A DNA stretch of 63,253 nucleotides, the filler included, from Dicyema japonicum (lineage: Eukaryota; Animalia; Dicyemida), in the NCBI GenBank assembly GCA_011109175.1. It is 8 parts of 8 records of this genome, joined end to end, with 100 filler letters (N's around TTAATTAATTAA, not from the genome) between each part and the next. Parts side by side here need not be neighbours in the genome. Positions count along the whole stretch, not along the records: positions 49,667 to 54,798 come from RDEW01000166.1; 7 more parts are not named here. The stretch is one strand, 5' to 3'. The notes beneath the pieces are model-generated. The model was given only the letters and a program-made list of their open reading frames with translations. It was not told the DNA's origin and did not search any database. Both the position numbers and the translations under genes were made by a program. Shown piece by piece: positions 1-63,253 of the stretch (position 1 is the first letter of the stretch; every line of letters begins with the position of its first letter).

Positions 1-245
1 CGGGAGCCGGTTTCCGTGGAAGACCAAGAGTCACACTCCCAACTATTTTGAATGGAGACCTGTCGGCTGTGGGACTGAAGCTCACTTCCGCAGACGACCT
101 AGATACCTTAAGGGAACTGGCACGAAGTAGAGGGTCCTGGAAAAGGCTGATAGAGAGGATGGCTAGAAATACGGCACAAGGGAGGCTTGATTAATTTTAT
201 GACTTCTCGGGAGTGCTTTAAATAATAAATAATAAATAATATTAC
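1..245 (+). mobile_element. 3' end of RTE-clade non-LTR retrotransposon with AAT/AAAT tail
   Basis: Frame from nt 3 reads GRPRVTLPTILNGDL..LTSADDLDTLRELARSRGSWKRLI..*, a typical RTE C-terminus, followed by taaataataaataataaataat. Confidence 0.7.
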
Positions 246-259
246 AGACTCTTCTGAAC

Positions 260-950
260 AGAATCTGACAATCTTCCCTCCACTTTGCTCATTATGCCTT
301 CTCGACTACCAGAATACGGGCCACGTTCCACTTTCGAAGCGCAATTGGTAACTCTTACTCCATGTGACTGGAAAAAATCGAATGTCACTCCAAGGATCTT
401 CTGGATTGGCTTATAAAGAATGGGAATGCTTTCGAAAATACCTCTATTCCATCATTGAATCACTTGTCAGTACAAAACTTGATAAACTAAGACATGGATG
501 CAGACACAGCAAGCAAATTCAAGGGATGCTAATCACAAACCCCGTTAAAGTGTGGCTGAACTATCACCACAGCCCTGGAAGGAGATTTGACAACTGCATC
601 GATAATCAGGTCGTCCGCGTAAAATAAGATCATAGTGTTCTGATCTATGATACTATGTAAATCGTGTAGAAATAAGTTAAATAGGAGGAGACAGAGTGAA
701 ACCTTGTGGACCCCATTAGGGACTAGTCTTGTTTTAAAGATAATTTATCCAATCCGGATTTTTCCACGTCAGCCAGTTAAGAAATTTTTTAGCCATAGCA
801 TGATGTTTGGATGTAAATTTGAATTAAATATTTTCTCAGGAGTGTCATCGAAACTGAGTGAAGGCTTTCTGTATATCTATAGACACCTGAGCCGTCTGTA
901 TGTTCAACTTAATTTTAAAACCGTCTGTGATGAACTAAGAGACTGATCCC
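260..950 (+). mobile_element. Highly degenerate Penelope-like RT/GIY-YIG remnant (tentative)
   Basis: Broken frames give DLLDWLIKNGNAFEN (cf. PLE FLDxxIxK..F) and VIETE*RLS (cf. GIY-YIG YIGETxR). Many stops. Confidence 0.3.
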
Positions 951-1622
951 AAATGTGTTGTTGTCGAACGACCTGCTATAAAGACATGTTGAAAATCAGG
1001 TAATTATAGAACACGCGCTAAATAATGCGCTAAACAATAATTTATTTTTAAGGANTAAGAGACAGATCCCAAATGAGTTGTTGTCGAACGACCTGCTATA
1101 AAGACATGTTGAAAATCAGGTAATTGTAGAACACGCGCTAAATAATGCGCTAAATAATAATTTATTTTTAAGGACGCTGCAAAGTTTTAGGGCGAATTAT
1201 TTTTTATGTATACCTAAAAAATAAATAACTTTCAGATTATCAATATATTTCATTATGTTAATTAGTTTAATAACTGAGTTATAGAAAAGATTGTCTCAGC
1301 TAAGTGATCCAAGGTAGGTATCCTATTTTTAACTTCATTTGGAATGTACTCAGGTCATATTTTTGGGAGTTTTCAAGGTATCTGTGAAAGAGTAAATAGA
1401 GAGAAATATTTTAAGGCTCATCACCTTAAGGAATATCAGTTGTCATTCGAACATAAGTGTTTTAAGAGGACCATCCTTTTCTGTGTGATTTTCGAATTAT
1501 TCGGATTTTAGAAGCAATAAAGTTAAAAGTTTAATATCACTTCTAAACAATGTCAAAATATTTTAAAAAAAAAGTAAAATATTATTTCAAACGTGGATGC
1601 AAGTAAATTAATATTAAAAATT

Positions 1623-2814
1623 TTAAAGAATGGGAGTATATCCCATTGGCTCTATTAAATTTCTTCGACGTTTGGCATACAGAAAACATTTAACTCCAAT
1701 AATCGTAAGTATAACTACACTTATTGTAATTCCCATAATTTTATAAATTCTTGAATGATTAGACTCATTATTTTGTATTTGAGTGAACAAGTTATTTATT
1801 CTACCTGATTCATTTTCAAAACACCCAGAATCTAAATTTAGTATAATTCAAACCATTTCCGATGAAATTGAAATTCATATCATTTCGAAACAATTGAGCT
1901 TTTAAGGATGAAAATCTTGCGCGAAGTTTAGGGAGATTAATATATAACATTTTACAGTTAAAGTAATTTCCTACGTCGACATAATTTGGATTATTAGGAT
2001 ACCATGTACAATTATTTTTTATTTTGAATGTAAAAAAAATTTCAGAAATATAATATTTATTTTGTGTTAATTTTAATATAAAAAATATTTCAATCATTTC
2101 TTGCTTTAGATGCATCTTAATTCTATCGTTTTCATATTCAAGTCTTGGAGTTAGATATTCTCTTAAAACATATTTACAAGCAAACTATATCAAACTTAAA
2201 ATTTTACAAATACAGTAATGACAATATAGATTTCAATGTTCCCACTTAATATAGCCAAGAGTCGATTTCCATCCATAAAATACCAAATTGGAATATTTGG
2301 ATCGTTAGATTTATTACAGTCATTAGCTTTATTTAATTATATAAAAACCTCTTCCCTCAATATTTGCATAAAAAGGACTGGCTCCATATTGTATTATCAA
2401 AGAATATATTGTGACAGAATAGTCATTTCCCAAACTGATAGAAGTATCTCCACATCTGTAATATTCTCCATTTTTGATTTCTGTGATGTTTTTTGAATTA
2501 GTGTAGGTTTTATTATCTTTGATGGTTAAAAGTTAAATTACTAGAGTTTAATTTAATTTTCATCGTTATGTTATAGAATTCCTTTGAAGGTAGAATCAAA
2601 AATTCAAAAATTAAATTGTGTTTAATGTCTTTAATCTTCATTTTATTATTGAAAGTATAAGTTATTCTGAATAAATCACTTATTTTCTACAATTGTAATT
2701 ATAATATACATTTTCATTGATATTCGTCACAAAACAATCTCCATACAATTCTTTACTATTTGGATAGTATTCAGTTGCAATTTTTGTTATCAAGCACAAA
2801 AATATTAACAACAT
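1623..2814 (-). CDS. LAMP: LAMP-family lysosomal membrane glycoprotein with two LAMP domains, 6 exons
   Basis: Splicing five GT-AG introns (23, 25, 22, 29, 22 nt) gives one open frame. Signal peptide MLLIFLCLITKIAT; domain 1 NGEYYRCGD..ANDCNK; domain 2 VGNYFNCK..LKAQLF..DSGCFEN; TM IMGITISVVILTIIGVKCFLYA; tail KRRRNLIEPMGYTPIL* with a GYxxPhi motif. Confidence 0.85.
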
Positions 2815-3622
2815 AAAAATGTTAATGAACACGACTAAGACTATAATTAGGTCACTTGGTTTTTGATTTTTAATAAAAATTAATTCTTTATTTAATTATA
2901 AATATTTCTAAATTTATTTATAAAACCATGCGTATTTTCATTCATTAAGATACTTTTAAAAAACGGCGAATCATGTAATGTTATTTTTATAGACACATGA
3001 CCGCCAAAATTCGATTCTCCTTTTTAAGGCAATTACATTATCATTATCTTTTAAATAAAGATGCTTCATCAATAAATGTCTTTATAGTTTGGCAGGAAAA
3101 AGAGATATGTTAGGCATTGTAGGGTGACTTATTACATGTTCTGATGTATGTGTTAATTCAAATCAGTTCTGAGAAAACACACATGAGAGGTAGCTTTCAT
3201 TAAATTTTCTATTATAAAATTATAATTATAAAAAACTTTTTGTGAAAATTTTATATAATATTTTATTCAATTATTGTTTATCATTAAAAGTCTATAAAAT
3301 TTACTAATTGACTAACTAATTAAAAACAGAATTAAGATATAAGCGAAAATGTTTAATATATTTTAATAATAAAACACTTTATTAAATAATTCATAGTAAA
3401 GTTCACGGAACAATGGGATTTCTCAGAAGCCATGTAGGGAACCACTGATCAAGATATTGAAGCCATGGTCTTTATAATCTCAAAAATCTATCCGAAATCA
3501 TGAACAATAATACCAAGTAAAAGATAAACCTATACATTATGAATATAATTTCCCAATTGAAAAACAATGCCAATAAAAACGAATGCAAAATTAAAAAATA
3601 ACTTATATAAAAGAAAAATTTA

Positions 3623-4982
3623 CTAGAACTCTAAGTAATCGTAAAGAAATTCTTCAAAATCCTTAATCTCATTTGGGGTATAACTTTCAATACCTCAAGC
3701 CCGTCATCATTTATTATTAATAATTTTCAATTCAAATTCCAATCCCCCTGTATTTCTCATTCACAAAATGACAGTTTTTGTCCAAATATAGACCTACATG
3801 TTTCTTATAGCAAATACCAGGTACAACTGTAACTACAAATCCAAACTTCAAAGGCACACCTCTGCTAACGGAATCCGTATCATGGACATCAAGTCCAAAA
3901 TAATGAGACACATGATGGGGGCATAATTCTGATCTCACTATCTAATTTAAAATATGACAACGAAAGATTAGTGACGTTGGTGATTTCAGGAGTAACAACT
4001 CCCCTCTTAACCAAATTCTGTCAATAATTCATACATTAAATAATTCACAAAATTAAGCGAATTATGCTTTCTAAACGACACAATGAGCGCCAGATTAATT
4101 TCCAAAACACACTCGTAGACATCCCTATGGGCCTCAGAGAAATTACCTTAAAATTATTCAAGGAATCAACTACTGGAAGGCCATACTCGAGTTAAATCAC
4201 TGCTAATAACCCACGTGACATCCAGTATCAGTTAGTATAAGATCCCCGAGTTTTGAAAACCCTATATAATCCATATTGTGAATAATGGTAGAATTCAAAC
4301 CACCTGTTTATAACAAGATCACATGCAGGCTACTACGAACTGGAAGGTCATCCCATAGGCTCCTCTGAGAACACATTGATGCCGAATTTCACTCATCATG
4401 AGATACTCAAACATCTAATTCTGTTGGTGGTCAATTCATACATTTTTTCTTTGTTAGCTTCAGCACGTGTTTAAAGAATCTCCCATGATTTTACAAGACT
4501 GACAAATTGTCTCAATTTCTTCCAGATCCTTCCTTAGTCTCATTGGCTAAAGGAATGGATACAGCGGCAACGTACCCGGCAAGTCCAAATTGTGGCAAAT
4601 ATTGGGCCATTTTAATTGAGGGTCCAGATTGTCAAAAAATATGTGTATTTTTGTATTGGCTTTAAACGTCTATGATCTTCCCGACTCAAAAGTATAAATC
4701 AACTAGTATAAATCAGCCGTTTTCTTCAAAGAGAGCTACTCTCCCTCCCAACAAGCTTTCCCTTTGAATAAATAGGAAAAAATAAATAATCATCAGTAAA
4801 TGTATCATCCATGTGGGACAGCACAATAATAGAATCAGGATTCATAAAAAACAAAAATGGAACACGATGCCTTAAAATTTAGTTGTAGCGAGTTCAGGTT
4901 ACATTAATGTGTAGATCTTGAGAAGGCCAAGATTAAAAGACACGTGGTTAAGGAATTCTACTTTAATCTTATTGGGAACCAT
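3623..4982 (-). pseudogene. XPNPEP3: Xaa-Pro aminopeptidase 3 (Icp55-like) pseudogene
   Basis: Motifs PDSIIVL, KDLEEIE, LILTDTGC..SDLTRVWP, LCPHHVSHYFGLDVHDT, EKYRGIGI. Disrupted by in-frame stops (TGA at 3732-3734 where R of GVRIED is expected; TGA/TAA after KIMGDSLNTC), frameshifts, and TVVPG replacing the metal-ligand TIEPG. Confidence 0.85.
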
Positions 4983-5439
4983 TATAGCCCTTAATATTTA
5001 ATTTTTTTAATATTTGTATTAAATCCTCTCTCTTGAAAATGGTAGCTAGAGGCTCGTATCCCACTTAGTAAACCGTGCTTATTTGGAAGTAACTAGGTAA
5101 AGAGAGGTTTAATTTCCGAAGATACGAGATTAAAATGGCAGATAGATTGGAGTTTGATTTTTAACACAACAGCATGCTATGAGAGTGGAACAATAACAAT
5201 AGATATGTGTTACGTCACACATGATTACATGTGATGTGCATAAAGCGAACATACGATGTCTCATTATAACCCTGTTAATTACTTTTAGGTTTTTTCTAGG
5301 ATAAATTATTCTCGGGTTTTGAAGCGAATAACATTTAATAACTTATTTTTTGGAGACTCTTTAAGTCGCTCTCTTAGTTTGCATCAAAATTTTTATCCGT
5401 ACTACTTTTAAAAAATCTTCAAAGTTTTTTAATTTCAAT

Positions 5440-5510
5440 CATGGTGGGATTCGAACCCAGATTCTTCGTACACACAACGCTTCCTTAGTTCACAACCTAA
5501 GGTTTCTTAT
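5440..5510 (-). other. tRNA-like B-box / T-arm (degenerate tRNA or SINE head)
   Basis: Minus strand reads tgggTTCGAATccca (Pol III B-box). No convincing acceptor or anticodon stem. Confidence 0.3.
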
Positions 5511-5527
5511 ATATCTTAAGTCAATCC

Positions 5528-6161
5528 ATGGTCGCGGAAATCTGAGACATGAACATTTATTCATTATAAAGCAAAGTTGACGTTTTGTGTTTTAGAGGAG
5601 ACCAAATTTGGTTAGTATATTCATTGACCAGAATAGATTAGATTTTCGTTAAATGTGAGTTTTTACATCAAAAATGCATAGAAAAATTCTGCTGCTTCTT
5701 AGGAATTAAACACAAATCTCCTAGATTTGTTTGCTATTAGTCCCATAGATTCCAGAAGTTAAAAAAAAACTTTTGTAAAATTCTTTTTCTGGGCCGATAG
5801 AGATGCGTCGCTATTTTGATCTATTCCCATATGGGTTCTTGGATTTATTTGCAGAAAAGCATGGCATTTATTTGTTAAAATTACTAAAGTCTAATTTAGA
5901 TCCCGGAGATGACACTACAAAAGTGACATTACAAATAGAACTGATCTCTACGATTCCTCGTAAACAAAATCGATAATAGTAACCCATCTTTTTGGAAAAG
6001 ATATAAATTTGTGTGTTCTAGGACAGATGAGAAAAGAGTACTACAAACAAGCCAGTATCTACCCAATGGAAGAATTTCCTTCTGTCTTTAACCATCAATT
6101 AGAAAGTATTATAGGCGTCAATCCAATAAATTTAATTCTTGATGTCAGGAAAGAAAATTAA
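5528..6161 (+). CDS. Possible spliced, partly broken gene of unknown product
   Basis: 3' part reads MRRYFDLFPYGFLDLFAEKH..TKVTLQIELISTIP, a 20-nt GT-AG intron, then LTHLFGKDINLCVLGQMRKEYYKQ..LDVRKEN*. The 5' part cannot be framed. Confidence 0.3.
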
Positions 6162-6164
6162 TGG

Positions 6165-6410
6165 GGCAAAGGAGAAGAAATACGAAACGCTACGCGACCG
6201 ATTCTCGTTTTATCCGATAGTTGTCGAGAATACTCGATGAATTAGTGGAAAATCGCTTCGCTTCTTAAAGAAAATTGGACGTTTAGCTACACTAGAAAGC
6301 CACGACGCACGTAAGACCTGGTGGCTACTCCAGTTTATCTCTGTTGCAATTGCGAGAGGCAATGCAACATCGATTATATCGTCGGTCTACTTATGATGGA
6401 TGACATTTTT
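6165..6410 (+). mobile_element. CRE-like (restriction-like endonuclease) non-LTR retrotransposon C-terminal fragment
   Basis: EKKYETLRDRFSFYPIVVENTR*ISG..LKKIGRL..WWLLQFISVAIARGNATSI matches the KY..L...F.P..vE..G and qrisiaiqRGNa motifs of CRE elements. Confidence 0.7.
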
Positions 6411-6599
6411 AATAAAAGAATAAACTTGTGTTAAAATTTATTAAATTGTAACAATTTCAGTTATCTTCCTAAGGCTGTTTCGGCACATCAGTTTTCTTCA
6501 AGCGGTTTCCTTCACGAGAACAATGAGGATTCCGTCCAGGAATATCCTGTCTTGGCAGTAATACAGTCCGACATCTAATTGGCTCGATAAATAAATAAA

Positions 6600-7342
6600 A
6601 AGAACATTATTTTCAAAGTAATCAGTTATTTTTTCTCGATGGTTATTTTCTATTCCTACCGTCACTTTCTTTGTAAATTCATAAAAATCATTAAAACAGT
6701 CTGGAATTAAAAATTTTTGCTTCTAGGTTTTCCATCAAATTTAAGTTTTTTATATTGATGTTTCACAGTCTATGTCCTCATAGAGATGACAATCACGAGA
6801 TGAAAATGTTTGTATTGTTTAAAGCCACGTGTTGATTCATCAGCTTTCACAAATGATATACGTGGTGCAAGCTTGATATAAAGAGCAGTTTCGTCACAAT
6901 TAAAAATCTTCTCTGCATATTGTCCAATTTTAATATTAAATTCTAATGAAAATATAAGCATCTTCCGATCACGAAGTAGATTCACCTGACAATGCTTTAA
7001 ATTTTATTTCATGCTTCTGTCTGAATATATCTAACCATTCATTTAAATCTTTGATATTGTTTAAGCCCATTCGCGAAGAAAAGTTAGTGAAATTTTTTTA
7101 AAAGAGTTTCAGAAACTGGAACATTCTGATCAATTAAACGCTAAAAATATCCATGACTTTTTCTTCAAGTCTGTTTTTATTCTCACTTTTAAATAAAGAT
7201 ACAAATGTTTACCAACTATTTGAACTTGAATAAAGGAATCCTCTTTCAATAAATAAGCTCCTTTCTGAGTTTTCCGTTTTAAGAGATGAGCTGCAATCTT
7301 CAATTTTGTTTCACCATTCAAAAGCATTTTAATTGACACAAA
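6600..7342 (-). mobile_element. pogo/Tigger-type transposase remnant
   Basis: EWLDIFRQKHEIKFKALSGES (CENP-B HTH) and IFNCDETALYIKLAPRIS (first D of DDE). Several stops and frameshifts. Confidence 0.8.
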
Positions 7343-7442
7343 NNNNNNNNNNNNNNNNNNNNNNNNNNNNNNNNNNNNNNNNNNNNTTAATTAATTAANN
7401 NNNNNNNNNNNNNNNNNNNNNNNNNNNNNNNNNNNNNNNNNN
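7343..7442. other. Scaffold gap with synthetic TTAATTAATTAA linker (also ~10648-10748, 21908-22007, 25829-25928, 49567-49666, 54799-54898, 59930-60029)
   Basis: Identical 12-mer with stops in all six frames, embedded in ~100-nt N runs. Confidence 0.97.
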
Positions 7443-7620
7443 TGAGTCTGGTGAACAAAGCTTCACATGCATACGCTGATCCAAATACATGCGCATTTTC
7501 ATAAGCATTTGTAACCAAATTTGGGTATTTGAAATAGAAAATGGGCTGTTTGAACAAATGGTTTTTAGTTTGCGATTTGATTTCATGGATAGAAATTTAA
7601 TTTTTTTATTCACCTTAAAA
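7443..7620 (-). mobile_element. hAT transposase C-terminal dimerisation-domain remnant
   Basis: PNLVTNAYENAHVFGSAYACEALFTRL resembles hAT FGSTYxCEQLFSRMK. Confidence 0.55.
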
Positions 7621-7844
7621 AATCATACTCTGAAGAATGATTCATGTTATGTCTCTCGACATTATATGACAAAAGACATTGTATAATAAAATGACAAATC
7701 AGGCAATATGAGTAGTCTTCAAAACGAAGAATTATTCCTCCCATTCGGGTTAAATGCACGATTTTCTTGAATAATTTTTCAGATATCACAAAAAATATTA
7801 ATGATATTAATTAATTAAAATTTAATGCAAAAAATATTTAATAT

Positions 7845-8600
7845 AAAAACAAGTACCCCAGGGTTCGCCGCTATCACCATTCTTATTCAAAGTATTTACG
7901 GCTGACATTCCGACGCCGAATGGAGAAGACGACCTGCTTCTGGCTTACGCAGACGATATCGTCTTGGCCTCACGGGATCAGAACATCCAAACAGCGACGG
8001 AAAGAATACACCACCACATGGATCGACTACTCAAATGGTTTAATGAAAATCGGATGTCAATCAATACCGAAAAATCTATTACAACTCTCTATTGACAAAA
8101 GATTGTCGAACAAGACAATAAAAGTTACTGCGGAGGGAAGAGGATTGCCTTTCAGCAAATGGCAAAAAATATTGGGTCTAAATTTCGCTACGCACATGAA
8201 CTTTTAGAGACACGTCACTAATGTGAAAAGAAAATCATCCTTCTGAAATGCGTAGCAGGTCTATGGAAAATTTGACATCATCCTATACTTAAAACGCTCT
8301 AATCACAGTACATCGAACTATGCATTTCATATGCGTGTGCTTCATGGGGACCACTGGCCTCTTATACTAATACTCAGAAAATCTCCGCAACCCAGAAAAG
8401 GGTCTTCAAACTACCTGAGAGATGGTATACAGGAGAAAATATCAAATCACCGACGCCCTTGGAGACACTAATCGAAAAAAGCAAAAATGGACACCAATTC
8501 AAAAAAAGTGCTCTCCCGCAGCTAACTTGTGTAGGCTCAAGGAACCAACACCGAGCAAAGATGAGAGCCATGATCCAATTCGTCAAATCACCTAGTTAGT
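7845..8600 (+). mobile_element. LINE reverse transcriptase fragment (Jockey/I-like), degenerate
   Basis: VPQGSPLSPFLFKVFTADIP..LLAYADDIVLA..LLKWFNENRMSINTEKS, followed by stops and frameshifts. Confidence 0.85.
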
Positions 8601-9050
8601 TTTTTAGGTTTAACAGTGGTCTTTGGAATTAATTTTAAGTTAATAGTTAAAGAAGGCGCACGAGGAGAAAATGAGAAATCTGATTAAGTCTTCGAGATCC
8701 AACTATGTGAGTTTATCATTATGCGAATGTACGACAACCTGATAGCTAGATCAAGTGTGTCTGCTCGGAAGCACGCCATAATAACGACCAAGAAAACACA
8801 GGCAACTCTCACCTAGGCACTATCAGACCTTTTTGTCTGCTAAGTATGGTGTTGATGACAGTGGGCTAGTAAATGTGAAGGCGTTGATCGAATTATAATA
8901 TAATAATTTGATGGAAAAAACACTTAGCCTTAGAGCATCGGACAACCCATATAATAATAGCCTTTTCACGAGAGCCATAATATTTATAGTTCCGCATAGG
9001 CAGGACACACACTTTATTTAAGTAAAGAACAGTTAATTTTAACTAATCGT

Positions 9051-9160
9051 AGAACCAAGGAATGATCTTCACTTCTTTTTTTTTTCTTGTGTGTGGGTCC
9101 TTTCTAGACAATCCAGTTCCGCAGTGAGTATCCACTGATGACGGCGTCACTCGTCAAACC
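9051..9160 (+). repeat. Dispersed ~110-bp repeat, copy 1 (copy 2 at 52452-52555)
   Basis: Both copies share agaaccaaggaatgat..gtgtg.gtcc..tagac.atcc.gtt.cgcagtga..actgatga(c/t)ggc..gtcaa. Confidence 0.75.
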
Positions 9161-9479
9161 CTTTCTGAAGATATGTTAATCAAATTTTTATTTTTCCAAT
9201 TTGTATCAAAAATTAATAAAATTGGCCGATTATTTAGGAGAATGTGATTTTTTTCTTAGAAAATATTTCGAAATGTGCAAATTTAAAGATGCCAGTCATA
9301 CTTTAGAAATACTGAGTTGATATAGACAGGTCAAGGGTTTTTATGGCTTTTATTTATTTTATTTATTTTTTTAGACAGGTCAAGGTTTTTAAGATTTCCA
9401 CAGCAATTTCTACATCTTTGGAGTAATTAACTTCTCTAAAGGTCATGGTCATGCAGTGCGTACTGTGTTATTAACGCTA

Positions 9480-10630
9480 AAAAGTCCCAACTATGACGGC
9501 ATCATCGCTAAACCCAAGACATCAGTGAGCCTTCAAAAATGCTGTATCCCAATTATCTTGACCTGTCGTTCTGGATACATCCTTCACAATCATAGATTCT
9601 TCGTAGGAGATATTCTTTCGTAAATCACGGCACGTATCTATCAAACCCAATTGAACTGGAAGGATTAGCTCTACAAGGATAAATCCTTAACCCCGTTCTA
9701 TTGATATATTCACGGTCGACTTCCACTCCCAAATTTGATTAAGACGAAGAGAAGTAATAAATCTTATTAATCACATTTTTCTGTTTTCTCAACGAAGACC
9801 TTATTAAGCGATGAGTCATCTGAAGGATTTCGCAGAAGGAGAAGTTTACTTGCAGAGTTTTAATTTGACAATCTTGGGAGCACTTATAATTATTTTGGAA
9901 TCCGAGTCCAAGGACTTTGATTTATCTTTCCAATTACGGATTTGTCCATTTACTTCAATAATTAAGTATCTGTCGTTAGTTTTGGAATATTCTTTTAGTC
10001 GGACTCGATGGGGCTTACTGAATCCAGATCAAACGGCTCTAGATCTCTACCTATCAGGTTTTTAAATGGACAATACCCGTTCCTAAGCGCTGTCGAAATC
10101 ATCACTGCTCCTGTGTGTCGTCGAAGAGTGTTGTTATAGCTTTTCTATTTTTGATACCAGATTTACCGATTGCTCCGACAGCTTAATAGGTTGTGAAGGC
10201 GGTTGGAATAAATTCGAATAGGTGCACCAAGTGATTAGTTGCTCCGACCTCACTAACATGTAAGAGGGTGGATGCCATCAAACATTCAACCATGTGTGCT
10301 CTACAAGTCTCCTAGAGTCATCGGGTTTCCGGAAAGGATTTGATTCATAATGTCTGGGGAACCAATACTCAGATCCCCTTTTTTCATATCCTCTGATCTT
10401 ACCCCAATTTTGTTTAATTATTTTTTCATGACATCCCCCAGATTGACGATCCAAACAAGCTACTTTGTTTTATACAGACGATTTATTATCCCTTTAAGGG
10501 ACATATCCCCATCCTTGACGACTGGGTAGTTCAGGCATATATTTTATGATCAACTGACTTTCATGTAATCAATTGTCCATGTCCTCATCAAATTCTACTT
10601 TTACTCTATTCACATCGTCGCCAAAAGGAT
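9480..10630 (-). mobile_element. Very degenerate non-LTR RT remnant (tentative)
   Basis: More GC-rich than flanks; only weak motif echoes (RDLEPFDLDSV cf. DlxxAFDsV; NIEVNGQ). Confidence 0.3.
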
Positions 10631-10759
10631 TCCCCCAAAGTGCTTCTNNNNNNNNNNNNNNNNNNNNNNNNNNNNNNNNNNNNNNNNNNNNTTAATTAAT
10701 TAANNNNNNNNNNNNNNNNNNNNNNNNNNNNNNNNNNNNNNNNNNNNAGACAGTACTTA

Positions 10760-12340
10760 GTGCGGAAATAAATTGAGACGAATGCTTTGGGCATTCGAGC
10801 TCTTCTGAGATTCGTCCGCTAGTTCTGTCTAGGAGCAGGTACACCTGCTATTCACACCGATCTATGAAGATGTCAGACACTCGAGATCTTTTCCGAAAAG
10901 CTCGGATTGAATCTTCGATGGCCTTTCGTACCTCCGGAGACTTAATCTTCGCCCAGGTTGGGACTGGGTCCCATGGGTTTAGCATAAGGGCTAATTTTAG
11001 TGCGTATCTTCGTATTTTCTCGCACTTCAGAAGGATTTTCTCATATTGCTTTGAGTGGAACCAAGCTTCCATGCCATATAGTAGGCTGGGCAAGATGGTT
11101 GTATGATAGACAAATAGGAATGTGTTTTGATTCAAATGCATGCTTCTTAGGAGTCGGAGAGCGGCAATTGCTTTTCCCCTTTTCCGTTTGAAGTGCAAAA
11201 GGTATCCCGAGTTCGTGTCGATTGTGAGCCCCAGGTATCGTATGCATTCAGGGCGAGCAATTTCTACCAAAGTCCCGTGTCCGCGATCTTGCGACTTCTT
11301 TGGGTTAATTCGGAGATAAGCCGATTTGTCCATGGCCAACGAGAGTCGCTTGCCGATGCACCAGTCCTTTATCTCTTCAATGTACCCGGCAAGTCGTTTT
11401 TCCGAGGCATTGGTATCCATTAAGGAGTCCAAAACGAGAACATCGTCTGCGTAGAGGAGTAGGGATGTTCTGGGGTCGGGGGTAAAGGGAGACTGCTCAT
11501 TACCAAATTGAAAAAGATTGGGCTGAGACAGGACCCCTGCGGAACCCCCCTTCGGAGCGAGATATATCTTGAGACGAAGCCCGACTCAGATATAAAAGAG
11601 TAACGATTTGAAAGAAAGCAGCGCAGCCAGAGAAAGGCTTCCGCTGTTGGCTCACAGAGCTGGATCCTTTCCAGTAGGTCTCTTTGCCAGACGCTGTCGA
11701 AGGCCTTTGAAATGTCCAGACATACAAGAGATAGAGTTTCTTTGAACTCCATTGCTCTCGAGGTGATGGACCGTACCGTTATGAAACAGTCACTGCAGCT
11801 CCCCCCAGAGCGGAAACCCCATTGTTGCGGGAGCAGCACGCTCTTCTCTTCGGCTAGAAAATTGATGCGCTTGGCCATGATCTTTTCCATCAGCCTTGAG
11901 ATGGTTGGGATTAGGCTTATGGGACAGAAGCTGCTAGCCAGATTCACCGGCTTCTCAGGCTTTTTGATCATCCGGACCTCTGAGATTTTTCATTTTGCAG
12001 GCACGTGGTCCCACTTGCGACTTGCCGTACACAGATCCGCTAGAAACACGTGTAGATCTTCGGAGGCTTCCTTAAACAGCCGCATCGGTATTTTGTCATC
12101 GCCCGGTGTGTTGCCTTTTGCCGAACGGATGGCCCAGGTCATTTCCGCAATGGTGATCGGCTGGTGTTCCGACGACAGTGGGCGCAGCAGTAGCTCCGAG
12201 TCCCGGCTTTGCGGGGTTTCTGGATTGGCCTCCTGGATACTGGCAAGGTGTTCTGCGAATATGTTTGGGATCTCTTGTGGCAAAGCCAGCATACCAGACT
12301 GGTTGCACAACTTCGGGGGTGAGGATTTTCCTTCTTAGAG
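10760..12340 (-). mobile_element. 5'-truncated LINE (Jockey/I group) RT region with frameshifts
   Basis: GNTPGDDKIP; FCPISLIPTISRLMEKIM; QQWGFRSGGSC; LDISKAFDSVW; GVPQGSCLSPIFF; LLYADDVL; IRYLGLTID, spread over three frames. Confidence 0.9.
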
Positions 12341-12343
12341 GCA

Positions 12344-12801
12344 CCGCGCAGTGTTTGATACTGAATTTAATTAAAAATATAGAACAACCCCTAACCAAAA
12401 TCGTTGCTTTAAGATTGCTACACTTCCCCTATGCAGCCTTCGGCCGCGCAGTGTTTGATACTGAATTTAATTAAAAATATAGAACAACCCCTAACCAAAA
12501 TCGTTGCTTTAAGATTGCTACACTTCCCCTATGCAGCCTTCGGCCGCGCAGTGTTTGATACTGAATTTATTTAAAAATATAGAACAACCTTTAACCAAAA
12601 TCGTTGCTTTAAGATTGCTACACTTCCCCTATGCAGCCTTCGGCCGCGCAGTGTTTGATACTGAATTTATTTAAAAATATAGAACAACCCCTAACCAAAA
12701 TCGTTGCTTTAAGATTGCTACACTTCCCCTATGCAGCCTTCGGCCGCGCAGTGTTTGATACTGAATTTATTTAAAAATATAGAACAACCCTTAACCAAAA
12801 T
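12344..12801. repeat. 100-bp tandem repeat, ~4.6 copies
   Basis: cgcgcagtgtttgatactg.. recurs at 12345, 12445, 12545, 12645 and 12745 with a few substitutions. Confidence 0.95.
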
Positions 12802-12803
12802 NC

Positions 12804-13602
12804 AAAGGTATTTGTTCCGCCTTAGATTTATCCGATTTATCATATCGAAGCAATCCACCAAACATTATAGAACAATCAAATAAGCATATTCCAGGTCCAA
12901 AAATCGTTGAAAAACTTCCTAAAAACCAGAAATAAAATCGCAAAATGTGCCAAAACCTCGTGAAAAAGCAATAGAAAAGACATGCATTGAAATTCCTCAC
13001 ATAAACAGACTTTGTCAAAAACAGTCGAATTCAACCTTCCAACCAATTATCCAAAAGAGCGAGAAGATTTACGAAAGTACGATCAGTAACTACCTTACTG
13101 GATATCTCAACCCTCCCAATAGACCTCGAACCATTCACCAAATTCGTGCCGTCAAGTCGGAAGGAGCGAAAAGTGCTCAAAATAATACTGGAGAGACAAT
13201 GAAAGTGAATTTGATCCACAACCACACATCCCGTCTGTCAAGCCGGAAAATTTTCAAAAAACCGTTACTCCAAACAAAGCTCAAATCAACCAGAAATTGA
13301 CTGTTCCCGCAAAAATGGATTTTACCGACATTTCTCCTGCGGAGAAAACAGTAAAGAATCATTTTCGGAGTCTACACGACAACTCTGAGAATTGGATGCG
13401 TCATTCAGCAGTGCCGCATTATGTTGATTTCCCGGAGGATCCAATTTCATTTAAGCCTGTTATTCCCTCGTGGAATGAGAATGAAGTTAAAGATAAATTT
13501 AAAAGAAATTCGGCTTCTCGGCAAAGACTTTTAAGCACGTTGAATGTCTCGGATAAATGGCCCCTGAGTTACCCTGGGAATGTCTACTCCGAGATATGTT
13601 AA
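12804..13602 (+). CDS. Uncharacterised protein, 5'-partial, two homopolymer frameshifts
   Basis: Open from the n at 12802. Adding one A at cctaaaaa|cca and one at agaaa|ttg joins the 117-aa and 101-aa ORFs. No family recognised. Confidence 0.55.
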
Positions 13603-13761
13603 CCAGTTTCCGAGTGGTAGAATAGTAATTTTGAAGATGAATATTAGAATTTAAAATAAAGTTATTAATTTTTTGAAAAATATTTTTTTAATAATGGATA
13701 ACCATATTTATAATAGACGAAATAGTTTTACATTAACACATTTTCTACTAGTGCACCGCCA

Positions 13762-14425
13762 ATGAGCAGTCCAATTGATAGAAAATTTAATTTCTTTTCT
13801 GAAATTGAGGACCAGATAAACATTCAAATAAATCATGAACTAAAAGCTTTTACACCTACTTGAACATAGTAGAATATCTAATTCTAAAATTTAGAGCACC
13901 CATTTTAGTCAAACAAGTGTAAATCATCCTGGATTGGCAAAATTTTTTCACAAAATGGCAGACGATGAGTTATCACATGCAAGAAAATTCATTCAATACC
14001 AACAAAGACGAGGAGGGGACGTCGTTTATACACCAATCGAAGTATTATTCATAACTTAGAAAAGCACATTCCCATAACTTCGACAAAAACCAACGAAATA
14101 ATTCTTTTTGCATTAAATACAGAAAAAAAATTACGGAAAAAATAGAGTATTTGCATTCACTAGCTGCAGAAAAAAGGACATTGACGTTGATTGTTAATAA
14201 TTAGCTTAGTGCGAAATTTTGTTGCGAGATCATTAAAGAGCAGTATGATGATTTAGAATCTTTTACGAGAATGGCCACGACTGTGCTCGCTGCAAAACGG
14301 ACATGGATTACATGTTCTTTGATAAAAGTCTGCGGTTAGTCGGCATTCTATTCTTTACTCTAACATTTTTTTCGGATTTAAATAACCTTTCGATATTCAA
14401 GTTCATTTTTATTCAGAATAAATAA
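13762..14425 (+). CDS. Ferritin (H-type ferroxidase residues retained), 3 introns, five 1-nt homopolymer deletions; both ends uncertain
   Basis: QINIQINHELKAFYTYLNI|STHFSQ..GLAKFFHKMADDELSHARKFIQYQQRRGG..ALNTEKKI..DID|LSAKFCCEIIKEQ..DYMFFDKSL. Introns of 26, 18 and 19 nt. Confidence 0.9.
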
Positions 14426-14810
14426 TTAGAATTTTAATTAGCCATTGACCCAAAAATAAAAATAGCCAAAATTCATAGCCTCAATTAAAAGACAAGAATG
14501 GTCTGTAAAGTTTATTGGATATCACATGTCGAAATTTTTAATGTTGTTGATTTTATTCAAAACAATTTTATTCAGCAAAAAATTCCAACCGTGAATCATA
14601 CCAAAATATTTATATAATCCATAAAAATAAAATAGGGAGTCTAGCTAATCGAGCATAGGGCTAAAGTTTAGACATAAGATTAGATTCCATTTTTAAAACG
14701 GCTGAGAATTTGTTCTGCAAAGACAGTGTATACTGTAAGCCACATAAAAAGCAAAAAATCTTCAGAACTCGAAATATTTTTAAATTTACATAAATTATTT
14801 AAGATCTAAA

Positions 14811-17782
14811 ATGTTCTCATCCACTCCGCAAGAGTCAAAATTACAATTTACAGTTTTAACAAAAAATCGTGGACGAACCAATCTGAAAAGTCATTCATTA
14901 TTCAAATAATCTTTGTCTATTAAACAAATTGATTAAAGTCGACTCTGTGTACAATCTTTTCTTTTTAGAGCGATAAAAAGAAGCCTGGATGGGTAGTTGT
15001 ATAAAAATACTCCGTTTATAAAATACTTATTCATTTTTAATAAAATGAAGACATTAATTTAAAATTATTCAATTTCATATTTGATTTAGTGGAAATTAAC
15101 ATTTCCAATGTCGGTTCTCGACAATCAATCAGAAGTGCTCCAAAAGCTATTTCGGTTTAGTTATTCGTTTAATGAGTAAATTCAGTCTCGAAGGAGAATT
15201 ATCTGCTAAATCCGCACAAGTGGAAACTCGTGACGAAACAATTCACGCCCTCAAGTCTAAAATTGGCGAAATATATTTTGAAGTATAACTAAAAATCAAA
15301 TTCCAGCTTCATTCTGCCATGAATAAACTATATTGGGCGACACTATCGAGCGTCTAAACTTCACTATAAATAATCAACAAGCCCAAATTGAACAACTTCG
15401 GACTCAACTTGGAAACTTTTCCCTGCAAAATAATTATTTGGAAAATTTAAAAAATCGATTCAAATCACAAATGTGTGTTCTTAGTGGCAAAATCGATGCT
15501 ATTGGCCTTAGAAGTGATAGGGTTTGGTCCTCCTGTTTATGTGGCATAGTTTTTATGTGTCAAAAAGGACACTGCTGAATTAAAAGAGAGATTTTTACGA
15601 ACTTATTTCCAATAAATTAAGCCAAATCGGTGTTTTAGTGGAAGAGAGAGACCAAACGAGTGCTGAAAATGCCTCTCTTGTAATAATCAATGATCAAATA
15701 AAGCAAGAGCAAGGGGAAAATGCAGACAAAATTGCCAATCTTGAGGCCGAGTTGACAAAATTTTTAGAAAAATCTCGACATGCTGACAAACTGCGGTCTG
15801 AATTGGAGGAAATGAATAAATCATGGGAGACTGTCGCCCTAAATTTGACCCAAAAAACTTCAGATTTTGATTCACTTTCAAACAAATATTTAATCCTGGA
15901 AAGTCAATTTCTTGAGTTAAAAGATCAGAAAAATCTTTGCGATCAAAAAATCGTTGAACTTGGCAAAGAGCGGACCAACCTTGACAAAGTCGTTAAAGAA
16001 CGCCAAATAGATTACACTGACCTTGAAATGACTGTCCATCGCTTACAATGTGAGGTTAATCAAATAAACGAACAAAAATCGTGTCTCGTGAATCAAATGC
16101 AGTCTCAGATGGATTTTCACGAGCAGCTGACTCGTAAATTGGAGAGTTGCCAAATTGCCAAGGAACAGCTGCTACAAAATTTCGAACTTGAGAAAAACAA
16201 CGAATGCCAAATTAGAGAGCAAAATGCTTCTCTGGTTGCTCAGAATTTGACCCTGTCCTCTCAGAATGTTACAATCAACGAATTAATGAACAACATAACC
16301 AAGGAGAGGACCATTTTGAACAAATCAATAGCAGGAACTCTGATTGGGAGAACGCATACTCCTCATTAGAAACCCAGTTTGTACATTTGCAGTCCAAAAG
16401 AGAAATCGATCAACAGACTTTGGCGATGTTGAACGAGGAAAACAAACAGCTGGCCTGGAAATGTAATCAAATCAAAAATGACTTTTCGAAAAAAGTCCAA
16501 ACGTTAAACAAAGAGATGGAAATGTTGAAGAAGTTTGTAGAAGATTTAGAACACGACAAAATTAAAGCTGTGGAGGAGATAAATCGTCTGGAACAGCTTA
16601 GGGTTGATGCTGGAGGGATAATAACCAATCTCCACGAGAAAGAGACTCTGTTAGAGCTCAGCTAAAGAGATTTCAGGTCGAGGAATTGGATAAAACGAAC
16701 AAACTTATTTCGGAACGAAATGATCTCACACATATTTTAGAACTAACGAATGCTGACCATCTCAGATCGCAAGTTGAATATCGTCAGTTGACGGCACAAC
16801 TACAAAATGAAATTCAAACACTCAAACAGGAATTTGCGGAGTTGCACACAAATTTCTGTAAACTAAGCCAAGAACGAATCGAGATTGACCAATTGAGCAA
16901 TTTGAACGATTCTCTACAAGTGGAGATATCTCGGATGCACAAAACTAAAGAGATTCTCTCGTCCAGAGTGGATAAAACTTGAGAGTGACAACATTCGGTC
17001 CAAAGAATTGCTCTACAAGCTCGAATTAGATAGAAAGTCCATTGATGAGTTGAATAGACGTTTAAATGCTGAGAAGGATGAAATTAGTGAGCATGTTAAT
17101 TCTTTACAACAGCAAAATATGGTCTTGGAATCTCATTTAAAAACAGTTAAAGAACAGCAAGTTCAGGATGCTCAAGTCCACTGTGATGTCTGGTACTTGC
17201 GGGAAGAGAATGATACTCTCAAGGCACAGTTACATTTGACTGAGGTGAATCTCAGCACCACAATGTTCCAATGCCATCAACTCAAATGTACAAATGACGA
17301 ATTTTACTGTCAGATTGGAGAATTGGATTTACTAAGATCCCGTAACGATGAACTCGAAACAATCTATATTTTATAAATCTTAAAATTCGGAGTATCTCTC
17401 CATAATATCTCGACTCAAACAACAAGTGAATGTTGATAATTTAAGCGAGTTACATTCAAAAGAGTCTTATGAGGTGGAGGATGTTTTTTCTTACAATGAA
17501 TCCGATCGAGAAAATGAGATAAAGGCCAATTTTGTTGACGAACTGATTTGTAATGAACATAGAATGCTTCCTGAAACGATTAACAACCTGCAAAAGCAAG
17601 AACTGCAAGCTCGACAGTATAAATTCGTCGAATTAACTGTTGTAGAATTGTTGACAGTATTGACGCCGGTTCGATATACGATCTTGCTCTTGGAATTGAA
17701 AATTACATGCGAAATTTGGAATGTTTTTCAACAGAATACACCAATGCTTCTAATACGATCGAAGAGATTAAATGTATGTTAA
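14811..17782 (+). CDS. Long coiled-coil protein (golgin/centrosomal-like), fragmented by homopolymer indels
   Basis: Successive E/Q/K/L-rich heptad ORFs that join on 1-nt corrections (aacaaa|tc, gagaaa|ga, gataaaa|ct). 5' exon structure uncertain. Confidence 0.65.
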
Positions 17783-18088
17783 TATCCTAATTATTATTTG
17801 ATGATAAAGATTATTCTTAAATTAAAAGAAAGTGACTTGAACTTTTATAGTTGTTCCATTCACTAATTGAGGCTCCAGAAAAACCACTAAATATAGGGAT
17901 TATATGTTTTATTAAATACTGTCGATAAATGGATTTTATAAGTAAAGTATTTTTGTTACACATTCTGGAGGAAGCTCGGCGATTTTAAAATTAATAAAAA
18001 TATTTTATTAATTCGTTATGCCTTTTTACTTATAAATATAAAGTGTCCAAAATATAATTTCCAAAATCCATGGAAATATTAACTAAAC

Positions 18089-21000
18089 ATGTCTTTTGCG
18101 AGCAAAAAATCTGTTAGTTAAAATATCTAATATATTTAAGAGTCGAGGAAATTCATTTACATTAAACGTGAAAAAACCAAGAAAATCAAAGACAGAGTAA
18201 GAGAAATGCTTTATCAGTCGACATTGAGAGACCAGGTTAGAGGAAATAATTCACACTTCAGTCCCTGATGGAATCGTTTCGCTATTACTGACTTCCAGCA
18301 CTCAGGCTATATTTAATCTGCGCGTCGAGAAGACGTTACATCAACAAACTGGATGAAAAGAATTAAAAAAGAGGAAATTATGAAGGATATTTTCAATCGA
18401 GCTGCGGTCTCCGACTTTAAACCTTTCAAAGACGTCATCGTTAATTATCCTGAGGAGGAAATTCTTATTTGCTATGACTTTAACTTTAATATGGGAATAA
18501 CTTTTATATGGCAACCAGCCTCGAGGCAGCAAACACACTTACAGATGGGGTTGGTCAAATTGATTAAGTCGCAGGCTTGAAAATTTAATTTCTGAAGAAA
18601 GTTCAGAAGAAATTCCTTTGGTGTACATTCCTCAGTATCTACAAGAATGGCTCTCATACGGAAGTGAGAAGGAGATCGAGGAAGAAAACATAAGACAATA
18701 TTCAAAGCAGTTCTTATCAACGAGGTGTATTTTAGATTACAGTCTTAATTTCTTGTTCAAATAAACTGCTCGACCAGCATCGGCAATTCCAGGACAGAGA
18801 AGTCGAGAAGGCGAGGGACGGGCTGATTAATATCAAATCCTCAAATGCGATGATTTTTCTATAAAAATCCCCCTTTTTGATAGAGGAACTAATGTTTGTG
18901 AATTGATGTTTCAACAAGGCAGACAATCAACACAAAGTTGGACGGGACAAGTCAAGTAGAGTGGAAATATCCCCTCAACAAAGCCACAGAATATGAATCC
19001 GCGAAATCGAGATCTCAGAAAAAGAACTCATCCAGGCAACTGAAGAATTCAGTCGAAACTGCATGTTCTAAAGAGAAAGAGTAAATTTTGACTTTTCTGT
19101 TATCTTAGACTGTTTTGTTCTTTACAGCAAAACGAGTTATTCGACATATTTAAAGACGAATGGTGGTCCCTTGGCGACGTAAGTAAGACCTTTGACAACA
19201 AGCTGGATATCCATCTGCGGGTCTTCCTCACATGATAATTAATTTAGGAGTATCAATCATTTTCTGACCTCAAATCCACGAGAGCACAAATTGTCAGTTG
19301 CATTCGGTGGCACCGCTATACTCAGGTTTCGTTAACTTCAGCATTTCAGGAGTCATCGCGGTTTCTTTGATCCATGGAAACACTTTCGACTACAAAATAA
19401 ACAATGAACACAAACTTTTGGTAGAAAAATCGCTTATCCTGTTTTGGTGTTTTTCTGACCCAATAAATCCCCAAGTAAACGTGATTGAGACATTTCTCAG
19501 TTGATACTTGAAGCACCCAACGACGTGACAGTCTTCGACTTTAACCCTTCAAATCCCAATTATGTGGCCGCTGGGTGTATGAACGGAACAATCGTCATAT
19601 GGACATTTCAGAATATTCCCATGTACTACAACCACAGGCAGCCACTCAAAAACCTGTTGACGCATTCGTAAAAATTTGAAAAATATTTAAGTCCGGGTAT
19701 GATAATGATTCGGCTTTTACAACTCCGTGTGTTGACTGCTTTTCTTCCACAGCCATTGGCTCGTCCCACACGTGTGCGGTCACGGACATGATTTGGATTC
19801 CAAGTCATTTTGAAGTTATGTTTTGTAAAGTAGAATTTTCAGATTAGCAAAAAATGGCGAACCAATGGAGAATTCAATGAATTTTTCATCACAAATAATG
19901 TCATGTGGACTTGATAGGTGAGGATATTATGACTTAGACCAGCACATTATTCTTATTCGAACATTCGTAACTATCGACTACATCAATGGGAGCGGGAAAA
20001 GGTGGATTCTCCCTGTCCGAACGAATACTTTCGACTACCTCAATTTGATATGGAAGCCTTTTCTTAAAGTATCGAATGATATTAAGTATATTGAGGTAAC
20101 GACCCATCACAAGGAGAATGGAAAATTCTACTACCCAGTCAAGTTCTCGATCCACGAATGCACGAATATGGGTGTCCATGATCTTTGAAGACTCTGTAGA
20201 AAATCACAGAAAGCCGCAGAATCCTCCACTAACAGTGCAGGAATGTTCGCAAAAATTATACACATCAGACAAAACAGTTTTGAACTCAATTACTACCATG
20301 TTTTATGTCGGAGCAGATGTTTTACGAGTTGTCCTAATCTGGTAGGACGGGAACTTATTTATTTGAATTGGATCCAGAAAAGGATTTTTGAGTCGGGAAA
20401 ATTTGAAAGTGATAATTTGTTGTGTACAAGCATAGCTCCAAGCCCGAATTCACAGCACAAGAGCACTATGGTCCGGTCACTGCCTTAGTCAGATCTCCAT
20501 TTTTGAGAGACTTGCTTCTATGTGTCGGAGGCTGGAACTTTTCTCTTTGGAAGGAAAACTTTCATGTATCTGATATTTCTAACCACAGCTGGACCTCTTA
20601 TAAAGAGCAAAAAATTCAGCAGACGACTCACATCGGCCGAATGGTCTCTTTCCAGGCCCACCGTATTTTATATCGGACGTGATGATGGCTCCATTGACAT
20701 TTGGGATTTGTTGGACAAATCTCACGAGCCCACTGCTTCTCAAAGTATATCACTGTCTACCATAACATCGATAAACATCACGACTGCTAATATTTATGAT
20801 TTTTATGTAATTTTTCCAGAGAAACAGCATTTGATGGCAGTTGGGGATGAACAAGCCACTCTGCACATAATCAAGATTCTACAGTCTATGTATTCCACAC
20901 TCAAACGAGGTTCTGTTTTTGTTGTTACGAATAGCTGAATCAATTTAAAAATCACATTGACCGAGAAATAAAAAGACGAATCTTTGTAAAAAGAAGATAC

Positions 21001-21208
21001 GACATCAGGGAAGACGAAAAGCAAAAAGAGCACGAAGAAAATAAAAAACAGGCCGGAGTAAATTTGTAAGACCCCTCTGGTTGTTCTTAGTAAAGAGGAG
21101 ATTGAAGCTAGGATGAAGCTGGACTACAATAAATTCTTAGAAGAGGAAAAGCAAGTTTTATACTCATTGGGATTATCCAAGAGTGACTTAATCAGACTAA
21201 AAATTTAG
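18089..21208 (+). CDS. DNAI3: Dynein axonemal intermediate chain 3 (WDR63/IC140), many short introns and homopolymer frameshifts
   Basis: LLLTSSTQAIFNLRV.EDVT; FNRAAVSDFKP; SLILFWCFSDPINPQ; NPNYVAAGCMNGTIVIWD; VRSPFLRDLLLCVGGWNFSLWKE; WSLSRPTVFYIGRDDGSIDIWDLLDKSHEP; MKLDYNKFLEEEKQVLYSLGL. Confidence 0.9.
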
Positions 21209-21399
21209 TTTACAGCTTTTATTAACATTTAAACTATTTACTAATGGTACAAAGACTGACATGGAAATGAAAAAAAATGTTTGAGTGACCACACCGCTTG
21301 AGACAAGTCGCATTCACCACTGTTCATCTGTCTACCATAACATCGATAAACATCACGACTGTTCATCTCCAATAGAATTTTAAATGACTCCTCGGCAGT

Positions 21400-21900
21400 T
21401 GGTATTTCCTGGACATTTGAGCTGTGTTTCTATTCGACAGCATCCAACTCGTCCTAAGCGATCAGGCGGAAGGATTTAAGCTTCAATTGTGCAGATGTTT
21501 TACAATCAATTTACTATTGACTAGTTCTCCAATTTTGGTATACAAGGTTAACGACCACGAACCGGATCAAACTTGTTTTGCTTAATAACAAAACGTAGGG
21601 ATTTATTAAATGGCACTGAACCTCAGGGACCTCTCGTCTACGAAGGCTCTTTTATGCCTTCTTATGTTGGTTGCCTAGACATTTTGTCCAGGAATAGAAT
21701 TATATTATTAAATTTTCTTCATAGATGACTGCAATTTTCCCCTTAAAATAATAAGTTCTCCAGCGATTTCCGTCAATTCAAATTCGGCCCAGATGTATCC
21801 ATGGAGAACAACTTCCAATTTCCATTAGGTCGTCAACTTCTGGTTTTCGATTTTGACCTGTTTTTGTTTTTTTCTGTCGTCAAGTGAAACAAATTTGTTT
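21400..21900 (-). mobile_element. Ty3/gypsy integrase remnant (tentative)
   Basis: WKLFSMDTSGP..IILFLDKMSR resembles integrase vsmDivGP..lv.vD.fSr. Many stops. Confidence 0.35.
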
Positions 21901-22009
21901 TTAAAACNNNNNNNNNNNNNNNNNNNNNNNNNNNNNNNNNNNNNNNNNNNNTTAATTAATTAANNNNNNNNNNNNNNNNNNNNNNNNNNNNNNNNNNNNN
22001 NNNNNNNTC

Positions 22010-22560
22010 AATCTTCCTCATATTTGTCCAAGATACAGCCATAAGGGATGCTTCCCATTAGATCCCCGACATGATGATCTTATCGAAAGAAGACAGTCTT
22101 GATAGGTTTGACGTAGCATTGCTCAAGGAAAGGATCCAGGGGCAGAACGTAGATATTAAAAAGGGATAGTCTTCCTTTCGTTGTCCTTAGCGATTATTTC
22201 GGTAACCTCAACATCCTCAACAAGTTTCCTTACCTCCGAGGAGATATGTCTTGATTTCAGCTTCTCTTTGTTAGAGTGACCAGACCTCCACCTAGTTTCT
22301 CTAGGGTCTATCCTGATAGCCTTGTATCCAGGGAATGAGGAGTAGAGTCATTTAAAGTGAGTTTGGTGTGTAGAATCATAACCATGTTGATCTTCTGACT
22401 TGTCAGGAGTTAGCCGAGGTCCCTGGTCTTCCTTTAGAGTCATTTAAAGTGAGTTTGGTGTGTAGAATCATAACCATGTTGATCTTCTGACTTGTCAGGA
22501 GTTAGCCGAGGTCCCTGGTTTTTCCTTTATTTTCAATGATGTTCAGCTGAAGAACAGTAA
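22010..22560 (-). mobile_element. Degenerate non-LTR RT remnant (tentative)
   Basis: RLSPFNIYVLPLDPFL echoes gdsLSPllF.l.mDPl. Confidence 0.3.
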
Positions 22561-22982
22561 AGTGATTTTCTCTTCTGTGGACTCAGGAAATGCATTGCCT
22601 GGAGAAGAGAATGTCAAGATAGGAGAGGATCTAAAGGTCATTTTTCTGTGGACATTATGTGCCCCCTGGGCGTTTCCAGATCCCTTTGAATCGATAGACC
22701 ACATAAAGCTGAGCTAATAGTTAATACAGAATTTATTTATTTAGATACCCTGAATCTCCGAGAAAAAAGAAATCCCAGTTTCCGCAATTAATCAAGCAAT
22801 CTAATGTAGTAGTCTCCCATTGTTCTACTTCTCTCATCACTTCAGAAGAATCCGATTGGAAAAAAAAACCTTGCCTTGGAAAAAAACAGGCGAAATGGGT
22901 TTACATCCTTCTCACAGAACCGGAAAACTCTACATCTGTGATTACGGTTTGTTTCTCTCGTTAGTAGAGGATTGACTTTTGA

Positions 22983-24338
22983 TCAAATATGAGGGCCCAT
23001 CATATGAATTGTTTTCNCCCGAATAATAAATTTAATATCTAGTATTATATTAATATTACTTATAACAGAATCATCACTCACAGTGAATATGAAGTAGTCC
23101 TTTTTATACAGTCCCATACGGAAGGTATAACCAGAACTTTGACATATGCAGTCTTCCAAAGAATTCATATTTCTTCTACACGGCATCAAAAACTTCTTCA
23201 TCTCTCTGCAGATTTCGTCGAAATCTACTTCGAACCCATTCCCTGATTTCGCGACTTTCTAACAATAACCCTTTGAACTACCAGAAAAGACGACATATTA
23301 ATCAAGGCCGCCTGTTCGATCGAATTGTCCAGCAGATCTCGTCGAAATCTACTTCGAACCCACTCCCTGATTTCGCGACTTTCTAACAATAACCCTTTGA
23401 ACTACCAGAAAAGACGACATATTAATCAAGGCAGCCTGTTCGATCAAATTGTCCAACCTGAACTCGTCCAGATCCCTCTGAATCTCTTCAATGTTGGGAA
23501 TCAGGTTGTTTACAACTTGCGACCATGAATTATACAAGGATGAGTTCATTATTGAGGTCGGAAAGCACACAACGTCGAAATCTTTACAGACGTCGGAAAT
23601 ACGTGTTTTCCATGACTCAAACACTTTCTTTTTGTTGCTATCGGAGATGAGGTCCATCTTGTTGACCATACAGAACGCTTTGGCGGTGGGGGAAAACTCT
23701 CTCAGACATTTCATACAGTTATGCAATGTCTCCATATTATTCCTTGTATCATTGCTTCTGGCATCGAGGACGTAGATGAGCATGCGGGTATTTATAAACA
23801 CTTCATGACGACGATGGGACAAAAACTGTTTCATGAATTTATCTTGTCCCCCACAATCCCACAGTTGAAGAATCAAACCATCCTGAATGCGAAAGTTTGT
23901 ATACTCAACATCATCTGTCATTATTACCANGTGGGGGAAAACTCTCTCAGACATTTCATACAGTTATGCAATGTCTCCATATTATTCCTTGTATCATTGC
24001 TTCTGGCATCAAGGACGTAAATAAACATGCGGGTATTCATAAACACTTCATGACGACGATGGGACAAAAACTGTTTCATGAATTTATCTTGTCCCCCACA
24101 ATCCCACAGTTGAAGAATCAAACCATCCTGAATGCGAAAGTTTGTATACTCAACATCATCTGTCATTATTACCAAACTGCAAACTCGTGGATGCTAATCT
24201 GTTAGTGTCCATTTTCAAAGTATTTGAGAAAATGATCCCCCGCATGCTAGTTTTACCGGCATAATTTAGTCCCATAATTAGGATCTGTAAATTAGGCACA
24301 TTAATGACTTTTTCTTTGGGTATATTTTGAAAGTCCAT
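22983..24338 (-). CDS. RRAGA: Rag GTPase A/B (Gtr1), 3 introns; two internal segments duplicated by assembly
   Basis: K|ILIMGLNYAGKTSMRGIIFSN..LASTN|DVEYTNFR..LILQLWDCGGQDKFM..LIYVLDA..SPTAKAFCMVNKMDLI..FPTSIMNSSLYNSWSQVVNNLIPN..SSFL|KVA..CREMKKFLMPC. Introns 24, 25, 23 nt. 3' end has an ambiguous n. Confidence 0.92.
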
Positions 24339-24429
24339 TTATTACCAGATATATTGTATTTGAATTATTTCTGACATAAATTATTTATTTCAATTTTATT
24401 ATTTTTATAATATAATAAATTATGTTAAT

Positions 24430-24720
24430 TTATATTAATATTTATATAAAACCAATCCCACATACTTTGGGATTCGTCTTTACTTTTAATGCATTGGATG
24501 GAGTCTGTTTCTGTGACAGTGAGAACTGGATGCAGTTATTTGGTGTTAACTTCTTTCTTGGTGTATTTGAGGTTAATGATTATTTCATCTGGACATTTCC
24601 ATTTCCGCGATTTCTCCCTAATGACAGACTACCTAGTCCCAAGTTTAAAACTATGCCACTTTTAAAAAATTTTATTAGTCATCTTTCCTATTTGCATTAT
24701 ATTCACATGACGAATTTGAT
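24430..24720 (-). pseudogene. Diverged relative of the cassette T module (TPRKKL ORF)
   Basis: NTPRKKLTPNNCIQFSLSQKQTPSNALKVK aligns at DNA and protein level with cassette VTPRKKLTVDNELSLSSSQFTVTESFQSHTSPSRTSIKS. Confidence 0.4.
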
Positions 24721-27700
24721 ATTCATAAGGTCATATAATCTTATTCCACTAGTTAGGTTTATTATTTAAAACGAAACAAAAATTAAAGTTAGAGGTCCAC
24801 AGCCATCATACCTAGGTGACTATTATCTCTAAGGATTTTAATGGCCAGTATCTTTCGTGGGGATCTTCCACTTATTGGTTGATAAAACATATGAGATTTA
24901 GGAGTCACGTGGTTTTATCGATGGTTTGACTCTTTAAATCAATCGGAGTTTTTTTAAGTTATTCGAACAATTTCGTTAATTGGTCGGAGGGTCGAGGTGG
25001 CGTACGTCTATCGAACGAGATATCAACCTCCTTTATGGCGGATGAAACCCCTTGTTTTCCTTATCGTGATCATGAACTAGGCAACGGACTCAAGAGATAT
25101 CAGAAACTCAAATTCTAAACAGAGAAAGTGAGCGTTGATCCTAGAATTAAATTTGCCTTTGAGAGTGAGAACAAAAAGTCCAGTTAGGGTATTTATAACA
25201 ACTTCAGTCGTCCTCAAAAAGATATAAGATTTTTTGGCCAAAAATTATATTTTGTTTTTGACTATCGTTTTAATTGGTTTGTACCTCCAACCTTGACGTA
25301 ATGCCTAGATTGGACTCGACTGGTTCTTTTGAAATCGTCAGTGGACCCAGACTCTGTTATGTGTATTTATCAAATCTTCGTTCGAAAAGTTGATCGATCC
25401 TTACTTCATCTAGTCTTTTACATTCTTAGCTTTCTACAATTCGGACAAAATTCGAAGTCATTTCATTTGCTCCTGCGTAAAAAGAAAGAAATGAGTGAGT
25501 GGTGGTATAAGATTAAAACACAGCTGTTTTACACGAATATTGGGTAAAAGTTGTGAATGCTATTTTCACCAGAAATTAGTACCAACCAAAGGTTTTTGAA
25601 AAGACTGCAGCAAAAAAGCTAATGTAACAAAAAGTCAGAAAATCTTTAGTTTGGATATCAGAGATCATCCAAATGATTTTTTTCTGAGAGTAAAATCAGT
25701 GAATCACGCATTATTTGATTCTCACTTCCGACTTGAGACGTATTCCTTTGAAGATCCCAGGGTCCTTGAGGGTGGCGGTAGCCGCGGCTCTTGTCCGCAC
25801 TCTTGAGAGCTACCTCGTCTTTGGAGACNNNNNNNNNNNNNNNNNNNNNNNNNNNNNNNNNNNNNNNNNNNNTTAATTAATTAANNNNNNNNNNNNNNNN
25901 NNNNNNNNNNNNNNNNNNNNNNNNNNNNGTGATTATGTTGGATAAGGTCTTCTATTTGATTTCCTCTATTAGAAGGCTCGATAGTCCATGAACTCATGGT
26001 ATTCCTGAAATATAACGGAATATGGAAATACAAGTGTAACAAAATAAATAAAATAGGAATAACGCAGATTCTAACAAATACAGCGTGAGTAATTTATTTT
26101 GGAGTTATAATCAAAAATTATAATAAAATTTAATAATTTTCAAAAACGATGGCAAACACAATAATAGATTCCACTCAATGAAAATAGCTTATTTATGGGA
26201 CGATTTCAATTTATTATGATAAATAGACATCTTATTAAAATTAGTTGAGAATTAATGATGTTATGTAGAAATTGAGATTTAATGCTGCAAAGAGTAGAAC
26301 AAATTCCACTATATCAAAATTAACAGAATAGCAAATGACACAGTGAAGATGATGACTGTAGTATTTATGGGACGATTTCAATTTATTATGATAAATAGAC
26401 ATCTTATTGAAATTAGTTGAGAATTAATGATGTTTTGTAGAAATTGAGATTTAATGCTGCAAAGAGTAGAACAAATTCCACTATATCATAATTAACAGAA
26501 TAGCAAATGACACAGTGAAGATGATGGCTGTAGTAATAGTTTTATTATAAAGTCAAATTATATCTCATTTTGAACGTTTAATAAGGCGAATCTGACACCA
26601 TAGGAAAATCAGACAAATCAGTCCAGGAAAAATTTTACTAAACTTCCTCATCTGGAGAATCAAGAATTACTCAGAGAGTAATATAAGTAATATATCAAAC
26701 ACCGCCAAATATGTTTTTTGAATTGTGCGTCTAGGGATAGACGAATGAAATATCATGGATCTGTTTCCGAGCAAAGGCTTCTCGAGTTATCAAAGGATCA
26801 AGAGCCTCAGTTAAAAGCTTTTGTTCAATTTCCAGCGAATCTTTCATCAATACTCTACAGATCCACCAAATCATCCTATTATTGAACTAACATCCATATT
26901 AGCATCAAAATGATATCAGACTCTATCAAAATTTTGTAAACTCCATATCCGATAAAGAAGGGAATCCAATGACCTCCATCTACACCAGAAACAACATAAA
27001 TCATTGGTTAACGTCTTAATTAGGAAATTGATGAGGAATCTGAAATCAGTGATAAGGAAAAGTGATAAAACAAGATTCCTAACTGTCTTATTTCCAATAA
27101 AAACTTTTGTTGGTTCGATAAAATTTGTAATGAAAATATTATGAACGAGTTAAACGATGAACCATTATGTGGAAATGTATAAATATTTAATGTATTTTTA
27201 GTAATACCGTCTTCAAAATTAATAGCAATGTAAAAACTACGTGAGAGATGAATCAAAAATTTATTCAATAAAATTGTGATCAATCTGATTGCATTCAATA
27301 TTGAAGAGAATATTACAAAAATTTTCAATAATGAAGAAATTATACTAATAAACTAAAAATGACTGGAATAATAATGTGGTTATACTCCGACTTTAAAATT
27401 TTATTATATAGTGGTTAGCCATACTGAAATATATTATTTATATATAAATTTATTTTTAAATAACATAAATATCTCGTTCAGTAGCCACTACCAAAAAAGC
27501 ATTTTGTAGTTGCTTAATAAGAATGAGAGGTCGGGTCTGTTCGCTACAAGTGTAGGCAGTTTTCTCGAAAATGTGACTCTTGTAAAAACTTTATAAAAAT
27601 TAAATCTGTTGACNGAAATTATACTAGTAAACTAAAAATGACTGGTAATAATAATGTGGTTATACTCCGAGTTTAAAATTTTATTATATAGTGGTTGGCC

Positions 27701-28342
27701 ACACTTAAATATATTATTATTTATAAATAAATTTATTTTTAAATAACATAAATATCTTGTTCTGTAACCACTACCAAAAAAGCAATTTTGTAGTTCCTTA
27801 GTATGACTGAGAAATCGGGTCTGTTCGCTACAAGTGTAGGCAGTTATCTTGAAAATGTGACTCTTGTAAAAACTTTATAAAAATTATATCTGTTGGCAAA
27901 GTATATTTAAATATAATTTAAATAAAAATGTCAACAATTATTAGACTTTTAAATGAGGTCTGGGATCACTTAGTTATGTGAGGACATTCTTTTTCCTATT
28001 TATTCCAGTGACCCCGGTTTATTTGTGATTATAATTCTACAAAGCCACAAAGACAGACTTTATTTAAGCAAAACATTTTTAAAACGAAAAATACGAGAAG
28101 CATAGATAAAAGAACTAAGAAAAGATCCTTGATCGGTCCACGTACCCCACAATTGTGTAGTAAAAATTGGAGGTAAAACAGAGAGTAACTGACTTTTTTT
28201 AAGAGACTAGACTTTTTTATAAATTAGATGCCACGTGTCGTGAAACACAGTGACTTTCCTAATTGATCTCCGTTGCTGGTGGTAATAATGAAAAATGAAA
28301 CTTAGTTTATTAAATTAAACCCCGAAAAAATAGCAAATATTA

Positions 28343-28686
28343 TTAATTAAAGAAAATATTGAGGCATCTTCTTAGATTTCTCAATTCATCAAGTATTTCA
28401 GTAACACATTCATGTTCCTATAGTTAAAATACCAAAATACCAAAAGTAGATCCTGAATAACAGGGATTTGCGATGACCGTTCAGCTAAAGCCTGTATTAA
28501 TGAAGAAACAGATTCAGCTTGAGTATTTTCCATGGTAGAATCAATCGACGGTGGATCTTCAGCTGAGAGTTCGCGAATATTATCCATTAAGCTGTTATTA
28601 ATTTCTTCTAATTTTGATTCGTAAAACTCGATTCTGCCGTTAAGATGATTAAATATTGGGTGTCCATGAGTGTCTCGTTCGTCCAT
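28343..28686 (-). CDS. Novel small protein, type A copy 1 (106 aa, one 23-nt intron at 28418-28440)
   Basis: MDERDTHGHPIFNHLNGRIEFYESKLEEINNSLMDNIRELSAEDPPSIDSTM..QDLLL|EHECVTEILDELRNLRRCLNIFFN*. ATG, GT-AG intron and stop are conserved in three copies. Confidence 0.75.
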
Positions 28687-28787
28687 TTTTATGTTTAATA
28701 ATCATTTAAGGAATTTGTATTTATAATTAAATTATAAAATTTCACGTATAATAGTCATAATTTTTTGTACACAAAATTCTAAACTTT

Positions 28788-29042
28788 CTATGAAAAAATA
28801 GGAATTGACTCATCTTGAATATTCGATACTCCACTGGAATGGTTCTCAAGGAATGGGCATCTTCTACTTTTTATGCTGGTCCTGGATGGACTCGTGTGAC
28901 TTTGGAAGGACTCTGTTACTGTGAATTGGTAACTGGATAAACTTAATTCGTTGTCAACTGTTAACTTCTTTCTCGGCGTAACTGGAGTTAACAATAATAT
29001 TAGATAAGAAAAAATCACAAAATTTCTATTTAAGGTTAACAC
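28788..29042 (-). CDS. T-module ORF (S/T-rich, TPRKKL), 5' exon unresolved; copies at ~31100-31330, ~36900-37130, ~47150-47347
   Basis: Frame after a putative acceptor (..ccag/acag|ttacg) reads TPRKKLTVDNELSL..DESIPIFS*. Some copies are frameshifted. Confidence 0.35.
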   Translation of the reverse strand: MLTLNRNFVIFSYLILLLTPVTPRKKLTVDNELSLSSYQFTVTESFQSHTSPSRTSIKSRRCPFLENHSSGVSNIQDESIPIFS

Positions 29043-29141
29043 TTCCTATGTTAGAAGAGTTACCGACCGTTCATTTTACTACCTTCGTTATTTCTTTAGT
29101 CAGATAAATGATCATATATTCCTCTTTATGGATTGTGGCTT

Positions 29142-29494
29142 GCAAATGTCACGATCTTCCACATTGAAGTTATCTGCAATCGAGGAGACTGCAGTAAGGT
29201 TAATTGGACCAGATCACAACATCCAACCTATTGAAAATTTTTTAATTGAAATACAACGAAAACTATTAAAGGAGGCTGTTCTACCGAGCTGCCCTCTATT
29301 CCAAATACTATCGAATTATCTACAATCATACAGAAATTGTGAGCCGATGCCATGTCCTATGAGAAGAGCTGTTCAGGATTCTCGACCCCGCCGGACTCGT
29401 CCTCACCTTTGTCGGTCTGGGATCACTTAGTTAGATGAGAACTTTTATTTCTTTCTCTTTGACCCAGTGATCCTGGGGGTAATAATAATAATAA
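29142..29494 (+). mobile_element. 5'-truncated LINE insertion with 15-bp TSD and (AAT)n tail
   Basis: TSD TATGGATTGTGGCTT at 29127-29141 and 29495-29509. ORF end ..ILSNYLQSYRN..SRPRRTRP..*; tail gggggtaataataataataat. Site is empty in the other cassette copies. Confidence 0.88.
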
Positions 29495-30207
29495 TATGGA
29501 TTGTGGCTTATCGCGAATTTAAAAACTAATAGGAATTATTCTTAGAGTTTAAACTTCACATATATTGTCAGCGGACTCAATAACACATGGAAGTAGGAAT
29601 ATTCTGTAACCTCGTTAATATCCAATGTGACTTCCTTGAGTTAATTCTCTAAAGGCAGCACATCGAACATTCTCCCTAAGATAGTACGTGCCTCTTCCTA
29701 ATGAAATCAGAAAAATCACCATTTAACCTGCCCTACAATCAACAGAAGCTGTCACATTTTTACATAAGAGTAGCTAAACGTCCATAATTGTACTGTCACT
29801 AAAGCAAGTGTCGATCTAATTTCCCTTTGAGAAGCGTCATTTAAAATTTATAGAAATGTATTTGTGGATGCTTTAGTTGATCTTTACTACTATCTTGAGA
29901 TGCAGCGTTATATCAATTATACTTGNTACAATCAGACAGAAGCTGTCACATTTTTACATAAGAGTAGCTAAACGTCCATAATTGTACTGTCACTAAAGCA
30001 AGTGTCGATCTAATTTCCCTTTGAGAACCGTCATTTAAAATTTATAGAAATGTATGTGGGCATGCTTCAGTTGATCTTCACTACTATCTTAAGATGCAGC
30101 GTTATATCAATTATACTTGAAAAAGATCATTATTTATATTAACTATGAAATTAGAAAAATTAATTTTATTATTTAAATTATTTAGAAAAAAAAGAAATTA
30201 ATCAAAA

Positions 30208-30700
30208 ATGATCTCTTACGATTGCAACAAATCAACTGTAGAACCCATGAATCTCACGTGTGTCGTGGATTTTGAGTGTATCCATACGTCCCAGCTTCTA
30301 GAGGAAACGAATAGATTTCCCGATTATCCATTCAGTATGCTCAACTACGATGAGCTGGAATGTGAACCTGTCAATCAGCACTTTGTATTTCTTCCTTGGC
30401 TTTCATAACCTCGTTTTTCTCCTAAGTCAATATCGAAATACTACTTAGATGGATAGTGAGGAATATCGTAGATCAAACCTACACGTGTCTATATTTGTTC
30501 ACATAAAGTACTATGTCTTCCCTTGAGTGTTAGCCACGTTTATGAGTTGTTGATTGTTCGTGGAATATATTCCCTAAGGAATCTGAAAGATGTTAAATGC
30601 AGTTTAAAACAACACGTGGCCTAATTTTGAGTAGGACATCTTTAAATATATAAATCTCTATTTGAATCTTTCTAACCAAAAAACTATTAGAGTTTTTCTA
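30208..30700 (+). CDS. M-module gene or pseudogene of unknown product (copies 37833-38212; inverted ~46200-46510; 3' part ~42960-43200)
   Basis: MISYDCNKSTVEPMNLTCVVDFECIHTSQLLEETNRFPDYPFSMLNYDELECEPVNQHF|gt.. is conserved across copies; downstream exons differ or are broken. Confidence 0.4.
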
Positions 30701-31461
30701 TTNNNNNNNNNNNNNNNNNNNNNNNNNNNNNNNNNNNNNNNNNNNNNNNNNNNNNNNNNNNNNNNNNNNNNNNNNNNNNNNNNNNNNNNNNNNNNNNNNN
30801 NNNNNNNNNNNNNNNNNNNNNNNNNNNNNNNNNNNNNNNNNNNNNNNNNNNNNNNNNNNNNNNNNNNNNNNNNNNNNNNNNNNNNNNNNNNNNNNNNNNN
30901 NNNNNNNNNNNNNNNNNNNNNNNNNNNNNNNNNNNNNNNNNNNNNNNNNNNNNNNNNNNNNNNNNNNNNNNNNNNNNNNNNNNNNNNNNNNNNNNNNNNN
31001 NNNNNNNNNNNNNNNNNNNNAATTTGTATTTATAATTAAATTATAAAATTTCACGTATAATAGTCATAATTTTTTGTACACAAAATTCTATACTTTCTAT
31101 GAAAAAATAGGAATTGACTCATCTTGAATATTCGATACTCAACAGGAATGGTTCTCAAGGAATGGGCATCTTTTACTTTTTATGCTGGTCCTGGATGAAC
31201 TCGTGTGACTTTGGAAGGACTCTGTTACTGTGAATTGGGAACTGGATAAACTTAATTCGTTGTCAACTGTTAACATCTTTCTCGGCGTAACTGGAGTTAA
31301 CAATAATATTAGATAAGAAAAAAACACAAAAATTAGATTTAAGGTTAACCATCAATATTAATAAATAGTTAAATATTCGAGACACTTCTTATGTTAGAAG
31401 AGTTACCAACCGTTCATTTTACTACCAATGTTATTTCTTCAGTCAGATAAATAATCATATA

Positions 31462-33403
31462 CAGTAATCCCTAATTTTTTTTTTTTACAAATAGGAAAAT
31501 TTATTAATGAAAAAGAGTTCAAAATTAAGGCATCTGAATGGCCATGCTATTTCCCCTAACAATAGCCAACGAGATACGTTCTCGGATCCCTAATTAATCC
31601 AACTAAAAAAATTTGGATGCCTTTCGGATTGTGAAAGGAAAAAAAATATTAATTTTATTGTAGTTAATATTAAGGTTTTCACATTTAATAATCTCTCCAT
31701 TTAGCATCAATAATTTACTCATCGACATTATACTCTTCACAAAGAATGACGATTTCGTTCTCGCCGAGCACTTCTGTTTTAGTTATTTCTTATTTATAGC
31801 AATTTCAGTCCTTTCGATACTCATTCAAAACAGGATCTTGCATTATATCTTTATTAGCAAATTAATCAAGACATTTAATTGCCTCAGTCTTTTTAAAACA
31901 ATTTTTATGATTTTTTACTTCATGTTTGAGATACCAAAATGATGGTTTTCCGCAAATTCACAAAAATTCTTTTTTTCCAAATCAAGGGAATATAATCCAA
32001 AAAAGCCATTTTCTATAATAATACTTAAAGTTCTTGATTATTCCTGCATCCATGGTTGAAGATATGCAGTTGTGTTTTTTGGAAGGAATAGAATTTATAT
32101 TTTCAAAAAATTTCTTTAAAACATGGAACATTATCAATCAATAGAAATAATTTTTTTCTATAACATTTTAATTCATCACTATGATGACTGATGAAAACAT
32201 TAAAAAATTCTGTTGGCATATATACCCTTTTATTTACAAAGTACAATAATTTTCAAAATCTAAATCTTTTTTAAATCTTGGTTTTTTATTATGGTCAATG
32301 AAAAGGATTAATTTTTATTGTTCTAGTTTCATTGGCACAAATAGCTATAGTAATCCTCAATTTTGATTGCTTTATTAAACCCTTTTATTTACAAAGTACA
32401 ATAATTTTCAAAATCTAAATCTATTTTAAATCTTGGTTTTTTATTATGGTCAATGAAAAGGATTAATTTTTATTGTTCTAGTTTCATTGGCACAAATAGC
32501 TATAGTAATCCTCAATTTTGATTGCTTTATGCCATTTTTATCTTTAGATGAAATTGTTTTAAAAAAGTAAGATTGAAAAAAGAGTCTAGTTTCATCCATT
32601 AGTCAAGGTCAACTTATTTTAATTGATCATATTTGTTTATTCAAATTAATTTCATCTTGTGTAAGATGTTAGCTTCTCCGTGAAAACTTTTAGTTTAAAA
32701 TTAAATCTTCCTTTAATTCTGTGAAAAAAGAGTCTAGTTTCATCCATTAGTCAAGGTCAACTTATTTTAATTGATCATATTTGTTTATTCAAATTAATTT
32801 CATGTTGTGTAAGATGTTAGCTTCTCCGTGAAGAACTTTTAGTTTAAAATTAAATCTTCCTTTAATTCTGTGTAGCCTTCACTAATTTCAAAGTTATTGA
32901 TTCCAAGCTTTTCACAAAATACTTTAGCGTATGAAATGATGATATCTTCAGTAATACAACCATTAAGTTCATTTAATCAACAAGTGATTATCTAGTAGAT
33001 GATATTTTCCACTGGACTATCTTGACTTGTTAATCGTAGTTTCAGTTTGCCAACATTCACGGTTTTTTAGAATTTTTGAAAAAGTAGAATTTCCCAAATA
33101 AGAGTTGATTTTTATATCGTAGATATGGGATAATTCTGAGAGTTACGTGTTTTTAATTAAAAAATTAACTTTTTTCTAACAACTTGGTTCTGTTAGATTT
33201 TAAATTTAAATGTAAATTCATCTGAATGTATGATAAAAAAATAAATTAATACAAAATTATTATTAAATGTATTTCGGAAATTGAAGATTCGGTTTATTGA
33301 AGGCTGTTTGTATGAAACTTTGTAAAATTTACTAACTAATCAAAAAAATTCGGATTAGTGAAGTTTTCAAAATATTGAAGTTCTGATTAATAAGGGTTTA
33401 CTG
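31462..33403 (-). mobile_element. pogo/Tigger-like DNA transposon, degenerate, with TIRs and TA TSD
   Basis: TA|CAGTAATCCCTAATT(aatcc) ... attaataagggtttaCTG|TA. Minus-strand IIISYAKVFCEKLGINNFEISEG resembles the Tigger HTH. Right end repeated at ~38370-38982. Confidence 0.8.
31477..31585 (-). mobile_element. 5'-truncated CRE-like retrocopy with poly(A) and 10-bp TSD, inside the pogo left TIR
   Basis: Minus strand RERISLAIVRGNSMAIQMP*, then AATAAA and an A-tail. TSD ATCCCTAATT at 31467-31476 and 31586-31595. Confidence 0.85.
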
Positions 33404-34294
33404 TAGTTATTACGTAATAATAGGATTATCATATTATTGATGTGGACTCTGATTGTTGACATTATAGGCTTAGATTCCTAGTCACAGAAACATTTATAAC
33501 CTTGTGTGGCGTTATAACGTGGTGTGGCTTGTGGCGTTCTGCTAACATTTATAATTATTTTCTTTTTTTCCTTTTTAAAATAAATCTTTCATTGTAAAGT
33601 TAAATAAAAATATAGGAGGATAAATGTCAGAGAGAAGAACTGGCTCATTGAGCGCATTTCCTTACAGATCGTAAGGGGAAATGCGCTTTAAATCCTGAGA
33701 GCAGCCAGCGGCCTTTAACTATTTGGTTTTATTTTTCAATAAATTGTTATTACTTAAAAAAAGTAAAAATAAAAATATTAAAAAAGATGACTTTTTTACC
33801 TAAAGATGTCGATGACCTTGGTAAAATCAATTTTTATAAAATTTAAAAAAGATGACTTTTTTACCTAAAGATGTCGTTTCGCTAAAATCTCGTGATGTTT
33901 ATTGATGAACTTATGCAAAACCTTAAAAAATTAATTAGAGGCCATTCTGAATGTACACGGTGTTGTTGGGTTCTAAAAATTCCGTAGTGGAACCTTTCTT
34001 CATTCTTTGAACTGTTGATTTCTTGTCAAATGATGTGGACTCTGATTGTTGAAACATTCGAGATGAGTCAATATCTATTTTTTCTAGGAATTTTAGAAGT
34101 AAACATACAAAATATGACTAACATAGTGAAAATTAAGAAATTAACTTTTGGACTCTGATTGTTGACACATTCGAGATGAGTCAATATCTATTTTTTCTAG
34201 GAATTTTAGAAGTAAACATACAAAATATGACAAAAATAGTGAAAATTTAGAAATTAACTTTAAATGGGATATTCTTAATAACTGCTCGGCAATT

Positions 34295-34630
34295 ATGTCA
34301 TCAGAAGAAAGTATTGAAAACTGGATATTAAATTACCTAAATGGCGAAATTAAATATTATAAAAAACGACAAACACAGATCAATATAATATTGGACGATT
34401 GGACTTGTGTACTCATGACGGAGATCCACCTAATCCTGATACATCCATGGATCAAAATTACCCTAGTGACCAAGGTTCATAAAATTGTTATTTTTAGAGA
34501 TGTTACTGCGAGAACGTGAGGTCTTTTCTCTATCGATGGTATGTTATTTTATCAATTATAGGAATATGAATGTAACCGTGCAATCCTGAATGCTATTAGA
34601 AGGTTACGCAGAAATCTAAACTTTCATTAA
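34295..34630 (+). CDS. Novel small protein, type B copy 1 (two 23-nt introns; one 1-nt CC>C deletion)
   Basis: MSSEESIENWILNYLNGEIKYYKKRQTQINIILDDWTCVL[H]DGDPPNPD..DQ|EMLLREREVFSLSM|EYECNRAILNAIRRLRRNLNFH*. Confidence 0.65.
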
Positions 34631-36457
34631 TTACTAATAAACGCTTTATTTTGGTCGTTAAGTTAACTGACTTGAATTCATTTTCATTATTAAACAGAAA
34701 TCATCCTCTCGTTTTTTTATTTTTTATTCTACGCAAACTCGATGCTTCCTTCATTTAGAACTTCTCGTTATCAATTCAGTCAGGTTCAGAAATTCATTAC
34801 TGAGACAGGATGTGTGATAAATTTGACGTTGATGCTTCTTTTTTTTGGAAATAAAAGATAATAATTTTTATTATCGTAAATATTACAAATTTATTGTTTT
34901 TTATGGTAAATTAACTTGTCTAGGATTAATATTAAAATAAGGTAGAAATGCTATATTTTGGTATCAAAGTAATGTTTGTGTCTTTGGGGGAATGGTCACT
35001 GAGAAGAAAAAAAATCTTTTTCAAAATAATGTATTAATTTTTATTGGTAAAAATAATCAAATATATCCAAATAAATAAATAGAGTGGATGTTTTTTTGAC
35101 AACTGCAAGAGATAATTTGTAGGAGATTCTTAATAACTGCTCGTCAAAAATGTCATTAGAAGAAATTATAGAAAACTGGATATTTAAAAAAGGTTTTTGT
35201 TCAATTTTCACGGAGTAGTCCATCAATACTGTAAAAGATCCACCAATTCATCCTATTATTGAACTAACATCTATATTAGAATCAAAATGATATCAGACTC
35301 TATCAAAATCTAGTGAACACCATATCCGATAATATAGAGATGATCCAAATGTATAAAAGTTGTAAAATTAACAGAAGAGAATCCAATGAGTTCCATCTAC
35401 ACCAGAAACACATAAATCATCGGTTAACGTCTTAACTAGGAAATTGATGAGGAATCTGAAATCAATGATAAAGGAAAAGTGATAAAACAAGTTTCTTAAT
35501 CCTCTTATTTCAATAAAATCTTTCGTTGATTCGATAAATTTTTTAATAAAAATATTATGAACAAGATAAACGATGAACCATTATTTGACAATATATAAAA
35601 ATTTAATGTATTTTCAGTAATACCGTCTTCTTCAAAATTAAAAGCAATGTAAAAGCTACGTGAGAGATGAATCAAAAATTTGTCCAATAAAATTGTGATC
35701 AATCTGATTGCATTCAATATTGAAGAGAATATTACACAAATTTTCAATAATGAAGAAATTATACAAAATGACTGGCAATAATAATGTGGTTATACTCCGA
35801 TATTAAAATTTTATTATATAGTGGTTGGCCATACTGAAATATATTATTATCTTTTATAGATAAATTTATTTTTCAATAACATAAATATCTCGTTCGGTAG
35901 CCACTATAAAAAAGCTATTTTGTGGTCGTTTAATAATAATAAGAGGTAGGGTTTGTTCGCTACAAATCAAGGCTGTTATCTCAAAAATATGACGTTTGTC
36001 AAAACTTTATAAAAATTAAATCTGTTGACAAAGTATATTTAAATACAATTTAAATAAAGATGGTAACAATTATTAGACTTTTAGATGAGGTCTAAGATCA
36101 CTTAGCTATGTGAGGACATTATTTTTCCTTTGTACCCCAGTAACCCTGGTTTATCTGTGATTATAATTATACAAAGCTACAAAGATTGACTTTAAACAAA
36201 AAATTTGTAAAACGAAGTATCGAGAGATGAACTAAAAAATATCTTTGATCGGTCCACGTTCCCCGCAATTGTTGTAGTAACAATTGGAGGTATTACAGAG
36301 AGTAACTGACTTTTTTCAAGAGATCAGACGACTTTATAAATCAGAAGCCATGTGTAGTAAAACACAGTGACTTCCGTAATTGATCTCCGTTGCCTGTGTC
36401 AAAATAACAAATAAAACTTAGTTTAATAAATTAAACCCGGAAAAATAGCAAATATTA

Positions 36458-36801
36458 TTAATTAAAGAAAATATTGAGGCATCTCCCTAGATTTCTCAAT
36501 TCAACAAGTACTTCAGTAACACATTCATGTTCCTATAGTTAAATGACCAAAATACCAAAAGTAGATCCTGAATCGCAGGGATTTGAGATGACCTTTCAGC
36601 TAAAGCCTGTATTAATAATGAATCAGATTCAGCTTGAGTATTTTCTATGGTAGAATCAATCGACGGTGGATCTTCAGCTGAAAGTTCGAGAAGATTATCC
36701 ATTAAGCTGTTATTAATTTCTTCTAATTTCGATTCGTAAAACTCGATTCTGCCGTTAAGATAATTAAATATCGGGAGTCCATTAGTGTCTCGTTCGTCCA
36801 T
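36458..36801 (-). CDS. Novel small protein, type A copy 2 (106 aa)
   Basis: MDERDTNGLPIFNYLNGRIEFYESKLEEIN..QDLLL|EHECVTEVLVELRNLGRCLNIFFN*. Intact frame and intron. Confidence 0.75.
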
Positions 36802-38369
36802 TATTATGTTTAATAATCATTTAGGGAAATTGTATTTATAAGTAAATTATAAAATTTCACGTATATTAGTCATAATTTTTTGTATACAAATTTATAAACT
36901 TTCTATGAAAAAATAGGAATTGACTCATCTTGAATATTCGATACTCCACTGGAAGGGTTCTCAAGGAATGGGCATCTTTTACTTTTTATGCTCGTCCTGG
37001 ATGAACTCGTGTGACTTTGGAAGGACTCTGTTACTGAGAAAGTGGGAACTGGATACACTTAATTCGTTGTNAAGTGGGAACTGGATAAACTTAATTCGTT
37101 GTCAATTGTTAGCTTCTTTCTCGGCGTAACTGTATTTAACAATAATATTAGATAAGAAAAAATCAAAAAATTTCTATTTAAGGTTAACCATGACTACTAA
37201 TACATAGTTAAGTACTGGAATCACTTCCTATGTTAGAAGAGTTACTGACCGTTCATTTTACTACCTTCGTTATATTTTTAGTCAGATAAATGATCATATA
37301 TCTCTCTTTATGGATTGTGGCTACATCGCGAATTTAAAATCTGATAGAAATTATTCTTAAAGAGTTTAAACTTCACATATATTTTCAACTGACTCACATA
37401 ACACATGGAAGTAGGATTATTCTGTAACCTCGCTAATATCCAATGTATTATCCTTGAGTTAATTCCCTAAAGGCAGCACATCGAACATCCTCCCTAAGAT
37501 AGTACGTGCCTCTTCATAATGAAATCAGAAAAATCACCATTCAACCTGCCCTACAATCAGACAGAAGCTGTCATATTTTTACATAAGAGTAGCTAAACGC
37601 CCATAATTTTACTGTCACTAAAGCAAGTTTCGATCTAATTTTCCTTTGAGAACCGTCATTTAAAATTTATAGAAATGTATGTGTGTATGCTTCAGTTGAT
37701 CTTTACTACTATCTTGAGATGCAGCGTTATATCAATTATATTTGAAAAATAGCATTATTTATATTAACTATAAAATTAGAAAAATTAATTTTATTATTTA
37801 AATTATTTAGAAAAAAAAGAAATTAATCAAAAATGATCTTTTACGATTGCAACAAATCAACTGTAGAACCCATGAGTCTCACGTGTGTCGTAGATTTTGA
37901 GTGTATTCATACGTCCCAGCTTCTAGAGGAAACGAATAGATTTCCCGATTATCCATTTAGTTTTCTCAACTACGATGAGCTGGAATGTGAACTGGTCAAT
38001 CAGCACTTTGTATTTCTTCCTTGGCTTTCATAACCTCGTTTTTCTCCTAAGTCAATATCGAAATACTACTTAGATGGACAGTGAGGAATATCGTAGATCA
38101 AACCTACACGTGTCTATATTTGTTCACATAAAGTACTCTGTCTTCCCTTGAGTGTTAGCCACGTTTATGAGTTGTTGATTGTTCGTGGAATATATTCCCT
38201 AAGGAATCTGAANNNNNNNNNNNNNNNNNNNNNNNNNNNNNNNNNNNNNNNNNNNNNNNNNNNNNNNNNNNNNNNNNNNNNNNNNNNNNNNNNNNNNNNN
38301 NNNNNNNNNNNNNNNNNNNNNNNNNNNNNNNNNNNNNNNNNNNNNNNNNNNNNNNNNNNNNNNNNNNNN

Positions 38370-38982
38370 ATTAATTTCATCTTGTGTAAGATGTTAGCTT
38401 CTTCGTGAAAAACTTTAGTTTAAGATTAAATCTTGCTTTAATTCTGTGTAGCCTTTACTAACTTCAAAATTATTTATTCCAAGCTTTTCACAAAATACTT
38501 TAGCTTATGAAATGATAATATCTTCAGTAATACAACCATTAAGTTCATTTAATCAACAAGTGGATGATATTTACCACTGGAATGTCTTGACTTGTTAATC
38601 GTAGTTTCACAGTTTGCCAACATTCACGGTTTTTAGAATTTTTGAAAGAGTAGAAATTCCCAAATAAGGGTTCATTTTTATATCGTAGATATGGGATAAT
38701 TCTGAGAGTCATATTTGATGTATTTTTACTTCACAAATTTACTTTTTCTAACAAATTGGCGCTGTTAGATTTTAAATTTAAATGTAAATTCATCTTAATG
38801 TATGATAAAAAAATAAATTAATACAAAATTATTAATAAATGTATTTCGGAAATTGAAGATTCGGTTTATTAAAGCGTGTTTGTAAGGATACTTTGTAAAA
38901 TTTCACTAACTAATCAAACAAAATTCGGATTATTGAAGTTTTCAAATTATTGAAGTTCGGATTAATGAGGGTTTACTGTATT
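38370..38982 (-). mobile_element. Second copy of the pogo/Tigger right end
   Basis: Colinear with ~32790-33403; ends attaatgagggtttactgta. Confidence 0.8.
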
Positions 38983-39189
38983 TTTTTACGTAATCATAGG
39001 ATTATTGTATTATTGATGTGGACTCTGATTGTTGACATTATAGGCTTAGATTCCTAGTCACAAATGACTTTTATAACCTTGTGTAGCGTTATAACGTGGT
39101 GTGACTTGTGGCGTTCTAGTAACATTTATAATTATTTTCTTTTTTTCCTTTTGAAACTAAATCTTTCACTTTAAAGTTAAATAAAAATA

Positions 39190-39570
39190 TTAAAAAAGAT
39201 GACTTTTTACCTAAAGATGTCGAAAACCTTGGTAAAATGTTCCACTGACCCAAAAAAACCCGTTAAAATTAATTTTTATAAGATTTAAAAAAGATGATTT
39301 TTTACTTAAAGATGTCGAGGACCTTGGTAAAATGTTCCACTTACCCATAAAACCCATTAAAATTAATTTTTATAAGATTTAAAAAAGATGACTTTTTTAT
39401 TTGAAGATGTCGAGGACCTTGGTAAAATGTTCTACTTACCCGTATGACCCGTTATAATTACTTTTTATAAGATCTAAAAAAGATGACATTTTACTTAAAG
39501 ATGTCGAGGACCTTGGTAAAATCAATTTTTATAAAATTTAAAAAAATGACTTTTTTAAAGATGTCGTTTC
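39190..39570. repeat. ~95-bp minisatellite upstream of type B gene (shorter version at ~33778-33880)
   Basis: aaaaaagatga..aagatgtcgaggaccttggtaaaat.. recurs near 39192, 39287, 39381, 39476 and 39540 with diverged units. Confidence 0.85.
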
Positions 39571-39870
39571 GCTAAAATCTCGTGATGTTTATTTATGACT
39601 TATCCAAAACCTTAAAAAATTAATTAGAGGCCATTTTGAATGGACACTGTGTTGTTGGGTGCTAAAAATTCCGTAGTGGAACTCTTCTTTATTCTTTGAA
39701 CTGTTAATTTATTGTCAAATGATGTGGACTCTGATTGTTGACATATTCGAGATGAGTCAATATCTATTTTTTCAAGGAATTTTAGAAGTAAACATACAAA
39801 ATATGACTAACATAGTGAAAATTTAGAAATTAACTTTAAATGGGATATTCTTAATAACTGTTCGTCAAGT

Positions 39871-40207
39871 ATGTCTTTAGAAGAAAGTATTGAAAACTGG
39901 ATATTCAATTACCTTAATGGCGAAATTAGATATTATAAAAGGCGACAAACACAAATCAATATAATTTTGGACGATTGGAATTGTGTACTCCATGACGGAG
40001 ATCCACCTAATCCTGATACACCCATGGACCAAAATTACCTTAGTGAGCAAGGTTCATAAAATTGTAAATTTTAGAGATGTTACTGCGAGAACGTGAGGTC
40101 TTTTCTCTATCGATGGTATGTTATTTTTTCAATTATAGGAATATGAAAGTAACCGTGCAATCCTGAATGCTATTAGAAGGTTACGCAGAAATCTATACTT
40201 TCTTTAA
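39871..40207 (+). CDS. Novel small protein, type B copy 2 (96 aa, two 23-nt introns)
   Basis: 337 nt minus 46 nt of intron gives 97 codons: MSLEESIENWIFNYLNGEIRYYKRRQTQINIILDDWNCVLHDGDPPNPDTPMDQNYLSEQ|EMLLREREVFSLSM|EYESNRAILNAIRRLRRNLYFL*. Confidence 0.75.
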
Positions 40208-41789
40208 TTACTAATAATCGCTTTATTTTGGTGGTTAAGTTAACTGACTTGAATTCATTTTCATTATTACAGAGAGGTGATCCTCTAGTTTTTTTAATTT
40301 TGATTCTACGCAAACCCGATGCTTCCTTCATTCAGAACTTCTCGTCTTCAATGTCTGTCGAGGGCTTTCATGAATCGTGTAGCTAAGTGCAATAGAGATA
40401 TGCCACTACCACAACCCACATAATATAAGGTTCCTTAGTCATTCGTCTACTCTCACTTAAATGAAGAGGGTAAGATAAGTATTATAGTGACTATTGTTTC
40501 TCGTGCCGCATCTGTCTGCAAATCCCTGGTTTTCAAAAATTCCTACCATAAGAAGTAAATTCGATTCAAATTTTGCTATAATCAATTTGCACAAAGAAAT
40601 AAGCTCGCGTAAACGAACATTTAATTGCATGTAGTTTCTATTGTCACGACTGATGGACAACAACTTAGAGACTTTTAATTTAATTAGTTAGTTTTTAGAG
40701 CAGAAGTTAATAATATTGTAGATATCTATCCAAAGCGCTGGCAGCCTCTTTCCTCTTCTTAAGAATGTTTGCCACCTACCCATCCTTATTCCTACTCCAC
40801 ATTGGAATTAGTCAGTTCTCTTCCAACTTCAAATGGTCAGTTCCACTTGTTGTTTTGAAACAAATATTAAATATCACCGGAAGGCTTTAATCCCATTGTT
40901 GTGTCCAGCCACCATACTTTCAAAAGTTCTCTTCAACATGATCGGATTCCATGTTAAACGTATTATTTGAAATATTTACTATTATTTTCAAAATATTACT
41001 ATTTTGTGATCCACTGTGATATTTTTAGTATTAAAGCGTTATTAGAGAAAAAAGTCATTATTATGTATATTGTGCCTCCTTGTAGCAGATAATCTCCATG
41101 TCCACCCGTTGTGCGTTTTCTTAAGGAGAGTGAGATAAGATTTTCTTTACTCCATCGCGTATTTGCATCGCTGAAATCTGCTGAATCCGCTTGTGCACTG
41201 CGAAAGCAAATGCGTAGTTAAACAATCAGATTCGAGGAACAGTAAGCCATATTTACTCATATAAAATTACTGCCTGATGGTCTCTTGTAAGAAGCAAGCT
41301 GATATGACATTTTTAACAAGATTCAAGTATAACGGATACATCTCCACCGTCCTAAAATCTATGCACGTTGAATAAGTCAAAGTTGAAGTGTTGACATTGA
41401 TAAGACGTAGAGCGAAAAAATATAATTGCACCAACAAAAGAATAATAAATTAAATTTTTCAAATAAAATAATTTTTGAAAATCAATATATTTAACAAAAA
41501 AATTAAATATTTTAACAATTAACCAGCTTATCGCCTGTCTAATCGCCCGCCTTATCATCCAGGTTCGATCTGGTTGCGAAACAGCTCCGTGAGCGCCTTG
41601 TTCAATTGAGATCTCTGTCGATATGGTATCTCTGGACTCTGCCTCCTATAGTGCAGTATCATGCTTTTTTGGGTCCGCTTTAAAACAACGGACTGTAGTT
41701 AGTCCTGCAACTTCCTATCTACTTCTAACTGTCTTAGTTTACCTTTGTGGTACTTTGTTGCAATTCCTTCTTACGTCATTACTATTTGA

Positions 41790-42050
41790 ATAAATAGGAT
41801 GCGATCTTGATGCAACGAAAGTACATAGGTACTCGCCTTCGAATTCGATCGTACAACTACTTTATCGAACCAATTCTACTTTATAACGCGGGGACCTGGT
41901 GCTTAACTACAAAAGAACTAGAAAACCTCAACTCTTTCCACAGAAAACAACTGCGACCTCTTCTGGGAGTCTACTGGCCAAACCGGATAACCAACAACGA
42001 GCTATATAGAATTACTATAAACCTAGACCATAGCATAAGTCCTATCCCTT
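41790..42050 (+). mobile_element. RTE-clade RT C-terminal fragment
   Basis: RLRIRSYNYFIEPILLYNAGTWCLT..LNSFHRKQLR.LLGVYWPNRITNNELY. Confidence 0.8.
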
Positions 42051-42229
42051 AACCATGTCTAATTCTAATCCCTCCCCTAAACATACCTAAGTGTATTCTC
42101 AACCACAATCAATATCTAAAATCACCCATAATTAATGCATAATATCAACCCTAATCAATATTTAATCTCATTCATAATCAACACCTAAATCTAATTTCCA
42201 AATTAAGCCGAAAAAATAAAAAATTCTTT

Positions 42230-42560
42230 CTAGAATGGACAGTCATTTAAAACAATTTTTATTCTGCTTTGGTGGATCATCATTGTTTGCGAGTTACCAC
42301 CATCTATGTGCACCATATGTTCTTGTATATCTCTACTTGATAAATTGTTGTGTCCAAGTGCTAATATAAAGCACCTTTTTTTTGTTGATGGTTTGAAATC
42401 ACAATCCTTTCGTGGAATAACTCTATCTTTAACATTCAAAGATTCTTCATTTTCCAGCGTCAGTTCTTACGCATTTCTTCTGCAGCAAGCAGACTATGTC
42501 TTCGAGCAGAATCCACTGACAGCGATAAATCTTCATCTTCATACTGTAGTAAATTCAAAC
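42230..42560 (-). CDS. Possible unknown gene, one frameshift
   Basis: After a putative acceptor: YEDEDLSLSVDSARRHSLLAAEEMRK / TDAGNEESLNVKDRVIPRK..LNDCPF*. No family recognised. Confidence 0.3.
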
Positions 42561-43974
42561 GTTAATTCGAAATTTTTGGCGAAAAATCAAGTCCATTAAA
42601 AATTTTGATTGGAGCATGTTTCGTTGTATCATGATTGGGTATATTGTAACTGAAGACAATATTAATCCTATATTTTCGAATTACTCTGCAATAAACTTTA
42701 ACTAGCAATGGGGCAAGTCTCCAAATAAGCTGTTTACACTTTCTGAAAGGCGACGCGTCAAGAAATCCAATTATAAGCCACCAATTTCATATCAGGGTTG
42801 AAAGAGTACAAGAAAATTCGTGCTCCCAAATCCTCTGGCCAACTAGTAAACAAATTACAGAGAACAGCATCAGGGAAGTCTCTTTCAGGAACAAAGTCAT
42901 GCAAAGTTCTTTAATACTGACCAGACCACGTGGAGTCTTAAAAATTTTTTTTTGTGTTTTCAATAGAAAAACTCTAATTGTTTTTGGTGAGAAAGATTCA
43001 AATAGAGATTTATATATTTAAAAATATCCTGTCCAAAATTAGGCCACGTGTTGTTCTAATCTGCATTCAACATCCTTCAGATTCCTTAGGGAATATATTA
43101 CGAACAATCAACAACTCATAATCGTGGCTAACACTCAAGGGATGACATAGTACTCTATATGTGAACAAATATAGACACGTGTAGGTTTGCTCGAGGATAT
43201 TCCATCGATTGGATGTCCTGAAAGACTAACTGTAATTTTTTTAAGGCTCCTTTTTTGATAGTAGTCACGTGTGTAAAGAATATGTTCGGCTCTCAACTCA
43301 AAGACATTGACCACGATTTGTTGAATTGTCTAAGGTTACAAGTCCAAATACATTAACGGAAGTCCCAGGATTGGATGAAAGTTTTAATTCTCTAAATATC
43401 CCTCACTATTCCGCAGCTGTCTCACTACCTACAATCAAATAAAATCACTTGACAGTATCGTGGTTCCCCAATACCTTATGCCTCGTCTACCAACAAACAC
43501 TTAACGAATAATCATGGAAGTAACAGAAGTCACCATCCCCCCTGTCAAATTAACATCCGAATATTGTGGCTCACACAGAAAACTTATTTATAAGCCTTAA
43601 TTTCGAGAACATCGGCTGGTGGACGAATACAAGTCATTAGACCTAAAATATGCTGTAAGTTAGTTTGTCAACAAAAATATCCCAATCACTAGTCAAATCG
43701 ACAATTTAAAAAAAATCAGGTAACTTAGTGAAGTATTAAATGTATCTATTATCCACGGATCCGATTCCGATCTTTTTTTGTGTCATCTTAGACTGGGCGC
43801 CATTTAAGATGAGTGAATCGCATGATTTTTCTCTAATAAAAGGGAAAAGAATGCAATATGAGAAAGGAAGAGAAGTTTTTGCCCATGATGTAGTCAAGGA
43901 AAATTACTGAGTATGCATAGAGACATGACATTCTACATTGCCTTGGTATAAAAAGCACATTAACTGAGTCAAAG

Positions 43975-44200
43975 GGTAAGAAATAAAAAGTTCTCATCTA
44001 ACTAAGTGATCCGAGACATACAAGGAAGAGGACGAGTCTGGCGGGGTCGAGAATCCTGAACAGCTCTTGTCATCGGAGATGGCTTTGGCTCAAAATTTCT
44101 GTATGATTGTAGATAATTCAATAGTGTATGGAATAGAGGGCAGATCGATAGACTAGCCGTTGTAATTCTATTAATAATTTTCAATGCACTGAATTTTGTG
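43975..44200 (-). mobile_element. Diverged copy of the LINE 3' end seen at 29142-29494
   Basis: CPLFHTLLNYLQSYRNFEPKPSPMTRAVQDSRPRQTRP followed by ggatcacttagttagatgagaac. Confidence 0.8.
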
Positions 44201-45489
44201 TTCTGGTCCAAATATAAGAATAAATTATATATTCTGATTGTTTTAAATTTTATATATATTTTGAAATCGATATTTAATTTTTTTTTAATTTTCTATTGTC
44301 AATTTTTGGTCTTCTTGCCCGCTAGGACAAAAACCCTTCTTTTAGCTTACAACTTCCCAGCAACACCAGATCTGTTTGTCAGCAATGATGATTTAAAATA
44401 ATAACTTTCAATGTTAAGTAATTTCCTGGAAGACATATTTTTTAATATTCGACAATTCAACCTAAGATTTCAGTACATTTTCATTAAAACATGGAAAATA
44501 GAAATCAAAGCATTTGCTTATATGTGGGAAGTAGTACATGTGTCTTAAATATAAAAAAAGTTAGAAATCAGGAACACCATAACTGTAAATATTTTTGAGA
44601 CAGTCTTGTTGAGCCTACTTAATATATACGAGATACCAAATTAAGATTTAAAAAACACACTATAGATATAAGCAGGAAATTATCCTCTTTTATCTAAAAA
44701 ACTGAAAGGTCTGTTAAACAAATCGTCAATGAAATTATGTAGCTCTTCTAATTGATCTCCGTTGATATCGTGAAAAGTAACGTTACATCAATTTTGTAGG
44801 CGCTGATCAGAATTATATTTGCTAAAAATACACTCAAATGAGTCTTAGTGTGAGTGAATGATTCCAATTAGAAAAATAAATTCCAAAGACAAAGGGTAAC
44901 CAAACTAACTAACTCCTTGATTCACTTGAACTTGTCTTCAGGTAACGACGTTGTCCCGTGTGAGTGAATGATTCCAATTAGAAAAATAAATTCCAAAGAC
45001 AAAGGGTAACCAAACTAACTAACTCCTTGATTCACTTGAACTTGTCTTCAGGTAACGACGTTGTCCCCGGGGAAGTTTTGTTGAATCTTCTTGATGCCGG
45101 CCAGGCATTGGGACCCTCCTCAGTAAGGTGGATCCATTAACACCATCGGAAGGAAAAAAATAATTTTGACAAACGATCCACGTAGCACCACATTGTATTA
45201 TTTATTTAATAACCCAGAAAAAAGAACATCAAGAAAGAAGGAGTAAACCAACTCATTAAGTGATCCCGGTACGCCTCAACAGAATCGAGAGGTGTTTCCT
45301 ATGTTCCTCCAGAGTACCTACGGCTTTCCTGAATAGACAACGATCATCTTTCATTAGAGTTTGAAGAGGGAGCCACGCGAAATTAAAAGTGTTCAATAAA
45401 TGGTATTCAAATAAGCATATAGTTAAAGTATATTATATTTTTTACGATTTTGAATTTTTTATATTATTTAAGTATAAATTAATTTTAAA

Positions 45490-45950
45490 TAATAATAATA
45501 TTTCAGTATGGTCAACCAACATATAGTAATAGTCTAAATCGCGGTTAGACTGCATTTTTTGTTAACCGCAGTTGCTACTTTATTTTCGTGCAATTTTTTT
45601 TCATTGTTGAAACTATTAGGACTATCAAAATTTTATCGAATAATTTTTCGATTTATCTCTCATATAATTTTTTTAAATTGCTTTTAATAGTAAAGATGGT
45701 ATTATTGCCGAAAATACACCAAAATTCTACTAAATTTACGTACTTTATAATTATTTCTCATATTATTTTTATTTTGGAACACTTCTACTATTTATCTCAA
45801 TCTATTCTATTGTGGGGGAGATGCTATATTTTTATCTCCTTCCAATATTATTGCTCAAAAGCTAGTTGCATATGTTTTGAACATTTTTCGAATTTAAAGT
45901 GTGACTCGAAAACTTGTTAACTTATGTATGATTTGAAGGATGTCTTTCAC
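45490..45950 (+). repeat. Older diverged relative of the cassette X module
   Basis: Shares aataatatttcagtatgg..aacc and the frame TIRTIKILSNNFSIYLS vs AIRLISILLDNFLIHLS. Confidence 0.55.
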
Positions 45951-46199
45951 CGAAGCTTAAATTCAAGGTTTTTTCTCAATCAATTAGGGGAGTGCTTGTT
46001 TTTGTTTATCTCCATGTGATATGAAGTCTTCAAAAAAATCTCCACGTGAGTAGAATGATTAAGCATATTATGACACATCACATACTTAATAAAGTGAAAT
46101 TCTTTGGTGGAGCAGATTGTCTATTTTCTCCATTCCAGTCACGCTGTTCACGTCTTATAAATTATTGTAATGCCTCCTTGTTTATTTAAAAAAACTTTT

Positions 46200-49100
46200 T
46201 GATTTTTTAATTCTTTCCGTTCGAGGAAGGGAAGCCATTAGTATGGGATTCCACGTGCATTGCCTTCCGTAATCGTCGGAAACTCGTCGAAAACTCGTTA
46301 GACACGTTGTATGCTCGTGAAAAGGTTATAATACAAACTGCTGTTGGACCAGTTTACATTCCAGCCCATCGTAGTTGAGACGACTGAATGAATAATAGCG
46401 AAATCTATTCGTTTCCTCTAGAAGCTGGGACGTATGGCTACGCTCAAAATCCACAACACACGTGAGACTCAGTGGCTTCTACAGTTGATTTGTTGCAATC
46501 GTAAAAGATCATTTTTTAAATTATTTTAATAATAATAATTAATTTTTCTAATTTCATAGTTAATATAAATAATGATCTTTTTCAAGTATAATTGATATAA
46601 CGCTGCATCTCAAGATAGTAGTAAAGATCAACTGAAGCAGGCCCAAATACATTTCTATAAATTTTAAATGACGGTTCTCAAAGGGAAATTAGATCGACAC
46701 TTACTTTAGTGACAGTACAATGATGGACGTTTAGCTACTCTTATGTAAAAATGTGACAGCATCTGTCTGATTGTAGGGAAGGTTGAATGATGATATTTCT
46801 GATTTCATTAGGAAGAGACACGTACTATCTTAGGGAGAATGTTCGATGTGCTGCCTTTAGGGAATTAACTCAAGGATAAAACATTGGATATTAGCAAGGT
46901 TACATAATATATCTACTTTCATGTATTATGTAGTCCGTTGAAAATATATGCGAAGTTTAAACTCTAAGAATAATTCGTATCAGATTTTAAATTCGCGATG
47001 AGCCACAATCCATAACGAGGAATATATGATCATTTATCTTACTAAAGAAATAACGAAGGTAGTAAAATGAACGGTCGGTAACTCTTCTAACATAGGAAGT
47101 GTTAACCTTAAATAGAAATTTTGTGATTTTTTCTTATCTAATAATATTGTTAAATACAGTTACGCCGAGAAAGAAGCTAACAGTTGACAACAAATTAAGT
47201 GTATCCAGTTCCCACTTTCTCAGTAACAGAATCCTTCCAAAGTCACACGAGTTCATCCAGGACGAGCATAAAAAGTAAAAGATGCCCATTCCTTGAGAAC
47301 CCTTCCAGTGGAGTGTCGAATATTCAAGATGAGTCAATTCCTATTTTTTCATAGAAAGTTTAGAATTTTGTGTACAAAAAATTATGACTATTATACGTGA
47401 AATTTTATAATTTAATTATAAATACAAATTCCTTAAATGATTATTAAACATAAAAATGGACGAACGAGACACTCATGGACACCCAATATTTAATCATCTT
47501 AACGGCAGAATCGAGTTTTACGAATCAAAATTAGAAGAAATTAATAACAGCTTAATGGATAATATTCGCGAACTCTCAGCTGAAGATCCACCGTCGATTG
47601 ATTCTACCATGGAAAATACTCAAGCTGAATCTGATTCTTTATTAATACAGGCTTTAGCTGAACGGTCATCGCAAATCCCTGTTATTCAGGATCTACTTTT
47701 GGTATTTTGGTATTTTAACTATAGGAACATGAATGTGTTACTGAAATACTTGATGAATTGAGAAATCTAAGAAGATGCCTCAATATTTTCTTTAATTAAT
47801 AATATTTGCTATTTTTTCGGGGTTTAATTTAATAAACTAAGTTTCATTTTTCATTATTACCACCAGCAACGGAGATCAATTAGGAAAGTCACTGTGTTTC
47901 ACGACACGTGGCATCTAATTTATAAAAAAGTCTAGTCTCTTAAAAAAAGTCAGTTACTCTCTGTTTTACCTCCAATTTTTACTACACAATTGTGGGGAAC
48001 GTGGACCGATCAAAGATCTTTTCTTAGTTCTTCTATCTATACTTCCCGTACTTTTCGTTTCAAAAAGGTTTTGCTTGAATAAAGTTTGTCTTTGTGGCTT
48101 TGTAGAATTACAATCACAGATAAACCGGGATCACTGGAGTAAATATGAAAAAGAATGTCCTCATATAACTAAGTGATCCCAGACCTCATTTAAAAGTCTA
48201 ATAATTGTTGACATCTTTATTTAAATTATATTTAAATATACTTTGCCAACAGATACAATTCTTATAAAGTTTTTACAAGAGTCACATTTTCGAGAAAACG
48301 CGACCTCTCATTCTTATTAAGCAACTACAAAATTGCTTTTTTGGTAGTGGTTACTGAACGAGATATTTATGTTATTTAAAAATAAATTTATTTATAAATA
48401 ATAATATATTTCAGTATGGCTAACCACTATATAATAAAATTTTATAGTCGAAGTATAACCACATTATTATTCCAGTCATTTTTAGTTTATTAGTATAATT
48501 TCTTCATTATTGAAAATTTGTGTAATATTCTCTTCAATATTTAATGCAATCAGATTGATCTCAATTTTATTGGATAACTTTTTGATTCATCTCTCACGTA
48601 GTTTTTACATTGCTTTTAATTTTGAAGACGGTATTACTGAAAATACATTAAATATTTATACATTTCCACATAATGGTTCATCGTTTAACTCGTTCATAAT
48701 ATTTTTATTACAAATTTTATCGAACCAACGAAAGTTTTTATTGGAAATAAGACAGTTAGGAAACTTGTTTTATCACTTTTCCTTATCACTGATTTCAGAT
48801 TCCTCATCAATTTCCTAGTTAAGACGTTAACCAATGATTTATGTTGTTTCTGGTGTAGATGGAGGTCATTGGATTCCCTTCTTTATCGGATATGGAGTTC
48901 ACAAAATTTTGATAGAGTCTGATATCATTTTGATGCTAATATGGATGTTTGTTCAATAATAGGATATTTGGTGTATCTGTACAGTATTGATGAAAAATTC
49001 CGTGGAAATTGATCAAAAGCCTTTGACTGAGGCTCTTGATCCTTTGATAACTCGAGAAGGCTTCGCTTGGAAACAGATCAATGACATTTCATTCGTCTAT

Positions 49101-49566
49101 CCCTATACGCACAATTCAAAAAACANTTGGATTCCCTTCTTTATCGGATATGGAGTTCACAAAATTTTGATAGAGTCTTATATCATTTTGATTCTAATAT
49201 GGATGTTTGTTCAATAATAGGATGATTTGGTATATCTGTACAGTATTGATAAAAAATTCTGTGGAAGTTGATCAAAAGCCTTTGACTGAGGCTCTTGATC
49301 CTTTGATAACTCGAGAAGGCTTCGCTTAGAAACAGATCAATGACATTTCATTCGTATATCCCTATACGCACAATTCAAAAAACAGATTTGACGGTGTTTG
49401 ATATATTACTTATATTACTCTCTGAGTAACTCTTGATTCTCCTGATGACGAAGTTTAGTAAAATTTTTCCTGGACTGATTTGTCTGATTTTTCAATGGTG
49501 TCAGATTCACTTTATTAAACGTTCAAAATGAGATATAATTTGAATTTATAATAGAACTATTACTAC
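46200..49566 (-). repeat. Amplified cassette, inverted copy
   Basis: Reverse complement of ~26540-30400, lacking the 353-bp LINE insertion. Confidence 0.9.
47456..47799 (+). CDS. Novel small protein, type A copy 3 (106 aa)
   Basis: Same structure as copy 1 with intron gtattttggtattttaactatag. Differs from copy 1 at two residues in the first exon (AESDSLL vs AESVSSL). Confidence 0.75.
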
Positions 49567-49699
49567 NNNNNNNNNNNNNNNNNNNNNNNNNNNNNNNNNN
49601 NNNNNNNNNNTTAATTAATTAANNNNNNNNNNNNNNNNNNNNNNNNNNNNNNNNNNNNNNNNNNNNTTGTAAATCTTCTTCCTTAATAATATTTTGTAT

Positions 49700-50060
49700 T
49701 TTCGATAAATTTTGAAATTGTGATAACTCGTTACGTTCGATACATTAAAGCTCAAGTCACAAAAAGCATTTCTTCAATAATTTCACTGCCATTCCAAAAC
49801 CTTGCATATGCCATAAGGAGAGAACCGTTATCTGGCAATGTAGTTTCGTCTATCTGTAATGAAAAGTTTGTATTAGCAAGTGTATTAATTGAGATTCGAT
49901 TTCTTGTGCCATATTATCGTCCTTCTGGTAGATCTACTTAACGGAATTGAATATTTCATTTGAATCCACTTGAACTTTAGATATTATTATTTATGTAGCA
50001 GGCCTAATTAGTGTTTCTCCAATATTATGATAATTCCTCGACTTGGCAATAAATTTACAT
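49700..50060 (-). mobile_element. hAT (Buster-like) transposase fragment
   Basis: NTNFSLQIDETTLPDNGSLLMAYARFWNGSEIIEEMLF matches Buster FSxQxDEST..n.slLlaYvRf....i.EemLF. Confidence 0.7.
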
Positions 50061-50461
50061 ATTTTGTATGATTTGATTAAATAGAATGTGAAATTTATTA
50101 CCTAAATTCTGTTTTCGTCGATTTTCTATATAAACCTTTCAGTCTTTCACTGGAAACGGATGAAGAAGGTAGTATTGGGACGGGTCAAAAATGAAGTCCA
50201 AGAATTTAAAATTTCCACAGTTTTCTTTTATAATGGCACACAACCGATGTGAAAATTACTGGAACATTGGAAGCAGATAACAGGCATTGCTGACAGTTGA
50301 CTGCTTAGCTGGTTGTTTAGAGGAATAGACTATTACAAATATAGGAATTTCTACAAGTGGATAGTAGAACTTTGTGACCTCATACCCATCAACCAACAAA
50401 ATTTATAAACACGTGTCAAATTAAATTTTTTCCATGACCACTGCTAAGCATAAAACAAACT

Positions 50462-50580
50462 AAGTGATCCCAAAAATTTAATCCATGCTTTGTACTATAC
50501 TCCATCCTTGATCATACACAAGATAGTTGGGGTCGGGTTGTCTCATGATCAGACCCTTCGCATTAGTACTGGGATCACTT
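50462..50580. repeat. Short inverted repeat AAGTGATCCCA ... TGGGATCACTT (MITE-like or paired LINE ends)
   Basis: 11-bp perfect arms with imperfect A/T-rich extension, enclosing ~97 bp. Confidence 0.6.
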
Positions 50581-50816
50581 TATTTTTATTTTTTGTAAAA
50601 AAATATCATAAAATATCAGTTTATTTTAAAAATAAAAAAGGATAGTAAGTGCTCATATATTATTTGAATAACAATATTAGGGGAAAATTTTGTATTAAAT
50701 TACAGACGACTATGATACAATGAAGATATGAATAATACTCAATATAGATTAATTTCGACAATGACGTAATAAGACAATCCATTATAAATAAATATACGCA
50801 ATTTGAATAAACAGTT

Positions 50817-52214
50817 ATGTCATATCAGGAAATAAACATATCAAGTCATCATAATTTAATTTTCAGTTTATCGTGGAGAAAGTCTTATTGGGAAAAGTCC
50901 CCATAGTACGTTAAAATACTAATTTCAGGTGAAGGACAGTTTTCCTGCATAATCAAACTTGGCTTCACAAAATTTATGACGTCTTCCATAACCTCCATTC
51001 AGAATTCTGTTTTATGGAATCAAACAAACGTGTTGTAAGTTGTCTTTATAATCTCAAGTCCAGTCAAAAAGGACAAACTAAACAAAATAAAAATCAAACT
51101 TATTGACAGAGACCAGAAAGTAGCACATATTTCAGAATTCTGTTTTATGGAATCAAACAAACGTGTTGTAAGTTGTCTTTATAATCTCAAGTCCAGTCAA
51201 AAAGGACAAACTAAACAAAATAAAAATCAAACTTATTGACAGAGACCAGAAAGTAGCACATATTTCGATCGCCACAGCTCAGATTTCCTTTACGGAACCT
51301 ATAAAGTATCTATTTATGTAATATTCAGGTTCTTCTCCTACGTCCTTATTCCATACCCAAAATACCCAAACAGTGGAGGAAAGTTATTGATGAAAATATG
51401 GAAGTCAACCACCCAAAGTTACAATCTGTCTTTTAAAAGCAAAAAAACACAATCAGACAAATTCAAAATGGGAGGTTCTAAGTCCTTGTATGAATTAGTA
51501 ATGTATATTCTTATTGTAGCCAGTTCTGGTCCCCCAAGTCTTCTATATTGAGCCAAAAGTAATTAACCTTCACGAGTGCTCTGTCTTTTAAAAGCAAAAA
51601 AACACAATCAGACAAATTCAAAATGGGAGGTTCTAAGTCCTTGTATGAATTAGTAATGTATATTCTTATTGTAGCCAGTTCTGGTCCCCCAAGTCTTCTA
51701 TATTGAGCCAAAAGTAATTAACCTTCACGAATGCTGTTCAATCAATATTTGTGGGAGGAATTTAGGCATTCATCCAAACGATGTGACTAACGTTCAGTTT
51801 GGAGATAAATCTATTATGGAATATATTACCTACAAATCTTCATCTCTTCTAACAGCGATTATTCCAGAATATTCTGTGGTTTAATGGATTTGTTATTTCA
51901 AGTCTACTGGAGACGCAGAAATTATAGTTACAACAAAAAGAGGTGGTAGAGGGACATGTCTTGCCTTAATAAACGTAATTGACTCTATTGAAAGAACAGA
52001 ATTAGTAAAGAAAATGGATGATTCCGTAGATATTCCTGAGTCCATGGATGATATGAAATCAAAAATAATAGGTTTAGGTGTTATTAATAACTCAGATCTA
52101 AATTCAAAGCTAAAAGTAGAAAAACGTGCATTTTATGACCTTAAACTAAAATTTGATGAGATCTTAGACCAAATCATTCTTATGTGTCCCCAAATATTAC
52201 AAGTTATGGATTAA
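50817..52214 (+). CDS. RAB11FIP: Class I Rab11-FIP-like protein: C2 + Sec5-type IPT/TIG + FIP-RBD, ~320 aa, 7 exons
   Basis: Introns of 22, 23, 24, 23, 22 and 27 nt give one frame once two duplicated segments are removed. C2: IYRGESLIGKSPHSEGQFSCIIKLGFTKFMTS..LWNQ. IPT: ICGRNLGIHPND..EIIVTTKRGGRGT. RBD: DLKLKFDEILDQIILMCPQILQV. Confidence 0.8.
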
Positions 52215-52451
52215 AGCTTTTTATTTTTGTTTATTCAGTCCTATAAAATGATTAAATTTGATTATTATGTGGTAAGGGGCAATAAAGACCAGGGGCTATA
52301 AAAAACTATATTTGTGTCATTAAATCGATGTCTATTTTTAAATATTCTAATGACATAATAATGCTTTTTACGAATAGCCATATTAGCTTCTCCCAGGTAG
52401 GCCACGCACTATATTTTTAATATAGACATAATCATAAATAATCGATGAGGG

Positions 52452-52555
52452 AGAACCAAGGAATGATATTCATTTCTTTATGTTGGGTGTGAGTCCTTTT
52501 GTAGACGATCCGGTTACGCAGTGAAATGTTAACTGATGATGGCAATTGTCAAGCT
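52452..52555 (+). repeat. Dispersed ~110-bp repeat, copy 2
   Basis: Aligns with 9051-9160. Confidence 0.75.
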
Positions 52556-52681
52556 TTCAATTCATCAAATATATTAAACTGTAGAAATAAAATTAAAATG
52601 AGATTATCTCGAAATTATGGATTATTTTAATAAACAAGAAAATACTAAATAATAATGCCACTAATAATAATGTTAAACTAA

Positions 52682-53578
52682 TTAATATTCGGTAACTCTA
52701 TATTGTTTATTATCTCTTTGCTTCACATCCTTCACTTTCCAAATAAAAATAAGGACAATTGACTAAAATTATTAAAATAATATAACTGTTAACACTGAAA
52801 CTGATAAAAATGACATTTTAATAGTATATGAATATGAATCTACATACTTCAGTACAACAGATGCACATGTCTAACAATATTTTACATAAATACTGAATTG
52901 AATGGTTTGCCTGTCTGACAATTCTGATTTTCGCAACAGGAAGGAGTAGTAACGTTGTATATATCAGATTCATTATAACCACAACATTTGTACTAAAATT
53001 ATTAAATTAAACAACTGTTGATTGAAATTTGTCTAATTCATCGCTTAAATCTTCATTATTTACGAGTTCTTTCAATCCAATGAAAATATAGTCTGTCAAT
53101 TTACGTTCGAAGGCAAGTACATTAATTGTTATTGATAAACTTGCTACCAATAAAATCGCAAGCAAAATAAAATACTACAATTAGAAGATATTATAACCAT
53201 TATTTTAGCACATTTATTATTTGTACGGATCCAATATATCCCAACCCCTGATAAAAGTAAACAGAAGCCAGAGATGAAATAAAGCACGACTTGGAGCAGT
53301 TGTATCACAATATTTACGTTTTGAAATTCATAAAATTCTTTTAGAAAAACAAAATAATACGTAGTGGCAACCATAGTTCCAATTCCAAAAAACTTAATTT
53401 TATAATATTTTATACCATAAAAACACTAACTATTATTTAGAAAAACAAAATAATACGTAGTGGCAACCATAGTTCCAATTCCAAAAAACTTAATTTTATA
53501 ATATTTTATACCATAAAAACACTAACTATTATACTACTGGCTAAATTTACTATAAACACAGAATGCATCTACTGTCAT
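52682..53578 (-). CDS. Tetraspanin, 6 exons
   Basis: Four hydrophobic segments; large loop LDKFQST|YKCCGYN..PSCCENQNC..|TCA. Introns 23, 23, 23, 23, 24 nt. One frameshift near codon 13 and one duplicated segment. Confidence 0.88.
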
Positions 53579-53809
53579 CGCTAATAAATATTTTATTCAC
53601 TTTTTGGTTAACTCTATTAAAATATATTTTATATATTAAAATCTAAAAAATAAAAAAAATAATAGCAAACTTTACATACATCATAACAACCGAGACCAAA
53701 GTTTTCAATGTTCCTTCGACGTTAGTGAGCGAAGTTAGTTAGTGTCTTCCTTCGTGTTATATCTTTAGTGTCACCGAGGAGGGATCCTAATTTTTTTGAT
53801 CTCCCCAGT

Positions 53810-54130
53810 ACCCCTAGATCTTTTCCTCACTTCTTTTTAGCTCTGTGAATTCGGTTTTGTTTGTGTTTACTTTTAATGACCACTCAGCCATTTCATCAAG
53901 CATTTTCTCCAAAAGTGCAATTAACTCTTCTTTGTTATTCGAAATAAAGTCCACGTCATCCGCATATGCTATTATGCTCGTTCCTTCTCCGATATGAGGC
54001 TTCAAGTCTCGTAAAGCTGCCTCCAGATAAATAATAAACAAAATCGGGGATAATGGATCTCCTTGAGGGGTACAAATTGTCGTTTCAAATGTCCTCGATA
54101 AAGCTTTCCCAGTCCTGACCATCAAACTTG
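53810..54130 (-). mobile_element. RTE-clade RT fragment
   Basis: TTICTPQGDPLSPILFIIYLEAALRDL..IAYADDVDF..WSLKVNTNKTE. Confidence 0.88.
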
Positions 54131-54898
54131 TGTCCGTTCCAACTCCTATGGCTGGTTAAAAAAAAGTTTGTAATAATTTTATTAATATAAATTTAAATAA
54201 AAAATAAATTTTAAAATAAATGGAGAATGTGTCATCTCTTAATCAAGTAATCGTGTATGCTCATTTAAAGTTTAGAGATTTTCTCAAGTATTATAATAAA
54301 CAGACATTACTGTGTTTTACTCATTGTATAAGTGATATTTCCACAACGACGCTCACTAATTCTGAGGTAACTTGTAATATTTATTAAGATTGATTGTACA
54401 AACATGTGCTTTAATAAACACATTAATTGCAACCACGTGATTGCCGCTAAATATTTTGAAATTCAATCAAATTTAAAAAATAATAATTCATAAATAATTT
54501 GGTTTAATTGCTTAGATTCTTAGTACTTTGTTTTAAGGATTATATTAGTGATATCCATATTTTCTGCAATCTGTTTGGTCACGTTCTTAAAATACACACA
54601 AACACACCTTCAAATTACATAAATTGTAATGTCATCAAGATTGGTAGTGAGGTGATGACGTACTTATCCCACTAAATGTTTTAATTTCATCAATGTTAGT
54701 GTGACTTGACGTTACCATTCTTGTTTTGAGAATTGAAAAAATGATGAAGTTAGAAAGTCCACGCCACAAGAGTTTAGTGAAATTCAAAATATAAACAANN
54801 NNNNNNNNNNNNNNNNNNNNNNNNNNNNNNNNNNNNNNNNNNTTAATTAATTAANNNNNNNNNNNNNNNNNNNNNNNNNNNNNNNNNNNNNNNNNNNN

Positions 54899-55165
54899 AG
54901 TTTTGTTAACATTTACGCTGAGAAACCATTTCTCAAGCTCCGCAGGTGCATTTTCTAGCAGGTGTTGGAGTGTGGTCACATCCCGTGATACAAAATCCAC
55001 ATCATCAGCATAAGATGTGTCTTCTATGTCTCCTATATAGCATTTACGGAGGTCGCGGAGTGCAGATTCAAGGTATATGGTGAATAGTAAAGGGGAGAGG
55101 GAATCACCCTGGGGTGTCCCAATCGTTGTTTTGAAACTGCGGGAAGTTGCTCCTTCTGTCTGGTA
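54899..55165 (-). mobile_element. RTE-clade RT fragment (second, diverged)
   Basis: FKTTIGTPQGDSLSPLLFTIYLESALRDL..SYADDVDF..WFLSVNVNKT. Confidence 0.85.
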
Positions 55166-55259
55166 GGGGAATTTTTTTTAAAATTTAAGAAATTTAAAAA
55201 TTTATTTTTTCTACAAATGTTTCAATTTTTGATTCGCATTTGTTAATTTATTATTTAAT

Positions 55260-56010
55260 ATTTGTATTTTCTTGAAGTTGAGAAACTTCACAAGTATGAC
55301 TTGCTAGCAAATGAACTTTCGCTGCTCTATGAATGCCAAGTGAAGATTATTCAAGTGGTTTTGACATGGGATGGAGTTGTCTCAAGATGCTTCAAGAATT
55401 ATATGGATAAATTATCTATTGAAGAATCAACGAGGACTTACATCCAATCGGTTGTGCTGAAGAGAACGCTCGAAAGTATTCTCATTGAACATAAGCATGA
55501 AATGAGGGTATAAGATGAAGAGTACGCCTCTGCTACCTCCCAACTTGTGGGACTGGCATGCCGTGAGGACATCCCACTGGACTCTAACGGAGATATTTTG
55601 ACTGAATCTGATGTGGAAATGGGGTTATGGCACACTCTTCTTCTAAGAGAAGAAGAGGAATTACCAACAATCTGGATCAAAATACGCTTAATTAGTTAAT
55701 TTACTCGGTAAATCTTATTATCATTTAATAAATAGTCATGTANAAGCATGAAATGAGGGTATAAGATGAAGAGTACGCCTCTGCTACCTCCCAACTTGTG
55801 GGACTGGCATGCCGTGAGGACAGCCCACTGGACTCTAACGGAGATATTTTGACTGAATCTGATGTGGAGATGCGGAGTAACAGGGAGGTTATGGCACACT
55901 CTTCTTCTAAGAGAAGAAGAGGAATTACCAACAATCTGGATCAAAATACGCTTAATTAGTTAATTTACTCGGTAAATCTTATTATCATTTAATAAATAGT
56001 CATGTATTTT
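55260..56010 (+). mobile_element. R4/Dong-like (RLE) retrotransposon 3' end; part duplicated across the n at 55743
   Basis: EVEKLHKYDLLANEL..VKIIQVVLTWDGVVSRCFKNY..YIQSVVLKRTLES, then a 3' UTR. Confidence 0.7.
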
Positions 56011-56049
56011 CTAATTTAATATCTCTAATTTCAAATATATAATAAAACT

Positions 56050-57420
56050 TTTTTTTAAAACGGCAAAGTTTGTTTTGCTTAGGACTATTTAAATTTTAAG
56101 GATTTTCTACCGTTGTAATTCTTCCATTTTTTTTGCCAATCGTTTATTTTTTCCTGGGCTAACTTAGTTTTACATTCAATTTGTTATAGGTCTAATTCAT
56201 TCTGCCGTATGAATTTTTTTGATTCTTGTAATTTCTGCCTCAACGATTAAGATTTATGCTTCCATAAGTCTTCATTTGCTTCTNCTTAGGACTATTTAAA
56301 TTTTTAGGATTTTGTAACGTTTCAATTCTTCCATTTTTTTTGCCAATCGTTTATTTTTTTCTGGACTAAATTAGTTTTACATTCAATTTGTTATAGGTCT
56401 AATTTATTCTGCAGTATGAATTTCTTTGATTCTTGTAATTTCTGCCTCAACGATTAAGATTTATGCTTCCATAAGTCTTCATTTGCTTCTGTACATAATG
56501 TTCACTCAAAACCTCGCATATTAATTAATCAAACTCTCAATTCTTAGACTTTCTGAATTTTATAGTTTAAGCTGGTTGATCTCAAATTGAATTTTTCTCT
56601 TTCAGCTTTTTAAGTCAAAAGACTTGATCCTTCAATGATTTCTTATTTCTCTTTATCAATTCATCTCTTTATTTCGTTCTGATTTAAATTTAATATTTTC
56701 TAGATAACTCTTTTGTTTGAATCCCCGAATGCAACTATCTTTAATGAAAATTGTTTTTATAACGGACTTTAAAGTGTTTATCTTTGCCGGTTGAGTAGGC
56801 ACCGTTGTTTTAAAATATTTGTTATTGTAACGAATCACCCCCCACATTAAATAGACTTGATTGTTTCTTTTAGAACTTTATGATTATGTCAAAGAAATCT
56901 CATGCTCGTCAAAACTGAATTTCGCACCTTCCAANATTCTTCGGGCCCCATTCGCATTCCGGCCTTTGCATTCATATCTCCCGCAACAAAGACAAGAGAC
57001 GAGGAAGCATTGTTAGAGTATGTGATTGATAGTTCTGAGTAGAATTCCTCGAGTTCACCGGGGTTCTTGATTACTCGTCCACAGTGTGGTGCATAGACAT
57101 TTATGACGGTTAGTAGACTCTTGGACGGGCATAGTTCATTTAGTTTGACTTGTAGGACACATATTCGGTCGTTGACTCTCCAATAACGATGTAATTTTTT
57201 GAGGTAATCCACGTGTAGGGCAAATCCCATGCCGTAGTGCTTGCATTCAGTTGGGAAGAGAATCAGTCGGTAGTTGTTCCATGTCTCATCGCGTCCATTT
57301 TCGATTTTCGTCTCTTGTAGGCAGCCAATAGATATTTTGTATTTCTCGAGATCGTCACAAAGTACTTTCCTTGTCCAATCTTTCGATATTCCACGTACGT
57401 TGAACGTCATTAGCCTGAGT
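56050..57420 (-). mobile_element. RTE-clade AP-endonuclease and decayed linker
   Basis: MTFNVRG..ISIGCLQET..GMGFAL..VNDRICVLQ..VINVYAPH..FVAGDMNAKAG. Confidence 0.88.
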
Positions 57421-58299
57421 TCTCGATTGTATTTGGTTTTTTGTTAAATAATTGTCATTTAAAAAAATAAATAAAGGAATTAATTAATTAATTAATTAAG
57501 TGATTCCGACAACTCTGAAGAAGCTCCTCAAATTTTCCCGATGTTGGACTTTTGATCCAGCACAGCTATGGATTAGGCGAGAGCAGTGTTTCCCATATAT
57601 TCCTCCGGCTTGATGTATTTTCTATTTTTGCCTTTAGGGAATAGAATGATCTTTCTGTGGTAGGCACTTCAGTTTTCGAAGGGCTGCCAAACCCTTTCCA
57701 TTTTCGCGGATAAGATGATTTTTGTCGTATTATCTGGTATGAAACGTGACTGATAGTGTCAATTGGAAATGACAGCCAGAGCTCTTTTAGTCATTCCGGC
57801 ACAGGACATGTGGAAGCCACACGAACATGCCGTGCAATGGATCATCCGTTTTCTTTTGTTCATTATGTTGTATTTTTTGTAGATCTCATTTTCTTTTTGC
57901 AGTTTTCTGCATTTTCTTTTTTGATTTTCCTTTTTTTCTCTTCTTTCTCATAACAACACAACTAGAACAACAACAAAAGCCTACTTCAAAAATCTGAAAT
58001 GTTTTTAACAAGATTTGTTCTAAAATATTGTTATGTATACTAAGAAGACTCTTTGCAGACAAGTAAATATTCCATTGTCTCTTCACTTGACAAATTGTAT
58101 CTTTTGTAGACCCAATTTTATAAGATTATTAGTGTATACTAAGAAGACTCTTTGCAGACAAGTAAATATTCCATTGTCTCTTCACTTGACAAATTGTATC
58201 TTTTGTAGACCCAATTTTATAAGATTATTAGCGGAGATTATGGTTATATCAGCAACTTTACCTTGAAAAACCAATTCGTACGCCACGCGGGAGTTTTGA

Positions 58300-58335
58300 T
58301 TATTATTATTACCCCCAGGATCACTGGGTCAGATA
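58300..58335 (-). mobile_element. Extreme 3' end of the same LINE family as 29142-29494
   Basis: Reverse complement reads gacccagtgatcctgggggtaataataataat. Confidence 0.75.
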
Positions 58336-60029
58336 AAGAAGTAAAATAGTTTTGATTCGGAGTCAATTATTTTCTGAGNATGAAATGAAAGCACTGAATG
58401 ATGTGTTCCTAATTCTTCACAGAGTATTTTAAAAAGTCGATGATTTGTACCGCTACCTCGAATCAAATTCACAATCTTGACTGTTGAATCAAGTACATTT
58501 TTTAGCTCAAATGGCAGAGTTTTTGTAGCGAGTGAATATTTATGAATCCAGTATATTGGGTAAATCCATATTGGACATAAGAATCATTCCATTTGCGATT
58601 AACCACTACAATCAAATAACAAAAAAACACGTGGAATAAAATTAATTAAATATTCTAATGCGACAAATAATAAAAATTGAATAATTTTTATTCTAAAAAT
58701 ATTTCTGGGGACCACGTTAAGAAACACTGCCCTAGAGGCTTGGTTAACCGATCACTTCTTCCCTTCTAAGTCCAGTGTCACAGTGTTCACTACCAACTGA
58801 CGTTAGCTTAATAAAATCAAAGTTGTAGATCTTCGGAGAAGTTTTCCCTATCTCAAAAACACCAAAAATCTAAGTATTAATCCACGACTAATGCCTTACA
58901 TTCTCCTGCCACGTGGACCACGTGGTTGTAATAGAAAACAAGAAAATGAACGCCATCTGCCGGTTCTATCTTCAGTCAGGACAAGTAAACCTTCAGAATA
59001 ATCTACAAACGGTATATCAGGACCACCTTGAACTACATGAGCCCTCCTAGATCTCATCCCTCGAAGCCTGGAGCATCCAAAATCTTTAAAGAATCCAAAT
59101 AGAACTCTTTGAACAATTACTAGTATGCAACAAATTCACACAGTCCGACAACCCCCACTGGGAATTCACCATTCTCCACGTGTAAAATAACTTTTGGATG
59201 AGCAACCTCCAATTTTTAAACGAAACCACGGAACCAGACCATCATTTCCACTTTCTAACTCACACAAAGAACTGCAGAAAGATAATTCCGACCATAACTC
59301 ACCTGTTTCGTGAATTGGCTAAAATTCCTTAGCCACCTCCCGATAGGATCAAGTCAAACACAACACATGACCACGTCTCGACCAAAGTCATCCGAAGACT
59401 GGTTTAGAAGATCTGCTAGGTGGATCTCTCGACAGAGAAACGAGGCTGACCCTAGAACAACTACGTTCTGAGGACTTCCCCTTGGCTTCCATCACCGAAC
59501 CAATTATCATTAATTCTAAAAGAAGCTTTCTCCACCCTGAACATCGATGAACTGTGCAAACGTCCACCACTAGCATTTGGACGTCTGAGGATGACCGGGC
59601 ACCTATAAAGTAACGAGGCAGAGGTTATTTATTTATTTTATTAATTTCTGAGTTAATAACTAAATTAATAAAAATAAGTAATTTCAGATAAATTATTTTT
59701 AAAATTTAACATTTCAATGAAAAGGCGAATTTCAAATTTCCTTGGTCTTCGGAAACCAGAATTAAACATATGTTTGGTCGGTCCCCTTTCATCTGGAAAG
59801 TCATGCTTAGCCAATGTATTGCACGTAAAAATAACTTACTAATTTTAGAAAAATATTTTTTACCCTGAAACTATTCCCTCGATTAGTTCTGTAATTCACG
59901 AATTTGAACTGAAAGGGGTCAATATAAAANNNNNNNNNNNNNNNNNNNNNNNNNNNNNNNNNNNNNNNNNNNNTTAATTAATTAANNNNNNNNNNNNNNN
60001 NNNNNNNNNNNNNNNNNNNNNNNNNNNNN

Positions 60030-60720
60030 TTTTTAATTAGTAAAAAAAGGATTTCCAATTTTCGATTTTTCTACATATTTTCTCATTCCATTTTGATGGC
60101 TCATTTTTTTCACTGAAATGATCTGATATGTAGCTTGACCAGCATAAATAAGAGTAGAAATTTGATCCATAGAAATTATGGAGTTCTTTTTAACCCATTG
60201 GCTAATGACACAGTTCAAACACTCCAATATTGACATAGGAAATCTTTTTGGTTCGGGGTCTCGAGCTTTGTTCAATTTGCTCGGCAATTATCAATTGTTC
60301 CATAAATGTGCGTCGGCAGTGATCGTAAAATTTAGGATCCAGGGACGGTGAAGACATATCAGGCTTAGAATCTGGGGTAACCTTCGAATCAAGTTCATTG
60401 CGTGATAATTGTTTGAGTTCCTAGACGTATATCAGTTTTCTGAACTCAGGCATTGTTATTTCCTCTCCAAACTTAGTCTTGAACCCCTCCAAGAGAATAG
60501 CCCATCCATCTCTGGGGACACGACCCAGTCTAGAGCGCGTGCTTTCAATAACTGAGGCAGCGTTTTCGACAATCAGCTGTTGAGGAAGACATTATTGCTC
60601 GTAGCCAGGTCGTCCCTGGTGTTCAACTCACTTTTCAGGTAGTTAGCACAATTGTAAGAGTTAATCAGCTCTCTTGGCCTTCGTATATTTTCGGTAGGTT
60701 GTGTCCATTTTTCAAGATTG
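60030..60720 (-). mobile_element. LTR-retrotransposon gag-like remnant (tentative)
   Basis: LPQLLKARALDWV..FSW resembles gag L...L.g.A..W.....sW. Confidence 0.35.
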
Positions 60721-61334
60721 TCCAGAAATTAGAATAGCAAAATGATTATAACATGGCCTAATCTATTATCCAAGATAATATCAGTAATTATAACAAGATT
60801 ATCAAAAAGTATCATTTAATGCAGTTTTTACATACCATGGTTATGACCAAGCACGTGCATCCTGAGAAACTAACAACATCCTTCTCCGCTTGTTCCCTCG
60901 TGAGTAAGCTCATGCAATCCATTTAAGTCCTCACTCTCTTCTATTACCTCCAAATCTTTTCGAGTTCCGCATTCTTGACAAACGTTTGGGTGGTACACGT
61001 TCGTTAATGGAATCGGAGAGCTTGGAATGTCCTCCATGACAACGTTAGCTTATGTCTTCAGGTCTACGTCCAAAAAGCCTCCTTCGAGCTTCCGTGACTA
61101 CATTCGAGATTTGGAAAGCATCCAGCAAGTCTGAGCCATATTTAGCGAATTCGAGCGTTTCCTAATTTTTGATTGAGGTTAAGCTAAGCTTGGTCGAAAT
61201 GACCATAGGGTCCCACGTGTATGTGGAAATCGACAATTTAGGAGATTGTTAGGGAAACTCCAAATTTGTATATTTTTCACGTAAAGTGAAGGAAGAAGAT
61301 TATTATTTAATGAGCATGGCCAAACCTCGTCCGA

Positions 61335-61800
61335 ATGTCAACTACTTTGGTCAACTCCTTTTTGGCTGTGTTCTTCATTGTTGGTTAGCTCTAAATTTTT
61401 ATCCCCCAGAACTCTTCACTCGACCAGAGAACAGGTCGTTGAAGGCTCCCCAAACTTGAAGAACTACACGACGAGTGAATTATCTGACTTAAACAACATA
61501 TTTCCGTGCTATCAGGCAAACTTGCAAATCTTCGAACATGACTTGCACGTGGTTTTGACGAAATCTGGGAAAATAGGCAATTGTTGGTATCTCTACAAAC
61601 CTCAAAATGACCACAAAGACCTCCTTGTTTACGTAGGAACTCAAACGTGCGTCTTTGGGTCAGTTGGGAAAGGCATCTACATTACAAAACGGAAGACCTC
61701 AGCCTACGAGACTGTTATGGTTGACCCTAACTACTCAGAAAATTTTGGACGTAGTGGCGAGTGCTTGTTAGGACTTCTCAAGTGTGCTAACTTTACCTGA
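61335..61800 (+). CDS. Orphan ORF, possibly secreted (signal-like MSTTLVNSFLAVFFIV needs a 1-nt correction)
   Basis: 140-codon open frame at 61378-61800 preceded by an out-of-frame hydrophobic leader. Confidence 0.35.
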
Positions 61801-63253
61801 TTTTTTATATAATTAATGTCCCCCACATTTGGCTTAACGATCATTTCTATAACGAATGTCCTTTATTTGTGATCGGAGGATCAGTAACTAATAACTCCCT
61901 GTCCCCCACAAGACTGACTTATCCGAGGTCCCTCAATTATGGCCTGAGTAGTCGAAACCAAATATTGTGGCATCTGATGTTTATTGCCAAAACCTATCGA
62001 ATCTGATGTCTCCTGAGGATGAAGACAGTTAGTGCAATGGAGATATCCCATAGAACACGAGGACTACATCACCAGCTCAACCAATAATGACTTTTTCGAC
62101 CAAAAATGTAATTGGAAGCTTTCGTGGACGGCAGAGAACTACGCCTTTTTCTGGTTGGATCAGGGTTATAACAAAATTGCAGGGAAGACAAAAACAGGGG
62201 ATGAACTCGATTATTTACAGAAGAGTGCAAGTTGATGTTGGGTGACAGAAACTGGTAGAAAGAAAATTAGAGGGTCAAAAAAAAGAAATTAAAGTTCTTA
62301 GCTAACAAAGTGATCTCAGACCAAAAAGGGATAGGATGAGTCCAGCGGATCGAGAGTCCTGTACTGCTCTTCTCTTTGGACATGGTATGCAGGGGCGTGC
62401 CTAGAGGAGACCACAGGGACAGCACACATAGAGGGCAGCAGATCCAAGCCATAAAGTTCACGTTATTCAACTATTCTCACATGGCAGACGATCAATTAGA
62501 TAAACAGGGGGAGCTCGGTAGACTGGCCGCCTTAAGGAGTTTTCGTCGTAATTCAATTAAAATAGGCTTTCATAATACTACAATTTCGCAGAACCAAGAG
62601 TCATCGCATGTTTAGTCAACAGGACACAACTTTACTGGGAAAGAGCCCGTTAACTAATGGTTGTGAGAATACCTAAATTCTATACCATTCGCAAGTGACC
62701 TGTGCAACCGATGGTGCAATGGCAAGGTCGGTGTTTATTCATTCTACTTACACAAGCACAATTTGATAGCAATGAATCTATATGTTGAACAGCATGAATG
62801 AATATAGTGGAATAATTAATAAAATTAAGTCAAGCAAATAACAAGACACAAAAATATAGCACCACATGGGGCCACGCGACGATAAAAAGCATCAATCACA
62901 GCCACATGATTACAAAAGATTACGTCACTTTGATTGATTGTAAAGGAATAATAATTATTATTAACTCCCAGGCTTACCATTGTAAGTCCAGCACAAACAG
63001 TCATAACTAACTAATCCAAGGAAGGAACCAAAGTTAGAACATCTGCTTGTGCCTACTTCTGCAGCTCTCTTCGGAAGCGGAAAGCCTGTATTGAAGTATT
63101 GGAAGATGGATTTGGTGTTTAAGCAGATGAAAAAAATAATTATTATTTTAAGCAACATTCATAAAATCATAGTAGCTATAATTTCACTTGTGCAGCATTC
63201 AAAACACTCCTCCGAACCAACTTCTTCCAACCTCCTCGATTGTAAGAGAGTTT

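Follow-up and report, generated by a model that had tools for sequence, protein, structure and literature searches.

The window analysed here, a stretch of 63,253 nucleotides (filler included) from Dicyema japonicum (GCA_011109175.1), contains a family of five small genes within one 23.6-kb piece. We consider it likely that these are real, compact and taxon-restricted protein-coding genes, which represent two old paralogous types (A and B) and are co-regulated; we infer both the splicing of their introns and the promoter role of the DNA upstream of them. Our sample of this genome is the 23.6-kb piece only, which has a GC content of 25–36%, and all copy counts refer to it. The interpretation offered in a preliminary description of this DNA was supported overall, with the corrections given below.

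Gene structure and 23-nt introns

All five genes, of two types, were located where the preliminary description had placed them, although one of them carries a broken reading frame. The type A genes A1 (28343–28686) and A2 (36458–36801) lie on the minus strand, and A3 (47456–47799) lies on the plus strand in an inverted block. Each of the three copies encodes 106 residues, as had been reported, and follows the same layout, in which 82 codons are followed by a 23-nt GT..AG intron, 24 further codons and a TAA stop codon. In A1, exon 1 spans 28441–28686, the phase-0 intron 28418–28440 and exon 2 with TAA 28343–28417. The corresponding regions are 36556–36801, 36533–36555 and 36458–36532 in A2, and 47456–47701, 47702–47724 and 47725–47799 in A3. 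Compared with the A1 product, 12 residues differ in A2 and two in A3; the latter correspond to 2 differences between A1 and A3 in 344 nt, both nonsynonymous.

The type B gene B2 (39871–40207, plus strand) is intact and encodes 96 residues, the length originally given for this type. Its exons (39871–40051, 40075–40115 and 40139–40207) are separated by introns at 40052–40074 (phase 1) and 40116–40138 (phase 0). The first of these, also 23 nt long, had been overlooked; it is present in type B only, and unspliced type B meets a stop codon within it. The other gene of this type, B1 (34295–34630, plus strand), has introns at 34475–34497 (phase 1) and 34539–34561 (phase 0) and is 1 nt shorter than B2, with CTCCATGAC of B2 corresponding to CTCATGAC of B1 at 34414/34415. 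Because of this 1-nt deletion the B1 frame is broken at codon 41. The claim that frames are kept across copies thus fails for B1, and the frame is intact in the other four of the five family copies. Remains of the start of another type B gene were also identified at 35122–35188 (plus strand); this 67-nt relic is 88% identical to 34267–34332 and spans the first 12 codons.

Each of the seven introns is 23 nt long with GT..AG borders, and their removal joins conserved protein segments. Consistent with the preliminary description, the phase-0 intron occupies the same site in types A and B, directly 5′ of E[HY]E; the start codon and the stop position are likewise identical between the two types. 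Based on protein conservation across the interruptions, the 23-nt introns of the five genes would be removed by splicing. The two protein motifs proposed for the family were recovered with every residue in A1, A3 and B2, whereas A2 shows the changes I to V and R to G (last exon) and B1 has ILN in place of IFN. An AATAAA-like signal located after the TAA stop codon forms part of the gene unit.

Conservation between the types extends beyond the stop codon, as the first ~65 nt past TAA align between A and B and, when read through, give a stretch rich in L, I and F in both. This would agree with a ciliate-type code with TAA as Gln, in which the proteins would continue beyond TAA and gain a hydrophobic segment resembling a tail anchor, and the 23-nt introns and GC of about 30% would also fit Paramecium-like ciliates. 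We consider this extremely improbable and rejected the read-through based on the Gln codon use, an indel in A2 and the absence of a downstream TGA. Specifically, none of the eight Gln codons of A1 and B2 is TAA or TAG, the 1-nt indel in A2, 30 nt past TAA, would break the frame, and type A is free of TGA for over 60 codons downstream. Moreover, T-rich UTRs look hydrophobic in any frame, and the piece has few genes and many repeats, among them a LINE-like relic for which the nearest Atlas clusters were eukaryotic and mostly molluscan.

Homology of the two types and their predicted products

Types A and B align as proteins, as previously noted, with 42% identity over 43 residues of exon 1 (BLASTP E 2e-9) and a second match in the last exon (E 5e-5). 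The proposed frame contains no stops and gives BLOSUM62 scores of 76 and 35, compared with 32/−12 and 4/−17 for the other two frames, and the observed A/B protein score was matched by only 1 of 2000 column shuffles. Judged by these alignments, the similarity between the two protein types is far beyond chance. At synonymous positions, A and B have diverged to saturation (pS 0.62, dS about 1.3), which agrees with the earlier view of an old family.

In the searches for relatives the exons were queried individually, and the last exons, at 22–24 residues, were too short for large searches. The absence of a recognisable domain was confirmed for the separately scanned exons of A1 and B2, for which no Pfam-A family reached its gathering cut-off. 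The only family-scan matches were to PF10666 (Phage_TAC_8, E 0.042) and PF06563 (DUF1125, E 0.24), both weak and on short helical stretches; at 14.4 and 12.4 bits they fall well short of the curated cut-offs of 33.7 and 28.3, respectively, and we attributed them to chance. Nothing better was found in PHROGs (best E 0.022 on 24 residues), the best match of the exon 1 profile to PDB sequences had an E of 0.66, a Foldseek comparison of the exon 1 model with the PDB returned no matches at E ≤ 10, and a word-index protein search with exon 1 of A1 gave zero candidates.

A HMMER profile built from exon 1 of all five genes, run against 1.84e9 representative proteins, retrieved three repeat-protein matches only and no usable relative. 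The best of these (P0001, 358 residues, E 2.8e-7) contains QALAERSSQIP, a string of 11 residues that occurs unchanged in the middle segment specific to type A. This protein was rejected as a relative: a single 27-residue stretch was matched five times in a tandem repeat, the segment is absent from type B, and by our estimate about one exact chance match to the 11-mer is expected per 2.4e11 residues. The ESM Atlas results for exon 1 (best value 0.87) corresponded to unnamed viral clusters with recognition below the threshold and were dropped. The family looked lineage-specific, as proposed, across Pfam, PHROGs, PDB sequences and the word and HMMER searches, in collections that hold no proteins of the source genome and in which relatives from the same or a sister genome would stay invisible. 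This analysis adds a hand-checked taxon-restricted gene family with nothing similar among 1.84 billion representative proteins.

In agreement with the reported lack of a signal peptide, both types have polar N-termini and no hydrophobic or membrane segment, the top 15-residue Kyte-Doolittle mean being 0.9 and thus below 1. The AlphaFold2 model of exon 1 alone (5 sequences, pTM 0.38) contains helices at residues 10–42 (pLDDT about 90), 52–72 and 75–81. An amphipathic pattern is seen in helix 1 and in the last exon, in keeping with the helical character suggested before, and the net charge is −13 for type A and −4 for type B. The product, about 100 residues long, is predicted to be soluble, acidic and entirely helical; it would comprise an amphipathic helix, an ED-PP-x-x-D linker, a further helix and a basic-faced C-terminal helix (LRxLRR), and may act inside the cell by assembling into helical bundles or coiled-coil oligomers.

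Upstream module and selection

The putative promoter of A1 (28687–28830, minus strand), which type B has in common, features a 24-nt box at 28792–28815 with the heptamer TGAGTCA and, ~40 nt ahead of the start codon, a TATA-like ATAAAT. The equivalent regions are found at 36802–36945 (minus strand, box 36907–36930) for A2, at 47312–47455 (plus strand, box 47327–47350) for A3 and at 39736–39870 (plus strand, box 39750–39773) for B2. The B1 promoter (34036–34294, plus strand) has two boxes (34061–34084 and 34174–34197) because of a 113-nt tandem duplication (34036–34148 and 34149–34261). In addition, the upstream region of type A has a sixth, orphan copy at 31021–31349 (minus strand, box 31101–31124), which is 96.7% identical to 28712–29040. 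This copy faces the first assembly gap, which truncates it 25 nt short of the expected start codon, so that the gap may conceal a fourth type A gene or one may have been lost there.

The 24-nt box occurs seven times against 0.00 expected, always 106–129 nt before a family ATG or facing the first gap. Its TGAGTCA, a bZIP/AP-1-type heptamer, is invariant in all seven copies; the heptamer on its own shows only modest enrichment (9 sites versus 3.2 expected). With this conserved heptamer, the upstream region is a putative bZIP/AP-1-type promoter. No RNA structure was detected in the conserved upstream region (consensus fold −3.2 kcal/mol, one covarying pair), Rfam and tRNA scans of the piece gave nothing, with no Rfam family at gathering score, and the box had 0 exact matches in JGI metagenome contigs.

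The two types had been described as unrelated at the DNA level. This holds for the coding DNA, which is only 55–61% identical between A and B, but their promoters align by blastn (76–78% over about 100 nt, E 1.5e-10) and are 72–74% identical over ~140 nt, reaching 88% in the core. Because the promoter is common to both, types A and B are probably made together. The 24-nt box with TGAGTCA and the TATA-like element represent a candidate compact cis-regulatory module; to our knowledge, transcriptional control in this lineage is essentially unstudied. The complete gene unit would comprise the ~140-nt promoter, the ATG, two (A) or three (B) exons with 23-nt GT-AG introns, TAA and the AATAAA-like signal.

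The common intron is 70% identical between the types and, like the promoter and the 3′ flank, is better conserved than the coding sequence. We consider it the most useful new point of this analysis that these three elements outlast the coding sequence in the A/B comparison. A and B might be co-regulated, fast-evolving helical partners that form a hetero-oligomer, their regulatory DNA (promoter 72–88%, intron 70%) being held tighter than the proteins, in which about 40% of the residues are identical. Such a pair would be a stage- or stress-induced parasite-specific factor under diversifying pressure, in an animal whose introns are the shortest known. This proposal is tentative and we consider it unlikely.

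Copy pairs within each type gave dN/dS values of 0.38 (A1–A2) and 0.43 (B1–B2), not near 1 (pooled Fisher p 0.011, 37 substitutions). These values point to moderate purifying selection on the family (omega about 0.4), as had been proposed. The dS of 0.13 is equal to the divergence of the downstream flank (0.138). The promoter and gene diverge by 6.2% versus 13.8% in the downstream flank (p 1e-4), and the gene with 350 nt upstream has zero indels, whereas the flanks are rich in them. In type B, the divergence of the gene is not lower than that of its flanks. Selection would keep the promoter and the protein, with the B1 copy decaying.

The frameshift in B1, the nonsynonymous nature of both A1–A3 differences, the two altered motif residues in A2, the lack of homologues in the word and HMMER searches and the low Atlas “recognition” value for exon 1 would all be compatible with non-functional ORFs, i.e., relics in decay or frames open by chance within repeated, AT-rich sequence, which are alike only through recent duplication or gene conversion. 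We judge this very unlikely, since A and B, despite saturation at synonymous positions, retain 42% identity, the same start, stop and intron site, and a frame that is open in four of the five copies. The rarity of column shuffles that reach the observed protein score and an omega below 1 also argue against this reading.

Duplicated blocks and comparison with known systems

The copies have multiplied locally, as the preliminary description suggested, but the unit of multiplication is whole blocks of 2 to >4 kb and not the genes alone. The first copy of the alpha block (26530–30702) carries A1, and further copies are found at 35369–38212 and, inverted, at 46330–49566. The beta block is present at 32793–34784, where it carries B1, and at 38370–40363, which results in a tandem alpha-beta-alpha-beta order plus the inverted alpha. 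The gene copies would stem from segmental duplication of alpha (over 4 kb, type A) and beta (2 kb, type B). Assembly gaps at 30703–31020 and 38213–38369 are both intergenic, 1.4–3.3 kb from the nearest start codons, and no family reading frame crosses either. Further genes in the alpha and beta blocks were sought by codon-position periodicity, which gave no convincing signal. A 68-codon ORF at 30202–30405 is kept in all alpha copies, with 4 residue changes from 9 substitutions and no Pfam match.

With A1 and A3 differing at only 2 of 344 nt and located in inverted blocks at both ends of the piece, the copy number could partly be an assembly artefact, in which these genes are two haplotypes or a repeat placed twice by the scaffolder, so that fewer genes exist. 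The arms of the first and third alpha copies extend right up to the end of the piece, with 26530 pairing with 49566, two N gaps lie at repeat borders, and the published Dicyema assembly, with 1.24% heterozygosity and 4.1% gaps (PMC6736024), would fit such an origin. However, the flanks of these two alpha copies differ by 4.7%, well over that heterozygosity, and the divergence from the partner copy amounts to 6–14% for A2, B1 and B2, which lie in a consistent tandem order. We therefore find an artefact rather unlikely, and it would leave the existence of the family and its two types untouched.

Minisatellites are found around the repeated DNA, pieces of the first alpha block recur inverted at 42962–44158, and the central unique part, outside the blocks, contains a decayed LINE-like relic (nearest Atlas clusters eukaryotic, mostly molluscan, with recognition below the threshold). 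The small ORFs could accordingly be viewed as genes that a mobile or satellite-like repeat carries as passengers or accessories, with the “promoter” as part of the element and the copies as its spread. Every copy resides within kb-scale repeated DNA, and the minisatellites, the LINE-like relic, the inverted alpha pieces and the messy turnover indicated by the 67-nt relic and the orphan promoter are in line with such an element. This view is nevertheless quite improbable. ORFs of the alpha and beta blocks in this piece have no Pfam match to transposase, integrase or RT families, the exon-wise scans likewise gave no match to a known family or TE protein, and the gene units lack bounding terminal inverted repeats, with AT-rich chance pairs only. 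The layout is that of local tandem-plus-inverted duplication of large, different blocks, the LINE relic is outside them, and constraint is seen at nonsynonymous sites, whereas synonymous sites are as diverged as the flank. Taxon-restricted protein-coding genes remain the preferred reading.

Introns of 22–27 nt in animals have been reported only for myxobolids and Dicyema (PMC13644364). The introns of the present family resemble these ultra-short spliceosomal introns in being GT...AG and exactly 23 nt long, in starting with GTA or GTT, in having A residues a few bases before AG and in falling within the 20–27 nt class of that study; splicing in the present family is predicted from protein conservation across the interruptions. 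All seven introns are GT-AG, 20–27 nt long and restore the frame on removal. The conservation seen here supports seven introns of 23 nt, which for a long time was considered an impossible length in animals. Intron length, stop-codon use and the weakly supported LINE relic would by themselves point to an animal with ultra-short introns as the most likely host, a myxobolid myxozoan or a dicyemid.

The genes compare best with the orphan gene clusters of reduced parasitic animals, such as the 313 lineage-specific clusters described for D. japonicum (PMC6736024). They matched no specific named family, and the protein set of the source genome is outside the searched collections. The genes are similar to such clusters in being short and without relatives, multiplied locally, located in a repeat- and AT-rich genome and interrupted by ultra-short introns. 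The gene cluster is an ordinary kind of orphan cluster, and the family itself was unrecognised before.

Gene structures and evidence for coding

The family comprises type A genes (A1, 28343–28686, minus strand; A2, 36458–36801, minus strand; A3, 47456–47799, plus strand) and type B genes (B1, 34295–34630; B2, 39871–40207; both plus strand). Each type A gene consists of 82 codons, a predicted 23-nt intron and 24 codons followed by TAA; the intron is GTATTTTGGTATTTTAACTATAG in A1 and A3 and differs at two bases in A2. The preliminary description had placed these genes and their shared intron correctly but overlooked an extra intron in type B. B2 has three exons (39871–40051, 40075–40115 and 40139–40207) with two 23-nt GT..AG introns between them, in phase 1 and then phase 0, and encodes a product of 96 residues. 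The second of these introns and the type A intron occupy the same site, immediately before E[HY]E, as proposed for a shared phase-0 intron, and match at 16 of 23 bases when compared by eye. The claim that frames are kept across all copies fails for B1, which has the layout of B2 but lacks one C at 34414/34415, shifting the frame at codon 41; either the copy is truly broken or the assembly is wrong at this base. In animals, introns of 22–27 nt have been reported only from myxobolid myxozoans and Dicyema japonicum (PMC13644364).

The two types align as proteins, with 42% identity over 43 residues in exon 1 (BLASTP E = 2e-9) and 10 of 23 residues identical in the last exon (E = 5e-5). On the same ungapped A/B DNA alignment, the proposed frame is stop-free and has BLOSUM62 scores of 76 and 35 for these exons, whereas the two alternative frames contain stops and score 32/−12 and 4/−17. 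Column shuffles reached the observed score in 1 of 2,000 cases for exon 1 and 13 of 2,000 for the last exon. The types also coincide in start codon, stop position and intron site. Unspliced type B meets TAA within intron 1, and the type A ATG is the start, since an in-frame TGA lies six codons before it.

Conserved flanking DNA

The types had been described as unrelated at the DNA level. This holds for the coding DNA, which is only 55–61% identical and gives no blastn match between types, but not for the putative promoter, intron and 3′ flank. The 140 nt upstream of the ATG are 72–74% identical, with a 33-nt core at 88%, and this region alone accounts for the A versus B blastn match. The promoter core is a 24-nt box, AGATGAGTCAATWYCTATTTTTTC, identical between types at 22 of 24 positions and found seven times against 0.00 expected. 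The box precedes all five genes, with two copies before B1 and an additional one facing an assembly gap. B1 has two boxes, compared with one in B2, because a type B promoter segment upstream of it is tandemly duplicated (34036–34261, 113-nt unit, 96.5% identical). Within the box lies the heptamer TGAGTCA, which is a classical AP-1/GCN4-type bZIP site, and a TATA-like element is positioned ~40 nt upstream of the ATG. Neither a conserved RNA fold nor a conserved reading frame was found in the conserved upstream region.

The first ~65 nt after the stop also align between A (28278–28342) and B (40208–40270), and this stretch reads as hydrophobic if translated through the stop. A 1-nt indel in A2 argues that it is conserved 3′ UTR rather than coding. 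A ciliate code was rejected: TAA and TAG are absent among the eight Gln codons, and A/B homology stops at TAA in both types, with the A2 indel just beyond. Flanks are thus more alike between types than coding DNA, possibly either because regulatory DNA is constrained more tightly than the protein or because conversion homogenised the flanks.

Block duplication and selection

The analysed piece (25929–49566) has 25–36% G+C and few long ORFs in any frame, and scans of it found no tRNA genes or Rfam families. Repeats make up 49% and gaps 4.1% of the D. japonicum genome, which also contains LINEs and has a G+C content of 36.7% (PMC6736024); in Henneguya salminicola the G+C content is 29% (PMC13644364). 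Self-comparison revealed that the piece is assembled from duplicated blocks: alpha, carrying one type A gene per copy (26530–30702, 35369–38212 and, inverted, 49566–46330), and beta, carrying one type B gene per copy (32793–34784 and 38370–40363). Their order is alpha-beta-alpha-beta, ~6 kb of unique DNA and inverted alpha, and copies are 88–97% identical. Local amplification therefore stands as multiplication of copies, although it proceeded through duplication of whole blocks and with partial decay (B1). A 67-nt relic of the type B 5′ end (35122–35188, 88% identical to 34267–34332) sits where the first beta copy meets the second alpha copy.

The nearest start codons of the family are 1.4–3.3 kb away from the gaps at 30703–31020 and 38213–38369, and none of its reading frames crosses either. 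The right edge of the first gap (31021–31349) duplicates, at 96.7% identity, the sequence immediately upstream of A1 (28712–29040), with its box at 31101–31124; it points into the gap and ends 25 nt short of the expected ATG. Because this cut upstream copy faces the gap, the gap may conceal a fourth type A gene or mark the place where one was lost. Since the left edge lacks a type A 3′ end, the gap must exceed its estimated length or else the copy is truncated.

Codon comparisons, treating each exon separately, agree with the proposed purifying selection: dN/dS is 0.38 for A1–A2 (8 synonymous, 12 nonsynonymous; p = 0.045) and 0.43 for B1–B2 (6 and 11), with a pooled p of 0.011 (Fisher test). 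The dS of 0.12–0.13 equals the downstream flank divergence (13.8%), compared with 6.2% for promoter and gene together (p = 1e-4); between alpha copies 1 and 3 the values are 0.6% versus 4.7% for the flank (p = 7e-5). The gene and its 350 nt of upstream DNA are free of indels, but the flanks have many. The A–B comparison gives saturated synonymous sites (pS 0.62) and a dN of 0.55.

Other features were observed in the piece. The segment 29927–30587/37552–38212 is 96.4% identical between alpha copies 1 and 2 with zero indels, well above the block average (88%). A 68-codon open frame (30202–30405) is kept in all three alpha copies, with neither a Pfam match nor a clear codon signal. Two alpha copy 1 segments recur inverted in the central unique region at 88–91% identity (29274–29468/43963–44158, G+C-richer than its surroundings, and 30460–30702/42962–43203) and may be fragments of a dispersed repeat. 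Long-unit tandem repeats are dispersed between the genes (172 nt ×2, 26190–26533; 155 nt ×2, 32221–32530; ~148 nt ×2, 32574–32872; 95 nt ×4, 39163–39522; 259 nt ×2, 48869–49384). A probable decayed retroelement relic (41593–42049, plus strand) contains an 84-codon frame (41798–42049) resembling the post-RT segment of animal non-LTR elements; it has no Pfam match and scores 0.96 in the Atlas beside eukaryotic, mostly molluscan clusters, with low recognition.

The protein and its affinities

Net charge is −13 for type A and −4 for type B. Neither contains a hydrophobic segment, and therefore both lack a membrane span and, as previously stated, a signal peptide. The AlphaFold2 model, built for exon 1 only from a 5-row alignment (mean pLDDT 72, pTM 0.38), contains a helix at 10–42 (pLDDT 87–94), a low-confidence ED-PP linker and helices 52–72 and 75–81. 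In shuffle tests, the first helix and the last exon both proved significantly amphipathic (fractions 0.004 and 0.018–0.029). We infer a product that is small and intracellular and forms a helical bundle or coiled coil.

Searches with single exons identified no relatives in Pfam, in keeping with the earlier failure to recognise a domain, nor in PHROGs, the PDB sequence profile, Foldseek (exon 1 model), word search or ESM Atlas; the window's own proteins are missing from all collections searched, including that of the profile search below, and close relatives within the same genome or its sister genomes would therefore have escaped detection. An exhaustive HMMER profile search returned three matches, all long repeat proteins. 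The best was rejected as a relative: it depends on one stretch specific to type A, including an exact 11-residue string, and we estimate that chance alone would yield such a string about once.

Apart from three points, the preliminary description is accurate: it treated B1 as intact, omitted one type B intron and missed the DNA-level conservation of promoter, intron and 3′ flank. The family is a real, previously unrecognised and taxon-restricted group of small helical proteins of two old types, which are probably under shared regulation and have multiplied through block duplication, with partial decay. Such families are common in reduced parasite genomes.

Follow-up and report, generated by a model that had tools for sequence, protein, structure and literature searches.

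A gene with ultra-short introns in Dicyema japonicum is likely to encode a small protein carrying a Sec5-type IPT domain outside the Sec5 context

In metazoans, Ral GTPases reach the exocyst via the IPT domain of Sec5, and a locus on the plus strand of Dicyema japonicum DNA, at 50817-52214 of a stretch of 63,253 nucleotides joined from eight parts (hereafter the window), raises the question of whether a domain of this type is also carried by a small protein of another kind. The original prediction for this locus was a Rab11-FIP-like adaptor, in which a Sec5-type IPT domain lies between an N-terminal C2 domain of class I FIP type and a C-terminal Rab11-binding helix. The reading that we prefer, with a probability of roughly 0.55, is a protein of about 322 aa with a central Sec5-type IPT domain in a non-exocyst context, which would serve as a membrane-traffic adaptor, the tandem duplications inside the gene being artefactual.

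The locus is a real protein-coding gene with ultra-short introns. As assembled, the region appears as a string of short open stretches, with the frame changing every 30-200 nt, and removal of six GT..AG segments converts it into one joined frame, each intron restoring the frame. The gene thus defined runs from the ATG at 50817 to the TAA at 52212-52214 and is composed of 7 exons and 6 mini-introns, with 969 coding nt for 322 aa plus the stop (note that this sum counts one copy of each of two internal tandem duplications). The introns, with the lengths of 22, 23, 24, 23, 22 and 27 nt in this order, are all of GT..AG type and 70-78% A+T; GTA forms the first bases of 4 of the 6, and the donor after exon 1, GTC, is the weakest. 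Stop codons account for 6.9% of the triplets in the piece, and the long exons stay open far above chance, that for exon 7 (104 codons) being about 6e-4. Since the 322 codons include no in-frame TAA or TAG and are followed by TAA, the standard genetic code is indicated, and a ciliate origin was rejected on this ground. In animals, introns as short as these are on record from myxobolid myxozoans and D. japonicum alone, both with a bare GTa donor (PMC13644364), a description that this gene matches in its intron sizes and in its bare GTA donor. The prediction of an approximately 320-aa protein interrupted by six introns of 22-27 nt is borne out, and the peptides quoted with it are encoded as described: exon 6 encodes PQVFYIEP and ICGRNLGIHPND along with the beginning of the IPT domain, and exon 7 encodes IIVTTKRGGRGT and DLKLKFDEILDQIILMCPQILQV. 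The gene ends at a likely polyadenylation signal (Table 1), and no further open frame was found downstream of it on the plus strand; Rfam and tRNA scans gave no match. The splicing pattern, the single-gene model and the artefact reading of the duplications are what we infer from the sequence.

Table 1. Features of the locus and of its surroundings, in positions of the window
Feature	Position	Strand	Description
RDEW01000166.1 part, Dicyema japonicum	49667-54798		~30% G+C
Exon 1	50817..50844	+	28 nt, ATG start
Intron 1	50845-50866	+	22 nt
Exon 2	50867..50905	+	39 nt, C2-like beta region begins
Intron 2	50906-50928	+	23 nt
Exon 3	50929..51034	+	106 nt, C2-like by eye (..IIKLG..K..TS......LWNQ..)
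Duplication 1	50998-51263		2x133 nt, 100% identical; intron 3 (24 nt) inside; 109 nt of extra exonic sequence, frame shifted
Intron 3	51035-51058	+	24 nt; or 51035-51191, 157 nt, if duplication real
Exon 4, second copy	51192..51305	+	114 nt; first copy begins 51059
Intron 4	51306-51328	+	23 nt
Exon 5	51329..51497	+	169 nt, end of C2-like region and basic linker
Internal Met codons of exon 5 (MKIW.., MGGSKS..)		+	possible alternative starts
Duplication 2	51425-51734		2x155 nt, one mismatch (51576 G vs A); intron 5 (22 nt) inside; 133 nt of extra exonic sequence, frame shifted
Intron 5	51498-51519	+	22 nt; or 51498-51674, 177 nt, if duplication real
Exon 6, second copy	51675..51875	+	201 nt, 67 aa, first ~2/3 of putative IPT/TIG domain
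Intron 6	51876-51902	+	27 nt
Exon 7, start	51903..51980	+	putative last IPT beta hairpin, AEIIVTTKRGGRGTCL
Exon 7, remainder	51981..52214	+	acidic linker and predicted C-terminal helix (..KFDEILDQIILMCPQILQVMD), TAA stop 52212-52214
AATAAA	52281..52286	+	67 nt past stop; likely polyadenylation signal
Small multi-pass membrane protein gene with mini-introns, putative	about 53007-53600	-	hydrophobic-rich open stretches
Duplication 3	53340-53531		2x96 nt, 100% identical; in adjoining minus-strand gene
Reverse-transcriptase fragment, non-LTR retrotransposon	53817-54125	-	matches profile positions 111-192 of 205 in Pfam RVT_1 (E 9e-20)

The domain searches were run exon by exon (exons 3-7 and five shorter fragments), and all three domains of the original prediction are split across exons; no exon or fragment gave a significant Pfam match, and none reached the gathering score on a single exon. 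For the central domain, three lines of evidence were obtained from separate exons. Exon 6 was placed among IPT/TIG clusters by protein-language-model features (0.93, with 179 of 256 features shared; 25 of the 30 matches were of this family set). Searched whole, this exon gave no significant Pfam match and no Sec5 by phmmer against PDB, nor did whole exon 7 retrieve a Sec5 chain there; residues 20-67 of exon 6 gave a faint Pfam match to TIG_SUH (profile positions 18-55 of 94, E 0.2). With the first 26 aa of exon 7 as the query against 177,635 distinct PDB sequences (E up to 10), only two matches were returned, each a chain of the Sec5 IPT domain that binds Ral, 1uad_C (E 0.047) and 1hk6_A (E 0.12), with IIVTTKRGGRGT aligned to IIVTTKSGGRGT. 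The alignment covers the last hairpin only, AEIIVTTKRGGRGTCL of exon 7 being nearly identical to GDIIVTTKSGGRGTST, residues 72-87 of Sec5, and these residues are the expected continuation after the 67-residue first part in exon 6. The BLOSUM62 score of this 16-mer is 54, whereas 5000 shuffles of exon 7 scored no higher than 31, indicating that the similarity to Sec5 at the start of exon 7 is above chance, with a borderline database E-value; a single motif of 12 residues (E 0.047) carries most of the link to Sec5. Because the exon-wise matches are colinear, the match falls at Sec5 positions 72-87 and the score exceeds that of the shuffles, we consider it very likely that an IPT domain of about 90 aa, a beta sandwich of the IPT/TIG type, is present in the centre of the protein, formed by exon 6 and the first ~25 aa of exon 7, and likely that it descends from the Sec5 IPT domain. 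On this point the analysis supports what had been predicted.

In the comparison with the Sec5/EXOC2 IPT domain (1UAD chain C, 1HK6), GRNLGIHPND of the present protein also resembles GENLGTGPTD, a Sec5 string taken from the original prediction, whereas the first two-thirds of the domain have diverged too far for Sec5 to be found. The context differs as well: unlike Sec5, an exocyst subunit of 900 aa in which the IPT domain is N-terminal, the domain herein has about 185 aa before it and about 80 aa after it, and the exocyst helical body is absent. The locus as the N-terminus of the organism's own Sec5 gene was rejected, the IPT domain being internal and the gene ending about 80 aa later. It is thus likely, as judged from these exon-wise matches, that we are dealing with a small protein that carries a Sec5-type IPT domain outside the Sec5 context. 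Several results for exons 6 and 7 count against this reading: besides the missing significant Pfam matches and the failure of exon 6 alone to reach Sec5 in PDB, a word search with the two exons gave no relatives, the search being length-limited so that it says little, and AlphaFold models of single exons were unusable, with pLDDT of 38 (exon 6) and 57 (exon 7). A literature search with the Sec5 peptide strings found nothing, and the only PDB match of an exon 6 fragment, the designed eight-fold repeat protein Tako8, is an artefact of summed weak repeats.

The position of the IPT domain in the middle of the protein depends on whether the locus is one gene or two. Since a stop lies just 5' of the acceptor of exon 6 and no Met precedes the IPT domain in this exon, exon 6 requires splicing to an upstream exon, and the nearest one, exon 5, fits it in phase. 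Exon 5 is a single open stretch that spans the end of the C2-like region and the basic linker, for which reason the one-gene model is favoured on the present sequence. Within exon 5 (51452-51497), at a distance of ten residues from the IPT exon, a Met followed by GGSKS looks similar to the start of an N-myristoylated protein (MGxxxS). An alternative start at MGGSKS could give a shorter, IPT-first product, with a layout like that of Sec5.

As to the function of the IPT domain, Thr11 of Sec5 contacts Tyr36 of RalA, and the T11A mutation strongly lowers the affinity to RalA (PMC12407918). In the register of the original prediction (PLVTGISP vs PQVFYIEP), this position is occupied by Phe in the present protein; exon 6 itself did not align to Sec5. 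Ral binding by this domain is put forward as a hypothesis. In the adaptor that we prefer, the N-terminal domain, probably C2-like and membrane-binding, would place the protein on membranes, and the Sec5-derived IPT domain would serve as the docking site for a Ral-type small GTPase or some other partner, by beta-strand addition. A Sec5-type IPT domain in a small non-exocyst protein would show that this module can be moved and reused, and it may show rewiring of vesicle traffic in a parasite that is drastically reduced and takes up food via surface cells.

The two ends of the protein bear on a further reading, that of a true Rab11-FIP, which is possible. In its full form, a class I Rab11-FIP (N-terminal C2, C-terminal RBD) would have gained a Sec5 IPT domain and would bind Ral-GTP and Rab11-GTP together, which we consider unlikely. 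The order of the parts fits the class I FIPs, with a C2-like N-terminus and a helical C-terminus (PMC3279423), and the IPT domain of Sec5 type, which this reading needs, is supported as described above. By eye, exons 2-5 exhibit an alternating beta pattern with C2 landmarks (..IIKLG..K..TS, LWNQ...F.V and IKIKLIDRD), so that a C2-like fold in the N-terminal ~120 aa is, from this pattern, somewhat the better supposition. However, neither Pfam nor PDB returned a match for exons 3, 4 or 5 at E up to 10, a weak negative for a domain split over four short exons, and no feature ties the C2-like region to the FIP subfamily in particular. Of the class I FIP C2 domain originally assigned to the N-terminus, what stands is the C2-like pattern and not the database support.

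The C-terminal end was claimed to hold a FIP-RBD in its last 23 residues. When these residues (before the final MD) were compared with the FIP 23-mer of the original prediction, the pairwise score was 29 (p 0.003 from shuffles of exon 7), and of 1205 background 23-mers taken from the flanks, not one scored as high; note that the FIP 23-mer is the string of that prediction and not tool output, and that the match was chosen after the fact, which counts against the FIP reading. The pattern D..IL......P.IL.V of the predicted helix lies in register with that of the FIP RBD, so that D, P and the ILxV tail are kept. In contrast, no RBD-FIP was detected by Pfam in exon 7, its last 34 aa or its last 49 aa (E up to 10), short fragments thus included, nor was any FIP chain found in PDB for exon 7 or the C-terminal 34 aa; language-model features gave no match for exon 7, and this exon had no relative among 1.84 billion representative proteins. 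The sole match in the last search, a bacterial TPR repeat protein aligned over four repeats, is attributed to chance. Mutation of the YID/YMD motif of FIPs blocks Rab11 binding (PMC3279423), and this position, in the register of the original prediction, reads KFD in the present protein, the Tyr being lost while a hydrophobic residue and the Asp are kept. Together with the Phe that stands for Sec5 Thr11 in the register of that prediction, this loss speaks against simultaneous binding of the two GTPases. The pairwise resemblance to the FIP-RBD is therefore retained, and its identification as such is not sustained by the database searches or by the motif. A low-confidence AlphaFold model places a helix at residues 84-102 of exon 7, and an amphipathic helix, pairing either with itself or with another partner, probably forms the C-terminus.

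The known FIPs are about 500 aa and up, while the protein of 322 aa is far shorter. Compared with the class I members (RCP/FIP1, FIP2 and Rip11/FIP5), it shares the order of the parts, with an N-terminal region that is C2-like by eye and a predicted C-terminal amphipathic helix, and differs by giving no match to Pfam C2, Pfam RBD-FIP or a FIP chain in PDB and by carrying KFD in place of YID/YMD. To our knowledge, an IPT domain between the two ends is found in no described FIP. The boldest version of this idea, a minimal 322-aa adaptor composed of a FIP-type C2, a Ral-binding IPT of Sec5 and a FIP-type Rab11-binding helix, in a highly reduced parasitic animal of which the own Sec5 may be IPT-less, is quite improbable in our estimate. 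The coupling of Ral and Rab11 by one protein is thus offered as a hypothesis; if the FIP reading were true, nature would have joined the Ral and Rab11 pathways in one compact protein, for which testing in vitro would be easy.

An opposite reading, to which we give a distinctly low probability, is that of a fast-evolving protein specific to this lineage, its IPT/TIG domain being generic and binding no GTPase, in which the Sec5-like hairpin would be structural and the likeness at the N- and C-terminal ends would be due to chance. The tie to Sec5 consists of 12 residues only, the remainder of the domain is not detectably Sec5-like, the residues named above as required for binding to Ral and to Rab11 are replaced, and neither exon 6 nor exon 7 retrieved a relative (for exon 7 among the 1.84 billion representatives, and for the word search within its length limit). 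The proteins of the PF01833 clan (plexins, transcription factors and others) are similar in that exon 6 falls among small IPT/TIG clusters with the faint match to TIG_SUH, and they are dissimilar in that no single exon of the present gene reaches a gathering score and the usual partner domains are absent. Against this reading, Sec5 alone was matched of all the IPT/TIG domains in PDB, and a match of 11 out of 12 residues at the right position of the domain is hard to obtain without common descent.

One part of the original prediction, that the protein is cleanly spliced, fails for the gene as assembled, in which two frame-shifting tandem duplications are present. Tandem Repeats Finder detected three near-exact two-copy duplications inside 2.6 kb, two of them 100% identical and one 99.4% identical (Table 1). 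If only the mini-introns are removed from the sequence as assembled, reading stops at codon 110; the 322-aa product needs one copy of each gene-internal duplication to be dropped, or else two longer introns, 51035-51191 (157 nt) and 51498-51674 (177 nt), whereby the donor of copy 1 is joined to the acceptor of copy 2 and the extra copy is removed. Since three near-exact duplications occur within 2.6 kb and in two different genes, with the frames otherwise intact, the two gene-internal duplications are most likely assembly artefacts, as judged from their arrangement. The error would have arisen by joining of overlapping contig ends with the overlap left unmerged, and the true locus would hold a single copy of each, spliced via the six mini-introns. 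Scaffolding and gap-closing tools often create such duplications. The D. japonicum genome was assembled with a pipeline including SSPACE, GapCloser and HaploMerger, at a heterozygosity of 1.24% (PMC6736024), and this pipeline would be a likely source. When four ORFs of the piece were looked up as exact proteins, no independent contigs were on record. That the duplications are real, in a recently broken gene (pseudogene) or one with unusual introns of 157 and 177 nt, is very unlikely: they are present in the sequence as given, copy-1 donor and copy-2 acceptor in each pair could remove the extra copy, and the sequencing runs contain 0.83-0.89 of the sampled words, not all, which decides nothing, but three such events in two genes with otherwise undamaged frames are not to be expected as independent recent events and the assembly tools are a common source. 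Frame-breaking duplications in this assembly will spoil automatic gene models, and if they are common in it, many gene models are corrupted.

The third duplication, of 96 nt, which would likewise break a reading frame, lies inside the adjoining stretch at about 53007-53600, for which the single match was DUF4064, weak and below the cut-off (E 0.0085). Further downstream, the best relative of the RVT_1 fragment in a length-limited search was an uncharacterised protein of Octopus sinensis, with 58% identity. Dicyemids live in octopus kidneys, and this octopus-like fragment raises the question of whether it represents LINEs shared or transferred between the two, or leftover host sequence.
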